Shown piece after piece: positions 1-64,000 of a stretch of 64,000 nt of DNA. Position 1 is the stretch's first letter. Each line of letters begins with the position of its first letter. The position numbers were made by a program, and so were the translations under genes. The stretch comes from Candidatus Tanganyikabacteria bacterium (lineage in GTDB: Bacteria; Cyanobacteriota; Sericytochromatia; S15B-MN24; VGJW01), in NCBI GenBank assembly GCA_016867265.1, contig VGJW01000008.1, positions 458-64,457 of the forward strand, in the 5' to 3' direction. The notes under the pieces are model-generated. The model worked only from the letters and a program-made list of their open reading frames with translations, was not told the origin of the DNA and made no database searches.

Positions 1-60
1 GGCGAACCGGGAGGCGTAGCGGTTACGGGGAAAGCTCGAGCCCCACGCATCAATACCCTG

Positions 61-576
61 CTAAGGCGCAGGCCGCGTCAGCCAGGCATTGGCTCCGTCG
101 AACAGGGCCAGCCACGCTCCCTGCAACAAGACACCCGCACCATGGCCCTTGATCTGCTCGTCAGGCTGGGCCATCAGGGCGAGACCTGCGGCCATGTAGC
201 CCACGTCCAAGGCGGCGTTGACCAGGTACAGGTCGTGAAGCCAAGGCTTGTGACCGGGATCCGCGGGCAAGGCACGGCGCTTCTCGAAGTCCTGCACGGC
301 CCAGAGACCAATGCCCGCGTCGATCACTCCCCAGACGACCTGCTGGGTGGCGAAGGCCCGGGTCCAGGCGTCGGTAGGACGTGCAAGCAGGGCCGCACCC
401 GTACCGATCGACGCCAGACCCCAGCCGGTGGTCAGCGTCATCGCCTGCTGCTGCTGGTTCAACAAGGCCAAATCCGGCAGACCGACGGCGACGCTCGTAA
501 CCTCGGCCGCACGGACGGGGGGGGCGGCCAGCAGCCACGCCCCAAGCGCGACCGGCAACCAACGGACCCGGGACAT
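61..576 (-). CDS. hypothetical exported/membrane protein
   Basis: ORF 61..726 trimmed to internal ATG at 576, preceded by GGAGG on the minus strand. N-terminus MSRVRWLPVALGAWLLAAPPVRAA is signal-peptide-like. No recognisable family. Confidence 0.45.
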   Translation of the reverse strand: MSRVRWLPVALGAWLLAAPPVRAAEVTSVAVGLPDLALLNQQQQAMTLTTGWGLASIGTGAALLARPTDAWTRAFATQQVVWGVIDAGIGLWAVQDFEKRRALPADPGHKPWLHDLYLVNAALDVGYMAAGLALMAQPDEQIKGHGAGVLLQGAWLALFDGANAWLTRPAP

Positions 577-593
577 CAGCAACCTCCAGCCTG

Positions 594-1328
594 TCACTGC
601 TGGCCGTCCGAAGGGGGAGCCGCCAGGAAACCGGTTCCACCGGTACGTCCCTTCTTGCCCGTCAGTTCCTTCATCAGGCGAAAGAGCAGGTCGGCCCGCG
701 CCTGGGCTTGGTCGCGCACCTTGCACAGGCGCTCTCGCTCCGCCACCCGCGCCGATCGACGTTCCTGCAGGGCCAACGCCTCGAGCACTTCCGGCAGCGG
801 CTCGCCATCTGGTCCGGGGGGCAATGCGGGCACACGGACCGGTTCGTCTGCCAACTCCTCGGGCGCCATCGCCTCCTCGAAAGCCCGCAGGGCCTCCGTC
901 TGCAAGAGCACGGTCGCCACCTGATGATTCCGCTCGTCGGACACGACCTTGTACATGTATTTGGCGTCCTGAAACAGGCGGCTGGCCGTGGGGTCATCGA
1001 AGAACGCATCGAGGAAGGCGAGGCGCTCCTCGGAGGCCTCGTCGGGCGGGAGGCCATCTCCGGGGAAGACGTTCCCGGTACCCATCTGGGGCTTGGGTGT
1101 CGGCGGCACCACCAGTTGCTGGGTCACAGGTGCCGTGGACTTGGGGCGTGGCGCAGCGGCCGCGGCGGCCGACGGCTTGAAGACGTCCGTACCCGAGCGG
1201 ACAGGCCCCGTGCCGGGTCGCTGGACAACCGGCTGGGGGGTGGGTTCCGGCTGGGGCTTGGGCGTGGCAGCCATGTCCAGCAGGCGCCCGAGCAGGCCCT
1301 TCTTCGGAGATGCGTCGTCCTGTCCCAT
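594..1328 (-). CDS. proline-rich hypothetical protein
   Basis: 244-aa ORF with AGGAAAC RBS-like motif upstream of ATG. Pro/Ala-rich N-terminal half and acidic helical C-terminal half. Same strand and 17 bp from the downstream gene, so probable operon. Confidence 0.5.
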   Translation of the reverse strand: MGQDDASPKKGLLGRLLDMAATPKPQPEPTPQPVVQRPGTGPVRSGTDVFKPSAAAAAAPRPKSTAPVTQQLVVPPTPKPQMGTGNVFPGDGLPPDEASEERLAFLDAFFDDPTASRLFQDAKYMYKVVSDERNHQVATVLLQTEALRAFEEAMAPEELADEPVRVPALPPGPDGEPLPEVLEALALQERRSARVAERERLCKVRDQAQARADLLFRLMKELTGKKGRTGGTGFLAAPPSDGQQ

Positions 1329-1450
1329 AAGCGTTTCCTACCCTGACGACGCTTGCCTCTCCCGCCAAGTTACGGATTGGCGCCCCGCAGGGTAGGGAAA
1401 GAACAGGTCCGCGAACTTGGCGGTCCCCCTTCTTCCGAGGATTCCAGACC

Positions 1451-2833
1451 ATGTCGAGTGTGCCCAGCTTCAGCACCAGCACCGTGTCCATCTCGCCTTC
1501 GGTACAGGCCCGCCCCAAGGTGGAGGGCGGCGGGACGGGCGGCAATGCCGAGGCAAAGCCGGCGGCAGGGCAGCGGGACAACTCGTCCGCAACCAATGCC
1601 AAAACCGAGGACCTCTCGAAGACGGCCAAGCAGGAAACGAATCGCGAGGTCCAGCGCCTGTTGCAGCGGGCCGAGGACAACAAGGCTCGCAACCAGGCCA
1701 CCCCGGCTCAGGATGCAGCGGTTGCCGGTGGCTCCTACACCGTCAAGACGGGTGACACGCTCGGGGCCATCGCCAAGGCCAACAATGTCTCCATGGCCGA
1801 ACTCAAGCAACTCAACCCCGACCTGTTCAAGGACGGCAAGGATGCCAGTGGCAAGCGACGTGTCGCCTCGGGAGGCCTGATCTTCCCCGGGGACGTCATC
1901 AAGCTGCCCGCGAAGCAGGGCCAGAAGCCTGCCGAAAAGCCTCCCGCAACCGGAGGTGGCCAGACGCCCCCGGCCAGCCCGACCCCGCCGGCCGCAGGCG
2001 ATGAGCCGAAGAAGCCCGAGGTTCCCGAAGCACCCAAGGCCAGCCTGCCCGGGGACAAACTGGTGGGCGAGGCACTCAAGAACGGCAGCGTCGCTGGCAA
2101 ATGGACACTGACCGAGCAGAAGCAGGTGCTCGACTCCGTCAAGGCCCGTGTCGACGACCTGATGAGGACGGCGAACGACGATGCCAAGCCGGTCAACGAG
2201 CGCCTGAAGGCGACCAAGGAAGCGATCAAGCTGGCGGACGACATGCTCGGCATTGCCAACCGCAGCGGCAACTATGACTTGGCCGAAGAGCTCAAAGGCG
2301 TCCTCGACAAGGACGCCGCCGGCAAGCTGGCGGACAACCTGAAGGTCAAGGCCGGGGATGCCGACGCCGTCCGCTCGGCCGTCCGCGAGTTGGACCCCGG
2401 CAAGCCCGAACAGTTCAAGGCGCTGGCGGACCAGATCCGCAAGGACCAGCCGGCGCTCGCCGGGATGCTGGACACACTGGCCAACCCTGCCTTGTCCAAG
2501 GATGTGCGCGACGAGCTGATGCAGGCCGTCGAGGATGATCGCAACACGGCCAAGGACCTGCGGGATGCCGTCAAGGAGATCCGCAACCCCGCCGACGCGG
2601 CCGCCGTCGCCAGTATTGCCACGGCGCGTGGCCAGACGGCCTTCGCAGCCAACGTCAAGGCCGCTTCGGAAGCCACGTCCGAGGGCGTCCGCGAGAATCT
2701 GTACAAGGCGATCGGAGGCGGCACCTTCTGGACGTCGGACAAGGGCGCCCTCTCGGAAGCCCGCGACGAAGTCGTGACTGAAGCTGACCAGAAGGCTTTC
2801 GCGACGGTCGCCGCAAACTTGGGTGGCATCTAG
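1451..2833 (+). CDS. LysM domain-containing protein with long alpha-helical/coiled-coil C-terminal region
   Basis: LysM motif YTVKTGDTLGAIAKANNVSMAELKQLNPDL. GAGGA upstream of ATG. High third-position GC throughout. Confidence 0.75.
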   Translation: MSSVPSFSTSTVSISPSVQARPKVEGGGTGGNAEAKPAAGQRDNSSATNAKTEDLSKTAKQETNREVQRLLQRAEDNKARNQATPAQDAAVAGGSYTVKTGDTLGAIAKANNVSMAELKQLNPDLFKDGKDASGKRRVASGGLIFPGDVIKLPAKQGQKPAEKPPATGGGQTPPASPTPPAAGDEPKKPEVPEAPKASLPGDKLVGEALKNGSVAGKWTLTEQKQVLDSVKARVDDLMRTANDDAKPVNERLKATKEAIKLADDMLGIANRSGNYDLAEELKGVLDKDAAGKLADNLKVKAGDADAVRSAVRELDPGKPEQFKALADQIRKDQPALAGMLDTLANPALSKDVRDELMQAVEDDRNTAKDLRDAVKEIRNPADAAAVASIATARGQTAFAANVKAASEATSEGVRENLYKAIGGGTFWTSDKGALSEARDEVVTEADQKAFATVAANLGGI

Positions 2834-2844
2834 CCCGAAAGCCT

Positions 2845-2880
2845 GACGCCCGTCCCGCAAAGGCAGGGCGGGCGTCTTGT
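2845..2880. terminator. bidirectional intrinsic terminator-like hairpin between convergent genes
   Basis: GACGCCCGTCCCG-CAAAGG-CAGGGCGGGCGTC near-perfect inverted repeat followed by TTGTCTT. Sits between the LysM gene stop (2833) and the PLD-like gene stop (2883). Confidence 0.4.
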
Positions 2881-2882
2881 CT

Positions 2883-3977
2883 TCAGTCCGTCACCCAGGA
2901 CACGCCAGGAGGCAGCCAGGTCCAAGCGGCCGTGGGCGGCACGGGAGCAAAGGCGATCGAAGCCGACCAATCCTTCTCGAAGGTGCCGCGGACGGATCCG
3001 AGCAGATCCGCCTCATCGAGGATCAGGCCCACCTCGCGGTTGTTCTTGATCGAGTTGGTCGTGAGATTGACCGAACCCACGTAGAAGCGGTTGTCCGCGG
3101 AGACCATCTTGGCGTGGATGACGGGTTCGGCGATCCAGCGAGCATCGATGCCCAGTTCCTTGAGGCGGGCGGCAGCCGTTGCGTTACCCGGGATATGTTG
3201 CGGATCGCCCATCAGGACGCGGACCTTGACCCCGGCCTTGGCGCGCTCACCCAGCGCAACAAAGGTTGCCTCGTCGTACATCACCTCGTCGTAGACCTCA
3301 ATGGCCTGCCGCGCGCTACCGATCAGCTCCTGCAAGCGCGACTCGGCGTTGATCGGGCTCACGACCAGCCGGGGCGAACTGGGTGCCCAAGGCTTGTGGG
3401 TCCAGTCGGCATCAAAGAGGGCGTTCATGTCACGCACGTCCTCGGCGCGGGTGTCCACGACGCCAAACTCACGGTTGCGGGTCATGCCCGACTTGGACAT
3501 GTTGGCCGTCAGAATCCACGCCTTGGCCCGGTCGACGATCATGAACTTGCTGTGGGTGAAACGGAACCGGGGATCGCTCCACGCCACCATCACCTTGGTC
3601 CCCGTCAGCTTCTTGAGCGTCTCCTTGTTGATGGGCAGGGGGCTGTTGGGGTTGGACGGGTTGTAGGGAGCCGGATCCAGCATCAGGCGGACGCGAACAC
3701 CCCGCTCGGCCGCGTCGGCAAGCGCCCGGATGATGTCCTCGTTCGAGAGGATATAGACTTGGACATCGATGGTCCGGCGCGCAGACGCGATGGCCTCGAT
3801 CATCGGGGCGACGCCCACCTCGGGCCAAACGAGCAGGCGAGTGTCGCGGGCACGGGCCGCCGCCTCCACGGTGGCCGTGGAGGTTCTGACGGCTGGACCG
3901 AGGGCTCCGCAAGCCGTCAGGGACAGGGCCGCCGCCAGCAGCATGAAGTGACGCGAGGCGCGAATCACGAGGACCAC
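2883..3977 (-). CDS. phospholipase D-like (two HKD motifs) lipoprotein
   Basis: Two HxK(x4)D motifs (THSKFMIVD and IHAKMVSADNRFYVGSVNLT). Lipoprotein signal MVLVIRASRHFMLLAAALSLTACG. GTG start with GGAAGGTGG RBS. Confidence 0.8.
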   Translation of the reverse strand: MVLVIRASRHFMLLAAALSLTACGALGPAVRTSTATVEAAARARDTRLLVWPEVGVAPMIEAIASARRTIDVQVYILSNEDIIRALADAAERGVRVRLMLDPAPYNPSNPNSPLPINKETLKKLTGTKVMVAWSDPRFRFTHSKFMIVDRAKAWILTANMSKSGMTRNREFGVVDTRAEDVRDMNALFDADWTHKPWAPSSPRLVVSPINAESRLQELIGSARQAIEVYDEVMYDEATFVALGERAKAGVKVRVLMGDPQHIPGNATAAARLKELGIDARWIAEPVIHAKMVSADNRFYVGSVNLTTNSIKNNREVGLILDEADLLGSVRGTFEKDWSASIAFAPVPPTAAWTWLPPGVSWVTD

Positions 3978-3992
3978 CTTCCGAAAAGTTAA

Positions 3993-4016
3993 AAACCCAC
4001 CAAAAGGGTTATCGTC
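3993..4016 (-). terminator. intrinsic terminator-like hairpin downstream of the lytic transglycosylase gene
   Basis: On the minus strand AACCC-TTTTGGT-GGGTT followed by TTTAACTTTT, inside an unusually AT-rich spacer for this genome. Confidence 0.4.
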
Positions 4017-4040
4017 AGCTCAAGACCTTTTCTTGCTTCC

Positions 4041-4639
4041 TTAAGCTTGCAAGGTGGTCATGATCTTGCGGACATACTGCCGCGTCTCGGCATACGGAGG
4101 AATGCCCCCGTGGGCGCGAACTGCGCCGGGGCCTGCATTGTAAGCGGCAAGCGCCTTGCGAAGGTCCCCGCCGAAAGTGTCGAGCTGCTCCTTGAGGTAA
4201 CGCGCCCCGCCCACCAACTGCTGCCAGGGGTCGCGGAGGTTCGTCACGCCCACGGACCTGGCCGTCGCCGGCATCAACTGCGTCAGGCCACGCGCCCCGA
4301 CGCCGGACCGCGCCCCGGCATTGCCGGCCGACTCAGCCTGCACGAGGGCGCCGAGGACCCTGGGCGAGATACCGACCGTCCGCGCCGCCTTCTCGATCAT
4401 GGGCCACCAGCGCCGGACGGCGGGCGTCAGCGAGGCCGAGGGCCTTGTCGTCACGGCTTGGGCAGCAGGCTTGGTCGGCGGACGGTTGCCGGGCACCGTC
4501 CTCAGGTTCAGGACGTGACCCGGATGGATGACGTGCTTGTTGCGAATCCGGGGATTGGCTCCAGCAATTGTTCCAACGTCATGCCGTGACGGCGGGCCAA
4601 GCTGAAGAGTGTGTCACCCTTGGCGATTCGTACCTGCAT
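4041..4639 (-). pseudogene. LysM + SLT-domain lytic transglycosylase interrupted by a +/-1 frameshift
   Basis: ORF 4508..4717 encodes a LysM N-terminal half (MQVRIAKGDTLFSLARRHGMTLEQLLE). The other frame upstream of ORF 4041..4496 encodes the LysM C-terminal consensus (ANPRIRNKHVIHPGHVLNL). It runs into the SLT catalytic region (VQAESAGNAGARSGVGARGLTQLMPATA ... AYNAGPGAV). The frames meet at plus-strand 4557-4562 (GGCTCC), and one missing G restores a single LysM-SLT protein. Start ATG 4639 has an AAAGGCGGGAG RBS. Confidence 0.55.
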
Positions 4640-4791
4640 GGGGAGCTCCCGCCTTTGATGCCGGACAAGACCCCCTTCGGGGATTTCACCTCCGGCAAGG
4701 CTTGATTTCACGCACACTAAAAAATCCTTTGGTCCCTGGTTGGCATGACGACCGGGCAGGGTATGGTCAAAGCCATGAGGTCATATGCCTG

Positions 4792-5277
4792 ATGGTCGAT
4801 TGGCTGCACAACGCGCAGGCGTGGCTGGCGCTCGCCGCCGTACTTCTGCTTGCGGAAATCCTGACCACCACGTTCTTCCTGGCCTGCCTGGCCCTGGGGG
4901 CGCTCGCCGCCGCAGGGTCGATTGCGCTGGGCCATGCGGGACAGGAAGCGCTGGTCGCCTTTTCGGTCGCAAGCGTTCTCTCGATGCTGGCCCTGCGCCC
5001 CTTCATGCTCAAGATGCTGCGACCGGCTAGCGAGGTCCGCACGAACGCGGCAGCCATCATCGGCCAGGAAGGCCGCGTCACCGTTGCCATCCGGCCCGAC
5101 ATGGATGAAGGCCGGGTCCAGGTGGGCGGGGAGGACTGGTGGGCGGTTTCGTCGAATGGCGAACCCATCGCGGTGGACTGCCGCATCCTGGTGCTGGCGG
5201 TCGACGGCAGCAAACTGACGGTGCGCCCGTCGGATGACCCCTCGCCCCCACTCGTACCCCCCGGACAAGGAGCTTGA
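4792..5277 (+). CDS. NfeD-family membrane protein (partner of SPFH/stomatin)
   Basis: Hydrophobic N-terminal TM segments and a C-terminal OB-fold-like region (VTVAIRPDMDEGRVQVGGEDWWAV). Ends 3 bp before the SPFH gene. Start chosen at ATG 4792 inside the longer ORF 4609..5277. Confidence 0.7.
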   Translation: MVDWLHNAQAWLALAAVLLLAEILTTTFFLACLALGALAAAGSIALGHAGQEALVAFSVASVLSMLALRPFMLKMLRPASEVRTNAAAIIGQEGRVTVAIRPDMDEGRVQVGGEDWWAVSSNGEPIAVDCRILVLAVDGSKLTVRPSDDPSPPLVPPGQGA

Positions 5278-5280
5278 TTC

Positions 5281-6276
5281 GTGGAAAGCATGTTTCCCCT
5301 GCTGCTGTTGGCACTGATTGCGATTGCACTCATCAGCAAGGCGATCGTCATCGTCAAGCAGAGCGAGGCCATCGTCGTGGAGCGACTGGGCTCCTACCAC
5401 CGCACCCTCTCCTCGGGACCCAACATCATCTGGCCCATCATCGACATCCCCAGGGAAGTGGAGTGGCGTTACAACGTCGAGAACAGCAAGGGCCGCCAAG
5501 CCGTCGTCCAGCAGAAGGTCCTGCGCATCGACCTGCGTGAGACGGTCTTCGACTTTCCCCGGCAGAACGTCATCACCAGGGACAACGTCGTCGTCGACAT
5601 CAGCGCCTTGCTGTACTTCCAGGTGACGGACCCCGTGAAGGTCATCTATGAAATCGCCAACCTGCCCGACGCCATCGAGAAGTTGACGCAGACCTCGTTG
5701 CGCAACGTCATCGGCGAATTGGACCTCGACGAGACGCTGACCAGTCGCGACACGATCAACAGCAAGCTGCGCTCGATCCTCGACCAAGCCACGCACAAGT
5801 GGGGCATCAAGGTCACCCGCGTCGAACTTCAGGACATCACGCCTCCCCTCGAGATCAAGGGGGCGATGGAGAAGCAGATGCGGGCCGAGCGGGATCGCCG
5901 GGCCGCCATCCTGGAGGCCGAAGGCCAGAAGCAGGCGCGCATCCTCGAGTCGGAAGGCATCAAGGATGCCCAGATCAACCAAGCCGAGGGCGACAAGCAG
6001 GCCCGCATCATGTCCGCCGAAGCCGAGGCGCAGGCGCGTCTGCGCGTCGCAGAGGCCGAGGGCCAGGCCATCTTGCGAATTGCCGAGGCCGTGCGCATCG
6101 CGGGCGGTGATCCTACGGCCTACCTGCTGGGAATCCGCTACATCGATGCCTTCCGGGAGATCAACGCCGGCAGCGACACCAAGACCATCTACATGCCCTA
6201 CGAGGCCTCGGCGATGCTGGGTGCGCTGGGTGGACTGACCCAAATGATGGGCAAGGGCGCAAACTCAGACACGTGA
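5281..6276 (+). CDS. SPFH/band-7 (stomatin/QmcA-like) protein
   Basis: N-terminal TM segment followed by the SPFH core (VKQSEAIVVERLGSYHRTL ... ITRDNVVVDISALLYFQVTDP) and a coiled-coil EAEGQ repeat tail. AAGGAG 10 nt upstream of GTG 5281. Confidence 0.9.
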   Translation: MESMFPLLLLALIAIALISKAIVIVKQSEAIVVERLGSYHRTLSSGPNIIWPIIDIPREVEWRYNVENSKGRQAVVQQKVLRIDLRETVFDFPRQNVITRDNVVVDISALLYFQVTDPVKVIYEIANLPDAIEKLTQTSLRNVIGELDLDETLTSRDTINSKLRSILDQATHKWGIKVTRVELQDITPPLEIKGAMEKQMRAERDRRAAILEAEGQKQARILESEGIKDAQINQAEGDKQARIMSAEAEAQARLRVAEAEGQAILRIAEAVRIAGGDPTAYLLGIRYIDAFREINAGSDTKTIYMPYEASAMLGALGGLTQMMGKGANSDT

Positions 6277-6335
6277 TGTCTGGCACAGCCGGAGAAACAC
6301 CGCGACAATTTGGAACCACGGGGTAAGGGTAAATT

Positions 6336-7397
6336 ATGTTGCCCGTGAGTCCCATCATCGGCAGGCGCCTGCCTGCGTTCTTGGTGACGCTCCTGCTGGC
6401 CCTCGTGCAACCGGCATGCACGAGGGTGGTGCCTGTAGCGGGCGTGCCTGCGCCTGCCTCCCACACGGGGAGGCTTGAAGGCGAAATCCGTTTCGGAGGC
6501 GCACGGTCGACGCAAGCCTACGGCGTCCGGGATGTCGCCGTCGCCGCCACCGTCTCGATCATCGACATGACGACGAGCGAGACCATCGCCACGACTCTGA
6601 CGGATGCCAGTGCGCGATTCAATTTTGCAGCGGATGTCACGGGCAAGCTTGCCGTCGAGACACCGTACATCCTCGAGGCCATCAAGGGCCTGTCGGCCAA
6701 CAGGCCTGGCGTCGCGGCCGTCCGGGTCAGGACCGTCTTCCTCAAGGCCACCACCGGCTTCTACTCGATGAGCCAGAACGGCATCACCATCACGCCGGGT
6801 ACGACCGCCGCCTCGATCATTGCCAGCTTCGAAGGCATGGACGGACGCTTGCTCATCGACCTGTTCGCCGATGACGGCTTCAACCTCATTCTCTTGGCCA
6901 AGGACGCCATCGGCATGACACAGACCAAGTTCGATCTCGTCGACGGCCTTGCCCGACAGGCCATGAGCGAGGACAGGGATCCCGTCGAGGCCATCATCCG
7001 TGATGCAGGAGTCTACAAGCTCAAGGGCGGCGCGGCCTCGGCCGTCAATGAGCTGCGTCTCCTCGCCATGTCGCCCAACCCCGCCCCCGAAGGCGGCATC
7101 GTGACTCTTCTAGGCACCAAGCTGCAGGAAAACGGCAATCGGACAACCGTCAAATTCGGCACCTTGGTGGCGCCCGTTCTCGAGGCAGTCCCCAACGGTA
7201 TCAAGGTGCGCGTCCCGGCCGGGGCCGTCACGGGCACCTTGTCGGCTGTCAATGCCTCGGGCACTGCCACCATGAGCATCAACATCATCCCACCCGTGGC
7301 CGGGCAGAACACGCCGACAGGTGATGGCAGCCGGTTGCCCGGTGGTCAATTGTCCGGCAACGTGCCGCCCGCGATGGGTGGAGCCTTCGAGCCCTGA
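6336..7397 (+). CDS. secreted protein with C-terminal IPT/TIG-like domain
   Basis: Signal peptide MLPVSPIIGRRLPAFLVTLLLALVQPACT. C-terminal IPT-like segment (IVTLLGTKLQENGNRTTVKFGTLVAPVLEAVPNGIKVRVPAGAVTGTLSAVNASG). Confidence 0.6.
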   Translation: MLPVSPIIGRRLPAFLVTLLLALVQPACTRVVPVAGVPAPASHTGRLEGEIRFGGARSTQAYGVRDVAVAATVSIIDMTTSETIATTLTDASARFNFAADVTGKLAVETPYILEAIKGLSANRPGVAAVRVRTVFLKATTGFYSMSQNGITITPGTTAASIIASFEGMDGRLLIDLFADDGFNLILLAKDAIGMTQTKFDLVDGLARQAMSEDRDPVEAIIRDAGVYKLKGGAASAVNELRLLAMSPNPAPEGGIVTLLGTKLQENGNRTTVKFGTLVAPVLEAVPNGIKVRVPAGAVTGTLSAVNASGTATMSINIIPPVAGQNTPTGDGSRLPGGQLSGNVPPAMGGAFEP

Positions 7398-7420
7398 TTC
7401 TGGAAGCAGGAGAATCAATC

Positions 7421-9937
7421 GTGCAAGACCCGACGCAGGCAACTCGCCACCCGGCGAGGTTCTTCAGGTTCGCCGTTGCTGGCGCCCTGGCGCTGGTGCT
7501 GGGTTGCCAGCAGATGGTCCAGCGGGGTGAACCCGCCAGCACCGGGAATCCGGTGACGGCAGGACAGGCTCCGGATGTCCAGGTGGCAGCCATGGCCCCC
7601 AAGCCAGCCCAGCCCGGCCAGCTGACCTCGGCCGAATTCCTCAAGCAGTGGCGGGAACAGAAGATCGGCGACCTCGATGGCAGCGTCGATGTCACGGCTG
7701 AGGTCGGCAGGAAGATCCAGGCCTCGGTGGCCGAGGTCGTGTCCTTCGCGACCATCTCGCTGATTGATGCCGAGAGCAATTCGGCCGCCGCGAGCACCGT
7801 CTCAAATGGCCGGGGCCAATTCACGCTTTCGATGAACGGCTTCATCCCCGATACGGGCCGCGCCTACTATCTGGAAGCTTCCAAGGGCCTGAACGGCCAT
7901 ATGCCGGGCAGCCCGGTCGTGCGGTTCCGCACCCTCGTCCGCTGGAACGGATCGAGCTGGGAATCGCTGTCCGGCAGCACCATCAGCATCAGCTCCCTCA
8001 CGACGGCCGTCTCCATCGCGGCCCAGCTGGCACCATCCACCTTCGACCCGGCGACGCTGATGAACAAGATCAATGCCTCGGTCAAGCCGCCCATCCTGAA
8101 CCGGGCGCCTGCCGCGCCGACGGGTTTCACCGATGCCCAGATTCTTGGGCTGGCCACGGACGTGCTGGCCTTCCTGACGGCCAATATGGACCCCATCGGC
8201 GCCCTGTCGGACGTGGCGCCCGCCATCACCTACCAGAGCACCGACTCGGCACGGCCCGGCCAGACGATCGAAATCCGGGGCAAGGGCTTCAGCCCGACGG
8301 CCACGCAAAACCTCGTGACGTTTGGTGGCAGTTCGCCCGGTGCCATCCTGGCCGGCGGAACCGAGCGCCTGTTCGTCATCGTGCCCGCGGACGCCGCGAC
8401 GGGTTCGCTCGTCGTGACGACGCCCCGGGGAGCGGTCACAGGCATGACGTTCTATGCAGGCCGAGCCAATCCGGTCTTCAAGATTTCGCGGTGGTTCCCG
8501 GCGGCAACCTTCTACCAGCCCGGAGAGGAAGTGACGCTGCTGGGCTTCGGGTTCTCGAACGTCCCGTCGGGCAACACAGTTGTCGTGGGTAACGTCACGA
8601 CGACGCCCTCCACGTGCGACGAGCAATTTCTCGTCTTCAAGGTGCCTGAAGATGCAACGAAGGGACCCATCAGTGTCCGGACCAGCGCGGGCAACAGCAA
8701 TGAGCTCAATATCAAAATCGAGTTCAGACCTGTCATCAAGGACTGGTTTCCGAGGGCTGGTGCCCCGCGAGGGGAACTCCAGATAACCGGCACGAACTTC
8801 GGCAAAGAACGGGGAACTCTGACCATTGGCAATACGGAGGCGAGCATCCTCGCGTGGACAGACACCGAAATATCGGCAGCGGTGGCGAACGGCAGCATTA
8901 CGGGAGACCTGACAGTTACCCGGAAGACTGGTGGGGCGACCAGCCCTGGCCGATTCACGGTGCTGAGCGGCACTATTTCCAGCTGGCAGTCCTCGACGAC
9001 GACAAACCAGTCCCATCAAGGGGGAATCATCGCCCGGAAGGGGAGATTCCTCTACGCGGCTGGAGGGTATTCAAACAGCAACGGATATAACAGCAGTGTC
9101 GAGCGTTGCACCTTGAGCGATGATGGTTCCTTGGGTGGATGGTCTGTCATGAGTGGCGTCAGTCAAGGCTGGACCTGGAATATGTATGGTGGCGAAGGCC
9201 CCAGCAACCAAGCACAAGTGATTGGTAACTATTTTTACGCTTATGCTGGTTATAATCCGGGCGGCTACGGATATAACGCGGTAAATAGAGCCCAGATTCT
9301 TGACAACGGCGACTTTGCCGGCAACTTCTCGCCTTCCGGCATCACGATGTCCCAGAACATCTACTATGTTGGCTATTTCAGGCGCATCCGAAACTATGTC
9401 TATAGCTTTGGCGGCTACTGGAATACGGACATCATACAGTCCGCAGCAATAAATGCCGATGGAAGCCTTCAGCCCTTCCAAAATGTCTCGCGGTTGCCTT
9501 CCGCCATCTATGGTGGCCACTTTGTCACGGCTGGACGGTATATCTATTGCCTTGCCGGCTACAGACCCTGGGACCACGGACACTACGGCTGGATGTATCG
9601 GGCGGAAATCGACCAGAACGGGGCCATCACGAACGGATTCCAGTACTTGTCACGCTCAACACCTTGCAACGTTTACGCAGGAAACACGGCAGTCATCGGT
9701 AACTACATCTACCTTTTCGAAGGCTACGACAACAACTGCACCGGATCTTGGAACCAGGGATACGTCTTCCGGGCGCCCTTGGACGCTAACGACAACCTTG
9801 GAAACTGGCAACAGGTGGGCTCCATGCCTGCAGGGACACACTATCCGAACTACGCTATCGTAGGAAATAAAATTCATATGTGGGGCCACTACGCGAACGC
9901 TCACTACGGAACTATCTTTACAGGCACTATCAACTAA
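7421..9937 (+). CDS. secreted multi-IPT/TIG protein with C-terminal Kelch-like beta-propeller
   Basis: GTG start with AGGAG RBS and a signal/lipobox LALVLGCQQ. Three IPT-like repeats (TIEIRGKGFSP.., EVTLLGFGFSNVP.., ELQITGTNFGKERG..). C-terminal repeats of aromatic Kelch-like blades (FLYAAGGY, YFYAYAGYNPGGYGYN, YVYSFGGYWN, YIYCLAGY, YIYLFEGYDNN). Confidence 0.7.
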   Translation: MQDPTQATRHPARFFRFAVAGALALVLGCQQMVQRGEPASTGNPVTAGQAPDVQVAAMAPKPAQPGQLTSAEFLKQWREQKIGDLDGSVDVTAEVGRKIQASVAEVVSFATISLIDAESNSAAASTVSNGRGQFTLSMNGFIPDTGRAYYLEASKGLNGHMPGSPVVRFRTLVRWNGSSWESLSGSTISISSLTTAVSIAAQLAPSTFDPATLMNKINASVKPPILNRAPAAPTGFTDAQILGLATDVLAFLTANMDPIGALSDVAPAITYQSTDSARPGQTIEIRGKGFSPTATQNLVTFGGSSPGAILAGGTERLFVIVPADAATGSLVVTTPRGAVTGMTFYAGRANPVFKISRWFPAATFYQPGEEVTLLGFGFSNVPSGNTVVVGNVTTTPSTCDEQFLVFKVPEDATKGPISVRTSAGNSNELNIKIEFRPVIKDWFPRAGAPRGELQITGTNFGKERGTLTIGNTEASILAWTDTEISAAVANGSITGDLTVTRKTGGATSPGRFTVLSGTISSWQSSTTTNQSHQGGIIARKGRFLYAAGGYSNSNGYNSSVERCTLSDDGSLGGWSVMSGVSQGWTWNMYGGEGPSNQAQVIGNYFYAYAGYNPGGYGYNAVNRAQILDNGDFAGNFSPSGITMSQNIYYVGYFRRIRNYVYSFGGYWNTDIIQSAAINADGSLQPFQNVSRLPSAIYGGHFVTAGRYIYCLAGYRPWDHGHYGWMYRAEIDQNGAITNGFQYLSRSTPCNVYAGNTAVIGNYIYLFEGYDNNCTGSWNQGYVFRAPLDANDNLGNWQQVGSMPAGTHYPNYAIVGNKIHMWGHYANAHYGTIFTGTIN

Positions 9938-9961
9938 ACCCCAAGGAAGGCAAGACACCCG

Positions 9962-10753
9962 ATGAAACGCGTGACACCCCGGGGGGCACTTGTATCAGGC
10001 CTCCTACTCCTCTCCATTCATGCGGGCGGCTGCACCGGCACGGCGGTTCCTGGTTCCGCTGCGACGAACGTGCCCAAGAAATCGCCCGCACCCAAGCCTT
10101 CAGCGGCCGCGCCGCGAGGACCAGGCACGGACAGTATGTCCGGCTCGATCGGGGGGGGCAGCAGCCCGACTCCGTCCCCTGCCACCTCCTCTGCTCCGCA
10201 GGGAGGTCAAACGGCAGGGGAAGCAAGTGGCGGGGCCGCCTCACCAGCGCCGACACCAGCCTCGGGCAGCGGCACTTCAGGCGGCTCAAGCCCTCAGGTG
10301 CCGGTGCCAACTGCAACAACCCCTCCCCCGTCTGGAACTCCGTCCTCGGGCGGAAACGACCCTGCGCCAGGCAACAATCCCTACTTCCCGCTGGAATCGT
10401 CCGACATCAAGTTAATGATTGGCAGTTCCATTGTCGGCAATATGATCAGTACGATCTACGAGCCGGCGCCCGACGGGAACAACTCCCTGAACAAGCCAAC
10501 CACGCTGAAACTGACGGCGTCTGTCTTGCTCAATAACCTCTCCACAGACAGCAGGGCCAAGTGGGAATCCAGGAACAGACTTGTGGCAATTGTTGACGCA
10601 ACAGGGCTCGTGACGGCAGTGGGCCGAGGCAGGACTGAAATTATCGCCAGACCTGCGGATGACCTGAGTTACCCAGCGGGCTACACGGTACCCACGGCAA
10701 CCGCGGTGATAGAAGTTCGTGCCGTCGCGGCCATCGACCTGGTGGTGGAGTGA
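9962..10753 (+). CDS. lipoprotein with Pro/Ser/Gly-rich linker and C-terminal Big_2-like Ig domain
   Basis: AAGGAAGG RBS. Lipobox LLLLSIHAGGCTG. Low-complexity PAPKPSAAAPRGPG...TPPPSGTPSSGG. C-terminal Big_2-like motif (LVAIVDATGLVTAVGRGRTEIIARP). Confidence 0.65.
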   Translation: MKRVTPRGALVSGLLLLSIHAGGCTGTAVPGSAATNVPKKSPAPKPSAAAPRGPGTDSMSGSIGGGSSPTPSPATSSAPQGGQTAGEASGGAASPAPTPASGSGTSGGSSPQVPVPTATTPPPSGTPSSGGNDPAPGNNPYFPLESSDIKLMIGSSIVGNMISTIYEPAPDGNNSLNKPTTLKLTASVLLNNLSTDSRAKWESRNRLVAIVDATGLVTAVGRGRTEIIARPADDLSYPAGYTVPTATAVIEVRAVAAIDLVVE

Positions 10754-10754
10754 A

Positions 10755-11930
10755 ATGATGCGTAACCATCCGGTTGCCCTTGCCGTCTCAGCTTCCATCG
10801 CTGCGAGTCTGTCATCTTGCGCCGCGATTTCGAACCCCACGCCTGCCCAATCGGGTCCCGTCATGCCCGAAGCCGTCGTAGCTGGTGTCCAACCAACCCA
10901 TCTGGGCTTGGCAGAGCTGACCTTGACGATTCGCTGGCCAGCCAGAACCAGCCAAGGTTTGCCCCCAAACGCCGTTCGCGTCGAGGCAACTGTGAGAGAC
11001 AAGGTCGGCAATCCGCTGGGGGCCGCCTCCGTGAATCGGGATGGTGCACCGACCTCGACTCTGGCGATAACAGACATTCAGGTGCCGATCGATGGGCTCG
11101 TAACGGTCAATGTGCGGGCGATTGATGCCGCAAATGAAGAGGTGGGCATGGGTTCGAAGATGGTGACCATCGTCCCAAACCAACGTACAGCCGTCGCGAT
11201 CTCAGTCACGGCAACCAAGGTTCCCGGCCTGACCTTCGTCAACCCCTTGGCAGCAGGGCCCGGCATTGTCGTACGGGCCTCCGGAAACTACCTTCCGAAA
11301 TCCAAGGACGGCGTGACGCTCAAGCTGGGCGGAATACCTGTTGATGTCCTGAATCTGGATGCCTCAGGCGGAACCTTTCTTGAGTTCATCGTTCCCGGCA
11401 ACGCGACCAGTGATCAGGTTGTGCTCGGCTACCTCGGACAAACCATCAAGAGCAATGACACCTTCCAGACCATCAAGTCCATCACGCTGGCGGTGCCCCC
11501 ATCCGGGCTTGCCAGTGGGTCAACGGCGACCTTTGTCGCCCAGGCATTGAACAGTGCATCCGAAGCCGTAGCCGGTGCGCGCCTCACTTGGAACCTGATC
11601 AACGTCACGGGAGTTCCGGGAAGTGCACCAAGTGGTGGGGGCGCCTCGAGTGGCGGCGCAGCAGGAGTGCCCGGGGGGGCTCCGGGAGGCGGTGGCCCAG
11701 GATCCATGGATAACAACTATGTCGGTTCGTTCGTAGACTTCCAGTCGACCAGCGCCATCGCCGGCGGCGAAGTTGCCGGCGGGGCGCCCGGGGGTAGCAG
11801 TTCTTCTGGCGGGTCCGCTTCACCGCCTCAGGCTACCAACAGCATCACCTTCACGACGGCGGGAACGGCAACCCTCGAGGTCAAGACGGGCCAGACCGTC
11901 GCCACCGCGACAATCGTCATCAAGCCCTGA
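10755..11930 (+). CDS. lipoprotein, IPT/Ig-like surface protein
   Basis: ATG 10755 begins 2 nt after the upstream stop. Lipobox IAASLSSCAA. IPT-like segment (SGNYLPKSKDGVTLKLGGIPVDVLNLDASGGTFLEFIVPGNATSDQVVLGY). Gly/Ala/Pro low-complexity near the C-terminus. Confidence 0.6.
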   Translation: MMRNHPVALAVSASIAASLSSCAAISNPTPAQSGPVMPEAVVAGVQPTHLGLAELTLTIRWPARTSQGLPPNAVRVEATVRDKVGNPLGAASVNRDGAPTSTLAITDIQVPIDGLVTVNVRAIDAANEEVGMGSKMVTIVPNQRTAVAISVTATKVPGLTFVNPLAAGPGIVVRASGNYLPKSKDGVTLKLGGIPVDVLNLDASGGTFLEFIVPGNATSDQVVLGYLGQTIKSNDTFQTIKSITLAVPPSGLASGSTATFVAQALNSASEAVAGARLTWNLINVTGVPGSAPSGGGASSGGAAGVPGGAPGGGGPGSMDNNYVGSFVDFQSTSAIAGGEVAGGAPGGSSSSGGSASPPQATNSITFTTAGTATLEVKTGQTVATATIVIKP

Positions 11931-12324
11931 AATCCTGCAATGTGGACGGCCTGCCTGCCCGATTCGCAGGGCGGGCACGTTCTGGGAACTTGCACCCGGG
12001 GATGATCTCCGGCGGCTAGACGTCCTGCAGACTTGGCTTCCCATCGCTACCATCCACGCCAGAAGACAAAAAGGCGGGTTGCGACGTTTCTGCGTAGAAC
12101 CTCTGCTTGCTTTACGAGCGGACCCGACAGCCCGCCCATTGTTCAGCCTTTTTGAAATTCCTGTTTCATCAAACAGCCCTCGGGGCGGCTCTCCGGATAA
12201 CACCCTCAAGCGAAGGCCACCTCGAAACAGGTGCAGACGCGGCGGGCCATCCCGGGGGGGATGGATACCGACCCTCGTCGAACGGCCTTCGCAACCGCTT
12301 GGCTCATCAAAGGGGGATGAAACA

Positions 12325-13764
12325 ATGGCTGACGCAATCAACACCAATCCGGCGATCAAGCCCGCCATCACGGGCAACCAGGTGGCCAGCGCCGCAGCAC
12401 CCGCGGTCAAGGCTGCTGCGGATGCGCCCGCAGCCGACTTCGGTTCCGGCAACAGCCCGAAGTTTCCCGCCGCCGACTCGGCGGCCACCCCTGCCCGTGG
12501 CCAGGCTTCAGGCCTCGACTTCCGGAGCTGGGGCGACCCGCACTTCGTGTCGGGCGACGGCCGCAAGTGGGACAACATGAACATCGGCACCGTCAGCCTC
12601 TTCAGGAGCGACAAGGGTGACCTCGAACTGCAGAGCAATCAGCAGAAGGTCGAGGGTCTGGGTGCCGTCGGCTCGACCGTCAACGTGGGCGCGGCGCTCC
12701 GGGTCGGCGAGAACGTCGTTCGGTATGACGCTCAGGCGGACAAGCTGTTCGTCAACGACAAGGAAGTCGCCGTCGAGGCCGGCAAGCCCTACGCGCTGCC
12801 CGGTGGCGGCAAGATCGAGCGCAAAGGCGACAATCTGGAAGTCACCAGTGCCAAGGGCGACCTCGTCCGCTTCGAGGACAAGGGCAAGTACATGGACATC
12901 TCGGGCAAGCTGTCCGCCACCCGTGAGGATGGCGAGGTCACGGGCGCCCTAGGCCGCTTCGACGCCGACACCAACGCCGACAACGACCTCGTGATGCCCG
13001 ATGGCACGATGGCCAAGTCCGTCGAGGAGTTCAACAACGCCTGGAACACCACCCAGGCCAAGGACATGTTCAAGAACGCAGCTGCCGACATCGTCAAGGC
13101 CGCCCAAGCCGAGATGAGCCCCTACGCCAAGGAGCGCCAGGCCCTCGAAGCCGAGAAGAAGGCCCTCTACGAGCAGGAGCAGGCCAAGGGCAAGGAGCGC
13201 CTGGACATCGTGGGCAGCATGCCCCTCAAGGATGCCGTGGCCGACTACCTGCGGGCCCTGCCCGCCGACAAGGTCACCGAGACCGACAAGGAACTGCTGG
13301 CCAAGTACGACGCGGCCAAGAGCAAGGTCGCGGCCCTCGAGGCCGAGATCGCGACGCTCAACGAGAAGCAGGCTGCCATCGACAAGCGGCTCGAGGGCCT
13401 GAACCAGATGGAGAAGCTGGATGGCGTGATGAAGACCGAGTTCGCTGCCGAGCAGACGGCGGGCACCGAGCGGGTCAAGGCCCTCGAGGAGAAGATTGCC
13501 GGTGCCGCCCGGTACAACGCCCTCACGGCTTCCTCCGCCACCAATCCGATGGCCATCAGTGGCGCTGATACCATCTGGATGCAGGGCTACGAGCGGATCA
13601 GGCAGCGGATCGCCGCCCTCGAGACCGAGATCGCGGACCGCAACCGCAAGCAGCAGGAAGCCGCCGCCGAGAAGGCCCGCATCGACGCCGCGACCAAGTA
13701 CCCGGTGAAGCCCGCCGCCACCACGCCGGTCAATGCCGTGGCACCCGACGGCAAGGCCGCCTGA
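12325..13764 (+). CDS. vWD (von Willebrand factor type D)-like domain protein with long coiled-coil C-terminal half
   Basis: ATG 12325 with AGGGGGA RBS; the upstream part of ORF 11773..13764 looks non-coding. vWD-like signature WGDPHFVSGDGRKWDNMNIG near the N-terminus. C-terminal ~250 aa are heptad-rich (KALEAEIATLNEKQAAIDKRLEGLNQMEKL...). Confidence 0.6.
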   Translation: MADAINTNPAIKPAITGNQVASAAAPAVKAAADAPAADFGSGNSPKFPAADSAATPARGQASGLDFRSWGDPHFVSGDGRKWDNMNIGTVSLFRSDKGDLELQSNQQKVEGLGAVGSTVNVGAALRVGENVVRYDAQADKLFVNDKEVAVEAGKPYALPGGGKIERKGDNLEVTSAKGDLVRFEDKGKYMDISGKLSATREDGEVTGALGRFDADTNADNDLVMPDGTMAKSVEEFNNAWNTTQAKDMFKNAAADIVKAAQAEMSPYAKERQALEAEKKALYEQEQAKGKERLDIVGSMPLKDAVADYLRALPADKVTETDKELLAKYDAAKSKVAALEAEIATLNEKQAAIDKRLEGLNQMEKLDGVMKTEFAAEQTAGTERVKALEEKIAGAARYNALTASSATNPMAISGADTIWMQGYERIRQRIAALETEIADRNRKQQEAAAEKARIDAATKYPVKPAATTPVNAVAPDGKAA

Positions 13765-13812
13765 AGACCGATCCGGCTGGCGCCTTCACCGTCGCCCCCG
13801 TAGGATGCAGGG

Positions 13813-14751
<939 letters not shown>

Positions 14752-16106
14752 ATCGGGCGACATCAGCTCGAGCCGGCCGCCGTGCCGCTCGGCAATACCC
14801 TTGACGATGGCCAGGCCCAGGCCCACCCCCCCGCTCGTCCGCGCACGGGAAACATCAGCCCGGTAAAAGGGTTCCGTGACCTTGTCGAGGTGCTCGGCCG
14901 GGATGCCGGGACCGTCATCGACGACGCAGACCCTGGCCTGCCGACCCTCGGTCCGGACCTCAAAGAGGATGTGTCCCCCCGTGGGCGTGTAGCGCCAAGC
15001 ATTGTCGAGCAGGTTGCGCATTGCGCGCGCCAACAGGCGCTCATCGCCCAGCACGCGACACGATGAGATGGCCATCGAGAAGCGCACGTCCATTTCCTCG
15101 GGCATCAGCTCCCGCTCCCGGACCAAGGCACGGGCAACCTCAGCCAAGTCGACCTCGGTCCGCACCTGGCCCGAGAGGCGCTGGGCACGCGCTGCCTCGA
15201 GCAGCTCGCTCACGAGGCGCTCGATGGCCTCGAGGTCCTTGCGAACCCTTGCAACGTAGGGTGCCGACTCGGCATCGGCCTGGACCAGCGAGATGGCAAG
15301 AAATGCCCGGGACAGGGGTGCCCGAAGCTCGTGGGAGACATCCGAAAGCAGCCGGTCCTTGCTGGCCATCAGCTCGGCGAGGCGTGCCCGCATGCCCTCC
15401 AGAGTCTCCTCGAGATCGCCGAACTCGTCGCGCCGCGTCCGCGGCACGGGCGTCTCGAGATCGCCCAGGGCCAGTTGGTGCGCCCGCTGCTGGATGCGCC
15501 TGAGGGGAATCACCACCCACAACCACAGCGGGGGAATCAGGATGAAACCCAGGACAACGGGCCCCAGCCAAGGATAGCGGACGAGTGGCGGGGCATCGGG
15601 AACCGGTGCAGGGATGATGACGTGGGCGGCTCCGAGGGGCTGATCCACGGAACCCAGGCGCACCCAGTAGCCAGGCCCCTTGACCGTGAGGCCACCCGGA
15701 CCGGGAGCAGCCGGCCACTGGGCACCCATGCCTTCGACCCGGGGCAGCCGTGTCGTCGGCTTGAGCCAAGCCAATCCCGGCGTCCCTTCCTTCACATCGA
15801 TGGCGACCTCGGTACGTGCCCGACGCAGCACCTCCGGTACCGCATCCCAGGGGACGATCTCGATGCCCATGCCCATCTCGTCACGCGCCCGGGCCACCTC
15901 GCCCGCGCCGGGCAATCGTGCGAATTCATGGCCTTGCATCAGCCGGTCGGAAACCCATCGGCCCTGCGCAAGCATCATGCGGTCCATGGCCCGCAGGCTC
16001 GCCTCGTCCCGTCGGATCGACCACGTGACCAGCCCGACCACCACCACGACCAACAGGAGCAGGGCGATGGCCACGACACCGTACAGGCGCAGGACGACGG
16101 ACCGGA

Positions 16107-16808
16107 TCACCAGGTAAACCTGTAGCCCAGGCCCCGCACGGTATGCAGGTGCCTCGGGCGTCGTGGGTGAGGCTCGATCTTGGCCCTGAGCCGACTGATT
16201 TGGACATCGATGGCCCGATCGTAGACGTCGTGCGCCCCGGCGACGTCCAGGGCATCCAGCAACTGATCCCGGGTGAAAGTACGACCCGGAGAAGCGGCCA
16301 TGACTTCGATCAGTCGGGCCTCCGTGGGCGTCAGGACATAGGACCGACCCTCGAGCCACAGGGTCCGTTCATCGCCGTCGAACTGATTGGCGACGACGGC
16401 AGGCTCGATCACCTCGAGCGTCCGGACCGGCGCCTGCGCTCCGGAGCGCCGCAGGACGGCCTCGATCCGGGCCAGCAGTTCATGCGGATTGAAGGGCTTG
16501 GGCAGGTAGTCGTCGGCACCCAGCCTGAGCCCCCGGATTCGATCCAGATCGTCGCCCCTGCCTGTCAGCATCACGATAGGAATGGAGAGGCCGCGCGCGC
16601 GCAGGTCGCGGCACAACGTGAAACCATCCCGGCCCGGCAGCATCACGTCCAGCAGCAGCAAGTCCGGCACCAATGCGCTGCCGACGACGTATTCCTCAAG
16701 GTCGTGGCCGTTGCCGCGGACCTCCACGGCATAGCCGTGACGCACGAGAAACGTGGACAACAAACCCGCGAGGTCGGGGTCGTCGTCGACTACCAGGAGA
16801 CGCCTCAT
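16107..16808 (-). CDS. OmpR-family response regulator
   Basis: Receiver domain (MRRLLVVDDDPDL ... D in LLLLDVMLPG) plus winged-helix C-terminus (ISRLRAKIEP ... VRGLGYRFTW). GGAGG RBS upstream of ATG 16808. Confidence 0.9.
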   Translation of the reverse strand: MRRLLVVDDDPDLAGLLSTFLVRHGYAVEVRGNGHDLEEYVVGSALVPDLLLLDVMLPGRDGFTLCRDLRARGLSIPIVMLTGRGDDLDRIRGLRLGADDYLPKPFNPHELLARIEAVLRRSGAQAPVRTLEVIEPAVVANQFDGDERTLWLEGRSYVLTPTEARLIEVMAASPGRTFTRDQLLDALDVAGAHDVYDRAIDVQISRLRAKIEPHPRRPRHLHTVRGLGYRFTW

Positions 16809-16882
16809 GGCCCACCTCCACCCTTCGAGCTTGCCCCAGCCATGTTGCATGGTCTTTGCAGGATGCGGTACTCGTGGGGGTG

Positions 16883-17488
16883 ATGATCATCGAGGTTTGG
16901 TCGGACTTCGTCTGACCGTGGTGCTACGTCAGCCTGGATCGGCTGGCCCGGCTTGTGGGCCGCTACCCGGTCACGCTGCGGTGGCATCCGTTCCAATTGC
17001 GACCGGACACGCCTTACGAGGGCGTCCCGTTGTCGCGCATCCTGCCGCCCGCCTATCTGGCGCAGGCTCGCGCTCGCCTCGAGGAGGCGACCACCAGCCT
17101 GGGCATGGCCTATGCTCCGCCGGACCTCGTCCCCAACACCCACCTCGCCCACGAGGCGGCGGCCCACGCCGAGGCCCACGGCAGGGGCGACGCTTTCCAC
17201 CGCGCCTTGTTGACCGCCTACTTCGGGCACGGTCGTGCCATCGGTGACCGCAAGGTCCTGCTGGACGTTGCGGAGCAGGTTGGCCTCGACCCCGAGGTGC
17301 TCGCACGGGATCTCGACAGCGGCGCCCGTTCCGAAGAAGTCGAAGCAGGCCTCGCCTTGGCGCAGGAACTGGGGATCACCGCCGTGCCGACGTTCGTGTT
17401 CCCCGACAGGCGAGCCTTGTCGGGTGCCCAGCCATGGGCGGTCTTCACGAAGGCCATGGAGCTTCAGGGCGTGGCACCACGCACCTGA
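16883..17488 (+). CDS. DsbA/FrnE-like thioredoxin-fold oxidoreductase with in-frame TGA at the first CxxC position (candidate selenoprotein or pseudogene)
   Basis: ORF 16673..16915 (..MIIEVWSDFV*) and ORF 16955..17488 are in the same frame, separated only by TGA 16913-16915. The read-through product is MIIEVWSDFV-[TGA]-PWCYVSLDRLARLVGRYPV..., i.e. the canonical FrnE/DsbA N-terminus (xIxVWSDxxCPWCY) with TGA in place of Cys. GGGGGTG precedes ATG 16883. Confidence 0.55.
16928..16947 (+). ncRNA. SECIS-like hairpin 12 nt downstream of the in-frame UGA
   Basis: GUCAGCC-UGGAUC-GGCUGGC: a 7-bp stem including one G-U pair, with a 6-nt loop containing GG/U. It starts 13 nt after the UGA, which is the spacing of bacterial SECIS elements. 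Confidence 0.3.
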
Positions 17489-17495
17489 CGGTTCG

Positions 17496-18176
17496 TCAGG
17501 GGGCAGGAGATGGTTGCCCGGGCGTCGGCTCGGGGGCAGGCTCGGGCTTGGGCGCGGTGTCGTCCGGTGGCGGCACGGGCACTTCCCCTCCGGGACCTTC
17601 GACAGGAGGCGTCGGCTTCCGGAAGAACCGCCCGACGATGTTGCCGACGAAGATCGCACCGATATAGGCTCCGCCGCCCACGAAGGCACCGATGGCCGTC
17701 CCCAATGGCCCTCCGAGCGCCGTGCCCACGGCCGCGCCGAGCAGCACGGGTCCGGGACCGAGCAGCATCAGCTTGGCGCCGAGCTTGGCCTGGTTCCAGT
17801 CCTTCACGTCGCCACGGAAGCGGTCGACCACGTTCTGGATGATGTCGTAGAGGCCGATGCCGGCACCCGGCAGGCACCCCCCGGCCACGGCCCCGATCGC
17901 GGCGCCGGGCGGCCCGGCGATCAGGCCGCCCACGACACCGCCGATGGCCGCCGTGACTGGCGTGCCCAGGACGACCGAGACGACCTGAACCAGATCATCC
18001 CAGCCCTCGAGGCGCCGGACACGCACCGGATGCTGCACCCGCGCCTCGGGTGACAGGCGCAGTCGGTCGCGCGCCATGCCGGCGGCCTCTTCAGGCGGAC
18101 GTGTCGTTGGCGCTGCCGACGGCTTGCCGATGCCAAGGGTCCGCGCAATCGAGCTGGCCATGCCTTGGATATTCAT
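17496..18176 (-). CDS. glycine-zipper membrane protein with Pro-rich C-terminal tail
   Basis: GxxxG zipper segments (AIGGVVGGLIAGPPGAAIGAVAGG; LGGPLGTAIGAFVGGGAYIGAIFVG). C-terminal PEPAPEPTPGQPSPAP. ATG 18176 preceded by GGAGG. The longer ORF 17496..18266 is trimmed. Confidence 0.55.
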   Translation of the reverse strand: MNIQGMASSIARTLGIGKPSAAPTTRPPEEAAGMARDRLRLSPEARVQHPVRVRRLEGWDDLVQVVSVVLGTPVTAAIGGVVGGLIAGPPGAAIGAVAGGCLPGAGIGLYDIIQNVVDRFRGDVKDWNQAKLGAKLMLLGPGPVLLGAAVGTALGGPLGTAIGAFVGGGAYIGAIFVGNIVGRFFRKPTPPVEGPGGEVPVPPPDDTAPKPEPAPEPTPGQPSPAP

Positions 18177-18330
18177 GGGGGAGTTGTCGCCTCCAAGGCT
18201 CCCCTGCGTGCGTGTCCGGAAAGCGAATAACCCCAAGACAAGGACAAGAAACGAATAAGAAATCACTTCTCCTGTTCCTGATGTTCTGCTAAGGTAGGGT
18301 CAGAGACTCGCAAACGGTCCCTTAACACCC

Positions 18331-19068
18331 ATGCAGCCCTTGCCTCCCCAGACCGCCACACGCCGTGTGCTCGCCACGCTTGCGCTGGCGATGATGACGG
18401 CCCTTGCCGGCTGCGGCAGTGACCGCCATTCGGGCCCGCCGACGACCCTGCCGACCCAGGCCCCCATGCCCTTGCCCCTGCCGGGTACCCAACCCGACAA
18501 CCCCGCGGCAGCCTGGCAGTGGGTGGACCGTGTCCTGCGCACCCACCAGGCCGTCCGTGCCTACGAGTCCCAGCTCGCCTTCTACCAGAAGTCAGCCACC
18601 GAAGAGATTCGCGGCATGTATGACCTGCGCGGCAAGCAACCGCGCCTGCTCCGCATCCAGATTCTCGAGGGCGCGTCGAAGGGAGCCAAGCTGCTCTGGC
18701 AGGGAGGCCGCACCATCAAGGTCCGGGCTGCCGGCCTGCTGGGTGCCATCCCGATCGATCTCGACCTGACGGACAAGCGCATCATCTCGATCCGCGGCTA
18801 CACCTTGGCCCAGACGGACCTCCAGAGCCTGCTGGCCATGTTGTCGAACCCGGCTGCGCAAGCGCGTTTCCTGGGCGAACAAGGCGGCTTCGGCTACGTC
18901 GAGGTCCGGGGCCCCCACCTGTTGCCCGGATGCGTGTCGATGGTGGTGCGCGTCGATGGCCGCACGGGCTACGTCCGGACCATCGAGATGAGTGACCGCC
19001 GCGAAGTCGTCTTCCGCATGGAGCTCAGGACCTTCCGGCCGGTGGCCGATGTCTCGCTGGACATCTGA
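18331..19068 (+). CDS. lipoprotein (LolA-like/unknown function)
   Basis: Lipobox MMTALAGCGSD. Pro-rich linker then a ~180-aa globular domain. No catalytic motif recognised. Confidence 0.55.
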   Translation: MQPLPPQTATRRVLATLALAMMTALAGCGSDRHSGPPTTLPTQAPMPLPLPGTQPDNPAAAWQWVDRVLRTHQAVRAYESQLAFYQKSATEEIRGMYDLRGKQPRLLRIQILEGASKGAKLLWQGGRTIKVRAAGLLGAIPIDLDLTDKRIISIRGYTLAQTDLQSLLAMLSNPAAQARFLGEQGGFGYVEVRGPHLLPGCVSMVVRVDGRTGYVRTIEMSDRREVVFRMELRTFRPVADVSLDI

Positions 19069-19093
19069 GGGCCTCGCCCTGGCCGCAGCGGCC

Positions 19094-19990
19094 ATGCCGC
19101 AGTGGATTCGTCCGGAAACCGGCCCTGAGCGCGAAACAATGCCCGATGCGGCGTGGGACCCGCCGGTTCCGGACACGTTGCGCCTGACGTGGCTGGGTAC
19201 CGCCTGCTTCCTGGTCCAGACCCGATCCACCACGCTTCTGCTTGACCCCTTCGTCAGCCGTCCGGGCCTCTGGCGCACGTTATCCTCCCCGCTTGATCCG
19301 GACCCCGCCGTGCTGGAACGCGTCGCGCGCTGGTTGCCGCGCCCCACCGCCCTGCTGGTCGGCCACGCCCACTACGACCATGCGCTCGACGCGGCGCCCA
19401 TCGCAGGTCGCTTCCGGGCACCCCTCCTCGCATCCCAGGGCATGCTTCGGCTGGCACGGGCCCAAGGCCTGCCTGCCGAGTTGGCCGAACCCGTGGCTGC
19501 GGGCGAAACGCACAGGATTGGAGACCTCGAGGTCACGTTCGTGCCCTCGGCCCATGCGCCACTGGCAACCCAGTGGCTGGTCGGCGGCGAGGTCGCCGAG
19601 GACCCGCGTCCTCCGCTCCGCCTGCGGGACTGGAGGCATGATGCCGTCCTCGGGTTGCGGATCCGCTGGCGTGGCCGATCGCTGCACCACTCGGGCAGCG
19701 CCGAGGTCTTGGGCATGCCCGGCCAATGGGCGCCCACCGACGTGCTGATGCTCTGCATGGCCGGCTGGACCGCCACGCCCGGACTGCTCGAGCGCGTCCA
19801 AGCCGTGCTGGCACCCAGAGTGCTGCTGCCGATGCACCATGACGACTTCTTCCGTCCCCTCGGCAAGGGTTTTCGCCCCTTGGCCGCGGCGCGCGAGGCA
19901 CTGGCCGTCAACACGTGGTCCCGCACGCTCGCCGTGACGACCATCGCGCCCGTCACGCGGCATTTCCAGCAATGGACGCTCACCGCGTGA
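19094..19990 (+). CDS. MBL-fold metallo-hydrolase
   Basis: HxHxDH motif LLVGHAHYDHALD plus downstream His/Asp ligands. Start uncertain: ATG 19094 or 19139 within ORF 18992..19990, which overlaps the upstream gene. Confidence 0.75.
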   Translation: MPQWIRPETGPERETMPDAAWDPPVPDTLRLTWLGTACFLVQTRSTTLLLDPFVSRPGLWRTLSSPLDPDPAVLERVARWLPRPTALLVGHAHYDHALDAAPIAGRFRAPLLASQGMLRLARAQGLPAELAEPVAAGETHRIGDLEVTFVPSAHAPLATQWLVGGEVAEDPRPPLRLRDWRHDAVLGLRIRWRGRSLHHSGSAEVLGMPGQWAPTDVLMLCMAGWTATPGLLERVQAVLAPRVLLPMHHDDFFRPLGKGFRPLAAAREALAVNTWSRTLAVTTIAPVTRHFQQWTLTA

Positions 19991-21381
19991 GGCAGACCGG
20001 CCTCGCGGCCCTTGCCCTGTGCATCCTCGCCGCGAGCCCGGCAGGTGCGACCCCGAGACCTGACGCAGACGCAGCAGAGGCGACGCGGCTGCTCGTCGAG
20101 CTGGTCCGCGTGGACACAAGCAACCCGCCAGGACGCGAGCGCGAGGCTGCCGAGCGGCTCGCCGGCTGGTGCCGGGCCGAGGGCTTCCGGACCGAGGTCA
20201 TCGAGACCGCCCCGGAGAGGGCGTGTGTCGTGGCCCGCCTGCCCGGGTCCGGTCGCAAGCCCCCGCTGATGCTGCTGAGCCATCTGGACGTGGTGCCTGC
20301 CGAAGCCTCGCAATGGCAGCACCCGCCCTTCGGGGGCGTCGTCCGGGACGGCCGGATCTGGGGGCGAGGCACCCTCGACATGAAGGGCCTGACGGTCATG
20401 GAATTTCTGGCGATGGCTCGGCTGAGCCGGGCCGGCAAGGTCCCCGATCGGGACCTGCTGCTCGTGGCCGTCGCGGATGAGGAGGCGGGGGGAACGTGGG
20501 GCATCAACCGCCTGCTCGAGCTCAGGCCCGAACTGCTGCAGGCCTCGGAGTGCCTGAATGAGGGAGGCTTCGGGCTTGTGGCACCCGACGGAAGCCCTGT
20601 CGTGGGCCTGTCCGTGGCCGAGCGGGGCACGTTCTGGGTACGGATCACGGCCCGTGGCAAGCCGGGCCACGGCTCGGTCGACCGTCCGGACAGCGCCACC
20701 CGCCGTCTGCTGCGCGCCCTCGACCGGCTCGAGCGCACCCCCCGGCCACTGGGCCTCATCCCCGAGGCCGACGCACTAGTCGGAGCCTTGGCGCCAACCC
20801 TGCCGTGGCCCGCGTCCTGGGTCCTGCAGATGTTGCGCTGGCCGGGCATGGCCGGCCTGCTGGGGCCGCTCGTCGTCGCGCGGCAACCCTCCCTGGCCGC
20901 CGCTCTGGGCCCCACCGTCAACCCGACCGTCCTCGAGGCCGGCACCAAGGTCAACGTCGTGCCGGGCGAGGCCAGTGCACTCGTCGACGTGCGCACGATG
21001 CCCGGACAGGCCAGTAGCGAGGCGCTCGCTTGGCTGAAGCACGCCCTTGGCGACGACGCGCTCGACATCCGCGTGCTTCAGGACCGGCCGGGCACGCGAA
21101 GCCAGGCTTCGGGCACGCTCTACGACGCGCTGACCGAAAGCGTCCGTACCCACGTCCCCGATGCCCGCGTCACGCCCATGCTGACGCCTGCGGGCACGAC
21201 GGACTCGGCCAGCCTCCGGCCCCGCGGCGTGGCCTGCATCGGTCTGATGCCCGTCATCGCGAGCCAGGCCCAACTCGAATCCATCCACGGGGATGACGAG
21301 TGGCTGGGCCTCGAGCAACTGGCGATCGGTACCCGCATCGTCGCCGACGCCGTGGCCCGGGCCAGCGGCCTTACGCCCTGA
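19987..21381 (+). CDS. M20-family metallopeptidase (ArgE/DapE/CPG2-like), secreted
   Basis: M20 signatures HLDVVPA and GRGTLDMKG, with an EEAGG metal-ligand region. Signal peptide VRQTGLAALALCILAASPAGA. GTG 19987 overlaps the upstream TGA (GTGA). Confidence 0.85.
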   Translation: MRQTGLAALALCILAASPAGATPRPDADAAEATRLLVELVRVDTSNPPGREREAAERLAGWCRAEGFRTEVIETAPERACVVARLPGSGRKPPLMLLSHLDVVPAEASQWQHPPFGGVVRDGRIWGRGTLDMKGLTVMEFLAMARLSRAGKVPDRDLLLVAVADEEAGGTWGINRLLELRPELLQASECLNEGGFGLVAPDGSPVVGLSVAERGTFWVRITARGKPGHGSVDRPDSATRRLLRALDRLERTPRPLGLIPEADALVGALAPTLPWPASWVLQMLRWPGMAGLLGPLVVARQPSLAAALGPTVNPTVLEAGTKVNVVPGEASALVDVRTMPGQASSEALAWLKHALGDDALDIRVLQDRPGTRSQASGTLYDALTESVRTHVPDARVTPMLTPAGTTDSASLRPRGVACIGLMPVIASQAQLESIHGDDEWLGLEQLAIGTRIVADAVARASGLTP

Positions 21382-22417
21382 CGCCGGACGGACGGTCTGC
21401 CACCACAAGATACTCGTGGTTGCGCAGGCGCCCGACTTCGCCGACCTTGCGGCCCTTGGGATCGTGGATGCCGATGCGGGCCCCGATGTAGCGGACATGC
21501 TCGATGGTCCGCACGTGGACACGGGCCGTCCCGCCCCAGAGGCACCCCAGCATGCCCTCGAGGTCCGCTAGGCCCAGATAGCCCTCGTCGTTGAAAGAGA
21601 CCACCACGCGGTCGCGAGCCCGCAGCGCCCCCAGCACGGCCTCGAAGGCCTCGCGATGGCGGGGCCGCGAGTTGAAGGCGCTACGACGCTCGCGGGTGTC
21701 GACGCGCTTGCACGCAACGCCGTAGGCCTCGGGCGCATCGTCCCGCACCAGCGTCTCCCAGACGTGGTAGTAGGCGTGGTACGCGTGCTGGTTGTACGGC
21801 GGATCGAGGTAGGCCACGTCGACCTCGTGTGCAGCCGCCGCCTCGACGGCTTCGAGGCCCAGCGCCAGGCCCTTGCCAGCCGATGAGCGCGGGATCAGGT
21901 CGGGGATGCGAAGCACGAGATCCCCGAGCGCCCGGGGCGCCCAGTGCTTGAGGTACGCCATCTGCAAGCCGGTCGTCGAATCGACGCGGTCCGCAGCCTC
22001 CATCAGGGCCACCAGCAGGATGGCTTCGCGCTCGGGCATGAGGTCCAGCTTGCCGATGCGCGCCCGGATGGCGTCGATGCGTGCTCCGTTGCGCGGGTGA
22101 AAGAATCGGGCCCGCTCGCAGAAGGTCTCCGTGAAGTAACCGGACGTCCCGGCCACGCCATTGAGCTCGGCGATTAAGGCCGGCAGGTCGCCCATGTGGT
22201 CCGCGGCATCCGCCGCGACATAGCAGCGCGCCAGGACCTCGGCGTAGGCGTTGTGGTCGTTGGCGATGACCCGGTGCCCGAGGCGCTTCAGGGCGTGCCC
22301 CACGCGCGAGGTGCCCGAGAAGAGGTCCAACACCGTACATGGGGCGCCGCGGTCCCCGACGAGGGCGTCGAGGACCGCGGGCATCAGGGCGCGCTTGGAG
22401 CCCAGGTACTTGATCAC
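21371..22417 (-). CDS. D12-class (Dam-like) N6-adenine DNA methyltransferase, orphan
   Basis: N-terminal MIKYLGSKR (Dam 'GSK' SAM motif), FSGTSRVG, and catalytic DPPY (VAYLDPPYNQ). GTG start overlaps the stop of the upstream VIT/vWA gene (GTGA). No restriction endonuclease gene is adjacent. Confidence 0.85.
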   Translation of the reverse strand: MIKYLGSKRALMPAVLDALVGDRGAPCTVLDLFSGTSRVGHALKRLGHRVIANDHNAYAEVLARCYVAADAADHMGDLPALIAELNGVAGTSGYFTETFCERARFFHPRNGARIDAIRARIGKLDLMPEREAILLVALMEAADRVDSTTGLQMAYLKHWAPRALGDLVLRIPDLIPRSSAGKGLALGLEAVEAAAAHEVDVAYLDPPYNQHAYHAYYHVWETLVRDDAPEAYGVACKRVDTRERRSAFNSRPRHREAFEAVLGALRARDRVVVSFNDEGYLGLADLEGMLGCLWGGTARVHVRTIEHVRYIGARIGIHDPKGRKVGEVGRLRNHEYLVVADRPSGVRA

Positions 22418-24834
22418 GCGTTCGGCAACAGCTGGCGGATCTCTCCCAGCAGCGGCGCTGCCAGATGATCCCCCGCCAGATCCTTCTTCCCCGGCGTGAC
22501 CGTCGCCAGCGCGGCAACGTCCGGATTTGCGGATGCCGCCAGCACCTGGCGGACTAGGCCCTGCTGCAACCCGGCCGGCAACAATCGGGCGACCAGATCA
22601 TCGACCCGCCGACGCTCGAAACCAAGCACCAGGGCCAACGCCAGGACCAGCCTCACCAGGACCGGGTCCAGTCCCGCGGCCATCTGGTCCAGCAAGCCGG
22701 GTAGCGCCCGACGGAAGGCCGCCCGTACCTGTGCCTCGTCCTCGACCCATGGGGCGAGGGAGACGAGCACGGCCAAGGTCTGACGTCCCCCGGCCCACTG
22801 GCCGTCCGCCTCCTGATCCAGCAGCAGATCCCGCCAGACGCTGGTCGGGGCGCTGGGCCGGAGCGATCGCGACCGCAAGGAGAGCGCCCTAGGGGAGCCT
22901 TCCTCGCAATCCATCATGTCTGCCGTGTCGAACACGTCGCGGAGGAAGTTGCCGACGGGATTCCAAGACGCAATATTGCGAAGCCGGTCCATGATGCCCT
23001 CCGACGAGGGAACCATGTCATTCACGTCAAGCTCTGGCCCGCCCGCGGAGTACGTCGGCGGCAGGTCCGAAAAGTCCTCGTCCCATCCCGCGGGCGCGTG
23101 GAGCGGCACATCGACCGTGACCGGCCGTCCCTTGACCTTGCGGCCCTTGGCATCGACGGCGACCCAGCTCGTCAGCGGCGTCATGACCTGGTGGGTCACG
23201 GCGAACTCGGCCCAGCGGTCACGTTCCGCGGCGTCGGGATTCTGCCGCAGGGCGTCGAGGACCCGCTCGCGCGCCCACAGGCGCGTCAGGCCGGGACGCT
23301 CGTGGGCCGCCTCGTCTTCCATCACCAGCGGATAGGCCTTCTCGAGGGCACCGGCCACGCCACTGGCCTTCAGGTGGAGCGTGACGGGTCCCTTGCCCTT
23401 GAAGCGGGCGAGCACCTGGAAGGGCTGGCCGTCGATCAGCGGCGGCAGCACGGCCGGCAGTGTCTCGGCCAGCTTGGCCCCTTCCAGCGTATACGTGACC
23501 TCCTCGAGGCGCGGCGCCATGATGGCGGCGAATTGCGCGGCAACCTTGTCGTCGATGGCCTCGCCCGGCACGATGTCGACCGCATCGCCGGCCGTCGCGC
23601 GCGCCAGGCGCTGCAGCAGCCCCATCACGACATTCGCGCCGATCCCGAAGGCATGCAGGCGTGCCTTGGCTCCTTGGGCTCGCTTCTGGTCGACCAGCCC
23701 CGTCAACTGATCCTCGCCCCATACCTGAGCGTCCGTCAGCAGGACATGGACGGCATCGGGCGCCAGCCGATAGGCGGCCTCGAGCGCCCGCTGCATGTCC
23801 GTTCCGCCCCGGGCATCAAGTGTCGCGATCCAGCGGTCGGCGCGCTCAAGCGCCCCCTGGCCAAAGGTCTCGAGCTTCTTCGAGAAGGTCTCGAGCGCAT
23901 CGTCGAACGCCAGAATGCCAAAGCGATCCCCGGGCCTGAGCTGCCTCAGGCAGAGCCGCAAGGCGCGACGTGCCTCTTCCATCGACGCACCCCCCATGGA
24001 GCCCGAGCGATCGACCAGGAAGACCACCTCGAGGGGCCGCTCGGCCGCGCCAGGATCGAGGTTGGCCAATTCCGGCACCACGAAAAGCGACACCACGCCC
24101 TGTCCTGCAGTGCGCTCGGCATGCACCCACGCCATCACCGCCTCGTCCGGTGCACGCATATCGAGCACCAGGTCACGGTCGAGCGGCTCGCCCGGGCCGT
24201 CGAACCCGATCTTGACCGCGTCGCCATCACGCCGGATCAGCAAGTCGTGGCTGGGGCTGTCGACCTCGAGGCCTGCCGTCCACGGCAATTCGAGATCCAG
24301 CGTCAGGCGATAGGGTACGTCGCCCTCGTGCCGCAGTGCGGTTCGGCCCTCCACGCCGCCAGACGCTGCATACCGGGGGGCGACGACGGTCGGGATGCGC
24401 CAGCGCAAGCTGCCTTCACGCGGCTCGAGGGGCACCAGCAAGACCAGTTCGACACGGGTCGGGGCATCCGGGTCCAGGTTGCCGAGCAACAAGCTGAAGA
24501 CCTCGCCGCGGATCTCCTCGACGAGGGCCGCACGGCGGCCGTCCCGAACGGCCCGGCGGTAGGTCTCGGCCGCCTCCTCGCGGCGCTCGACCTTGCCGCG
24601 TGTCACCCGATCGCCCACGGTGAACGAAAAGTCCGTCACGACGGCTCCTGCCGGCAGCGGGAAGACATAGCGGGCCTCGAGCGCCACGCCATTCGGGGCA
24701 GGCGCAAAGTCCTGCACGAGGCGCATCTCGGCCCAGCGGCCGACGATCCTTCCCCCGAGACGCACGGCGGCCAGGGGTACCTGGACATCCCCGGCAAGGC
24801 GAAGCGGAGAATACACAAGCGGGGAGACAGCCAT
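22414..24834 (-). CDS. cytosolic VIT (vault/inter-alpha-trypsin) + von Willebrand factor A domain protein with uncharacterised C-terminal domain
   Basis: ATG 24834 with AAGGAGG RBS; the longer ORF to 25041 is trimmed. VIT-like N-terminus. vWA MIDAS motif VVFLVDRSGSMGG ... GGTDMQRAL. No signal peptide. ~230-aa C-terminal region of unknown type. Confidence 0.8.
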   Translation of the reverse strand: MAVSPLVYSPLRLAGDVQVPLAAVRLGGRIVGRWAEMRLVQDFAPAPNGVALEARYVFPLPAGAVVTDFSFTVGDRVTRGKVERREEAAETYRRAVRDGRRAALVEEIRGEVFSLLLGNLDPDAPTRVELVLLVPLEPREGSLRWRIPTVVAPRYAASGGVEGRTALRHEGDVPYRLTLDLELPWTAGLEVDSPSHDLLIRRDGDAVKIGFDGPGEPLDRDLVLDMRAPDEAVMAWVHAERTAGQGVVSLFVVPELANLDPGAAERPLEVVFLVDRSGSMGGASMEEARRALRLCLRQLRPGDRFGILAFDDALETFSKKLETFGQGALERADRWIATLDARGGTDMQRALEAAYRLAPDAVHVLLTDAQVWGEDQLTGLVDQKRAQGAKARLHAFGIGANVVMGLLQRLARATAGDAVDIVPGEAIDDKVAAQFAAIMAPRLEEVTYTLEGAKLAETLPAVLPPLIDGQPFQVLARFKGKGPVTLHLKASGVAGALEKAYPLVMEDEAAHERPGLTRLWARERVLDALRQNPDAAERDRWAEFAVTHQVMTPLTSWVAVDAKGRKVKGRPVTVDVPLHAPAGWDEDFSDLPPTYSAGGPELDVNDMVPSSEGIMDRLRNIASWNPVGNFLRDVFDTADMMDCEEGSPRALSLRSRSLRPSAPTSVWRDLLLDQEADGQWAGGRQTLAVLVSLAPWVEDEAQVRAAFRRALPGLLDQMAAGLDPVLVRLVLALALVLGFERRRVDDLVARLLPAGLQQGLVRQVLAASANPDVAALATVTPGKKDLAGDHLAAPLLGEIRQLLPNA

Positions 24835-24902
24835 CAGGGACCTCCTTGCGGAACGGAAAACTGGACAGGCGAGGACGGGTGCCGGGAACACGACGGCAGT
24901 CG

Positions 24903-25370
24903 TCACGGGGGGCCAAGGGCCTCCAACCGCGCCAACCACGCGGCGTGACGCACCTTGGCCTCGGCCGTGAGATGTAACTCGACGCCGGGAGCCAGGACCA
25001 CGCGCCACCAGGCCTCGCCTGCCGGCGTCGGCGGCGGGCAAGCCAGCCGCGCTTCTTCCGGTGCCTCGATGGGCCGCGGGTCCCCGTCGGGTTGCTGAAG
25101 GGTCACGCGCCCCGCCAAGACGTCCTCAAGCCATCGGGCATCGGCTTGCGCAAGGGCCCGTCCGATGGCATCGAGGGGCCAGAACTGGTCCTGAAGCCGC
25201 CGGATGGCCTGGAGCCTCAGCAGATGCTCCCGCCCATAGGCTGTCTCGGCCCCCCGGAAATCGGGGGCGTGCAAGAGACCCCGCTGGATGTAGTAGCGAA
25301 CCGTGCGGGGCGAGACACCGGCTGCATGGGCCAACCCGGCCAGCTTCAGGGTTCGGTCGGGGGCTGCCAT
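24903..25370 (-). CDS. MerR-family transcriptional regulator
   Basis: HTH LKLAGLAHAAGVSPRTVRYYIQRGLL followed by a coiled-coil dimerisation helix. GAGAGG RBS. Confidence 0.85.
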   Translation of the reverse strand: MAAPDRTLKLAGLAHAAGVSPRTVRYYIQRGLLHAPDFRGAETAYGREHLLRLQAIRRLQDQFWPLDAIGRALAQADARWLEDVLAGRVTLQQPDGDPRPIEAPEEARLACPPPTPAGEAWWRVVLAPGVELHLTAEAKVRHAAWLARLEALGPP

Positions 25371-25394
25371 GCCCCCAACCTCTCACAAGACACA

Positions 25395-25415
25395 AACACT
25401 GTCAACTAGACAGTG
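25395..25415. promoter_or_regulatory. perfect 7-5-7 palindrome upstream of merR-family gene (candidate operator or terminator of the upstream SDR gene)
   Basis: CACTGTC-AACTA-GACAGTG lies in the 66-bp spacer between the NAD(P)H-binding gene end and the merR start. On the minus strand it is followed by TTTGTGTCTTG. Confidence 0.35.
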
Positions 25416-25436
25416 ACAAACCGACACACCATCGTC

Positions 25437-26069
25437 TTACCAAGCGACAGCAACGCCTTGGCGAATCCATGCTCCCTCCGACAGCTCCTGCACCATGAAG
25501 CCCGCCAGATCCGACCGGTCGATCTGTGCCGAACCCGGAACCCCGACACCAGCCCGCACCTGCCAGCGCCCCCGGGGCTTGCCCGACACCAGGCCCGGCG
25601 GGCGCACCAAGGTCCAATCGATGTCCGCCTCGCGGACCAACGCTTCCATCCGGCGCATGTCCGCGAAGACGGGCTTGAGGAAGAGCGGTTCGATGATGGC
25701 GCGGAAAATCCACGGCAGCTGGTAGTCGGGCGAAGGATCGAGCCCGGCAGCCGTGACGGCGATCAGACGACGGACGCCATGGGTCGCCATGGCTGCCAGG
25801 ATGTGCCGCATGCCCTCCGAATAGACCAGACGGTCCCGCTCGCCTGACCGCATGCCCAGTGCGGACAGCACGGCGTCGCACCCCGCGACGGCCTCGGTTA
25901 CCGAGACGGCATCCAGTACATCCCCCCGGCGCTTCTCGAGACGCTCGTGCACCACGTCCAAGGCCTCGGGCCGGCGGCAGACCGCCACCACCTCCTGACC
26001 CCCCTCGAGCGCCAGGCGCACGGCATGGCGCCCTGTCGACCCCGTCGCCCCGAACACGCAGACCTTCAC
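25437..26069 (-). CDS. NAD(P)H-binding atypical SDR (NmrA/SDR_a-like)
   Basis: Rossmann motif MKVCVFGATGSTGRHAVRLAL. GGAGG RBS. Confidence 0.8.
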   Translation of the reverse strand: MKVCVFGATGSTGRHAVRLALEGGQEVVAVCRRPEALDVVHERLEKRRGDVLDAVSVTEAVAGCDAVLSALGMRSGERDRLVYSEGMRHILAAMATHGVRRLIAVTAAGLDPSPDYQLPWIFRAIIEPLFLKPVFADMRRMEALVREADIDWTLVRPPGLVSGKPRGRWQVRAGVGVPGSAQIDRSDLAGFMVQELSEGAWIRQGVAVAW

Positions 26070-26134
26070 GAACCCACCTCCTCGCCCGGATCAGGCACAA
26101 TGAACCCTAGCACGACCCCGAAGGAGGGCAGACG

Positions 26135-26935
26135 ATGCCGCAGATGCACGAAGTAGACTTTGAAATCAAAGGCGAAACCGTCCACTACGTCGAAGTGGAA
26201 CTGGATCCGGGCGAGGCAGCTGTCTCCGAGGCAGGCGCCATGTTGTGGGCCGAGGATGGCATCGTCATGGAGACGCTCTTCGGGGATGGGTCGCAGAAGA
26301 GCGGCGGCTTCCTCGGTTCGCTGCTGGGCGCGGGCAAGCGCCTGCTGACGGGCGAGTCGCTGTTCGTCACCATCTTCCACAACCAGGGCACCGGCAAGCG
26401 CCGGGTCGCGTTCTCGGCCCACCAGCCGGGCGAGATCGTTCCCGTCTCGCTGGATACGGTCGGCGGCACGCTCATCGCGCAGAAGGAAGCCTTCCTCTGC
26501 GGGGCCAAGGGCGTCAGCATCGGCCTGCATCTGCAGCGCAAGCTGGGCGCGGGGTTCTTCGGCGGCGAGGGCTTCATCATGCAGAAGCTCGAAGGCGACG
26601 GCCTGGTGTTCCTGTCGGCCGGTGGCTCGCTCATCCAGCGGTCGCTGCGTGACGGCGAGCGTCTCCGCGTCGATACCGGATGCGTCGTGGCCTACGAGAC
26701 TTCGGTCGACTTCGACATCGAGCTGGTCCGGGGCCTGAAGTCGATGTTCTTCAGCGGCGAAGGCATGTTCCAGTCGACGTTGGTCGGTCCCGGCCGCATC
26801 TGGCTGCAGTCGATGCCGTTCTCACGGATGGCGAGCGCCGTCGTCTCGGCGGCGGGCATCCGTCCAGGAAGCAGCAGCAGCGGCGGTGGATCCGCCCTCG
26901 GGATGATTGGCGACATGCTCGGAGGTAACGAGTAA
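26135..26935 (+). CDS. TIGR00266/AIM24-family protein
   Basis: Characteristic Gly-rich beta-strand repeats (AFLCGAKGVSIGLHLQRKLGAGFFGGEGFIMQKLEGDGLVFLSAGGSLIQRSLRDGERLRVDTGCVVAYE). GAAGGAGGG RBS. Confidence 0.85.
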   Translation: MPQMHEVDFEIKGETVHYVEVELDPGEAAVSEAGAMLWAEDGIVMETLFGDGSQKSGGFLGSLLGAGKRLLTGESLFVTIFHNQGTGKRRVAFSAHQPGEIVPVSLDTVGGTLIAQKEAFLCGAKGVSIGLHLQRKLGAGFFGGEGFIMQKLEGDGLVFLSAGGSLIQRSLRDGERLRVDTGCVVAYETSVDFDIELVRGLKSMFFSGEGMFQSTLVGPGRIWLQSMPFSRMASAVVSAAGIRPGSSSSGGGSALGMIGDMLGGNE

Positions 26936-28386
26936 TGCGGCGGACGAACCGGCAAGTATTCTCCATGCTGGCCTTCTCGGTCGGCATCGTCGGTCTCGCG
27001 ACCGAGGCCAACGCCCAGGTCAAGCGAAGCGGCGGACCAGCTTCGCTGAGCACCCCGGCGCCGCTCAAGCCTGCAGCAGCGCCCGTGAGCGCCGGCATGC
27101 CCGCCCAGGTCGCCGAGGCCAAGGGACACACGGGACTCTCCATCGACATCGGGATCGGCCTTGGCGGTGCCCACGGCCAAGCCGGCACGGCGACCGTGCG
27201 GACAAAGACCGCGGCCGAAATCGTCAACGACATCGATCCCTCGCCCAAGAACGCCAGCACGGTGACCTCGGACGTCACCAGCACGACGCTGGGTGGCGGG
27301 CTGGGTGCCAGCTACGGTCTCGGATTGCGCTGGCGCAGCGGCGAGGGCTGGGGAACCAGCCTGCGCATCGACGGGGGTGGGTTCTCCTCCGGTACATCCA
27401 CGACGGCGCTGGGCAGCCTGGGCCGGACAGACAAGGATGCGGTCGCCTCCGTGGCAACGGAAGGCACGAAGACCACCGCGAAGACTCTGGGCGATCGCCT
27501 GGATGTCTCATCCTTGCTGGCGGGCGTGCTTGGTGCATCGGTAGCCCTGACCTTCCCTGTCCCGCTTCCTGCCAACCAACAGCCCGCTGTCGGCCCCGCC
27601 CCGACGACGACAACGTTCACGGGGCTGGGCAACTTGGCGCAGGCAGGTGGTACCTTTGCGGTACGGGACGGGGCGGTCGACAATGCCGGCACCACCAGCA
27701 CCTTCAAGTCGACGGGCGGCATCGCCTACCGTCACGCGGCCTCGCTCCTGATCTACGACATGACGGCGGCCACGAGCATGGCCGTCATGCGTCGTCCTGA
27801 TGCCGAAATCAGCCTCGTGGGCGGCCTCACCGTGCCCGCGGCCGTGCGTTCGGCCTCGTTCGTGCAGCAGACGGTGGATGCCACCGGCAAGCCTGCCGAG
27901 CTTTCGGAGCTGGAGACCCTCACCACGACGGCGGACGGCGCGGCCAAGGGCTCGGTCCTCAACGGCTTGAACGCCACCAGCAACGTCACGGTGGACACCA
28001 CCGAGGTCATGTTCGGCCCCCTGCTGGGCGCCGAGGGACACGTGGCACTTGGGTCCGGTGCGACGATCTACGGCCAGGTCGGCTGGGCACCTGCTCTGGG
28101 TGGCCAGGGCAGCAGCCGGACCCGCAGCGTCGAATCCGGTGTGCGCCGGGTCGAGACCATCGCGGAAGACAAAAGCGCCACGACTACCGAGAACCAGATA
28201 GCCAACAGCGTGACCACGGAAACGGCCCGCGGCTTCCTGGGCCAGTCCGCCCAGGGCCTCGTCGGCCTGCAACTGCAGGTGCTGGGTCTCGACACGTTCG
28301 TCGAGACGGGCGCGCGCACCTACACGTTCGGCACGGGGCCCCAGACGGTCTGGCATGTCCGAGGCGGCGCCGGCCTGTCGTTCTGA
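26935..28386 (+). CDS. outer-membrane beta-barrel protein
   Basis: Signal peptide MRRTNRQVFSMLAFSVGIVGLATEANAQ. Alternating amphipathic strands. C-terminal ...VRGGAGLSF ending in Phe. ATG overlaps the upstream TAA (TAATG). Confidence 0.6.
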   Translation: MRRTNRQVFSMLAFSVGIVGLATEANAQVKRSGGPASLSTPAPLKPAAAPVSAGMPAQVAEAKGHTGLSIDIGIGLGGAHGQAGTATVRTKTAAEIVNDIDPSPKNASTVTSDVTSTTLGGGLGASYGLGLRWRSGEGWGTSLRIDGGGFSSGTSTTALGSLGRTDKDAVASVATEGTKTTAKTLGDRLDVSSLLAGVLGASVALTFPVPLPANQQPAVGPAPTTTTFTGLGNLAQAGGTFAVRDGAVDNAGTTSTFKSTGGIAYRHAASLLIYDMTAATSMAVMRRPDAEISLVGGLTVPAAVRSASFVQQTVDATGKPAELSELETLTTTADGAAKGSVLNGLNATSNVTVDTTEVMFGPLLGAEGHVALGSGATIYGQVGWAPALGGQGSSRTRSVESGVRRVETIAEDKSATTTENQIANSVTTETARGFLGQSAQGLVGLQLQVLGLDTFVETGARTYTFGTGPQTVWHVRGGAGLSF

Positions 28387-28397
28387 CATGCGCACAC

Positions 28398-28432
28398 CGG
28401 GGGTCGGATGCCGTGAGCATCGGCCCCCGGTC
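28398..28432 (+). terminator. terminator-like hairpin after OMP gene
   Basis: CCGGGGGTCGGATGC-CGTGA-GCATCGGCCCCCGG imperfect long inverted repeat followed by TCCTGCTTGG. Confidence 0.35.
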
Positions 28433-28460
28433 CTGCTTGGGGTAAGGTGAGGACATCACC

Positions 28461-31400
28461 ATGACTGTCTCTCCCTCCACCGACATCACGGCACGCGCGG
28501 AAGCCTCGGTCGAGGCATGGAAACGCAGGCTGCTCGACCTGTCCCTGCGCAACAGGGCCCTGAATCTCAAGACCGGTGGTCCCGGCGCGCTGGCGTGCGA
28601 GGGCCCGGATCCCGTGCAGGCCCTGCGCCACCTCGTCCTCGACGAGCAACGATATGGTTTCCACGCGACCCGAACGACCGAAGGCACCGAGGAAGATCCT
28701 GCGGTTGCTCCGGGCGTCCCGGAGGCCAGCCTGGCCGTCGCCATGACCCGGCATGCCCTGGACGGGGCACTGCGACGGCTGGATGATGCCGCCGCCCGGG
28801 CACGGGAAGACCAGGGCCTGGGCATCCTCTTCCTCTGCCTCGGGCAGATCCGCTGGGTCGACCCGCGCCAGCCGGGCACCCCGCTGCTGGCACCGCTGCT
28901 GCTGCTGCCGGTGACCCTCTCACGAAGGGCGGTCGGTGGCAGCTACCACCTCGAGGCCAGCCAGGAAGACCCCATCGTCAACCCCACCTTGGCCGAAGCC
29001 CTGCGCCACCACCACCGCATCGAACTTCCGGCCCTGCCCGACGACCTCGACCCGCCCGACGAGCAACAACCCGATCCCCTGGCGGCGTGGTTCGACGACG
29101 TGACCCGGGAAATCGGCCGGATGGACAAGGGCGCCATCGAGCACCGCGTCGTCCTGACCACGCTCTCCTTCGCGAAGTACGTCATGTATCGCGACCTGAA
29201 CGTGCTCGCGCCGGGCCTTGCCGCGCACCCCCTCGCCAGCAGGCTCTTCCAACGCAAGGTCGACGAGATGGTCGGCCTGCCCGCAAGCATGCGCGACCTC
29301 GATCTGGACCGCGACCACCCCCCGGAGAACACGCCCCAGATCGTCGATGCGGATGGCAGCCAGTTGCGCGCCGTCGCCGCGGTGTCCAGAGGCCATGACC
29401 TGGTTCTGGAAGGTCCGCCCGGCACGGGCAAGTCACAGACCATCACCAACCTGATCGCCTCGGTCCTCGCCCGTGGGGGCCGCGTCCTCTTCGTCGCCGA
29501 GAAAAAGGCGGCGCTCGACGTGGTCCATGCCAAGCTGGCGGCGGCCGGCCTGGGCGAATGCTGCCTCGAGCTTCATGCGGCCAAGGCGACACGCCGCGCC
29601 GTCCTCGCCAGCATCGGGGAGGCCCTGGATCGCTCGTTGGCGCAGGTCACCCCACCCTCGGGCGCGGGCCCCGTCCTCAAGGACAGCCGGGCGCGCCTCG
29701 CGGCCTACCTCGGAGCCCTGCATCAGACGACACCTGAGGGCGGGCTGTCGGCGCGCATGTGGATGGACCGGCTCGAACCCGTCCGTCAGGCACCACGGTG
29801 TACGCTCGAGGGCGCCCCGGCAGCGTGGAACGAGACCCTCTGGCGCGAGGCCATCCGAGCCCTCGAGGCCCTGGGCCAGACCGGCACGGCGCTTGGCAAT
29901 CCGGCCGACCACCCGTGGCGGGGCTGCCGCCTGATCCTGCTGACGGAAGACCGCACGGCCCGCATCGACGAGGCCGCGGGCCTGCTCAGGCAGGCACTGG
30001 ATACGGCCCGAGATGCGGCCGTGGCCGTGGCTGGCAACTATGGCCTGCCGCCTCTGCGCAAGCTGTCGGACCTCGCAATGGCCGCGAGCCTGGGCGACAT
30101 GCTGGCCGAGGCACCCGGCCTGCCGATGCTGGACGAGGCGTGGCAGGCGCCCCCCCCTGCCGCGACGGCAGCCCTCGAGGCCCTGCGCACCCTGGCCAAC
30201 CGGCGCAAGGCCATCGCACCCTGGGCCGAGGGCCGATGGGACGCTTGCACCGCGCTGCCCCGGGAAACCCTGTCGGCCGACCTGGCCCATGTCCGGGCGG
30301 CCCGGCAACGCCTGTGGGGCCTAGGAGCCCTGCTGGACGGACGGGTCCGGCACTTGCGGCGCCATTGGGCCAACCTCGGCGACAAACTGTCGGCCGCCGA
30401 TACCGAGCAACGTCTGGCCGACGTGGTGGCATGGCGCGACGCGGTCGCCGCCGTCGAAGCCATGGCTGCCGAGGGCCAAAGGGTCTTCGGGGGGCTGTGG
30501 CGCGGCACCGCGACCGATGCCGAGGCCCTGGGCCAGGCCATGGACTGGATGGTGGCCTTCCGAGCGCTTTGCGTGCGCCATCAGCTGTCCCGGGAGCCTC
30601 TTGCCGGGGTCGCGGGCCAACGGCATCCGGAGGTCTCGGACCTGCGGGCCTTGCGCCAGCGGCTGGAAGCCCTGCGCACCGCATTGCGATCTCTGGAAGA
30701 GGCCGTGGCCTGGCCCGAGGGATGGCTGGCGAACGAGGACCTCGATGAGGCGGATCGCCGGGTGGAAGCCCTGCAGGCACGGCTTGCGGACGGACCACGC
30801 TGGACGGCGTGGGAAGGTGCGCGACAACAGGTGCTGGCAACGGAGGGGAGACGCATCCTCGCGGCGGTCGACGACGGCAGGATTCCTCCAGCGCAGGCTG
30901 CGGCAGCCTTCCAGCGGGCCGCGGCAGTGGAGCGCCTGGATGCCCTGGTGGCCGGCAATCCGGTGCTCGCGAGCTTCAATGGTCCGGTGCACGAGCAGGA
31001 CATCGACACCTTCCGCAAGCTGGACCAGCAGGTCCTGCAGGACAATCGCCTCGGCCTGGTGGCGGGACACCGGCATCGCCTGCAGGAGGCCTTCCGCCAA
31101 CCGGACCTGCAGGCCGAGCTCCAGATCCTGCGGCGCGAGGTCAATCGCCTGCGGGCCCACCGTCCGCTGCGCGAGACCATGCGCAAGGCAGGCAGGGCCA
31201 TCCGCACCATCAAGCCGTGCCTGCTGATGAGCCCGCTGACCGTGGCCCAATTCCTGCCGCCCGACATCGAAGCCTTCGACCTGGTGGTCTTCGACGAAGC
31301 CTCGCAGTTGCCGACTCAGGACGCCATCGGCGCCATCGCGCGGGGCCGCCAGCTGGTGGTGGTCGGGGATCCCCGGCAGCTGCCGCCTACCAACTTCTTC

Positions 31401-33182
31401 CAGATCGCCCTCGACGAGGAAGTTCCTCGGGACGAGGACGGCGAGCCCCTGCTGGAAACCACCGAGAGCGTCCTCGAGGAGTTCGTGTCGGCGGGCATCC
31501 CGTTCTGCCGCCTGAAGTGGCATTACCGCAGCCAGCACCCCTCCCTGATCCAATACTCCAACGTGCAGTGCTACGACGGTGAGTTGCTGACGCCCCCGTC
31601 GCCCTTGCCGCGATCAGAGACCCTCGGGCTTGCCTTCCACCACGTCGCGGACGGCATCTATGAGGGGCAGGGCCGCAACCCTCGCGAGGCCCGTGCCGTG
31701 GCCGAAGCCGTCATGGCTCACTTCCGCCGGCACCCCGACTTGTCTCTGGGCGTCGGCACCTTCAACCAGGCACAGCAGCAGCTGATCCTCGATGAAGTGG
31801 ACCGCCTGCGCCGCCAAGAGCCCGATCTGGAAGCCCTCTTCGGACGGGACCGGCCCGAGCCCTTCTTCGTGAAGCACCTCGAAACCATTCAGGGCGATGA
31901 GCGCGACGTCATCCTGATCTCGGTCTCTTACGGCCGCAACAGCCAGGGTCGCATCCACCAGCTCTTCGGTCCCCTGAACCAGGACCAAGGCTGGCGCCGG
32001 CTGAACGTCCTCGCCTCGCGAGCTCGCAAGCGGATGGCGGTCTACGCGTCCATCCTTGCCGAGGACCTGCGCCTGGGTCCCGCGCAGTCGGATGGACCAA
32101 GGCTGCTGCGGACCTTCCTGCACTTCGCCCAGACCGGACATCTGGACCTTCCGGGCGGCCACGCCGACGCACTGCCCGAGAACGCCTTTGAGGCCGGAGT
32201 ACGCGGGGAGCTTGCACGGCTGGGCCACGAGGTCGTCTCCCAGGTCGGCGTGGCCGGCTTCCGCATTGATCTGGCCGTCATGGACCCGGCGCGACCGGGT
32301 CGCTTCCTGTGCGGCATCGAGTGCGACGGCGCCAGCTATCACAGCTCCCCCACGGCCCGGGACCGGGATCGCCTGCGCCAGCAACTGCTCGAGGCCCGGG
32401 GCTGGACCATCCTGCGGGTCTGGTCGACGGACTGGTTCAAGGACCGTGCCGGCGAGGTCGCGCGCCTGGATGCACGGTTGAAAGAGTTGGCGAGGCAGGC
32501 CCAACCGGTGTCGGCAGTCGAAACGGCGAATACGGAGGCAGCCGCGTCCATCACCGTTGCCCCAGAGGCCCCCTCTGCTGCGCCCGTTACGGCGACCGAC
32601 GGCAGCGATGCTCGCGAACGCCCCTACCGGCGCCCGGTCCTGACACGCTATGTGGCCGTCACCGAGTTGACGCCGGCGCCCGGCGGCGAGCTGGCCGAAG
32701 CCCCGCTCGACCTGCTGGCCCGCCACCTGCGCCAGATCGCGGCGGTCGAGGCCCCCATCCACGTCGATGAACTTGCGGCAAGGCTCGTGGCTATCTGGCA
32801 ACGCCGACAGGGCAGCCGCATCCGGGCGCACCTCGACAGGGCCTTGGCCATCCTGCTCCGCGAGGGTGGCTTGGTGCGTCGCGGCGACTTCATCCATCGG
32901 GAGGAAGGCCGGGTCCTGCCACGCTGCCGCACGGACGTGGCCCTGAAGGCGGATCGGATCGCACCCGAGGAATACGGCGCGGCCTTGCTCGCCGTGCTTG
33001 CAGACGGCCACGGCTTCGATCGGGACCGACTGTTGGGGGAAGTGCGGGGCGTGTTGGGCTTCAGCCGGACAGGTCCCCAGCTGGAAGCCGCCATCGAGGC
33101 CGCCATGCAGGATTTGCTGGCCCAAGGAGCCCTTGGCCAGGGCAGTGCAGGCGTCGCGCTGCGGGAAGGCCAGGGGGGCTGA
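28461..33182 (+). CDS. large DUF4011 / SF1 (Upf1-like) helicase / DUF559-Vsr-like endonuclease protein (Hhe-like single-gene defence candidate)
   Basis: Walker A GPPGTGKSQTITNLIAS. Motif II VVFDEASQL and VVGDPRQLPPT. C-terminal helicase motifs (ETIQGDERDVILIS; LNVLASRARKRM). Endonuclease-like fold FRIDLAVMDPARPGRFLCGIECDGASYHSS...RDRLRQQLLEARGWTILRVWSTDWF. AAGGTGAGGA RBS. Confidence 0.85.
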   Translation: MTVSPSTDITARAEASVEAWKRRLLDLSLRNRALNLKTGGPGALACEGPDPVQALRHLVLDEQRYGFHATRTTEGTEEDPAVAPGVPEASLAVAMTRHALDGALRRLDDAAARAREDQGLGILFLCLGQIRWVDPRQPGTPLLAPLLLLPVTLSRRAVGGSYHLEASQEDPIVNPTLAEALRHHHRIELPALPDDLDPPDEQQPDPLAAWFDDVTREIGRMDKGAIEHRVVLTTLSFAKYVMYRDLNVLAPGLAAHPLASRLFQRKVDEMVGLPASMRDLDLDRDHPPENTPQIVDADGSQLRAVAAVSRGHDLVLEGPPGTGKSQTITNLIASVLARGGRVLFVAEKKAALDVVHAKLAAAGLGECCLELHAAKATRRAVLASIGEALDRSLAQVTPPSGAGPVLKDSRARLAAYLGALHQTTPEGGLSARMWMDRLEPVRQAPRCTLEGAPAAWNETLWREAIRALEALGQTGTALGNPADHPWRGCRLILLTEDRTARIDEAAGLLRQALDTARDAAVAVAGNYGLPPLRKLSDLAMAASLGDMLAEAPGLPMLDEAWQAPPPAATAALEALRTLANRRKAIAPWAEGRWDACTALPRETLSADLAHVRAARQRLWGLGALLDGRVRHLRRHWANLGDKLSAADTEQRLADVVAWRDAVAAVEAMAAEGQRVFGGLWRGTATDAEALGQAMDWMVAFRALCVRHQLSREPLAGVAGQRHPEVSDLRALRQRLEALRTALRSLEEAVAWPEGWLANEDLDEADRRVEALQARLADGPRWTAWEGARQQVLATEGRRILAAVDDGRIPPAQAAAAFQRAAAVERLDALVAGNPVLASFNGPVHEQDIDTFRKLDQQVLQDNRLGLVAGHRHRLQEAFRQPDLQAELQILRREVNRLRAHRPLRETMRKAGRAIRTIKPCLLMSPLTVAQFLPPDIEAFDLVVFDEASQLPTQDAIGAIARGRQLVVVGDPRQLPPTNFFQIALDEEVPRDEDGEPLLETTESVLEEFVSAGIPFCRLKWHYRSQHPSLIQYSNVQCYDGELLTPPSPLPRSETLGLAFHHVADGIYEGQGRNPREARAVAEAVMAHFRRHPDLSLGVGTFNQAQQQLILDEVDRLRRQEPDLEALFGRDRPEPFFVKHLETIQGDERDVILISVSYGRNSQGRIHQLFGPLNQDQGWRRLNVLASRARKRMAVYASILAEDLRLGPAQSDGPRLLRTFLHFAQTGHLDLPGGHADALPENAFEAGVRGELARLGHEVVSQVGVAGFRIDLAVMDPARPGRFLCGIECDGASYHSSPTARDRDRLRQQLLEARGWTILRVWSTDWFKDRAGEVARLDARLKELARQAQPVSAVETANTEAAASITVAPEAPSAAPVTATDGSDARERPYRRPVLTRYVAVTELTPAPGGELAEAPLDLLARHLRQIAAVEAPIHVDELAARLVAIWQRRQGSRIRAHLDRALAILLREGGLVRRGDFIHREEGRVLPRCRTDVALKADRIAPEEYGAALLAVLADGHGFDRDRLLGEVRGVLGFSRTGPQLEAAIEAAMQDLLAQGALGQGSAGVALREGQGG

Positions 33183-33231
33183 ATCGGAGTCTTGGCATGC
33201 CTGAACCCGAGGTTGCGATCCAGCAGACGGG

Positions 33232-33645
33232 GTGACGCCTTGGGTCGCGGCCCTGATGCCGAGGGTTGCCACCCTCGCCAACGAGGTGGCCGCCTCGCAG
33301 GTCTATCCGCGTGGCTTCATCGGTTCGGACGGCAGGCCCGACTGGAACGCGTCGATCCTCACCTCGGCAGTCGTCCGGCCGCTGGCCTTGGGTTCCGGTC
33401 ACCTGCTGGCGGGCGATTCCGGACGCGCCACATGGGTGGGCCTCGGGGCAGCGGTGGCCAGCGCCGTCGCGTCGACGGCATTCGAAAAGGCGGCCTTGTC
33501 GGCATACAAGCCGGCAGAAAGCCGTACCGCCCTCGACGCGGCGATGATTTACCTGTCAGCCGGTGTGTACGCCGGCGTCCATGCCGCCGTTGCGTGGGAT
33601 GCCTGGCGCACGGCGGAAGGTTTCCCGACGACCGAAGCCAAGTAA
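33232..33645 (+). CDS. hypothetical small membrane protein
   Basis: 137-aa ORF with hydrophobic stretches and high GC3. Weak RBS. No family recognised. Confidence 0.3.
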   Translation: MTPWVAALMPRVATLANEVAASQVYPRGFIGSDGRPDWNASILTSAVVRPLALGSGHLLAGDSGRATWVGLGAAVASAVASTAFEKAALSAYKPAESRTALDAAMIYLSAGVYAGVHAAVAWDAWRTAEGFPTTEAK

Positions 33646-33700
33646 GCCGGTCGGGAGGCCTCGGGACCAAGCCGGCGCGACGGCTGGCCTTGACGCCGTA

Positions 33701-34339
33701 CTACAGCGGCGCGTAGATCCCGACGACGTGGCGGTTGCCCGGCGGAAAGTTTTCCGGCCCCCCGTAGCTCATGTTGCCGTCGTTGTAGAACTTGCCGTTG
33801 CCTGCCGCAATGGCGATATCCCCGGCCTTGGGGTGGCGCGTACCAGGTGTTCCAGGGCGCACGACCACCACCGATCCCGGAGGGGCGTCATAGGGGTTGT
33901 CGATGGGCAGCTTGCGCAGGCCGAGGCGGGCGGCGTGATCGCCTTGGTTCATGAACTCACCGAACTGACGCGCGTAGCGCGTATGGGTCCAGGGGATGCT
34001 GTCCGGCAGTAGGTGACCGTAACCGGCCCGCATCAGGTAGAGGTGCACGGCGCGGTAACAATAGCCTCCGGGTCGCTTGCCGCCCACTGCACGGCGGGCC
34101 ATCTCGACGAGCTTCTTCATCTGAGCTTGGCCCCGCTCGGAAATGTCCGCGTCGTCACCGGCGGGCTTGGCGGCGGGATCCGCGTGGGCTGCCCTCGCGG
34201 CCTCGCTCAGGCCAAGGGCATCGGCGCGCAGGGCCTGGGGCAGGGCCTCCGGTTCGCCCGCCTGGGACTGCCCCTGCACGGGAAGCGACGGCACGACGGC
34301 GAGGCGATGTGAAGAGGCAATCAAGGAACGATCGGGCAC
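33701..34339 (-). CDS. CHAP/NlpC-P60-like papain-fold peptidase/amidase (putative cell-wall hydrolase)
   Basis: Candidate catalytic Cys in GGYCYRAVHLYLMRAGYG and His in NRHVVGIY, in the spacing typical of CHAP. Start uncertain: GTG 34339 or an internal ATG. Confidence 0.45.
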   Translation of the reverse strand: MPDRSLIASSHRLAVVPSLPVQGQSQAGEPEALPQALRADALGLSEAARAAHADPAAKPAGDDADISERGQAQMKKLVEMARRAVGGKRPGGYCYRAVHLYLMRAGYGHLLPDSIPWTHTRYARQFGEFMNQGDHAARLGLRKLPIDNPYDAPPGSVVVVRPGTPGTRHPKAGDIAIAAGNGKFYNDGNMSYGGPENFPPGNRHVVGIYAPL

Positions 34340-34531
34340 GGCACGTGCATCCTTTCGGCACGAAAGGCCGGGAGTTGGCCCGGCATCTACTCATCCCATC
34401 GGCCGCGATGCGGCCGGACTTGCCTTTGTGCGACACACACCGGTGTCCGTGATCATCCTGCCCGGCCTGGTCGAAAAAGCCTCGCCCCGGGCAAACCTGA
34501 CGTATCCGGAAGCAGCGGGTATGCTGGCGAC

Positions 34532-35302
34532 ATGCGTCAGCACGCCCTACCCGTGGCCCTTGCCGTGGTCACGATTGCCGGCTTCGCCGCCTTGCGCGCC
34601 CAAGCCTTCGATGCCTTCGACGGTCCCGTCGCGTCCAGCCAGCGCGAGACGGATCTGGTGGACCTCTATGTCTTCCGCGATGCGGAGCAATCGGATGCCG
34701 GCGTCTCGAACGACATCGACGCCATCATGACCGTGGCACCGGGGACGACCCTGAACGGCGTGCCCACCTTTCCCACGAATGCCCGCTACAACCTGCACAT
34801 CGGCCGGGTGACGGGCGGACCGACCACGACACCGGCCGGGACCGCAGACCTGACGCTGAGCGTCAACTTTGGTGCCGTATCCGGCACGCAACAGGCCATG
34901 AGAATCACGGCCATCCAACACGCGGCGCCTGCCGCGACCGCGACCGTCACGGTCAACACCGACGGCGAACCCTTGCTCACCTCGCCCCCCGCCGGGACGG
35001 GCGCGCTGGTCCACACGGCCGAGCTGACCTTGGGCAGCCAGGCCAAGGTTTCCTTCAGGGCATTTGCCGGCCTGCGCGAAGACCCCTCGTATCACGACCG
35101 TGCCCGCTTCCTGTCGATTCTCGATGGCTTGGCCGCGGGCGGCGCGGCACCGGCACCCTTCGCCTCGCCGGGCCTGGGCACGGATGCGGCAGCAGGTCGC
35201 AACGTCCTGGCCATCGCCTTGTCCCTGCCGCCCAACTTGCTCAAGGGCAGCGTCAACACGACGGTCTTCGACACGTGGCAGACCATCGAGGTGGCGCGAT
35301 GA
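34532..35302 (+). CDS. secreted DUF4331-like protein
   Basis: Signal peptide [26 protein letters not shown]-terminal ...[16 protein letters not shown] resembles the DUF4331 opening. Translationally coupled (ATGA) to the collagen-like gene. Confidence 0.45.
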
Positions 35303-36144
35303 AGGCCGGCCTTGTTTTGGGGCTTTCCCTCGCAAGCCTCGTGGCCTGCCGGCCGGCGACGACGATCGCGGGCAAGGATGGCGTCCCGGGGGCGACCGGC
35401 CCCTCGGGCCCTCCGGGCATCTCGGGCGCCACGGGCAGTCCCGGCCCGCAGGGCGTTCCCGGAGCCACGGGTTCGATTGGGCCGGCGGGGCCGACCGGAG
35501 CAACTGGCAGTCCTGGACCGTCGGGTCCGCCGGGCTCAAAGGGACAGACCGGCCCTGCAGGCAAGGACGCGGGCGTGCTCCCCAATCCGACGGCACCCGT
35601 CTCCCTCGAGGTCCTCGGGGCCAACGGCTGGGTGCAGGTGGATCGCTCCGCGCGACCGGGCTTGGCCCTGCTGTTGCGTGATGGTGCGGATCAGGACGTT
35701 TGGAACACCATGACGCCGACGGATGACGTCGCGAGCACCAGCACGAGCCTGGGCATCCGCAAAGCCTTGGCCGACTCGCTCAAGCTGCTTGGCCACAAGG
35801 ATGCCTCGGGCGACCTCGATGCAACGGGTTCGGCCATGCTGGCGGCCTTCCTGCCCGATGCTCTTCGTATCGAGACCAGCACCACGGGCGGCTACGGTGC
35901 GCAGGTGCGCACCACCACGAACACGGCCCTCGACGAAATGACGGCGACCCCATTCCTGACGGGTGGCCGGCGCATCAAGGACGACGCCTTCGACATCAGC
36001 TTGGGCTACTGGTCGGCCCATGCGACGTGGTCGGCGGGCGACGGAGTCAGCTACGACGGCCCCAATCTGGGCACCTATCCCAACGGACGCACCGGCCACA
36101 AACCGCTCAAGGGATCGTTCCCCTTCCTCGCGCCGCCGAACTAG
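35299..36144 (+). CDS. collagen-like triple-helix repeat lipoprotein
   Basis: Lipobox [11 protein letters not shown]. About 25 uninterrupted G-X-Y triplets ([66 protein letters not shown]). Globular C-terminal domain. Confidence 0.8.
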
Positions 36145-37181
36145 CCCTCGGCCGTGTCCGTTTCGGCAACAGCCGCGACGGCCTCTACGGACTCGGGTTT
36201 GGCGACCACGGGAGGCAAGTCGTTGAAGGGCACCGCGCGCGTCGTGAACGTCAGTCCGGTGAGCGCTTCAGAAGCCTGCCACAAACGCTCTGCGACCTCG
36301 GGCACCAAGGCATGCGCTGCCGGCCGTTCGCGACGCGGGAAGCCCCGCATCCCCAAGGCCGGACCAAAGTAGTCGCCGGGCCCGACGCCACCGCCAGCCG
36401 CCGCCTTGAGCGTGGGCAAGGCTCCCATCAGGGCCGACTGGCCAAGAATGCGCGTTCCCATCGAGAAGAAGGCCTCGGCCACCACCGAACCTTGGCCGCT
36501 GCCCATCAGGTTGGTCGCGGCAAAGCCCGGATGGCACGCCACGGGCATGACCGGGAACTCGTGACGGTCGCGGCGATGGACCAGTGCCATCGTGAAAAGC
36601 AGGTTCGCCAGCTTGCTCTGGGCATAGGCCCCGAACTTGTCGTAGCGCCGGGTACCCATCAGGTCGTCGAAGGCCATCCGGCCCGCACGGTGGGCCATGC
36701 TGCTGACATGGACGACCCGCGCCGCAGGCGCGGCCATCAACAACGGCCACAGATGGGCCGTAAGCGCGAAGTGCCCCAGATGATTGGTCCCGAACTGCAA
36801 CTCGTGACCCTCGGCGGTGGTTGCCCGAGGCACGGCCATGACCCCCGCGTTGTTGATCAGCAGATCGAGCGCCGCGAGATCCTCACCCAAGGTCTCGGCA
36901 GCCGCCCGGACGCTGCCGAGGCTCGCAAGGTCCAGCGGCAGGAGCTCGACGGAGGCCTCGGGCACGACAGCCCGAACGGCAGCCAAAGCCTGCTCGCCCT
37001 TCTCTGGACTGCGGCACCCCATGATGACGCGAGCCCCCCTGCAGGCAAGCAAGCGCGCAGCCTCGAGGCCGATGCCACTGCTTGCGCCCGTGACCAGCGC
37101 CGTCCGACCCGTCAGGTCGGGCACTTCGGCCATCAGCCACTGCTGGATGTCGGGAGAAAGCTGGGGCAAGCTCAGAATCAT
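36141..37181 (-). CDS. short-chain dehydrogenase/reductase (retinol-DH/WWOX-like)
   Basis: [15 protein letters not shown] Rossmann motif. NNAG. Catalytic YAQSK. Confidence 0.85.
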
Positions 37182-37232
37182 GGGTCCATCGTCCCATGCG
37201 CGGCATCGGGACGCCGTGATCCGGACCCCGGG

Positions 37233-38222
37233 TCAGGGACGCGGGGAGACAGGCTCCTTCCGGGCTTCGAGGACCAGATCCCGTGCCACGTTTGCAAAGG
37301 TCCGGTAGGTGTTGCCGCCCGGTGGTCGCTCGGACAGGATCGACACCACCAGACGTCGTCCACCGAGCGTGACGATGCCCGCGTCATGAGTGACACGCGA
37401 GGTCTCGCCGGTCTTGTGGAAGACGCGGGCACCGGGCGGCAGCGCGGCCGGGATCTTATCGTTATCCATCTGGCGGCCCAAGATCTCTTTCATGCGGGCC
37501 GAGGCCTCGGGAGAGATCAATCGGCCTTCCTCGATACGCCCCAACAGATCAGACACCTGATCCGCCCGGACTTGATTACGGCCGCCGACATAGCCGGGAT
37601 CCGGAATAGGCGCGGCCCCGCTAAGCTTGCGGTTGATTTGCAGGTCGGGCCAACCGAGGCGCGCCATGGTCGCGTTGATGTCCTGCCGGCCAAGGACATC
37701 CATCAAGGTATTGGTGGCGACATTGTCCGACCGAGTGATCATGAGATCGACCAGTTGCTGGACGGAAACCTCGTCACCGACCTTGAGGACAGGCAGCCAG
37801 GTCTCGGTCATGTTTTCGGGCCGGATGCGCACGCGCATCGCGGGATCGAGGCCCTTGTCCGCTCGCTGGCGCTCCATCTCGACCATCACGTAGAGCTTCG
37901 CGATGGAGGCGCCGGGACGGATGGATGACGCTTTCCACGTGCCCATGTCGCCCGTGACGACATCCCGTATGACGACAGAGGCATCCTGGAAACCGTGCTT
38001 CTCCATGGTCCGGGCCAGGACGGCCTGCAGGCCTTCAGCCCGTCTGGCGGCGGCTTCCGGGGAGAGGCGCACCCGATCCTTCGAAGCCGGGGGCGCGGAT
38101 GTCGGCGCGGGCGCCGGCGGGAGAGCAGGAGCGGCTTCGCGCCCGGTTCCGGGCCTCGGCGACGCGTGACGGGCAGGGGACTGACCCCAGGACCAAGCAA
38201 AAGGACTCATACAAGGATTCAT
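37233..38222 (-). CDS. class A beta-lactamase-family serine hydrolase
   Basis: SxxK (GASIAKLYV), SDN (TRSDNVATN) and KTG (FHKTGETS) motifs in class-A order. Start uncertain: ATG 38222 (MNPCMSPFAW) chosen inside ORF 37233..38303. Confidence 0.7.
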   Translation of the reverse strand: MNPCMSPFAWSWGQSPARHASPRPGTGREAAPALPPAPAPTSAPPASKDRVRLSPEAAARRAEGLQAVLARTMEKHGFQDASVVIRDVVTGDMGTWKASSIRPGASIAKLYVMVEMERQRADKGLDPAMRVRIRPENMTETWLPVLKVGDEVSVQQLVDLMITRSDNVATNTLMDVLGRQDINATMARLGWPDLQINRKLSGAAPIPDPGYVGGRNQVRADQVSDLLGRIEEGRLISPEASARMKEILGRQMDNDKIPAALPPGARVFHKTGETSRVTHDAGIVTLGGRRLVVSILSERPPGGNTYRTFANVARDLVLEARKEPVSPRP

Positions 38223-38301
38223 CGCCCCGGCGCTTCTCGGACTTGCGCCGATATGACGGCTGTTTGACCCCTTCCCCGGAGCGGGATTAGCATGGATCGC
38301 C

Positions 38302-39048
38302 ATGGCCGCCCGAAACGCATTCCTCTCCGCGAACCCCCTTGCCGCCTACTACGGCACCACGATCGGCAAGAAGGCCGTGGTCGCTGCGACAGGCCTCATC
38401 CTGATCGGCTTCCTGTTCATCCACCTGGCCGGCAACCTGCTGATGTTCCAGGGCCCCGAGGCCATCAACACCTACGCCGAGTGGCTCGAGGACCTCGGCC
38501 ACGGGGCCGCCAAGTGGGTGGTGCGGGCCGTGTTGCTGGCCTCGGTGGTGCTCCACGTCGTGACGACGGCCCGCCTGACGCGGGAAAACCGCGCAGCCCG
38601 GCCGCAGAAGTACGCCGTGGCCGCGCCCCAGCGCTCGACGGTGGCCTCCCGCAGCATGATCCTGAGCGGCCTCACCCTGCTCTCCTTCATCATCTATCAC
38701 TTGCTCCACTACACTGTCCGGACGGTCCACGCGGCCGCGACCGCAGCCCACGAGGCCTCGCTCGCCACACCCGGCGGCAACGGGGCCTTCGCAGGCGAGA
38801 ACGTCTACAACATGGTCGTGGCGGGCTTCAGCCATCCGGGTGTCTCGTTCTTCTATGTCCTGTCGATGTTCCTGCTGTGCCTGCACCTCAGCCACGGCTT
38901 CCAGAGCGCCTTCCAGACCCTGGGCCTGTCGAACGCGCGGATGAAGCCGACGTGGGGCAAGGTCGGCATCGCCGTCTCCTGGCTGCTCTTCGTGGGCTTC
39001 GCCTCCATCCCCGTCGCCGTCCTCACCGGCCACCTCAAGGCCCTCTGA
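38302..39048 (+). CDS. sdhC: succinate dehydrogenase cytochrome b subunit (Bacillus-type, 5-TM dihaem)
   Basis: Five predicted TM helices with conserved His pairs. Immediately upstream of the flavoprotein and Fe-S subunits. Confidence 0.85.
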
Positions 39049-39062
39049 TCGGACCCCTGACC

Positions 39063-41036
<1,974 letters not shown>

Positions 41037-41038
41037 CC

Positions 41039-41800
41039 ATGAACTTCAACCTGCGTGTCTGGCGTCAGGACGGCCCCCGTGCCGAGGGACGCTTCGTCGA
41101 CTACAAGGCCGAGAGCATCCCGGCAGACGCCTCGTTCCTCGAGATGATGGACATCGTCAACGAGGGCCTGATCGGGCGGGGCGAAGAACCCGTCGCCTTC
41201 GACCATGACTGCCGTGAGGGCATCTGCGGCTCGTGCTCGATGGTCATCAACGGCTCGGCCCATGGCCCGGTCAACAACGTCACGACCTGCGGCCTCTACA
41301 TGCGTCATTTCAAGGACGGGGACACCATCGTGGTAGAGCCCTTCCGTGCGGCAGCTTTCCCCGTCCTGAAGGACCTCGTGGTCGATCGATCGGCCCTCGA
41401 TCGCATCCAGCAGGCTGGCGGATTCATCACCGCCCGGGTGGGCTCGGCCCAGGACGGCAATGCCCTGCCCGTGCCCAGGCAGAATGCCGACCTCGCCATG
41501 GAGTCCGCGGCGTGCATCGGCTGCGGCGCCTGCGTGGCTGCCTGCCCCAACTCGTCGGCGATGCTGTTCGTCGGTGCCAAGGTCTCCCACCTGGCCCTGC
41601 TGCCCCAAGGGCAGGCCGAGCGCGAGTCGCGCGTCCTCGGTATGGTGCAGACCATGGATGAGGCCGGTTTCGGCGGCTGCAGCAACCACGGCGAATGCGA
41701 GGCCGTGTGTCCCGCAGGCATCCGCATCTCGGCCATCGGTCGCCTGAACCGCGAGTTCACCCGTGCAGCGGCCATCGCCGGAACGCGAGACGAGACCTGA
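41039..41800 (+). CDS. sdhB: succinate dehydrogenase iron-sulfur subunit
   Basis: 2Fe-2[17 protein letters not shown], 4Fe-4[13 protein letters not shown], 3Fe-4[13 protein letters not shown]. Confidence 0.95.
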
Positions 41801-41832
41801 AAATGGCTCGTCCCTGACGGAATCCTGATCAC

Positions 41833-44499
41833 GTGCTGACGGCACTCGCGCTGACCGTCCGGGTCATCGCGACCGCCGCCACCAACGGTGCACTGCATGA
41901 CCTGCCGCCACGCACGCACGCAGCCCAGCCTGCGGACGTCACCGTGCGCGCCTTCACGGACGATGTGGGGGCCCTCAAGCTGGGGTCCTGGTTCCTGTGG
42001 CGTCGCGATGGCGTGCTTACGCCCGCCGAGGCCCGCCGGGCCTTGCGCCAAGGACGTTGGACCATACGCACGGACGGCCTGCTGCGCGGGAACCGGAACC
42101 AGAGCTGGTGGACCGCGCCGGAACCCGGGGAAGCCCGTCAGCAGGGTGATCTCACGTGGTGCACCCTCGAGGATGCGGAGCACGGCGTCTGGGAGTTGGT
42201 GACGGATGCTGCGACAACGTCGTGGCCGGACTGGGCGCAGCCCCCCGAGGCGTGGACGCCGGTCTGGGCCACGCGCCTCGAAGGCCTGAGGCAACAGCGC
42301 CCCTATCGGGCGATGGCCTTCGGGGAGACACGCGGGGGAACGGCACTCGAGACACAAGCCTCCCGCGCGGCCTCTTCCGCCATCCGGGTTGACCTGGGCA
42401 ACCATGTGGACAACATCAATGACGACTGGCGGCGCGCGGGATTGCCCGACACGCTCCATCGGCTCGAACAGCATCCCCTGGCCGCCCTGGTGCCTTGGAA
42501 GTTCGAGCTGCGCCTACCCCTTCAGGACCAGCGTCGCCTCGCCGGCAACACCCCCCTGCTCGCAGCCAACCTGATTCCCCCGCCGGACGTGACGGTCCAC
42601 CCGTGGCGCATCGTCCGCTACGGAAGCATCACCGTCGGCCTTGTCGGGGCAGCGGATGCCCGCTACCTGGGTCGCTATGGTCTGGTCGACGGTCGCGCGC
42701 CCTGGCGCAGCAAGCCTGCCGTCCCCGCCATCCGTGAGGCCGTCGACGCCGCGCGGGCCGCCGGCGCCACGACTGTTCTGCTGCTGACCAACATGGACGA
42801 CACTCAGGTCGATGACCTGGATCGCGAGGTGCCCGGATGCACCGCCATCCTGCGGGCCCAGCCCGAGAGCCAGACGGATCCGCTGGAGCGCACCGCGACT
42901 CGGCCCGATGGCGCATCCCAGCCCCAGCGCGCGTGGCTGCGGGCGGGTGCCGATCAGGACCGGCTGCTGCAACTGGACCTGACGTTCTCGGAAGAGGGAG
43001 CACCGGCAAGCATTACCTCGCGCATCCGTCCCATCACGAGCCGGATCAGCCCACCGGATGCCTCGCTGGCGTGGCAGGCATGGACCCACCGCAGCGCCTT
43101 CATCGAGCCTCGACGTGCCTTGATCCTGCCGGGTCGTCGGCGGCTGGAAGACACGGAAGAGGGGGCCTACAGTCCTGAGGACTGGGGCAATCTGCTGGCC
43201 GCCACCGTCCGCGCCGCCACCGGGACCGAGCTGGCACTGGTGCCGCGCCGCAGACGAGGCCTGGTCGCGACGGGGGACATCCCGGATTACATTGCCGAGG
43301 ACTGGGTGCCCGCCAACCTGCAACTGTTGCGCGGCCAAATCTCGGGCCGCCAGTTGCGCAACCTCGTCCGACGCCGTGATCTGGCCGGCACCTGGGCGAT
43401 CGCGGGTACCGACGCGGATGCGGGTCGCGTGGCCGGCAGGCCCCTGCTGGACGACGAAATCTACAGCCTCGTCACCACGGACTCCTTTGCGCACGGAGCC
43501 GCCTTCCAGGGCCTGTTCCGGGGCACATTCACGCCCATCCAGGCAGGCGATGGCGACGGTGACGGACAAACTGAGTTGCAGGACGTGGTGCTCTCCCGCT
43601 GGCGGGCGGCCGCAGCCCGGGGCTGGGCTGGCACGGCCCACCTTGGCCAGATCCGCGCATGGCTGCATGACGATGGCGCGACGATCGAGCCGCAATGGCG
43701 CCTGTCACTGCAGCCGATCGAGCTCAACGGCCAACAACTGACTGGCCAGAATCGCACGGCCTTTGTCGGGGCGCGCAACGCCCTCGTCACGGCACCCGAG
43801 GCCCAGGCCTTGCGCGCCCGCTTCAAGGGCCAGGCCCACTACGAAGACCACCGGCTGGTGTGGGACACCACGACCTCCCTGCTCTGGGACCAGTCCACGA
43901 TCACGGGGGCAGGCCAGAACACCGTCCGGCGCGACAGCAACGAAGCCCGTGTCGGCAGCGAGGTCCGAGGGCGTCCGGCAGCACCGGAGGGAGGCGTGGT
44001 GCCCTTCCTGAACGGCGGCTACGCCACGGATCTGGTCCCGGGCACCAACGCCTCGACGGGCCTCGTCAACCCGCGCAGGCAGGACGTGACGGCGGGTGCC
44101 GGCCTGGTATGGACAAGCAACGGGATGTTCAAGGAGGCCCGGCTCGGCGCCAGTACCCGGCGCGACTTCTCGGTCACGGACCGCGTTCCGGAACCCGGCT
44201 ACCAGGCTGGCCTCGCCCTGCAATGGCCCCTGTCCTCCGGTCGCGTGACGCTGGATGTGGATGCGCGTGGCTTCGGACCGACCCCCCAGGATACGGAAGC
44301 GGACCTCGGTCTCCTCTGCCAGGTAGGCATTGCCTACCGACAGCCCGTGGCCGAGGGCCTCGAACTGCGGGTCGGCGTCGACAGCCTGCTCTTCCAGGGC
44401 AAGGTCGACGCGACCCGGACTCTGGGCAGCACGGTCACACCCAGCATCGGCCTTTCGTGGCAAGCCAATTGGAAGCCGGTGCAAGGCGTCGCCTGGTAA
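41833..44499 (+). CDS. large hypothetical protein; C-terminal ~300 aa outer-membrane beta-barrel-like
   Basis: 888-aa ORF with GTG start. Trp-rich N-terminal half. C-terminal alternating strands ending ...KPVQGVAW (aromatic terminus). Confidence 0.5.
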   Translation: MLTALALTVRVIATAATNGALHDLPPRTHAAQPADVTVRAFTDDVGALKLGSWFLWRRDGVLTPAEARRALRQGRWTIRTDGLLRGNRNQSWWTAPEPGEARQQGDLTWCTLEDAEHGVWELVTDAATTSWPDWAQPPEAWTPVWATRLEGLRQQRPYRAMAFGETRGGTALETQASRAASSAIRVDLGNHVDNINDDWRRAGLPDTLHRLEQHPLAALVPWKFELRLPLQDQRRLAGNTPLLAANLIPPPDVTVHPWRIVRYGSITVGLVGAADARYLGRYGLVDGRAPWRSKPAVPAIREAVDAARAAGATTVLLLTNMDDTQVDDLDREVPGCTAILRAQPESQTDPLERTATRPDGASQPQRAWLRAGADQDRLLQLDLTFSEEGAPASITSRIRPITSRISPPDASLAWQAWTHRSAFIEPRRALILPGRRRLEDTEEGAYSPEDWGNLLAATVRAATGTELALVPRRRRGLVATGDIPDYIAEDWVPANLQLLRGQISGRQLRNLVRRRDLAGTWAIAGTDADAGRVAGRPLLDDEIYSLVTTDSFAHGAAFQGLFRGTFTPIQAGDGDGDGQTELQDVVLSRWRAAAARGWAGTAHLGQIRAWLHDDGATIEPQWRLSLQPIELNGQQLTGQNRTAFVGARNALVTAPEAQALRARFKGQAHYEDHRLVWDTTTSLLWDQSTITGAGQNTVRRDSNEARVGSEVRGRPAAPEGGVVPFLNGGYATDLVPGTNASTGLVNPRRQDVTAGAGLVWTSNGMFKEARLGASTRRDFSVTDRVPEPGYQAGLALQWPLSSGRVTLDVDARGFGPTPQDTEADLGLLCQVGIAYRQPVAEGLELRVGVDSLLFQGKVDATRTLGSTVTPSIGLSWQANWKPVQGVAW

Positions 44500-44505
44500 C
44501 AGGCG

Positions 44506-47271
44506 CTATCCGGGCACCAGCTCGAACCAGCGCACCCCGGCCAACAAGTCATTCCTGCCGACGACCCGGGCACCCGGCAACAAGCGACGAATCCACGCCA
44601 CCTGCGCCGCCGTCGCACCGTCGAGGCCCACGAACGGCGGCTGGCCCAGCCCGGCAAAGGCGGACAGGGCCGTCTCGATGCCTTCGCGGACATCGGCAGG
44701 CAAGGCCTGCCGCAGCATCGGTGCCGGCGCACCGGCCAGCTCGCTGGCCGCGAGGTCCCGCCAGCGATTGGGCCACGGCAGCACGGCGATCCAGCCCGGA
44801 TCCAGGTCCCGACGGCCCACGCGCCACGAGGCAAGGCGCGCCTGCAGCTCGGCCAGCAACTGCGCCGTCGTCCAGCGATGCCAACGGGCCATGTCGAGGG
44901 TATCCCTCACGACGACGGGATCGCCCAGCCAGAAGCCCGCCTCGAGCAGACCGCGCACACCCGCGAAGGCCCGGCCGATGTCGGCCTCGGCGCGATCGCC
45001 GGAAAGGCCCAGCCAGTCCTTCAAGGCATCCGTGGGCACGACATGGCTCGCAACCGCATCCCACGACTCGCGGGCAGCTTCATGCACGACGCTCCAGACA
45101 GGCAGCACGCGATGCCCGCGTGCGCGCAAATCTGCCAAGTAGGGGTCTGTCTTCTCCACCCAACGCCCGGCGGCCTCACCCACCGACGTCGGCGTGCGTC
45201 CCTTGGGGGGCACGACCCAGAACCAGGCATCCGGATCGCGGCCGAGCGTCTCCTCGAGCACGAGTTGACCACCCACGCGTACCCGGAAATCCAGAGGGCC
45301 CAGGCCCTTGCCCTCGCCAACGAAAACGGGATGCGGAATCCACGGCGCCAGGCCCGCACCCTCGATGCGTCCCTCGTCGAAGGACAAGGCGCGCGCGGCG
45401 AGCAAGGCTCCCCCTTCGACGGCCAGCAGGGGCTCCGCGCGATCGCGGGCCGCGTCGGCAAGACTGGCCACCAGCTCGGTGACGGGCTGCCGCCACGCGG
45501 CGACCCGGCGCTCCCGGGCAGCCACGGCCTGGCCATCCGAACGACGCGGTACCCCGGACTGATCGAGGAAGTCCCGCATGACCTCGTGACCGAGGCACGC
45601 GCATGTTGCCAGCGCCGGCCGAGGACAGCGATGCACGGCCTCGAGCAGGGGGGGAATCCACGGATCCGGCATGACCCGGCCCTCTTCATCGTCATCCAGG
45701 CACAGGCGCCAGGACATCTCACCAGTTCGGCGAAGCAGGCGCACAGTCCGGTTGTCGAGGCCAGTTCCACGCCCGAGGCGGTCCCGGGAAACTGTCAGCG
45801 TAAGCGCGACCCAGGGCACCAGCAAGCGGGCCTCAAGGGCCACCAGACCCTTGGGGGGACTTGGACGCGCCGCAGTGAGACCCTGCAGGGCAGCCAGGCG
45901 ACCGGGCACGTCGTCTTCGCCGCCGGCCGCGACTTCGAACAGCAGTTGCCAGCCGGCGCTGTCCTTGGGAAAGGTGCCCCCCAGGCGCAGGACCTGCTGC
46001 AGGGCCTGGACCAAGACACCTGTCGGCCAGGGCCACGGCAAGGCCGTACCCCACCAACCCGTCTCGCCCAGCCAATTCCCCGCCAAGACCGGCAGCGTCT
46101 CGCTGTCCAGCACCGAACCCGGCAGCCGGTTCCAGACAACATCGAAGGGCTCGAGCAGGACCGGTTCGGGCGGCACCCCGGGTTCGTGAACGATCGTGCC
46201 TCGCCACGCCAGGCGTCCACGGACAGCCCAGGCCGCCTCCCACGGATCGAGGTCCGCGGACTCATGCAAGGGCAGCGACTGCACGGCATAACCTGACTGG
46301 CGGATGATGCGCGCCGCCGAGTTGCCCAAGCCCGGACGCCCCTGCATGGTGTCCCAGAGACCACGACCAAGGAGCAACTGAATCGGAGGAACCAGCGTCC
46401 GCGGCTCTTCGGGCACGGGTGGCCGGACTTCGTCCAGAGGCTCCGGCAAGTTCTGGCGCAGCGTGCGAAGGTCGCGATGCATCGCGACCAGGTCCGGGTC
46501 GTCGTCATCCTCGCTGGTCTGCGCCCCGAGCAGGGCATCGGCAACGCGGGCCGCGCCCAATGCATCCTCGATGAGCAAGTGATGGCGGACGACCTCGAGC
46601 CCCTCCTCAAGCCAGGATCGTCGGACCCGGGAACGCCACTCGGGCCGCCCACCGGCTCGGGTCCAGACCCGCTCGAGTATGACCAGCGCCTGCCGGGCGT
46701 GCTTGCGGGCATCCCGCGCTTCGCCATGCTTCTGGGCGTGCAGGCTCAGCAGGCGGCGGACGCGCGAACACCAGACGCCGGCCCGCGCCCCCTCGCTAAC
46801 GGGACCGAAGGGAAGCACCCCGCGCTCGGCCAGTACAAGCAGGTCCTCGAGCACGTCATGCGCCAGGCTGCGCCCGGCCTCTGCCCGGCGGTAACACCAG
46901 CCCCAGATATCGTTGAGCTCGCCCATGTCCGGCATCGGCCAGCGCTCGGCCGGCCACGCGGCCGCGAGGCCCAGAGGCGTGCGCATCTCGGTCCCCAGGT
47001 CCAGTTGCAACCGCTCGAAGAGCCGATGCGCCTGGCAGCGGCAGAGGGGATCGACCGGGTCCGGGCAGCGCCCGACCGTCCACGCGAGGCGCCAGCCTTC
47101 GTGCTCCAGAAGGGGCCACGCCCGGCGCTGCATCGCGAGACCGAACCACCAACGCGAACATCCGACGCAAGCGCCCAGCCACATGGTCTCCGCGCGCGGC
47201 CCATCGATCTGCCGTCGCAACCGGGCAAGGGCGACGACCCGGCCATCCGTGCACGTGGGGCACGGCATGCG
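44506..47271 (-). CDS. large hypothetical protein with N-terminal Cys-cluster (Zn-ribbon-like)
   Basis: ATG 47271 (MPCPTCTDG...). Further Cys pairs (CVGC; CRCQAH). Trp-rich ~920 aa with no other recognisable domain. Confidence 0.5.
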   Translation of the reverse strand, partial: RMPCPTCTDGRVVALARLRRQIDGPRAETMWLGACVGCSRWWFGLAMQRRAWPLLEHEGWRLAWTVGRCPDPVDPLCRCQAHRLFERLQLDLGTEMRTPLGLAAAWPAERWPMPDMGELNDIWGWCYRRAEAGRSLAHDVLEDLLVLAERGVLPFGPVSEGARAGVWCSRVRRLLSLHAQKHGEARDARKHARQALVILERVWTRAGGRPEWRSRVRRSWLEEGLEVVRHHLLIEDALGAARVADALLGAQTSEDDDDPDLVAMHRDLRTLRQNLPEPLDEVRPPVPEEPRTLVPPIQLLLGRGLWDTMQGRPGLGNSAARIIRQSGYAVQSLPLHESADLDPWEAAWAVRGRLAWRGTIVHEPGVPPEPVLLEPFDVVWNRLPGSVLDSETLPVLAGNWLGETGWWGTALPWPWPTGVLVQALQQVLRLGGTFPKDSAGWQLLFEVAAGGEDDVPGRLAALQGLTAARPSPPKGLVALEARLLVPWVALTLTVSRDRLGRGTGLDNRTVRLLRRTGEMSWRLCLDDDEEGRVMPDPWIPPLLEAVHRCPRPALATCACLGHEVMRDFLDQSGVPRRSDGQAVAARERRVAAWRQPVTELVASLADAARDRAEPLLAVEGGALLAARALSFDEGRIEGAGLAPWIPHPVFVGEGKGLGPLDFRVRVGGQLVLEETLGRDPDAWFWVVPPKGRTPTSVGEAAGRWVEKTDPYLADLRARGHRVLPVWSVVHEAARESWDAVASHVVPTDALKDWLGLSGDRAEADIGRAFAGVRGLLEAGFWLGDPVVVRDTLDMARWHRWTTAQLLAELQARLASWRVGRRDLDPGWIAVLPWPNRWRDLAASELAGAPAPMLRQALPADVREGIETALSAFAGLGQPPFVGLDGATAAQVAWIRRLLPGARVVGRNDLLAGVRWFELVPG

Positions 47272-47422
47272 ATGAATCCGCCGCGAAGGGTCGACTGCGC
47301 CCGATGGCGCAACCTTCGCGCGATCCCCGTGGTCCATGTACCGCACGCTCCCATCCTACCCCACGGCCCGGTCGCTGCCTTGCCTCCGTGGCACGCCCCG
47401 CCATCGCGGGTACGACAAGACC

Positions 47423-49576
47423 ATGCCCCCGACTCCTGCAGGCCCCATCCGTCTCTCCGCCGCGCCAACGGTACCCGCCCCATCGGGACGCATACCGGCT
47501 GGCACGGGCCCCTTGCCACCCGCTGAACTGGACCGCTGGGTCGCCGGCGGCAGCGTCAATCGTGACGGTGTTCGGGCAGAGGGCGACGGACGCTCGGGCA
47601 TCCTGTCGCTTTCGGGAACCCGGGTTGGCGACCTGATGGACAAGGTTGCCTCCCGTCTGGGCGACCAGGTGCTGTACCGCGACTACGGGGTGCGTCCCCC
47701 CAGCCTGTCACTGGGGGGTCCCGGTGGCGTCGGCTTTGGCCTCCGCGTCCGGGCCCTGCGCGACACGGACGGCAGGGTGCAGGACGATCCCCATCGACGG
47801 GAGACGAGCCGGCGGATGGCCGAGGCTGGCACACCCGTGACGTGGGCGGAGGTCCGCGGGGCCGTCGAGCCTTGGGCCGGCTACCCCTTCTCGATTCCGG
47901 CCCTGGGTGCCGGCGCGACGGTCGGCTTCACGACCGATGGCTCCGTTGCGCTGTCCGTGCTCTCGCCCCACCGCCACCCCGTCCGGCAGGCCGTGGCCGA
48001 CCTGGGCCTCCACCTCCCCTTCCGTGCCGAGGAAGCGATGGCCTACGCCGAGGGCACCGAGGTCGAGCTGCGGGGACGGGGACGCCTTGCGGTGAGTGCG
48101 GGCGCCCGCCTTTCCGACCATGTCGTGCCCTTGGCGGGGGCGTGGGACCTGGGTGTCTCGGTGGGCATCGACACCTACAGATCCCGCGATATGGAGCTGG
48201 CCCTCAAGGTCAAGCGCCTGGATGGCAACCGTGTCGCCGTCTCCGTCGAAGAGGTCACGAGCCGGGGTGAGGGCACGGCCTTGTCCGCGCGCGCCGGCCT
48301 GTCGGGACCCGTGCCGCAGCTACCCGAAAAGGGCGGCGCTGCCGGCGAACTCGCCCGCAAGTCGCTGACGACACAAGCGCAACGCTGGCTCAATGCAGAG
48401 GCCTCGATCGCCGTGTCGGAACGGACGGCTAACCGTGAGATCCAGACCTTCGTCATGGATTTGGACACGCCGGCTGGCAAGCACGCCTATGAGGCAGCCC
48501 TGGCCCTCGACCTGCGCCCCGCCCAGAAGGCGGCGGCCCAGGGCGACCCAGCCCTGCGCGCCATCACCTACAACGAGCAGGCCAAGACGGATAGGAGGGA
48601 TATCGATGCCCGCGTCGGCGGCCTGACCCTGCTCGACGACGAACGCCAGGTCGAGACCGGCCATGGCCGGCTGACCCGGCCAGAAGGCGTCATGGTCGTG
48701 GATCGTGCCGACCTGCTGCACGCCCACGAGGACATCGTCACCCGCTGGTTCTCGGGCCGCAAGCGCACGGAACGACAACTGCTCTCCGTCACGCCCGAAT
48801 CCGGGGGAACCCGGGAGACCTGGTTGCGCAGCAAGCAGGAAATCAAGGTCGATCTCAACACGACCGAAGGGGCTGTCCGCCGCTTCCTGGTGCTGGCACG
48901 ACATCTCGACCTGCGGCAGAGCGCGGACGGACTGGAGAACGACGAGAAGACGCTGGACGCCTTTGGCAAGTCGGAGCGGCGCGTCGAGGCCTATGTCACG
49001 GCCGAGGGCCTTGAGCGGCTCTATCAAGCCGCCCCCGACCGGATTCGCGAAGCCTTTGCCACGGCCTACGAAGAGATCGACCGCCCGTGGGATCAACCGG
49101 TGCTCTTCGACAGTCAGAAGGCCTCGATCTGGCGTCGGACCCCTTGGCTCGCCACGGCGCACGCGGACCACAGCGAGGTCATGGCCCTGCTGCGGCAAGG
49201 TCCCCAGCCCAATGGCCCCGGCAACGAGGGGCCAACGCCGGACCAGCGTTACGCGAACCTGACGGGCAGGCCACTCTGGCAGGATGCCGAGGCATGGCGC
49301 GAGAGCGAACGCCTGGTGGATCTGCTTGGCAAGATGCGCGAGGCGGGACCCGCCGAGCGGGCCCGGCTGCTGGCCGGTCTTGCCAAGGAAATGGACACGG
49401 ACCTGGCTCGGGAGCTGTCGACGATGGCCCGGCTTGCCGGCCCCGAGACCGTCATCGTGCCCGAGATGCGGCTGTCCGGACCCAAGGCGCCCGATCTGCT
49501 GTACCGTCGTGGCGACGCGCCCCGGGATCCGCGCAAGGAAATCGACGCCGCCATCCGCGGCCACCGCACGCCCTGA
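47423..49576 (+). CDS. large hypothetical protein
   Basis: 717 aa from ATG 47423 within ORF 47336..49576. Divergent from the Cys-cluster gene. No motif recognised. Confidence 0.45.
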   Translation: MPPTPAGPIRLSAAPTVPAPSGRIPAGTGPLPPAELDRWVAGGSVNRDGVRAEGDGRSGILSLSGTRVGDLMDKVASRLGDQVLYRDYGVRPPSLSLGGPGGVGFGLRVRALRDTDGRVQDDPHRRETSRRMAEAGTPVTWAEVRGAVEPWAGYPFSIPALGAGATVGFTTDGSVALSVLSPHRHPVRQAVADLGLHLPFRAEEAMAYAEGTEVELRGRGRLAVSAGARLSDHVVPLAGAWDLGVSVGIDTYRSRDMELALKVKRLDGNRVAVSVEEVTSRGEGTALSARAGLSGPVPQLPEKGGAAGELARKSLTTQAQRWLNAEASIAVSERTANREIQTFVMDLDTPAGKHAYEAALALDLRPAQKAAAQGDPALRAITYNEQAKTDRRDIDARVGGLTLLDDERQVETGHGRLTRPEGVMVVDRADLLHAHEDIVTRWFSGRKRTERQLLSVTPESGGTRETWLRSKQEIKVDLNTTEGAVRRFLVLARHLDLRQSADGLENDEKTLDAFGKSERRVEAYVTAEGLERLYQAAPDRIREAFATAYEEIDRPWDQPVLFDSQKASIWRRTPWLATAHADHSEVMALLRQGPQPNGPGNEGPTPDQRYANLTGRPLWQDAEAWRESERLVDLLGKMREAGPAERARLLAGLAKEMDTDLARELSTMARLAGPETVIVPEMRLSGPKAPDLLYRRGDAPRDPRKEIDAAIRGHRTP

Positions 49577-49591
49577 TCAGGGCGTCGTCGC

Positions 49592-51844
49592 CTACTCGGG
49601 AATCACCACCCGGCACGTCCGGACCTCGCCTTGGGCCGTCCGCCAGATGGCACGCACGCCCGAGGCATCTTGGGCCAAGCGGGTTGCATTGCCTTCGTCC
49701 GCCAATGGCTGGACCTGCGACACGACCAGCGTGAGACTGCCGGCATCGACCCGCTTGGCCCGGACCCACACGACAACGGGACGATACCCTTTGCCATCCG
49801 GGCGTCGGATGGTCGCACCGACCAGCAGGGCCTCCCCGAAGGGCACGATGGAGGGTGTGTGCTGGATGGGATCGACCAAGGCATCACCGACGCCGATGAG
49901 CGGAATCGGTCCGGGCAAATCACCGAAGCGCATGGACTCCGAGGCCTGTGGCGCATCTGGCTCGAGGTCGGCCGGCAGGCCTCCCGGATGCGCGAAGCCA
50001 CGGACATGGAGCTGGTATTCGCCGGAACCGGGCGCCACGGAAACCAGCCAGGCACCGCCGTCCGGCCTGGGCGCCATCGCCGGCAGCCGAGGCCCCGAGG
50101 TCACGCCGAGCACGTTGGTAGCCACCACGCTACCCGCGGCATCGACGAGGGCACGCACGATCATGCGCTGGCCGCTACCGGCCGAGGCAGCGGTGCCATA
50201 GGCCCACAGCAGATAGCCCGCCCCCCAGGGCACAGCCGCGATACGCTCGCTCGAAGGGGCATCGAAGTTCATGCCCGAGCCGTCCGAGAAGCCGAAGCCG
50301 CCGCTGCCAAGAAAGGCCAAGCGTCCCCCGGCCGTCTCGAAGGCATGGGTACGCAGGCGCCACGAGAGCCCCGCGCGTGCAAGGCAGACAAGCAGGACCC
50401 GCGTGCCCCTCACCATCACGGTACCCAGGCGCAGATCCTCTCCCTCGCGCGAGATTCTTACGGTCCGATCCTCGACACCCGTTGGTTGACGGCCATCCGG
50501 ATCAAGCAGGCCGATGGTCACGGAACCGGTTGCCACGGACTCGGGCGTCCTTGTTGCGAGGACCACATAGGGACCGACACGCGCGAGGGCCATGGCCTGT
50601 TCGCCCGGGGACGTGTCGATGACATAGGCGACGGTCTGACCCTGACGTCCATCTGCGGCTATCGGCTGCAAGGCAATCGTCTGAGCGCCGCTGAAGGCCA
50701 GCGGCTCCCAAGCCGCAAGCCAACCCTCGGCGGTATCGACGAGCATGACACCCCGATCCGCTTGGCTGCTTCCGGTAGCCATCGACCACAAGGGGGGAGC
50801 CGCGAAGCCGACCCGCAGGTCGCCCGTCGCCACGAGACGACCCGAAGTCACGGTCAGGAGACCATCACCCGAGGTCACAGGCCGCCAGACACCATCCGGG
50901 GAGGCACCCTCGCCAGTCAACTCCACCCGTGCCGCCTCCGATGGCAGCCATTCTGGGGAGCCGCTCCCGACCACACCCGTGGGGGCGAATGGAAACTCCC
51001 CGCCCGACCACCCGTAGAGGCGCCCGTCGATGGGCCAAGGCCGCATGTCACCCGTCGCCACGAAGCCTACGGAGGACAAGGGCCGAAAAGACAATGCCTG
51101 CAGATTCGGCACGCCGTCGACCCGGACCGTCACCGTGCCCTCGGTCGTACCCTCGGGCACCGTCACCTCGAGGGCATCCGTGGCAGCCTTGGCGACCTGC
51201 TCTGCGGCACCCGTGAAGGACACGCTCACGGAACGACTGGCCGTGACGGGAAACGAGCCCTCGAGGACGAGCTTGGCTCCCGGCCCCGCAACAGCCGGGC
51301 GCAAGCGCGTCAGGACAGGCCGGAAGAGCGGCTCGAGCAACAAGCTGACGGGTGTCCTTACATGCGGTGCGGTCGTGATCCCTTCAGTTCGCCCCCTGGC
51401 CACCACCACGCCATCCCCGTCGCGCGCCTCGGCTTCGAGGACCAGATTGGTTCCCGTCCGGGCCGACATGGTGGCCTCGGCAACGGCCACGCCCGGCTGG
51501 CGAAGCAGCAAGGCCCGGCCACGCTCGACACCGGCCGAGGTCGAAAGCACCAGATCGAGTCGATCCGTGCTGCGCGGCAACAGTTGCACCGCACGGCCGG
51601 ACTCGGGCCAGCGGACGCGAACCAGCAGTTCGCCTTCGGAGGCGGACAGCCAGGCAGCTTCGGGCTGCGCGGCCTCATCCGGGACGACGCCCCCTGCTAC
51701 GGCAGCCTTGGTGTCCACGGATCCCGGTTGGGCAACGGCGGACGCGGCCCGGCTGGCCTGGCTGGCCAGAGGCGCAGTGGGCAGGGCTTGGCAGGCCGCC
51801 AGAAGCAGCACGGGCAGGAAGGCGCGCGAAGTACGGAGCATCAC
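49592..51844 (-). CDS. large secreted lipoprotein (IPT/beta-rich)
   Basis: Lipobox VLLLAACQA. Start overlaps the stop of the upstream paralog (GTGATG). Beta-rich repeats. Confidence 0.55.
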   Translation of the reverse strand: MMLRTSRAFLPVLLLAACQALPTAPLASQASRAASAVAQPGSVDTKAAVAGGVVPDEAAQPEAAWLSASEGELLVRVRWPESGRAVQLLPRSTDRLDLVLSTSAGVERGRALLLRQPGVAVAEATMSARTGTNLVLEAEARDGDGVVVARGRTEGITTAPHVRTPVSLLLEPLFRPVLTRLRPAVAGPGAKLVLEGSFPVTASRSVSVSFTGAAEQVAKAATDALEVTVPEGTTEGTVTVRVDGVPNLQALSFRPLSSVGFVATGDMRPWPIDGRLYGWSGGEFPFAPTGVVGSGSPEWLPSEAARVELTGEGASPDGVWRPVTSGDGLLTVTSGRLVATGDLRVGFAAPPLWSMATGSSQADRGVMLVDTAEGWLAAWEPLAFSGAQTIALQPIAADGRQGQTVAYVIDTSPGEQAMALARVGPYVVLATRTPESVATGSVTIGLLDPDGRQPTGVEDRTVRISREGEDLRLGTVMVRGTRVLLVCLARAGLSWRLRTHAFETAGGRLAFLGSGGFGFSDGSGMNFDAPSSERIAAVPWGAGYLLWAYGTAASAGSGQRMIVRALVDAAGSVVATNVLGVTSGPRLPAMAPRPDGGAWLVSVAPGSGEYQLHVRGFAHPGGLPADLEPDAPQASESMRFGDLPGPIPLIGVGDALVDPIQHTPSIVPFGEALLVGATIRRPDGKGYRPVVVWVRAKRVDAGSLTLVVSQVQPLADEGNATRLAQDASGVRAIWRTAQGEVRTCRVVIPE

Positions 51845-53445
51845 TGGATCTCCACCACCAATTCACCTTGGCTGCGCACCTCGACCGTCAGGTCGACGGC
51901 ACGATCCGGGTCGGCAAGCGGACGCGCCCGGACCCGTGCCGTCGTGTCGTAAGTGCCGACCATCGCCTCGACACGCCCCGTCCCGTCCACACGGACCGGG
52001 CCGGCCAGCACTTCCCAGGACCATGGGCCGTCGTACGAAGAACCATCCGCGTGACGGGCCACGGGCTTGAGGCGCGTCGCGACGGACAGGCCGGGCAGAG
52101 GCGTGGCCTCGGCGACAGGCAAGGGCGCGAGCACGGGCGACAGACCCGGCAGGCGCTCGACCGTGGCGATGGACGGCACCACCTCGATCGCTGCCACGGC
52201 ATCCAGTTCGCCCCGGCGCGCCCGGAAACGCACGGTGCCTGCAGCGAGTCCCTGAACCAAGCCCCCCGTGAGGGAGGCGGACCCCGAGTCAGGTAGGACT
52301 TGGATGCCCGACGGACCGGCTTGGATGGTCGCAAACGTGCCACCGCGCGAGGAGCCCTGGAACAGGATGCTGCGGGTGGCCCCCACCGCGAGAGGCCACG
52401 GCCCCACGTGGGACCAAGTCGCCGTCGACGAGACAGGACGAGCCAATTCAAGGCGCAGTCCGTCGATGATGTCGAGTCTGCGCGCCGGTCCCGTCAGGCT
52501 GCCGATCCGAGCGGCGACCTCGCCGGACCCCGCACCAAGCGGCACGACAAAAGCCATGGATTCATCTGCCAACTCGAGGCCGGGAGCAACCACGCCGTTG
52601 ATCAGGACCTCGGCACGCGCGCCACGAGACGCCCCGAAGGAAAGGCCCGTTGCCTGGACCCGCTCCCCGATGACGGCCGGGTTGGGGGACAAGGTCCGGA
52701 TTTCCGGCACCGGCGTATCCAGGACCATCCCCGTGACGGTGGTGGTCTCGCCGGGCAGCACCGCCAGGCGCTCGGAGACGGCACGGCCCATGTCCGGATG
52801 GATCGCGACGAGCCGGTACAAACCCTCGGGTACGTTGCCGATACTGAACGAGCCATCCTCCGCGGCAGCAGCCAGGAAAGTCGTGCCCGGCAAGAATACC
52901 GTCGTGCCGAGAAAGTCCCTGACTACGGGCGAAATGCTGCGTATCCGTCCCGACAAGGTACCGGTGGGCCCCAGCTTCAGGGAGATGCCGGACATGACGG
53001 GCTGCGCCAGCAGAATCGCCTTGGTCACCGCGTTCCGTTCGGCCAGCAGGGTGTAACGGGCGCCTTTCTGGATCACGGGCAGGCGGAAACGGCCGAGGTC
53101 GTCCGTGAGGACCTCGCCCACGGCCGTGACGCCACCCGTACTCGCCTCGGACAGGCGGCGACCTGCACCGCCCGGCGATACCAGAGCCGCCGAGTCGTTG
53201 GACACGAGGGCCGCAGCATCGTTGGACACGAGGTAGCACTTCACGGCCACACCCGCGGCAACCCGCCCCGCTTGGTCGACCACCACGCCGCTGAAGTCCG
53301 TGGCTGCCGCCTGCAGGGTGTCCGCGGGCAGGGTCGATGCACCGGTCGCAGGGCGCTTGGCCGTGACGGTGTTCGGCCGGCAAGCGACCAGACTGGCGAC
53401 CAGCAGCAACGCTGCTGGCCCCCAAGCGAAGGCCCGGCGCGACAT
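51841..53445 (-). CDS. lipoprotein with CarbopepD_reg-like domain carrying 'LVSNDAAALVSNDSAALVS' repeats, plus IPT-like domains
   Basis: Lipobox [12 protein letters not shown]. Repeat then RR..SEA..TDDLGRFRLPVIQKGARYTLLAER (CarbopepD_reg-like). Second CarbopepD-like segment AEDGSFSIGNVPEGLYRL. Confidence 0.6.
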   Translation of the reverse strand: MSRRAFAWGPAALLLVASLVACRPNTVTAKRPATGASTLPADTLQAAATDFSGVVVDQAGRVAAGVAVKCYLVSNDAAALVSNDSAALVSPGGAGRRLSEASTGGVTAVGEVLTDDLGRFRLPVIQKGARYTLLAERNAVTKAILLAQPVMSGISLKLGPTGTLSGRIRSISPVVRDFLGTTVFLPGTTFLAAAAEDGSFSIGNVPEGLYRLVAIHPDMGRAVSERLAVLPGETTTVTGMVLDTPVPEIRTLSPNPAVIGERVQATGLSFGASRGARAEVLINGVVAPGLELADESMAFVVPLGAGSGEVAARIGSLTGPARRLDIIDGLRLELARPVSSTATWSHVGPWPLAVGATRSILFQGSSRGGTFATIQAGPSGIQVLPDSGSASLTGGLVQGLAAGTVRFRARRGELDAVAAIEVVPSIATVERLPGLSPVLAPLPVAEATPLPGLSVATRLKPVARHADGSSYDGPWSWEVLAGPVRVDGTGRVEAMVGTYDTTARVRARPLADPDRAVDLTVEVRSQGELVVEIQ

Positions 53446-53482
53446 GTCCTTTACTTACCCACCTGGACGACCCGGAAGCGGA

Positions 53483-55498
53483 TCAGCCCCGATCGCGCGG
53501 CGGACGCCCGAAGCCCTGCCCGGGCTTGTTGCCGTAGGACTTTCGGGCAGGCGGACGATCCGGACCGGACCAACCTTGGCCGCCATCGCGATTACCGTCC
53601 CGGGGACGACGCGACGGAGGCGCGCTGCCGTCCTCCCGATAGGCAGGACGCGGTGGGCGACTGCCACCTTCTTCACGATAGGCAGGACGGGGAGGACGAC
53701 CACCACCCTCTTCACGGTAGGCCTTGCGAGGCGGTCGCGCGCCGCCTTCCTCGTCGCGATAGTCCTGGCGCGGAGCCCGACCGGGGCGCGGGCCATCACC
53801 CAGGACAGCCTGGACCTGGGCCGCGACCTCTTGCTTGATGTCGATCGTGCTGTGGTCCTGATAGAGGCGAATCGAACCGATCTCGGCGCTCGTGATGCCG
53901 GACCGCTGGCAGATGTACCGCACCAGCCAGCCCGGACGGACGGCCTGGGCCTTGCCACGCGGCACGCTGACGCGAACCATGCCGGCCTCGGGGGGACCGT
54001 CCTCGTCCTTGGTCCGGAACGGACGACGCGCCTTCGGAGACGACGGGCCCTCGTCCGACTCACGGAAAGACCGGGTGGCCCTGGGCGGACGCGTCTCGGC
54101 CGACACCTGCCGAGTCCGGGCCGGCGGCGGGGCGGGCACGTCATAGCCGGATGCCAGGATGGCCGTGGCCTCCTGCAGGTCCTGCAGCAAGGCCGCGACC
54201 AACTGGACCGGGGCAAGATTGCCCAGCAGGCGATCCGCAAATACCTCGAGGCCACCGAAGTCGGCCGATTCGCAGCGACGGGCCAGATCTTCCATGACCC
54301 GATCCTGCACGCGCTGACGGACGTCCTCGCCAGTCGGAACCGCACGCGTCTCGAAGGTGATGCCGGCCTCACCGGCAAGGCGACGGACCCGTCCGCGATC
54401 CTTGGGCGTGACCAGATTGAGCACGACGCCCTCGCGACCGGCACGGCCTGTGCGACCGCTGCGATGGACATAGGTCTCCCCCGACCCTGGCATGTCGTAG
54501 TTGACGACCAGCGTGACGCCGCGGACATCGATACCCCGGGCGGCGACGTCCGTCGCGACAAGGATCGGCACCTGCCGGGTGCGGAAGGCCTCGAGGGTGC
54601 GGGTCCGGACAGCCTGAGGCAGATCGCCGTTCAGGTAGGCGGCCTTGAATCCATCGGCCACCAAGCGGCGCGTGAGGGTCTCGGTCTCGAGCTTGGTGTG
54701 GCAGAAGACCATGGTCAGTTCGGGGGGCTCGATGTTGAAGAGATTCGCAAGCACCTCGAAGCGGCGATCCGGGAAGGTCTCGATGACACGGTGGGTCAGC
54801 GTCGTGGCGGCTTCCAAGCCGCTCGAGAGCGCGAGATGCTCGGGCTTGCGCAGGTGGCGCCGGGCGATGGCCTCGACGGCATCCGGCATGGTCGCGGAGA
54901 ACAGCAGGGTCTGGCGGGACTCGGGCATCCCCGTCAGAATCTTCTCGAGGTCCTCGGCAAAACCCATGTCGAGCATCTCGTCGGCCTCGTCGAGCACGAC
55001 GGCCACGCAACCCGACAGGTCGAGCGAGCCACGCTCGAGATGGTCGACGAGACGACCGGGGGTGCCCACGACCAACTCGGCACCGCTGCGCAGCGCGCGG
55101 AACTGATCCCCGTAGGGCGTGCCGCCCGTCAGGATGGCGACGCGACGGTCCATGGGCCGGGCTACGCGGACGGCCACGCGACCGACCTGCATCGCCAGCT
55201 CGCGGGTCGGCGTCACAACCAGCATCAGCGGACCGGGCGGCGGCACCTCGGGGTCACGGGCGCCCAGGCGCTCCATGAGCGGCAAAAGGAAAGCCAAGGT
55301 CTTGCCGGTACCGGTGCGGGACTGGACGAGCAGGTCCCGGCCCTCGCGCGCCGGGGCGAAGGCCCGCAGCTGAACTTCGGTGGGATCGACGAGCTGCATG
55401 TGGCCCAGCGCGTCCAGCAAGGGCTGGGAGATGCCGAGCGAGATGAAGCCGGTGGGGACGACAGGTGTGGCCGTGACAGCCGGTGTCTCAAGATTCAT
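53483..55498 (-). CDS. deaD: DEAD-box ATP-dependent RNA helicase with DbpA RNA-binding domain and RG-rich tail
   Basis: Motifs: Q; I (SRTGTGKT); Ia (PTRELA); II (DEAD in VVLDEADEMLD); III (SAT); VI (HRSGRTGRAGR). DbpA-like C-terminus. Tail with 3x RPPR.AYREEGG. Confidence 0.95.
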   Translation of the reverse strand: MNLETPAVTATPVVPTGFISLGISQPLLDALGHMQLVDPTEVQLRAFAPAREGRDLLVQSRTGTGKTLAFLLPLMERLGARDPEVPPPGPLMLVVTPTRELAMQVGRVAVRVARPMDRRVAILTGGTPYGDQFRALRSGAELVVGTPGRLVDHLERGSLDLSGCVAVVLDEADEMLDMGFAEDLEKILTGMPESRQTLLFSATMPDAVEAIARRHLRKPEHLALSSGLEAATTLTHRVIETFPDRRFEVLANLFNIEPPELTMVFCHTKLETETLTRRLVADGFKAAYLNGDLPQAVRTRTLEAFRTRQVPILVATDVAARGIDVRGVTLVVNYDMPGSGETYVHRSGRTGRAGREGVVLNLVTPKDRGRVRRLAGEAGITFETRAVPTGEDVRQRVQDRVMEDLARRCESADFGGLEVFADRLLGNLAPVQLVAALLQDLQEATAILASGYDVPAPPPARTRQVSAETRPPRATRSFRESDEGPSSPKARRPFRTKDEDGPPEAGMVRVSVPRGKAQAVRPGWLVRYICQRSGITSAEIGSIRLYQDHSTIDIKQEVAAQVQAVLGDGPRPGRAPRQDYRDEEGGARPPRKAYREEGGGRPPRPAYREEGGSRPPRPAYREDGSAPPSRRPRDGNRDGGQGWSGPDRPPARKSYGNKPGQGFGRPPRDRG
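53560..53730 (-). repeat. imperfect ~39-bp tandem coding repeats (RG-rich helicase tail)
   Basis: Plus-strand units such as cgataggcaggacgcggtgggcgactgccaccttcttcacgataggcaggacggggaggacgaccaccaccctcttcacggtaggc. Confidence 0.5.
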
Positions 55499-55623
55499 GT
55501 TGTAAAGGGCACCCCGACAAGTCGGAACAGAAAAAAGGGAATAGGTGGGGGCCTGATAGAGACTCCATCAGCATTATCCGGGAATCAGGGCGATCCGGCC
55601 ACTCCGCCCGAGTTGCCACAGGC

Positions 55624-57822
55624 CTACCAGTCGACCCCGTAGAGAATGGCGCCGCCGTCCTCGGTGCCCACCATCAACTGCTTGCCGTTGCCCGTGGGCG
55701 TGCCGTCGGTGATGAATCGGAGAGCATTGACGACCGTCCCCCCGGGGCGAAAGTCGAGGACGATCCGGCCGTCTGCCATGCTGCCGAGACGCACGACACC
55801 GTCGCTCCCCCCGTAGGCCAGCCACATGCCGTCGGGAGAGAGTGCCGCAGCGCGTATCTCGCCACCCTTCACCTTCGGAATAGAGAATTTCCGCAATTCG
55901 ACGCCCGACGCCACGTCATAGATCCTAATTTTGCCATCCGAGCCGCCTACGGCCACCCGGGAGGCATCCCCCGACAAGGAAATCGACGTGATGGCTCCTG
56001 TCTGAAAGGGCGAGGTGAAGACCTCGGTCCCGTCCAGGGCGTCCACGACGCGGGCCAAGAAGTCATCCGCCCCGCAAGCGTAGCGCCCGCCGCGAGCATC
56101 GGCCGACCGGACCCAGCCAAAGGTGGCGATCGACCGCAGGACGCTCCCTGTCGTCATGTCGTACAGGGCCGCCCGGTTGTCGCTGCCGCTGACCCAGAGG
56201 GTGTCCGACTTGGGCCCCGGCCACGCCGAGTAGAGCTGGGCCTGAACCGAAAGACTGGCAATGGGTGTCACGCTGACGGGCGGGACATTGCCCGAGACCC
56301 GACGCTGGTCGATGACCCCCTCACGCGTGGCCGATGCCACCATGTAGCCCGATGCGTCCGACAAGGCCGTTATCGAGACCCCATAAACGGAACCGCCGGG
56401 TCTCCAGGTCACCATCGGGTTGCCTGAAATCACGTCCCCGACCGTGACGGCGCCGCCGTCGTAACCCAGGACGAACAGTTGGCCGTCCTCGGAGAAGTCG
56501 ACGGCCTTGATGCGGTCCCCCTGCGCATAGAAAGCCTTGGTGAACAGCCGGGGATCCGGACGAGGCGTCGGAACGGGGCTGGGGACCGGCGTCGGCGCCA
56601 CGGTCGGCGTCGGGGCAGGCATGGGCGTCGGTGCGAGAGTCGGCGTGGGACTGGGCACGGGCGAAGGGGTCGGCGTCTCGACGGGCAGGGGCACTTGGGA
56701 TTCGCCCGGAATCGGCGTCGATTCGGCATCGGGAGTCGGCGTCGGAACGGGCGAAGGCAGGACGGTAGGCTGGCTCGTGGGGGTAACAGAGGGCCCCGGG
56801 GTAGGCACGGGTGAAGGAGAGGGCGCCACCGTCGCCTGCGGCGCTCCGGGCGTTGGTGTGGGCTGGACCACGACCGGCCCGGTCGACGGAGTCGAGACGG
56901 GTGCAGGCGTGACGGTGCCCGTGGGTGACGGCGTGGCGGAATGCGTGGCGAGGGGCGCGAGCGTCGCAACCGGGACGGGCGACGCGCCGACACGCCAAGG
57001 CTGTCCCTTGGGTGCCAAGCGCACGAGCGGCAGTTCGCGCGCCACACCCGGAACGACCACGACGTCACGGTCGCCGAACGGCCTGGCCGCACCCAGATCC
57101 GGATGCCAAAGGACGACGTCGTGGGCCCCCGAGGGAAGTTCGGGAACCTCCCACGTCCCGTCCGCAGCGACCCGAGCCACGTACGGGCTGCCTGCGATAA
57201 GGATCTCGACGCCCGGCGGGGGGAAACCTTGTCCCCCGGCCTCGGGCATCAGGACGCGACCGCGCAAGGTCGCGACGGGCCGGACACTCAGGCGTACGTC
57301 CGCCGTGGCGACCTCGGCACCGACCACCAGCGGCCCCCCCCAACCCTTGTCCGTCCGGCTGCGCAGTGCCTCGAGATTGTAACGGCCGGCAGGCAAGCGA
57401 AGCCTGAAGCGCCCATCCGCATCCGTCAGCGCGTCCGCCGACAAGGTACGCCTCCCTGCTCCGGATAGGGCCGCAGCCTGGTTCCCGACCAACGCGGCCG
57501 AATCATTGGCGATGAGACCGGCGGCATAGTTGCCGACGAGTGCGGCCACATCGTTGGCCACGAGCCGGGCCTTGGACTCGGGAGGCAATTCGCCTGCCGG
57601 CCAGGCACGCACTTGCACGGCCACAAGCGGCAGGCCCTCAGGATCGACCACCTGGCCCACAAGCTCGAAACGAGAAAGGGCATCCGGCGTCGCCACCGTG
57701 ACGCCGGACCGGCCCAGATCAGCCACGCTCCCGGAGAAGCCCGTCCGACAGCCGGCAAGCAGGGTCACCGCGGCAAGCAGCCTGAGTACTGCCGCCCCGA
57801 AGGCCTTGGCGCCCGTAGCCAT
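55624..57822 (-). CDS. lipoprotein: CarbopepD_reg-like domain with LVANDVAALVGN repeats, Pro/Thr linker, WD40 beta-propeller
   Basis: ATG 57822 with AGGA RBS (MATGAKAF...LLAGCRTGF lipobox); the upstream 774 nt of ORF ..58596 is judged non-coding. Repeat LVANDVAALVGNYAAGLIANDSAALVGNQAAAL precedes the RR..TDADGRFRLRLPAGRYNLEAL motif. ~150-aa PT-rich linker. C-terminal WD40 blades. Confidence 0.75.
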   Translation of the reverse strand: MATGAKAFGAAVLRLLAAVTLLAGCRTGFSGSVADLGRSGVTVATPDALSRFELVGQVVDPEGLPLVAVQVRAWPAGELPPESKARLVANDVAALVGNYAAGLIANDSAALVGNQAAALSGAGRRTLSADALTDADGRFRLRLPAGRYNLEALRSRTDKGWGGPLVVGAEVATADVRLSVRPVATLRGRVLMPEAGGQGFPPPGVEILIAGSPYVARVAADGTWEVPELPSGAHDVVLWHPDLGAARPFGDRDVVVVPGVARELPLVRLAPKGQPWRVGASPVPVATLAPLATHSATPSPTGTVTPAPVSTPSTGPVVVQPTPTPGAPQATVAPSPSPVPTPGPSVTPTSQPTVLPSPVPTPTPDAESTPIPGESQVPLPVETPTPSPVPSPTPTLAPTPMPAPTPTVAPTPVPSPVPTPRPDPRLFTKAFYAQGDRIKAVDFSEDGQLFVLGYDGGAVTVGDVISGNPMVTWRPGGSVYGVSITALSDASGYMVASATREGVIDQRRVSGNVPPVSVTPIASLSVQAQLYSAWPGPKSDTLWVSGSDNRAALYDMTTGSVLRSIATFGWVRSADARGGRYACGADDFLARVVDALDGTEVFTSPFQTGAITSISLSGDASRVAVGGSDGKIRIYDVASGVELRKFSIPKVKGGEIRAAALSPDGMWLAYGGSDGVVRLGSMADGRIVLDFRPGGTVVNALRFITDGTPTGNGKQLMVGTEDGGAILYGVDW
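56555..57005 (-). repeat. coding low-complexity Pro/Thr/Ser/Val-rich linker repeats
   Basis: Translates to PTPTPGAPQATVAPSPSPVPTPGPSVTPTSQPTVLPSPVPTPTPD...PTPMPAPTPTVAPTPVPSPVPTPRP. Plus strand shows reiterated ggcgtcgg/gggcacgg units. Confidence 0.6.
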
Positions 57823-58649
57823 CTTGAATCCTGTCGCCTGTTCACCCGTCGGGGAGCCAAGCAAGCCCTGTGCTCCCCATACGGATAATGACGCAGGTTG
57901 CGGGAGAAGTCGTTCTATTTCACATTCGCTTGATGGGCACTTAGTTCCACGGCCCTTGGCGCAACGCGAGCGAATCTTCCAGCGCGTCGCTTCGGCCGTC
58001 GAAGGAGAAGGCCTCCGTAACGGCTTGGCGCGTCGGTCCGGAACACCCGCCCTTGCTGCATGAGCGCGGGCGATTGCGCACGCGGACAACCCAGGCAAGC
58101 CCGCGATCCGGCAGGTCAGGCCCGGCATGACACCCAACTCGCCTTCCCAGTCGATGAGTCCGTCGGGCTGTCGCAGCAGGGAAACACTGACGGTCGACGT
58201 CCCCGATGGCGGCTGGATGGGGACGAGGACCGTGCCCGAGAACGGCTTGTCGGCCAAGGGCACGGACAACGGGACATTCGCCCGGTCCTCGATGTCCTGG
58301 CCGCTGCCGAGCGTAGTGGAGGCGGTGGCAGGCGTTCCCGAGATGACGACGGGCGGACTCGTCGTGGCAAGGGCCTCGGCCGTAATCTGCACCCGGGCCC
58401 CGGGTAACAGGCCACCCCACCCTCCCGTCGACACGCCCGCGGATGCCGCGGGCAAGCCAGCGCCGGACCATCGCCTGCTGGCGACGTCCGGCACCGACCT
58501 CCACGCGCACCAAGACGGCACCTTGGCCCCGGCCACCCTCGATGCCGTCGGGCGGTACTGCGGAGAGGCAGCCCGTAAGGCAGCCACCCACCGCAAGGAT
58601 CAGACCCGCAAGTCTGCGACCTGATGCCAGGGCCATGTCGCGCAACCCG

Positions 58650-59216
58650 TCAGAGCGCGCCGCCCGTGACCGGGCCATCCGTCACGAAGGCACCGTCAAG
58701 AGGCGTCAGCGAGAGCCCCGCCTGGCCCGCGAACACGACATCGTCGAGCGGCACGTCCACGGCCAGCACCCGCGTATCCTCGAGGTCGTTGGAGCCCAGG
58801 AAGTCGAAGGGCACCACGATCGGCCGTTGGCTGTTGATGTGTTGCTGAGCGGCCGTGAAGGCCTGCACCGTCAGGCGATAGGCCCGCTGGCCCGTCAGGT
58901 TCCCGAAGACCGCCTGGCTTTGGCCCTGGGCCGGCTGCACCCCGACGCTGGCCTGATTCAGCCAAGTAGGCACACCGCCCGGCCCATCGGGCCCCCGCTG
59001 GTCGAGGATGACCTCGAAACGGGCCACGTCGGACGGTACCCAGCGATGCCTTATGGCTTGCAAGGCGCGTGTGGCATCGGCACCGACCGAGAGATCGACG
59101 ACGACACGCCGCTCAGGGTTGCGTTCGTCCGTACCCGGAGGCACGGGCTGTCCGGGACTGCCCGCGCAGCCCGCCATCAGAAGCCACAAGACCCATCCCC
59201 GCTTGCCCACGGCCAT
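58650..59216 (-). CDS. small lipoprotein, unknown function
   Basis: ATG 59216 with GGAGGG RBS. Lipobox WLLMAGCAGS. The longer ORF to 59390 is trimmed. Confidence 0.5.
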   Translation of the reverse strand: MAVGKRGWVLWLLMAGCAGSPGQPVPPGTDERNPERRVVVDLSVGADATRALQAIRHRWVPSDVARFEVILDQRGPDGPGGVPTWLNQASVGVQPAQGQSQAVFGNLTGQRAYRLTVQAFTAAQQHINSQRPIVVPFDFLGSNDLEDTRVLAVDVPLDDVVFAGQAGLSLTPLDGAFVTDGPVTGGAL

Positions 59217-59349
59217 GACGTGACCCTCCATCCGGACGCTCGTCCGATAGGGTTCACACTGCCGCCCGCCCGACCAGCCGACACCGGCAGGATGCACGAC
59301 GAGGCCATGTCCCGCCCGACAATCATCCCGGGGCCCCTCCCCCGGACCA

Positions 59350-61546
59350 TCAGTCCCAGATGACGTCGAAGGCCAGCAGACCCTCTCCATCCGTTGCCTC
59401 GTAGAGGCGGTCGCCGTTGTCGGTCGCCCTGACGCAGGTCGTGAAGCGCAATCCGGTGACCTTCACGGAGCCCGTCCAGGGCGTCGCGACGATCGCGCCA
59501 TCGGCGACCCGAGCCACCGTCACCCGGTTGTCGAGGCCGCCCAAAGCCACATATCGGCCATCGGGTGACATCGCCAAGGCCAGGATCGCTGCATCCGCCC
59601 GCCACTCCCTCAGCGTGATGCCGTCCGGAACCGTGAGCACGACCACCTTGCCCTCACGATCGCCAACGACGACACGTGCTGCATCGCCGGAAAGGGCCAA
59701 CGCGTCGACGCCGCGACCCACGGGCAGTGACGTCATGATCTCGCGGCCATCCGCAATATCCACGACCCGCAGCAGGAGGTCTTCCCCGCCATAGGCTAGG
59801 CGCGTGATCTGGGCGTCCATGGCGTACAGGGCACCGAACGCCGGGAGCGAGACCAAGGTGCCAGTTTGCCAACTGCGCAGCTGCGCCAGCCCATCCGAGC
59901 CGATGCGCCAGTAGCGCGTTTCGTTGGCGAAGCCGAGGATACCCGTGACGGCAACCTGGGCGTCCCCGACGGATTCGGAGGAAACAGCCGTCGACACGTC
60001 CCCCTCACCAAGACCGGAGAGGGTCCGGAGCGCCACGGTCCCCTGGGAGGTACCCGTCAGGACCTGATACCCGGGATCGAGCAACCGACTGGTGAGCCAG
60101 ATGCTGCGGACAGGCTGACCGGCATCCCAGGTGTGGGCCAGGCCGCCATCATCCCCCCTGTATATCCGGACGAGGCCATCTGCCCTCCGGGCCAGCGCGA
60201 TGGCCTTGCGGTCGCCGGAAACATCCAGAACGTCAAACGGATCCCCCTGGGCAAGAGTCATGCGGTAGGTGAACCGCAGGCCGGGCGCTGGTGTGGGTGT
60301 TAGTGCAGGTGTTGGTGCGGGTGTCGGCGAGGGAGAGGGCGTCGGTGAGGGCGCAGGAGTGGGCGTGGACACAGGCACCGCGGATGGAGACGGGCTCGGG
60401 GTCACCGCCGGCAAGGTCGTCTCCGGCGCCGGCGTAAGTTGGACGTCCCCTGGCGTCGTGGTCGGCGCAGGCAAGGTGGCCGAAGGAGTCGGAGCGGGTG
60501 ATGGCGTGACCGGAGCCGGGCTTGCCGGAAAAGAAGACGAAGGACCCGGTGACGGCGTGACCGGAGTCGACGATGGCGACATCGAGGGCGAGGGGGAAGA
60601 TACAGGCTCTGGCGTCGTCCCCGGCTCGGTTGACGGCGCGGCTCGGGTCGAGGCGACAGGCCTGGGGGATGGACTCAGCAAGACCCAAGGCTTCCCCTTG
60701 GAGGCAAGGGCGAGCGACGGCACCTCGACGAGCCCCCCGGGGCCCACCGACAGAAATACGTTTGCGTAGGGACGCACCACCCCAAGTCCGGGATGCCAGA
60801 CCAGAAGGTCATGTGCGCCGGCCGGCACCCCGTCCAGCCGCCACGAGCCATCCGCCGCGACCTTGGTCCCGTAGGGAGAGCCCGCAAGCAGAACCTCCGC
60901 GTCAGGAAGCACCTCGGAGAGAGCGATTGCATCGGGCAGCAGGAGACGTCCACGGAGCGTGCCGACAGGCTGCAGACGCAACGCAAGGCTCAGGGACCCG
61001 GCGCTCCCATCGGCGCGTATGTCACGCAACCAGGCCTTGACAGCCGAGCTCCGGACAACCTCGAGGTTGTAGGTGCCTTGGGGTACGTCAAGGGCGAAGC
61101 GACCCTCGGCATCCGTCAAGGCACGATGGAGCAGCGCGGAGGGCACCCTGCGTGAGGCAGCACCGTTCGCCACCAAGCCTGCCGCGTCCTGACCCACGAG
61201 CCCTGCCGCGTAATCGGCGATGAGCGAAGCCACATCGTTGGCGACCAACCCTGCGCCAAAGCCGTCCGGCAGCATGCCGACAGGAAAGGTCCGCACCAGG
61301 ATGCCCGCGACCGGCTTGCCGGCCTCATCCAGAACCCGCCCCCCCCAAGGACACGCGTGTCGACTCCGGAACAACCGGCCCCGCTCCGGGCGTCGGTGCT
61401 GCGGGGGCAGGGCCAGCCGTGGCGGCTCCCGTCGAGGATCCGGTTCCGGTAAGGCCTGAGCCAAAGCCTGCCCGGCAACCTGCAGCAAGAACGGCCAGCA
61501 ACAGAATCGGGCACGCCCAGCCCATGCCCCAGCGGACCGTAACCAT
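59350..61546 (-). pseudogene. paralog of the CarbopepD_reg/WD40 lipoprotein, frameshifted at a G8 homopolymer between signal peptide and mature domain
   Basis: Signal peptide/lipobox MVTVRWGMGWACPILLLAVLAAGCRAGF is in the frame of ORF 61325..61546. The mature protein (GRVLDEAGKPVAGILVRTFP...LVANDVASLIADYAAGLVGQDAAGLVANGAAS...WD40) is in the frame of ORF 59350..61887. The frames meet at 61339-61346 (CCCCCCCC on plus = G8 coding strand). G7 would give ...RVSLGGRVLDEAG, which aligns with the intact paralog. Confidence 0.6.
60285..60720 (-). repeat. coding low-complexity Pro/Thr/Ser-rich linker repeats (paralog)
   Basis: Translates to TPEPVSSPSPSMSPSSTPVTPSPGPSSSFPASPAPVTPSPAPTPSATLPAPTTTPG...PTPAPSPTPSPSPTPAPTPALTPTPAP. 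Plus-strand ggtgtgggtgttagtgcaggtgttggtgcgggtgtcggcgaggg. Confidence 0.6.
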
Positions 61547-61606
61547 ACCTTGGCCATACTACCCGCCCAAGGGCCGCATGGCCCCACCATCGGGCATGAT
61601 GACGCC

Positions 61607-62041
61607 ATGACGTTGCAAGCTTGGTCCCTCGTGCTGGTGACGACCCTGCTGTGGGGCTTGGTACCGCTATTCGACAAACTGGCGTTGACCCGGGCCGCCG
61701 ACAGCCCGCTTGCCGGCGTGGCCGTGCGTCTCGCCACCGCGGCCCTCATCGGCCTGCCCTTGTTGTTCGCCGCATCGGGCGGTACGGGTGCTTTCCGCAG
61801 GATTCCGCCGACGGCATGGGGTTGGTTTGCGGCCAGTGGCCTGGCCTCGCTGGTTATCGCCCAGATCGCCTGGTATGCCCTGCTCAAGGACGCTCAGGTC
61901 TCGAAGACCTTCCCATTCATGTTTGCGGCCGCTCCCGTGGTGACGCTCCTGCTCGGGGTGCTGGTCCTGCACGAGCCCCTGACGCTGCGCCAGGTGATCG
62001 GCGGGGTGCTGGTCGTGCTCGGGGGGGCGCTGCTGCTTTAG
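61607..62041 (+). CDS. EamA-like (DMT superfamily) small 4-TM transporter
   Basis: Four hydrophobic helices with EamA-type spacing (SLVLVTTLLWGLVPLF ... VIGGVLVVLGGALLL). Start ATG 61607 within ORF 61550..62041. Confidence 0.55.
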   Translation: MTLQAWSLVLVTTLLWGLVPLFDKLALTRAADSPLAGVAVRLATAALIGLPLLFAASGGTGAFRRIPPTAWGWFAASGLASLVIAQIAWYALLKDAQVSKTFPFMFAAAPVVTLLLGVLVLHEPLTLRQVIGGVLVVLGGALLL

Positions 62042-62085
62042 GAACAGGCGGCTGCGGCAGGCAGGCTACAATGCCGGCACACCGC

Positions 62086-62739
62086 ATGAAGATATCCGTG
62101 TCGCACGATAAGGAGTCCGGAAGGGTCAGGCGCTTCGCCCTCGCCGCCGTCCTCGCCGTCCCGGCTTCGGCCGTGGCGATGCCCCCTGCCGTGGCCTCGA
62201 CCATGGCCGTGCTGGACCTGCGGCAGGACCAGACCCTGGTGTCGGGTGGCCTGTATACCTTCGCGGTGGACCGCACCCTGGATGATCGCACCGCGCTGGG
62301 ACTCGCCGTGGCCCCCCTGCTGGGCGTGGCGGGCGTGCGCTGGACGCGACGCCTGGCAGGCGGGGCCGACGAACCCTCCTGGGGCTTCAGCCTGCACGTG
62401 GGCACCACCCCCCCGGACTTCACGGGCATCCCGAAGACCGAGGCCTATGGCTCAGTGCTCGCGCCGCAGACGGGCCTGGGCTACCTCACGGACACCTATG
62501 CAGGGTGGACAGCCGTGGTCCATCCCCAACTCGTGGGCTCCCTGCCCCTCGGCCCGCTGCGCCTGCGCCTCGCCGTCGGGCCCGCCGCCCTGCTGAGCAG
62601 CCTGTCCCATCAGGGAGGCCAGAAAGTTCGCGGCGACCTGCTGCTGGTCATCAACCCGGAAGTGGCCCTGCGCATCCTGCCGCAGGCCGAACTGACGCTG
62701 CTGGGCCAGGGCCTCGTCGGCTTGAGGGCCCTGCTGTGA
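62086..62739 (+). CDS. hypothetical secreted protein
   Basis: Signal peptide MKISVSHDKESGRVRRFALAAVLAVPASAVAMP. Beta-rich. Start could equally be ATG 62071. Confidence 0.45.
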   Translation: MKISVSHDKESGRVRRFALAAVLAVPASAVAMPPAVASTMAVLDLRQDQTLVSGGLYTFAVDRTLDDRTALGLAVAPLLGVAGVRWTRRLAGGADEPSWGFSLHVGTTPPDFTGIPKTEAYGSVLAPQTGLGYLTDTYAGWTAVVHPQLVGSLPLGPLRLRLAVGPAALLSSLSHQGGQKVRGDLLLVINPEVALRILPQAELTLLGQGLVGLRALL

Positions 62740-63095
62740 AACAGCCGCGCCTCGCCATGCCTTCCCGCTTCTTCCTGATGCTGGCGCTTGCGGGCTGCAT
62801 CAACATCCCCCTCGCCTCGCAGACCTGGGTCATTCGCCCCGACGAGGGCTGCGCGCCAGCCAGCGGCCCCGCACGCAGGCGCTTCCTGCCCGAGTGCCCC
62901 GAGCCCACGCCCAGCCCTCAGCCCCCCTCCGGACCGACAGCCACGCCTGCACCTGGCCCGGCCGATTCGCCCACGCCGTCTCCGACGCCGGAACCAAGCG
63001 CGTCGCCTGCGCCCTCGCCTACGCCCATCCCGACCGAGTCACCCACGCCCGTACCGCTGCTGCAGCCATCGGACCCGCCCCTGATCGAGGTCTGA
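62736..63095 (+). CDS. Pro-rich small lipoprotein
   Basis: GTG 62736 overlaps the upstream TGA (GTGA); ATG 62757 is an alternative start. Lipobox LMLALAGCIN. C-terminal PTPSPQPPSGPTATPAPGPADSPTPSPTPEPSASPAPSPTPIPTESPTPVP. Confidence 0.5.
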   Translation: MKQPRLAMPSRFFLMLALAGCINIPLASQTWVIRPDEGCAPASGPARRRFLPECPEPTPSPQPPSGPTATPAPGPADSPTPSPTPEPSASPAPSPTPIPTESPTPVPLLQPSDPPLIEV

Positions 63096-63304
63096 TCACG
63101 AGCGGTATCCGAGGGCCACCCTACGCCTCCGCCACCTCGAAGCCGACGACGTTGCGCACCTCGCGGCCGAAGATGATCCCGACGAGCGTCACGATACCTC
63201 GGGACCGCGGCAGAACCAGGCTGTAGTCCGCACATCCATTCCAGTGGCACAATCCTCAGGCAAGACTCTTTCCACCAAGACGCCCCGGGCCCACCATCCG
63301 GGAG

Positions 63305-64000
63305 ATGCAGGAGCTCCCCTTGGCGCAGCCTTTCCGCAGCCATCCTCTTTTCTCGGCCGCCACGCTCACCTTCGGTGCGTGGACCGGAAGCATCCTTGCG
63401 GGATGCGCGCCCGTCAGCCCGGGTTCCGCCATCCAGGCCACCGCCACGGCATCTCCTGTCCCCGGCCCGACGGGCACACCCGTGGCCACACCGACCGCGA
63501 CACCCGTTCCGACATCCACCCCCGGAACCACGCCACCGCGGATGGCGACGGCGAGAGAGCTGTTCTTCCCGACCTCGGCCAGCATGTCGGCCGTCTTCCG
63601 CGCAATCAACACAAGTGAGACCGTCGTGACGTCAGAAGCGTCGGGAAACAGCCGTTGCGTGAAGACCGAGGAGGCCACCTTCACCGTCGAAGGCTGGTCC
63701 GATGACCTCGCCGTCGTGCGTCATGCCACGACCCTCGTCGCGACGGCCAGCGAAACCTCGGGATTCGGGCAGTGCTATTTCTTCCCGGCGGGGCAACCGT
63801 CGACCGGGTCCCTCTCCGTCCTGAGCGACGGCTCTGTCCTCACGCCCGAAGGCACGTTCTCGGCCACCATCCTGACAGAGGCAGGTGCCGTCATTCACCG
63901 GGAACCGAATGGCACCACGATGACGGCGCGCCTGGACGGACAGGAGCGCCTGACTGTCCAGGCGGGAACCTTCAACACCCTGCGCCTGGTCCTGACCTTG
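63305..64000 (+). CDS. lipoprotein, 3'-truncated by window end
   Basis: ATG 63305 then MQELPLAQPFRSHPLFSAATLTFGAWTGSILAGCAPVS (lipobox), then PT-rich linker. The open frame continues to the window edge. RBS GGGAG is unusually close to the ATG, so the start is uncertain. Confidence 0.45.
   Translation, partial: MQELPLAQPFRSHPLFSAATLTFGAWTGSILAGCAPVSPGSAIQATATASPVPGPTGTPVATPTATPVPTSTPGTTPPRMATARELFFPTSASMSAVFRAINTSETVVTSEASGNSRCVKTEEATFTVEGWSDDLAVVRHATTLVATASETSGFGQCYFFPAGQPSTGSLSVLSDGSVLTPEGTFSATILTEAGAVIHREPNGTTMTARLDGQERLTVQAGTFNTLRLVLTL

What the first reader, a model, noticed from the sequence alone, without database searches (positions are those of the whole stretch)
61325..61550. G8 homopolymer frameshift exactly between the lipoprotein signal peptide and mature domain of a WD40 surface-protein paralog (phase-variation-like switch)
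The signal peptide/lipobox (MVTVRWGMGWACPILLLAVLAAGCRAGF...) is encoded in one frame (ORF 61325..61546). The mature CarbopepD_reg/WD40 protein is in another frame (ORF 59350..61887). The two meet at a run of 8 C on the plus strand (61339-61346), i.e. G8 in the coding strand. With G7 or G10 the product reads ...ESTRVSLGGRVLDEAGKPVAGILVRTFPVG.... This aligns residue-for-residue with the intact paralog at 55624-57822 (..SRFELVGQVVDPEGLPLVAVQVRAWPAG..). Slipped-strand mispairing at a poly-G tract would switch export and lipidation of this surface protein ON or OFF. Otherwise it is a homopolymer sequencing error.
Basis: seen in the sequence. Interest (0 to 1): 0.65.

Follow-up and report, generated by a model that had tools for sequence, protein, structure and literature searches.

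The report
Frameshifted lipoprotein gene at G8 run
One extra G in a run of G's splits a surface-lipoprotein gene of an uncultured Lake Tanganyika bacterium; the extra base is real and identical in every public assembly, so this is most likely an ordinary, recently broken gene copy, not a demonstrated on/off switch.

Summary
A G8 run (coding strand; C8 at window 61339-61346) separates a lipoprotein signal peptide and linker in one frame (61546..61325) from a CarboxypepD_reg / Pro-Thr linker / WD40 body in the next frame (61344..59350). Removing one G gives a 731-aa protein that aligns end to end with the intact paralog at 57822..55624.

It is not a sequencing error. Eleven separately assembled Illumina contigs (JGI, Logan, ENA; three pipelines) and an NCBI MAG protein model all carry G8. 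This includes a second haplotype.

Nothing supports an evolved phase-variation switch:
- No assembly has G7, G9 or G10, and no in-frame product is in a 15-billion-protein collection.
- G8 runs are depleted in the window (5 seen, 14 expected).
- Every other G/C run of 7 or more lies in frame in an open ORF.
- The paralog's own G8 is equally invariant and is absent in a related species.

The body has no second lesion. Its WD40 part has dN/dS 0.22 against the only ortholog, so inactivation is recent.

Best reading: a slipped-strand +1G mutation, fixed at consensus level, giving a young pseudogene. A low-frequency ON subpopulation cannot be excluded without reads. Interest is low.

The parts
61325..61546 (-). 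Frame-A ORF (73 aa). It holds the lipoprotein signal peptide (M1-C24, lipobox LAAGC at about 61489-61475) and a Gly/Ala/Pro/Thr linker. It is cut short by TGA five codons after the G run.
   Evidence: Homologous to the signal peptides of the paralogs and of other family members, all of which have a lipobox Cys.
61339..61346 (-). G8 run (C8 on the + strand). This is the frameshift site. It reads TTG GGG GGG G|CG in frame A and TGG GGG GGG CGG in frame B.
   Evidence: G8 in 11 of 11 fetched contigs. The invariant family Gly69 is encoded here.
59350..61344 (-). Frame-B body of the gene (664 aa plus stop). CarboxypepD_reg-like region at about 61344-60676, Pro/Thr/Ser-rich linker at about 60675-60286, WD40 beta-propeller at about 60285-59353. 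No further frameshift or stop.
   Evidence: WD40 part has dN/dS 0.22 against the JAYKIS ortholog.
59350..61374 (-). NCBI gene model MBM3259302.1 (674 aa), from TTG 61374 in frame B (MFRSRHACPWGGRVLDE...). It lacks the signal peptide and is an annotation workaround for the frameshift.
55624..57822 (-). Intact paralog (732 aa; lipobox LLAGC, CarboxypepD_reg, PT linker, WD40). It serves as the reference for the repaired reading. The DNA at the homologous site is GTGGGCCAG, with no run.
   Evidence: (P0002).
57334..57341 (-). Control G8 run inside the intact paralog (codes W-G-G). In frame.
   Evidence: G8 in 10 of 10 assemblies. TGGCTCGGG in the related MAG.
51841..53445 (-). Third, more distant paralog (534 aa lipoprotein, lipobox LVAC). 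Only its N-terminal domain is homologous.
61607..62041 (+). Divergently transcribed EamA-family membrane protein gene (144 aa). It was used as the anchor to fetch independent contigs that span the run.

Best explanation
The window comes from a 'Candidatus Tanganyikabacteria' (Sericytochromatia) population of Lake Tanganyika.

The gene at 61546..59350 (-) is one of a cluster of paralogous lipoproteins. Each has a signal peptide with a lipobox, a short linker, a CarboxypepD_reg-like beta-sandwich region, a Pro/Thr linker and a beta-propeller. In this copy a run that most likely read G7 (TTG GGG GGG CGG = L-G-G-R) gained one G. The likely cause is slipped-strand mispairing during replication.

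Translation from the authentic start now ends after 73 residues. The 664-residue body is left without a start or an export signal. The allele is the consensus in every sample examined, so it is effectively fixed. The copy is a young pseudogene.

Shown: the run, the two frames, the homology across the join, the uniformity of G8, and purifying selection on the body in the past.

Inferred: the direction of the mutation (G7 to G8), its mechanism, and the loss of function.

Any G8 run reverts more often than ordinary sequence. Rare in-frame revertants may therefore exist, but there is no sign that this has been selected as a switch.
For: (1) Structure of the lesion.

(2) Real, not an artefact:
- 100% identity over 2.4 kb, with G8, in Logan SRR7990527, SRR7990546, SRR7985596, SRR7052952 and SRR7989281; in JGI 3300020222, 3300021424, 3300020603, 3300021092 and 3300021093; and in ENA ERZ27247963.
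- The NCBI MAG protein starts in frame B, which implies G8.
- The Lake Tanganyika project sequenced with Illumina HiSeq 2x150 and assembled each of its 24 samples separately (PMC8245535). That these particular contigs come from that project is inferred from the 'Tanganyikabacteria' name on the NCBI protein.

(3) No variation:
- A second haplotype (one SNP plus a 12-nt linker deletion) also has G8.
- The exact G7 and G10 products, with two alternative starts and in both haplotypes, are absent from about 15 billion proteins. The gene's 90% cluster holds only the 303-aa and 674-aa truncated models.

(4) No contingency-locus signature:
- G8 runs are depleted, 5 seen against 14.1 +/- 4.6 expected.
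- All 10 other G/C runs of 7 or more lie in frame in open ORFs.
- The paralog's G8 is constant in 10 of 10 assemblies and absent in the related species.

(5) Recent event:
- There is a single lesion.
- dN/dS is 0.22 (dS 0.38) for the WD40 part against the only ortholog, compared with 0.155-0.18 for the intact paralog pair.

(6) The signal peptide is ancestral. All full-length family members found begin with a lipobox leader 33-62 residues before the G-x-V-V-D motif.
Against: - Consensus contigs hide minority run lengths, so an ON subpopulation of a few percent would go unseen.
- All assemblies come from one lake and an almost clonal population. They are not evolutionarily independent, and some JGI and Logan contigs may derive from the same read sets.
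- The position of the run fits the classic layout of phase-variable genes: the 5' end of a surface-protein gene, in a multi-paralog family. G8 runs do switch at high rates in Campylobacter jejuni (PMC3401435).
- The body shows no decay. That is equally expected for a gene that is still used intermittently.
- The N-terminal half of the only ortholog is missing because the contig ends in the linker. The ancestral run length is therefore inferred, not observed.
Confidence: 0.65

Rival explanations
1. Genuine phase variation (a contingency locus). The run toggles G7<->G8(<->G9) by slipped-strand mispairing, turning export and lipidation of this surface lipoprotein ON or OFF. The sampled populations happen to be predominantly OFF.
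For: - A G8 run at the 5' end of a surface-lipoprotein gene in a paralog family.
- An otherwise undamaged ORF with a history of purifying selection.
- G8 runs are proven switches in C. jejuni (PMC3401435).
- G8 persists on two haplotypes without further decay.
Against: - 11 of 11 contigs and the NCBI model have G8, and no ON product is on record.
- G/C runs are under-represented and none exceeds 8.
- Other runs, including one in the paralog, never vary and are not conserved between species.
- There is no second candidate locus in 64 kb, whereas known contingency genomes carry many.
Confidence: 0.2
2. Recoding. The G8 allele is functional because a fraction of ribosomes shift +1 on GGG GGG G, or RNA polymerase slips on the run, producing the full-length lipoprotein at a low, set level.
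For: - Only the geometry fits. A +1 shift on the run restores exactly ...SLGGRVL....
- tRNA-Gly can re-pair on GGG in the +1 frame (general knowledge).
Against: - No canonical +1 stimulators. The 0-frame stop lies four codons beyond the run, not in the A site, and there is no prfB-like CUU-UGA context (sequence).
- A -1 shift would not restore the frame.
- Productive transcriptional slippage is documented mainly for A/T runs (own knowledge).
- No ortholog is available to show that the shifted arrangement is conserved.
Confidence: 0.07
3. Homopolymer sequencing or assembly error. The true sequence is G7 and the gene is intact.
For: Homopolymers are error-prone on some platforms.
Against: - The data are Illumina 2x150.
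- G8 appears in 11 contigs from different samples and three assembly pipelines (metaSPAdes at JGI, Logan, and a separate ENA assembly), and is implied by the NCBI MAG model.
- All ten other G/C runs of 7 or more in the window are in frame.
Confidence: 0.03
4. The gene is intact as annotated. It would be either a 674-aa cytoplasmic protein from TTG 61374 (the NCBI model), or a frame-B product from ATG 61556 (MAKVWLRSAGAWAGRARFCCWPFLLQVAGQALAQA...) with a makeshift signal-like N-terminus.
For: - Frame B is open upstream to 61887.
- NCBI accepted a 674-aa model.
- A GGAG lies about 10 nt upstream of the TTG (sequence).
Against: - Long open frames are expected by chance at 68% G+C. Frame B runs on into the oppositely oriented EamA gene.
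- The frame-B leader is Arg/Pro-rich, as out-of-frame sequence usually is.
- Every homolog has a lipobox leader, and frame A encodes a clearly homologous one directly upstream.
- The TTG model would place a domain that is normally exported in the cytoplasm.
Confidence: 0.05

Closest known systems
Frameshift pseudogenes created by single-base indels in homopolymer runs (ordinary bacterial gene decay)
   Same: One extra base in a mononucleotide run, a premature stop a few codons later, an intact paralog kept nearby, and the allele fixed in the population.
   Different: The lesion is very young. There is no second lesion, and dN/dS over the measurable part is still low (0.22).
Poly-G/poly-C contingency loci of Campylobacter jejuni, Neisseria, Haemophilus and Helicobacter (intragenic simple-sequence-repeat phase variation)
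   Same: A G run of switch-capable length (G8), in the 5' part of a surface-protein gene, where a change of one base toggles the frame.
   Different: - No run-length polymorphism is observed.
- Runs are depleted rather than enriched in this 68% G+C DNA, and none is longer than 8. C. jejuni has a modal length of 9 and 29 such loci per genome (PMC3401435, PMC4965091).
- The organism is a free-living lake bacterium.
- The run is not shown to be conserved.
Programmed +1 ribosomal frameshifting (prfB/RF2 type) and transcriptional slippage recoding (dnaX of Thermus, IS elements)
   Same: A +1 shift on the run would yield the full-length protein.
   Different: There is no A-site stop or rare codon at the shift site, no conserved stimulator, a G run rather than an A/T run, and no conservation data.
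Bacterial lipoproteins with CarboxypepD_reg (PF13620) beta-sandwich and WD40/Kelch beta-propeller modules
   Same: Domain composition by Pfam, and a lipobox leader in all family members.
   Different: A small family. Full-length relatives reach only about 40% identity. The two closest are annotated as Sericytochromatia, and the other family members found are unnamed. Function is unknown, and the linker is unusually long (about 130 aa, Pro/Thr/Ser-rich).

Membership tests
Simple-sequence-repeat contingency locus (phase-variable gene) | A hypermutable mononucleotide run inside the ORF or promoter, whose length sets the reading frame | tested here: met
   G8 at 61346-61339. G7 or G10 restores the frame. 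The length is at the lower edge of known switches (PMC3401435).
Simple-sequence-repeat contingency locus (phase-variable gene) | Run-length polymorphism among or within populations, with both ON and OFF alleles observed | tested here: not met
   G8 in 11 of 11 contigs, including a second haplotype, and in the NCBI model. No in-frame product among about 15 billion proteins. Within-sample minority alleles are not testable without reads.
Simple-sequence-repeat contingency locus (phase-variable gene) | Runs over-represented relative to base composition and present in several surface or modification genes | tested here: not met
   5 G8/C8 runs against 14.1 +/- 4.6 expected, and none longer. The other runs are in frame. 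Only 64 kb was examined.
Simple-sequence-repeat contingency locus (phase-variable gene) | The run is conserved at the same site in related strains or species while its length differs | not testable with these tools
   The only ortholog (JAYKIS010000061) ends inside the linker and lacks the N-terminal half. The control run in the paralog is not conserved.
Frameshift pseudogene | Reading frame disrupted relative to intact homologs, so that the authentic start yields a truncated product | tested here: met
   A 73-aa product from the authentic start. The body in the +1 frame aligns end to end with the paralog.
Frameshift pseudogene | The disrupting allele is fixed rather than an artefact | tested here: met
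   (at consensus level).
Frameshift pseudogene | Relaxed selection or accumulation of further lesions | tested here: not met
   A single lesion. dN/dS is 0.22 against 0.155-0.18 for the intact paralog. This fits very recent inactivation and does not distinguish it from a gene still in use.
Programmed +1 ribosomal frameshift (prfB-like) | A slippery P-site codon followed by a slow or stop codon in the A site, with an upstream SD-like stimulator, conserved among orthologs | tested here: not met
   The sequence reads UUG GGG GGG GCG GGU UCU GGA UGA, with the stop four codons downstream. Conservation is not testable.
Bacterial lipoprotein (Lol/Lgt substrate) | An N-terminal signal peptide ending in a lipobox with an invariant Cys | tested here: met
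   MVTVRWGMGWACPILLLAVLAAG-C24. The Cys is aligned and invariant in five family members, and lipoboxes are present in further homologs. No dedicated predictor was available.

The most novel reading that the evidence does not exclude
The G run is a working contingency locus. Minority G7 cells in the lake population express and lipidate this surface protein, while the G8 majority does not. That would give a free-living, non-photosynthetic cyanobacterial relative (Sericytochromatia / 'Tanganyikabacteria') a bet-hedging switch, for example against phage or grazers. It would be the first such case in this lineage and one of few outside host-associated bacteria.
Probability: 0.12. Interest if true: 0.45.

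Novelty: new member of a known kind. Interest (0 to 1): 0.15.

Why it matters
Mostly as an annotation correction. Public gene models for this locus are all artefacts of one extra G. They are a 303-aa fragment with two antisense ORFs in JGI, Logan and ENA, and a 674-aa signal-less 'hypothetical protein' in NCBI. The locus should be read as a frameshifted lipoprotein paralog.

The case also gives a clean example of how independent metagenome assemblies can separate a real homopolymer frameshift from a sequencing error.

If read-level data showed run-length heterogeneity, it would become a modestly interesting case of phase variation in an uncultured free-living lineage.

Tried and rejected
- Exact-pattern scan of metagenome contigs with a variable-length G run. 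It gave 0 hits, although JGI contigs with this sequence exist. The collection is a subset, so the result is uninformative.
- Protein-guided scan of metagenome contigs with the N-terminal 291 aa. No relatives.
- Genome-contig scan. It found only the JAYKIS ortholog, truncated in the linker, so the run state in a sister species could not be read.
- Word-indexed homolog searches. The full-length query missed even the identical 303-aa fragment, probably because the Pro/Thr linker swamped the candidates. The N-terminal query returned nothing, because the 674-aa NCBI protein is hidden behind a 303-aa cluster representative. The C-terminal query found only itself and the JAYKIS fragment.
- Exhaustive HMMER search of 1.84 billion representatives. 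It found no full-length ortholog closer than the paralog cluster (41%).
- GC3 frame plots. These were too noisy in this Gly/Ala/Pro-rich, 68% G+C DNA to call frames, so they were replaced by ORF and homology checks.
- Promoter and terminator scan around the start. No promoter-like site. The two overlapping terminator-like hits inside the signal-peptide codons were treated as chance.
- Sequencing-error, recoding and 'intact as annotated' readings were considered and given low weight (see rivals).

Full report
**1. The observation**

The minus strand of the window reads ...GTG TCC TTG GGG GGG GCG GGT TCT GGA TGA... at the reported site. The G8 run occupies 61346-61339, which is C8 on the + strand.

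Frame A (61546..61325) encodes MVTVRWGMGWACPILLLAVLAAGC RAGFGSG...ESTRVSLGGAGSG*. This is a lipoprotein-type leader with Cys24, followed by a Gly/Ala/Pro/Thr linker. Frame B is open from 61887 to 59350. From codon 61344 it encodes GGRVLDEAGKPVAGILVRTFPVG....

- Deleting one G gives a 731-aa protein. Adding two gives 732 aa.
- The G7 product aligns over its whole length with the intact neighbour 57822..55624 (36% identity, E 1e-105).
- In a five-member alignment the join falls on the only invariant Gly of the L-x-G-x-V-V-D motif (G69).
- Pfam finds CarboxypepD_reg and WD40-type propeller matches in both paralogs.
- The paralog has GTGGGCCAG at the homologous site, with no run.

The only refinement is that the run lies 44 codons after the lipobox Cys, at the start of the first domain.

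**2. Where the window comes from**

The paralog's database entry and the gene's own NCBI model are annotated as 'Candidatus Sericytochromatia bacterium' and 'Candidatus Tanganyikabacteria bacterium'. That lineage was described from Lake Tanganyika metagenomes. The project took 24 depth-discrete samples, sequenced them on Illumina HiSeq 2500 at 2x150, and assembled each separately with metaSPAdes (PMC8245535). I infer from the 'Tanganyikabacteria' name that the contigs used below come from that project. I did not check the sample accessions against the paper.

**3. Is the extra G real?**

I fetched contigs through the exact products of two neighbouring genes, the paralog and the divergent EamA gene. 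This gave 11 contigs that span the run:
- Logan: SRR7990527, SRR7990546, SRR7985596, SRR7052952, SRR7989281
- JGI: 3300020222, 3300021424, 3300020603, 3300021092, 3300021093
- ENA: ERZ27247963

All 11 have G8. Ten are 100% identical to the window over up to 2.4 kb.

The eleventh, L019, is a second haplotype. It has a G-to-A change at 61492 (V19I in the signal peptide) and a 12-nt in-frame deletion in the linker at 60307-60296. It still has G8.

The NCBI MAG protein MBM3259302.1 (674 aa) starts MFRSRHACPWGGRVLDE..., from TTG 61374 in frame B. That model is only possible with G8.

All ten other G/C runs of 7 or more in the window lie in frame inside open ORFs, at 517, 10151, 11673, 12254, 14826, 30150, 45648, 57334, 62021 and 62408. 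There is therefore no systematic homopolymer problem. A sequencing or assembly error is very unlikely.

**4. Is it a switch?**

Four tests were possible.

- *Length variation at consensus level.* None was found in 11 contigs and two haplotypes.
- *ON-state products.* I looked up the exact G7 and G10 proteins, with two alternative starts and in both haplotypes, in a collection of about 15 billion proteins. None is present. The gene's 90% cluster holds only the 303-aa and 674-aa truncated models. An exhaustive HMMER search of 1.84 billion representatives finds no full-length relative closer than the paralog cluster.
- *Run statistics.* The window has 5 G8/C8 runs against 14.1 +/- 4.6 in dinucleotide-preserving shuffles, and none longer than 8. 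This is depletion, the opposite of contingency-locus genomes.
- *An internal control.* The intact paralog has its own in-frame G8 (57341-57334, W-G-G). It is G8 in 10 of 10 assemblies. The related MAG JAYKIS01 has TGGCTCGGG there.

G8 runs in this lineage therefore arise by ordinary substitution and are stable at consensus level. None of this excludes a minority G7 subpopulation within samples. Only reads can show that.

**5. How old is the lesion?**

The body has no other frameshift or stop. The only ortholog is in JAYKIS010000061, whose contig ends in the linker. Against it, the last 331 codons give dN 0.084, dS 0.377 and dN/dS 0.22. The intact paralog pair gives 0.155-0.18. The gene was under purifying selection for most of the time since the two species split. 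The frameshift is therefore recent, or the gene is still in use.

**6. Mechanism**

The best-supported reading is a slipped-strand +1G insertion in an ancestral G7 (L-G-G-R). It is now the consensus allele. It ends translation after 73 residues and leaves the 664-residue body without a start or an export signal.

Every full-length homolog found has a lipobox leader 33-62 residues ahead of the conserved motif. The frame-A leader is therefore the true N-terminus. The frame-B models are artefacts of long chance ORFs in 68% G+C DNA.

Recoding is geometrically possible, because a +1 shift on GGG GGG G restores the protein. But the context lacks an A-site stop or pause, since the stop lies four codons downstream. 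A -1 shift would not help. G runs are also not the usual substrate for productive transcriptional slippage; this last point rests on my own knowledge.

**7. Comparison with known systems**

The locus has the layout of a poly-G contingency gene such as those of Campylobacter jejuni, where G8 and G9 runs switch at high rates and the modal length is nine (PMC3401435). It fails two defining tests that could be run here: observed length polymorphism and run over-representation. A third, conservation of the run, is untestable. It meets the structural definition of a frameshift pseudogene but shows no further decay. I file it as a recent homopolymer-frameshift pseudogene, with phase variation as the main rival.

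My estimates are:
- young pseudogene, 0.65
- phase variation, 0.20
- recoding, 0.07
- intact as annotated, 0.05
- sequencing or assembly error, 0.03

**8. Verdict**

The feature is real but ordinary. The practical outcome is an annotation correction, since four different public gene models for this locus are artefacts of one extra G. Interest is 0.15. It would rise to about 0.45 only if read-level heterogeneity were shown.

Noticed in passing
window 59350-61546 (-); L001 6668-7458 and 7562-8473; L012-L020: Public gene calls for this locus disagree and all are artefacts. JGI, Logan and ENA call a 303-aa C-terminal fragment plus two antisense ORFs (134 and 120 aa) over the N-terminal domain. NCBI calls a 674-aa signal-less protein from a TTG in frame B.
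   Followed up: yes
L019 (JGI 3300021092), corresponding to window 61492 and 60296-60307: A second haplotype in the lake population. It has a G-to-A SNP (V19I in the signal peptide, synonymous in frame B) and a 12-nt in-frame deletion (PALT) in the Pro/Thr linker. The G8 run is unchanged.
   Followed up: yes
window 60286-60675 and 56500-57000; ends of L003, L011, L015, L018-L020: The Pro/Thr/Ser-rich linkers of these lipoprotein genes (about 130 aa) are where many short-read assemblies break. One break removed the N-terminal half of the only known ortholog.
   Followed up: partly
window 57334-57341 (-): The intact paralog carries its own in-frame G8 (W-G-G). It is invariant in 10 assemblies, and the related MAG JAYKIS010000061 has TGGCTCGGG there.
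   Followed up: yes
window 49592-61546 (-), also 7421-9937 (+) and 9962-10753 (+): A dense set of predicted lipoproteins, each with a lipobox Cys in its leader. Four lie on the minus strand (61546-59350, 57822-55624, 53445-51841, 51844-49592), interrupted by a DEAD-box helicase gene (55498-53483). Two more are near 7.4-10.8 kb, and the smaller of these has an in-frame G8 at 10151-10158.
   Followed up: partly
window 28446-33179 (+): A 1578-aa ORF with DUF4011, AAA_11/AAA_12 helicase, MTES_1575 nuclease and DUF3320 domains. It contains an in-frame C8 run at 30150-30157.
   Followed up: no
tool behaviour: The metagenome contigs pattern scan returned nothing although JGI contigs with the exact sequence were later fetched. 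The word-indexed protein search missed a 100%-identical 303-aa fragment when the query contained the low-complexity linker.
   Followed up: partly
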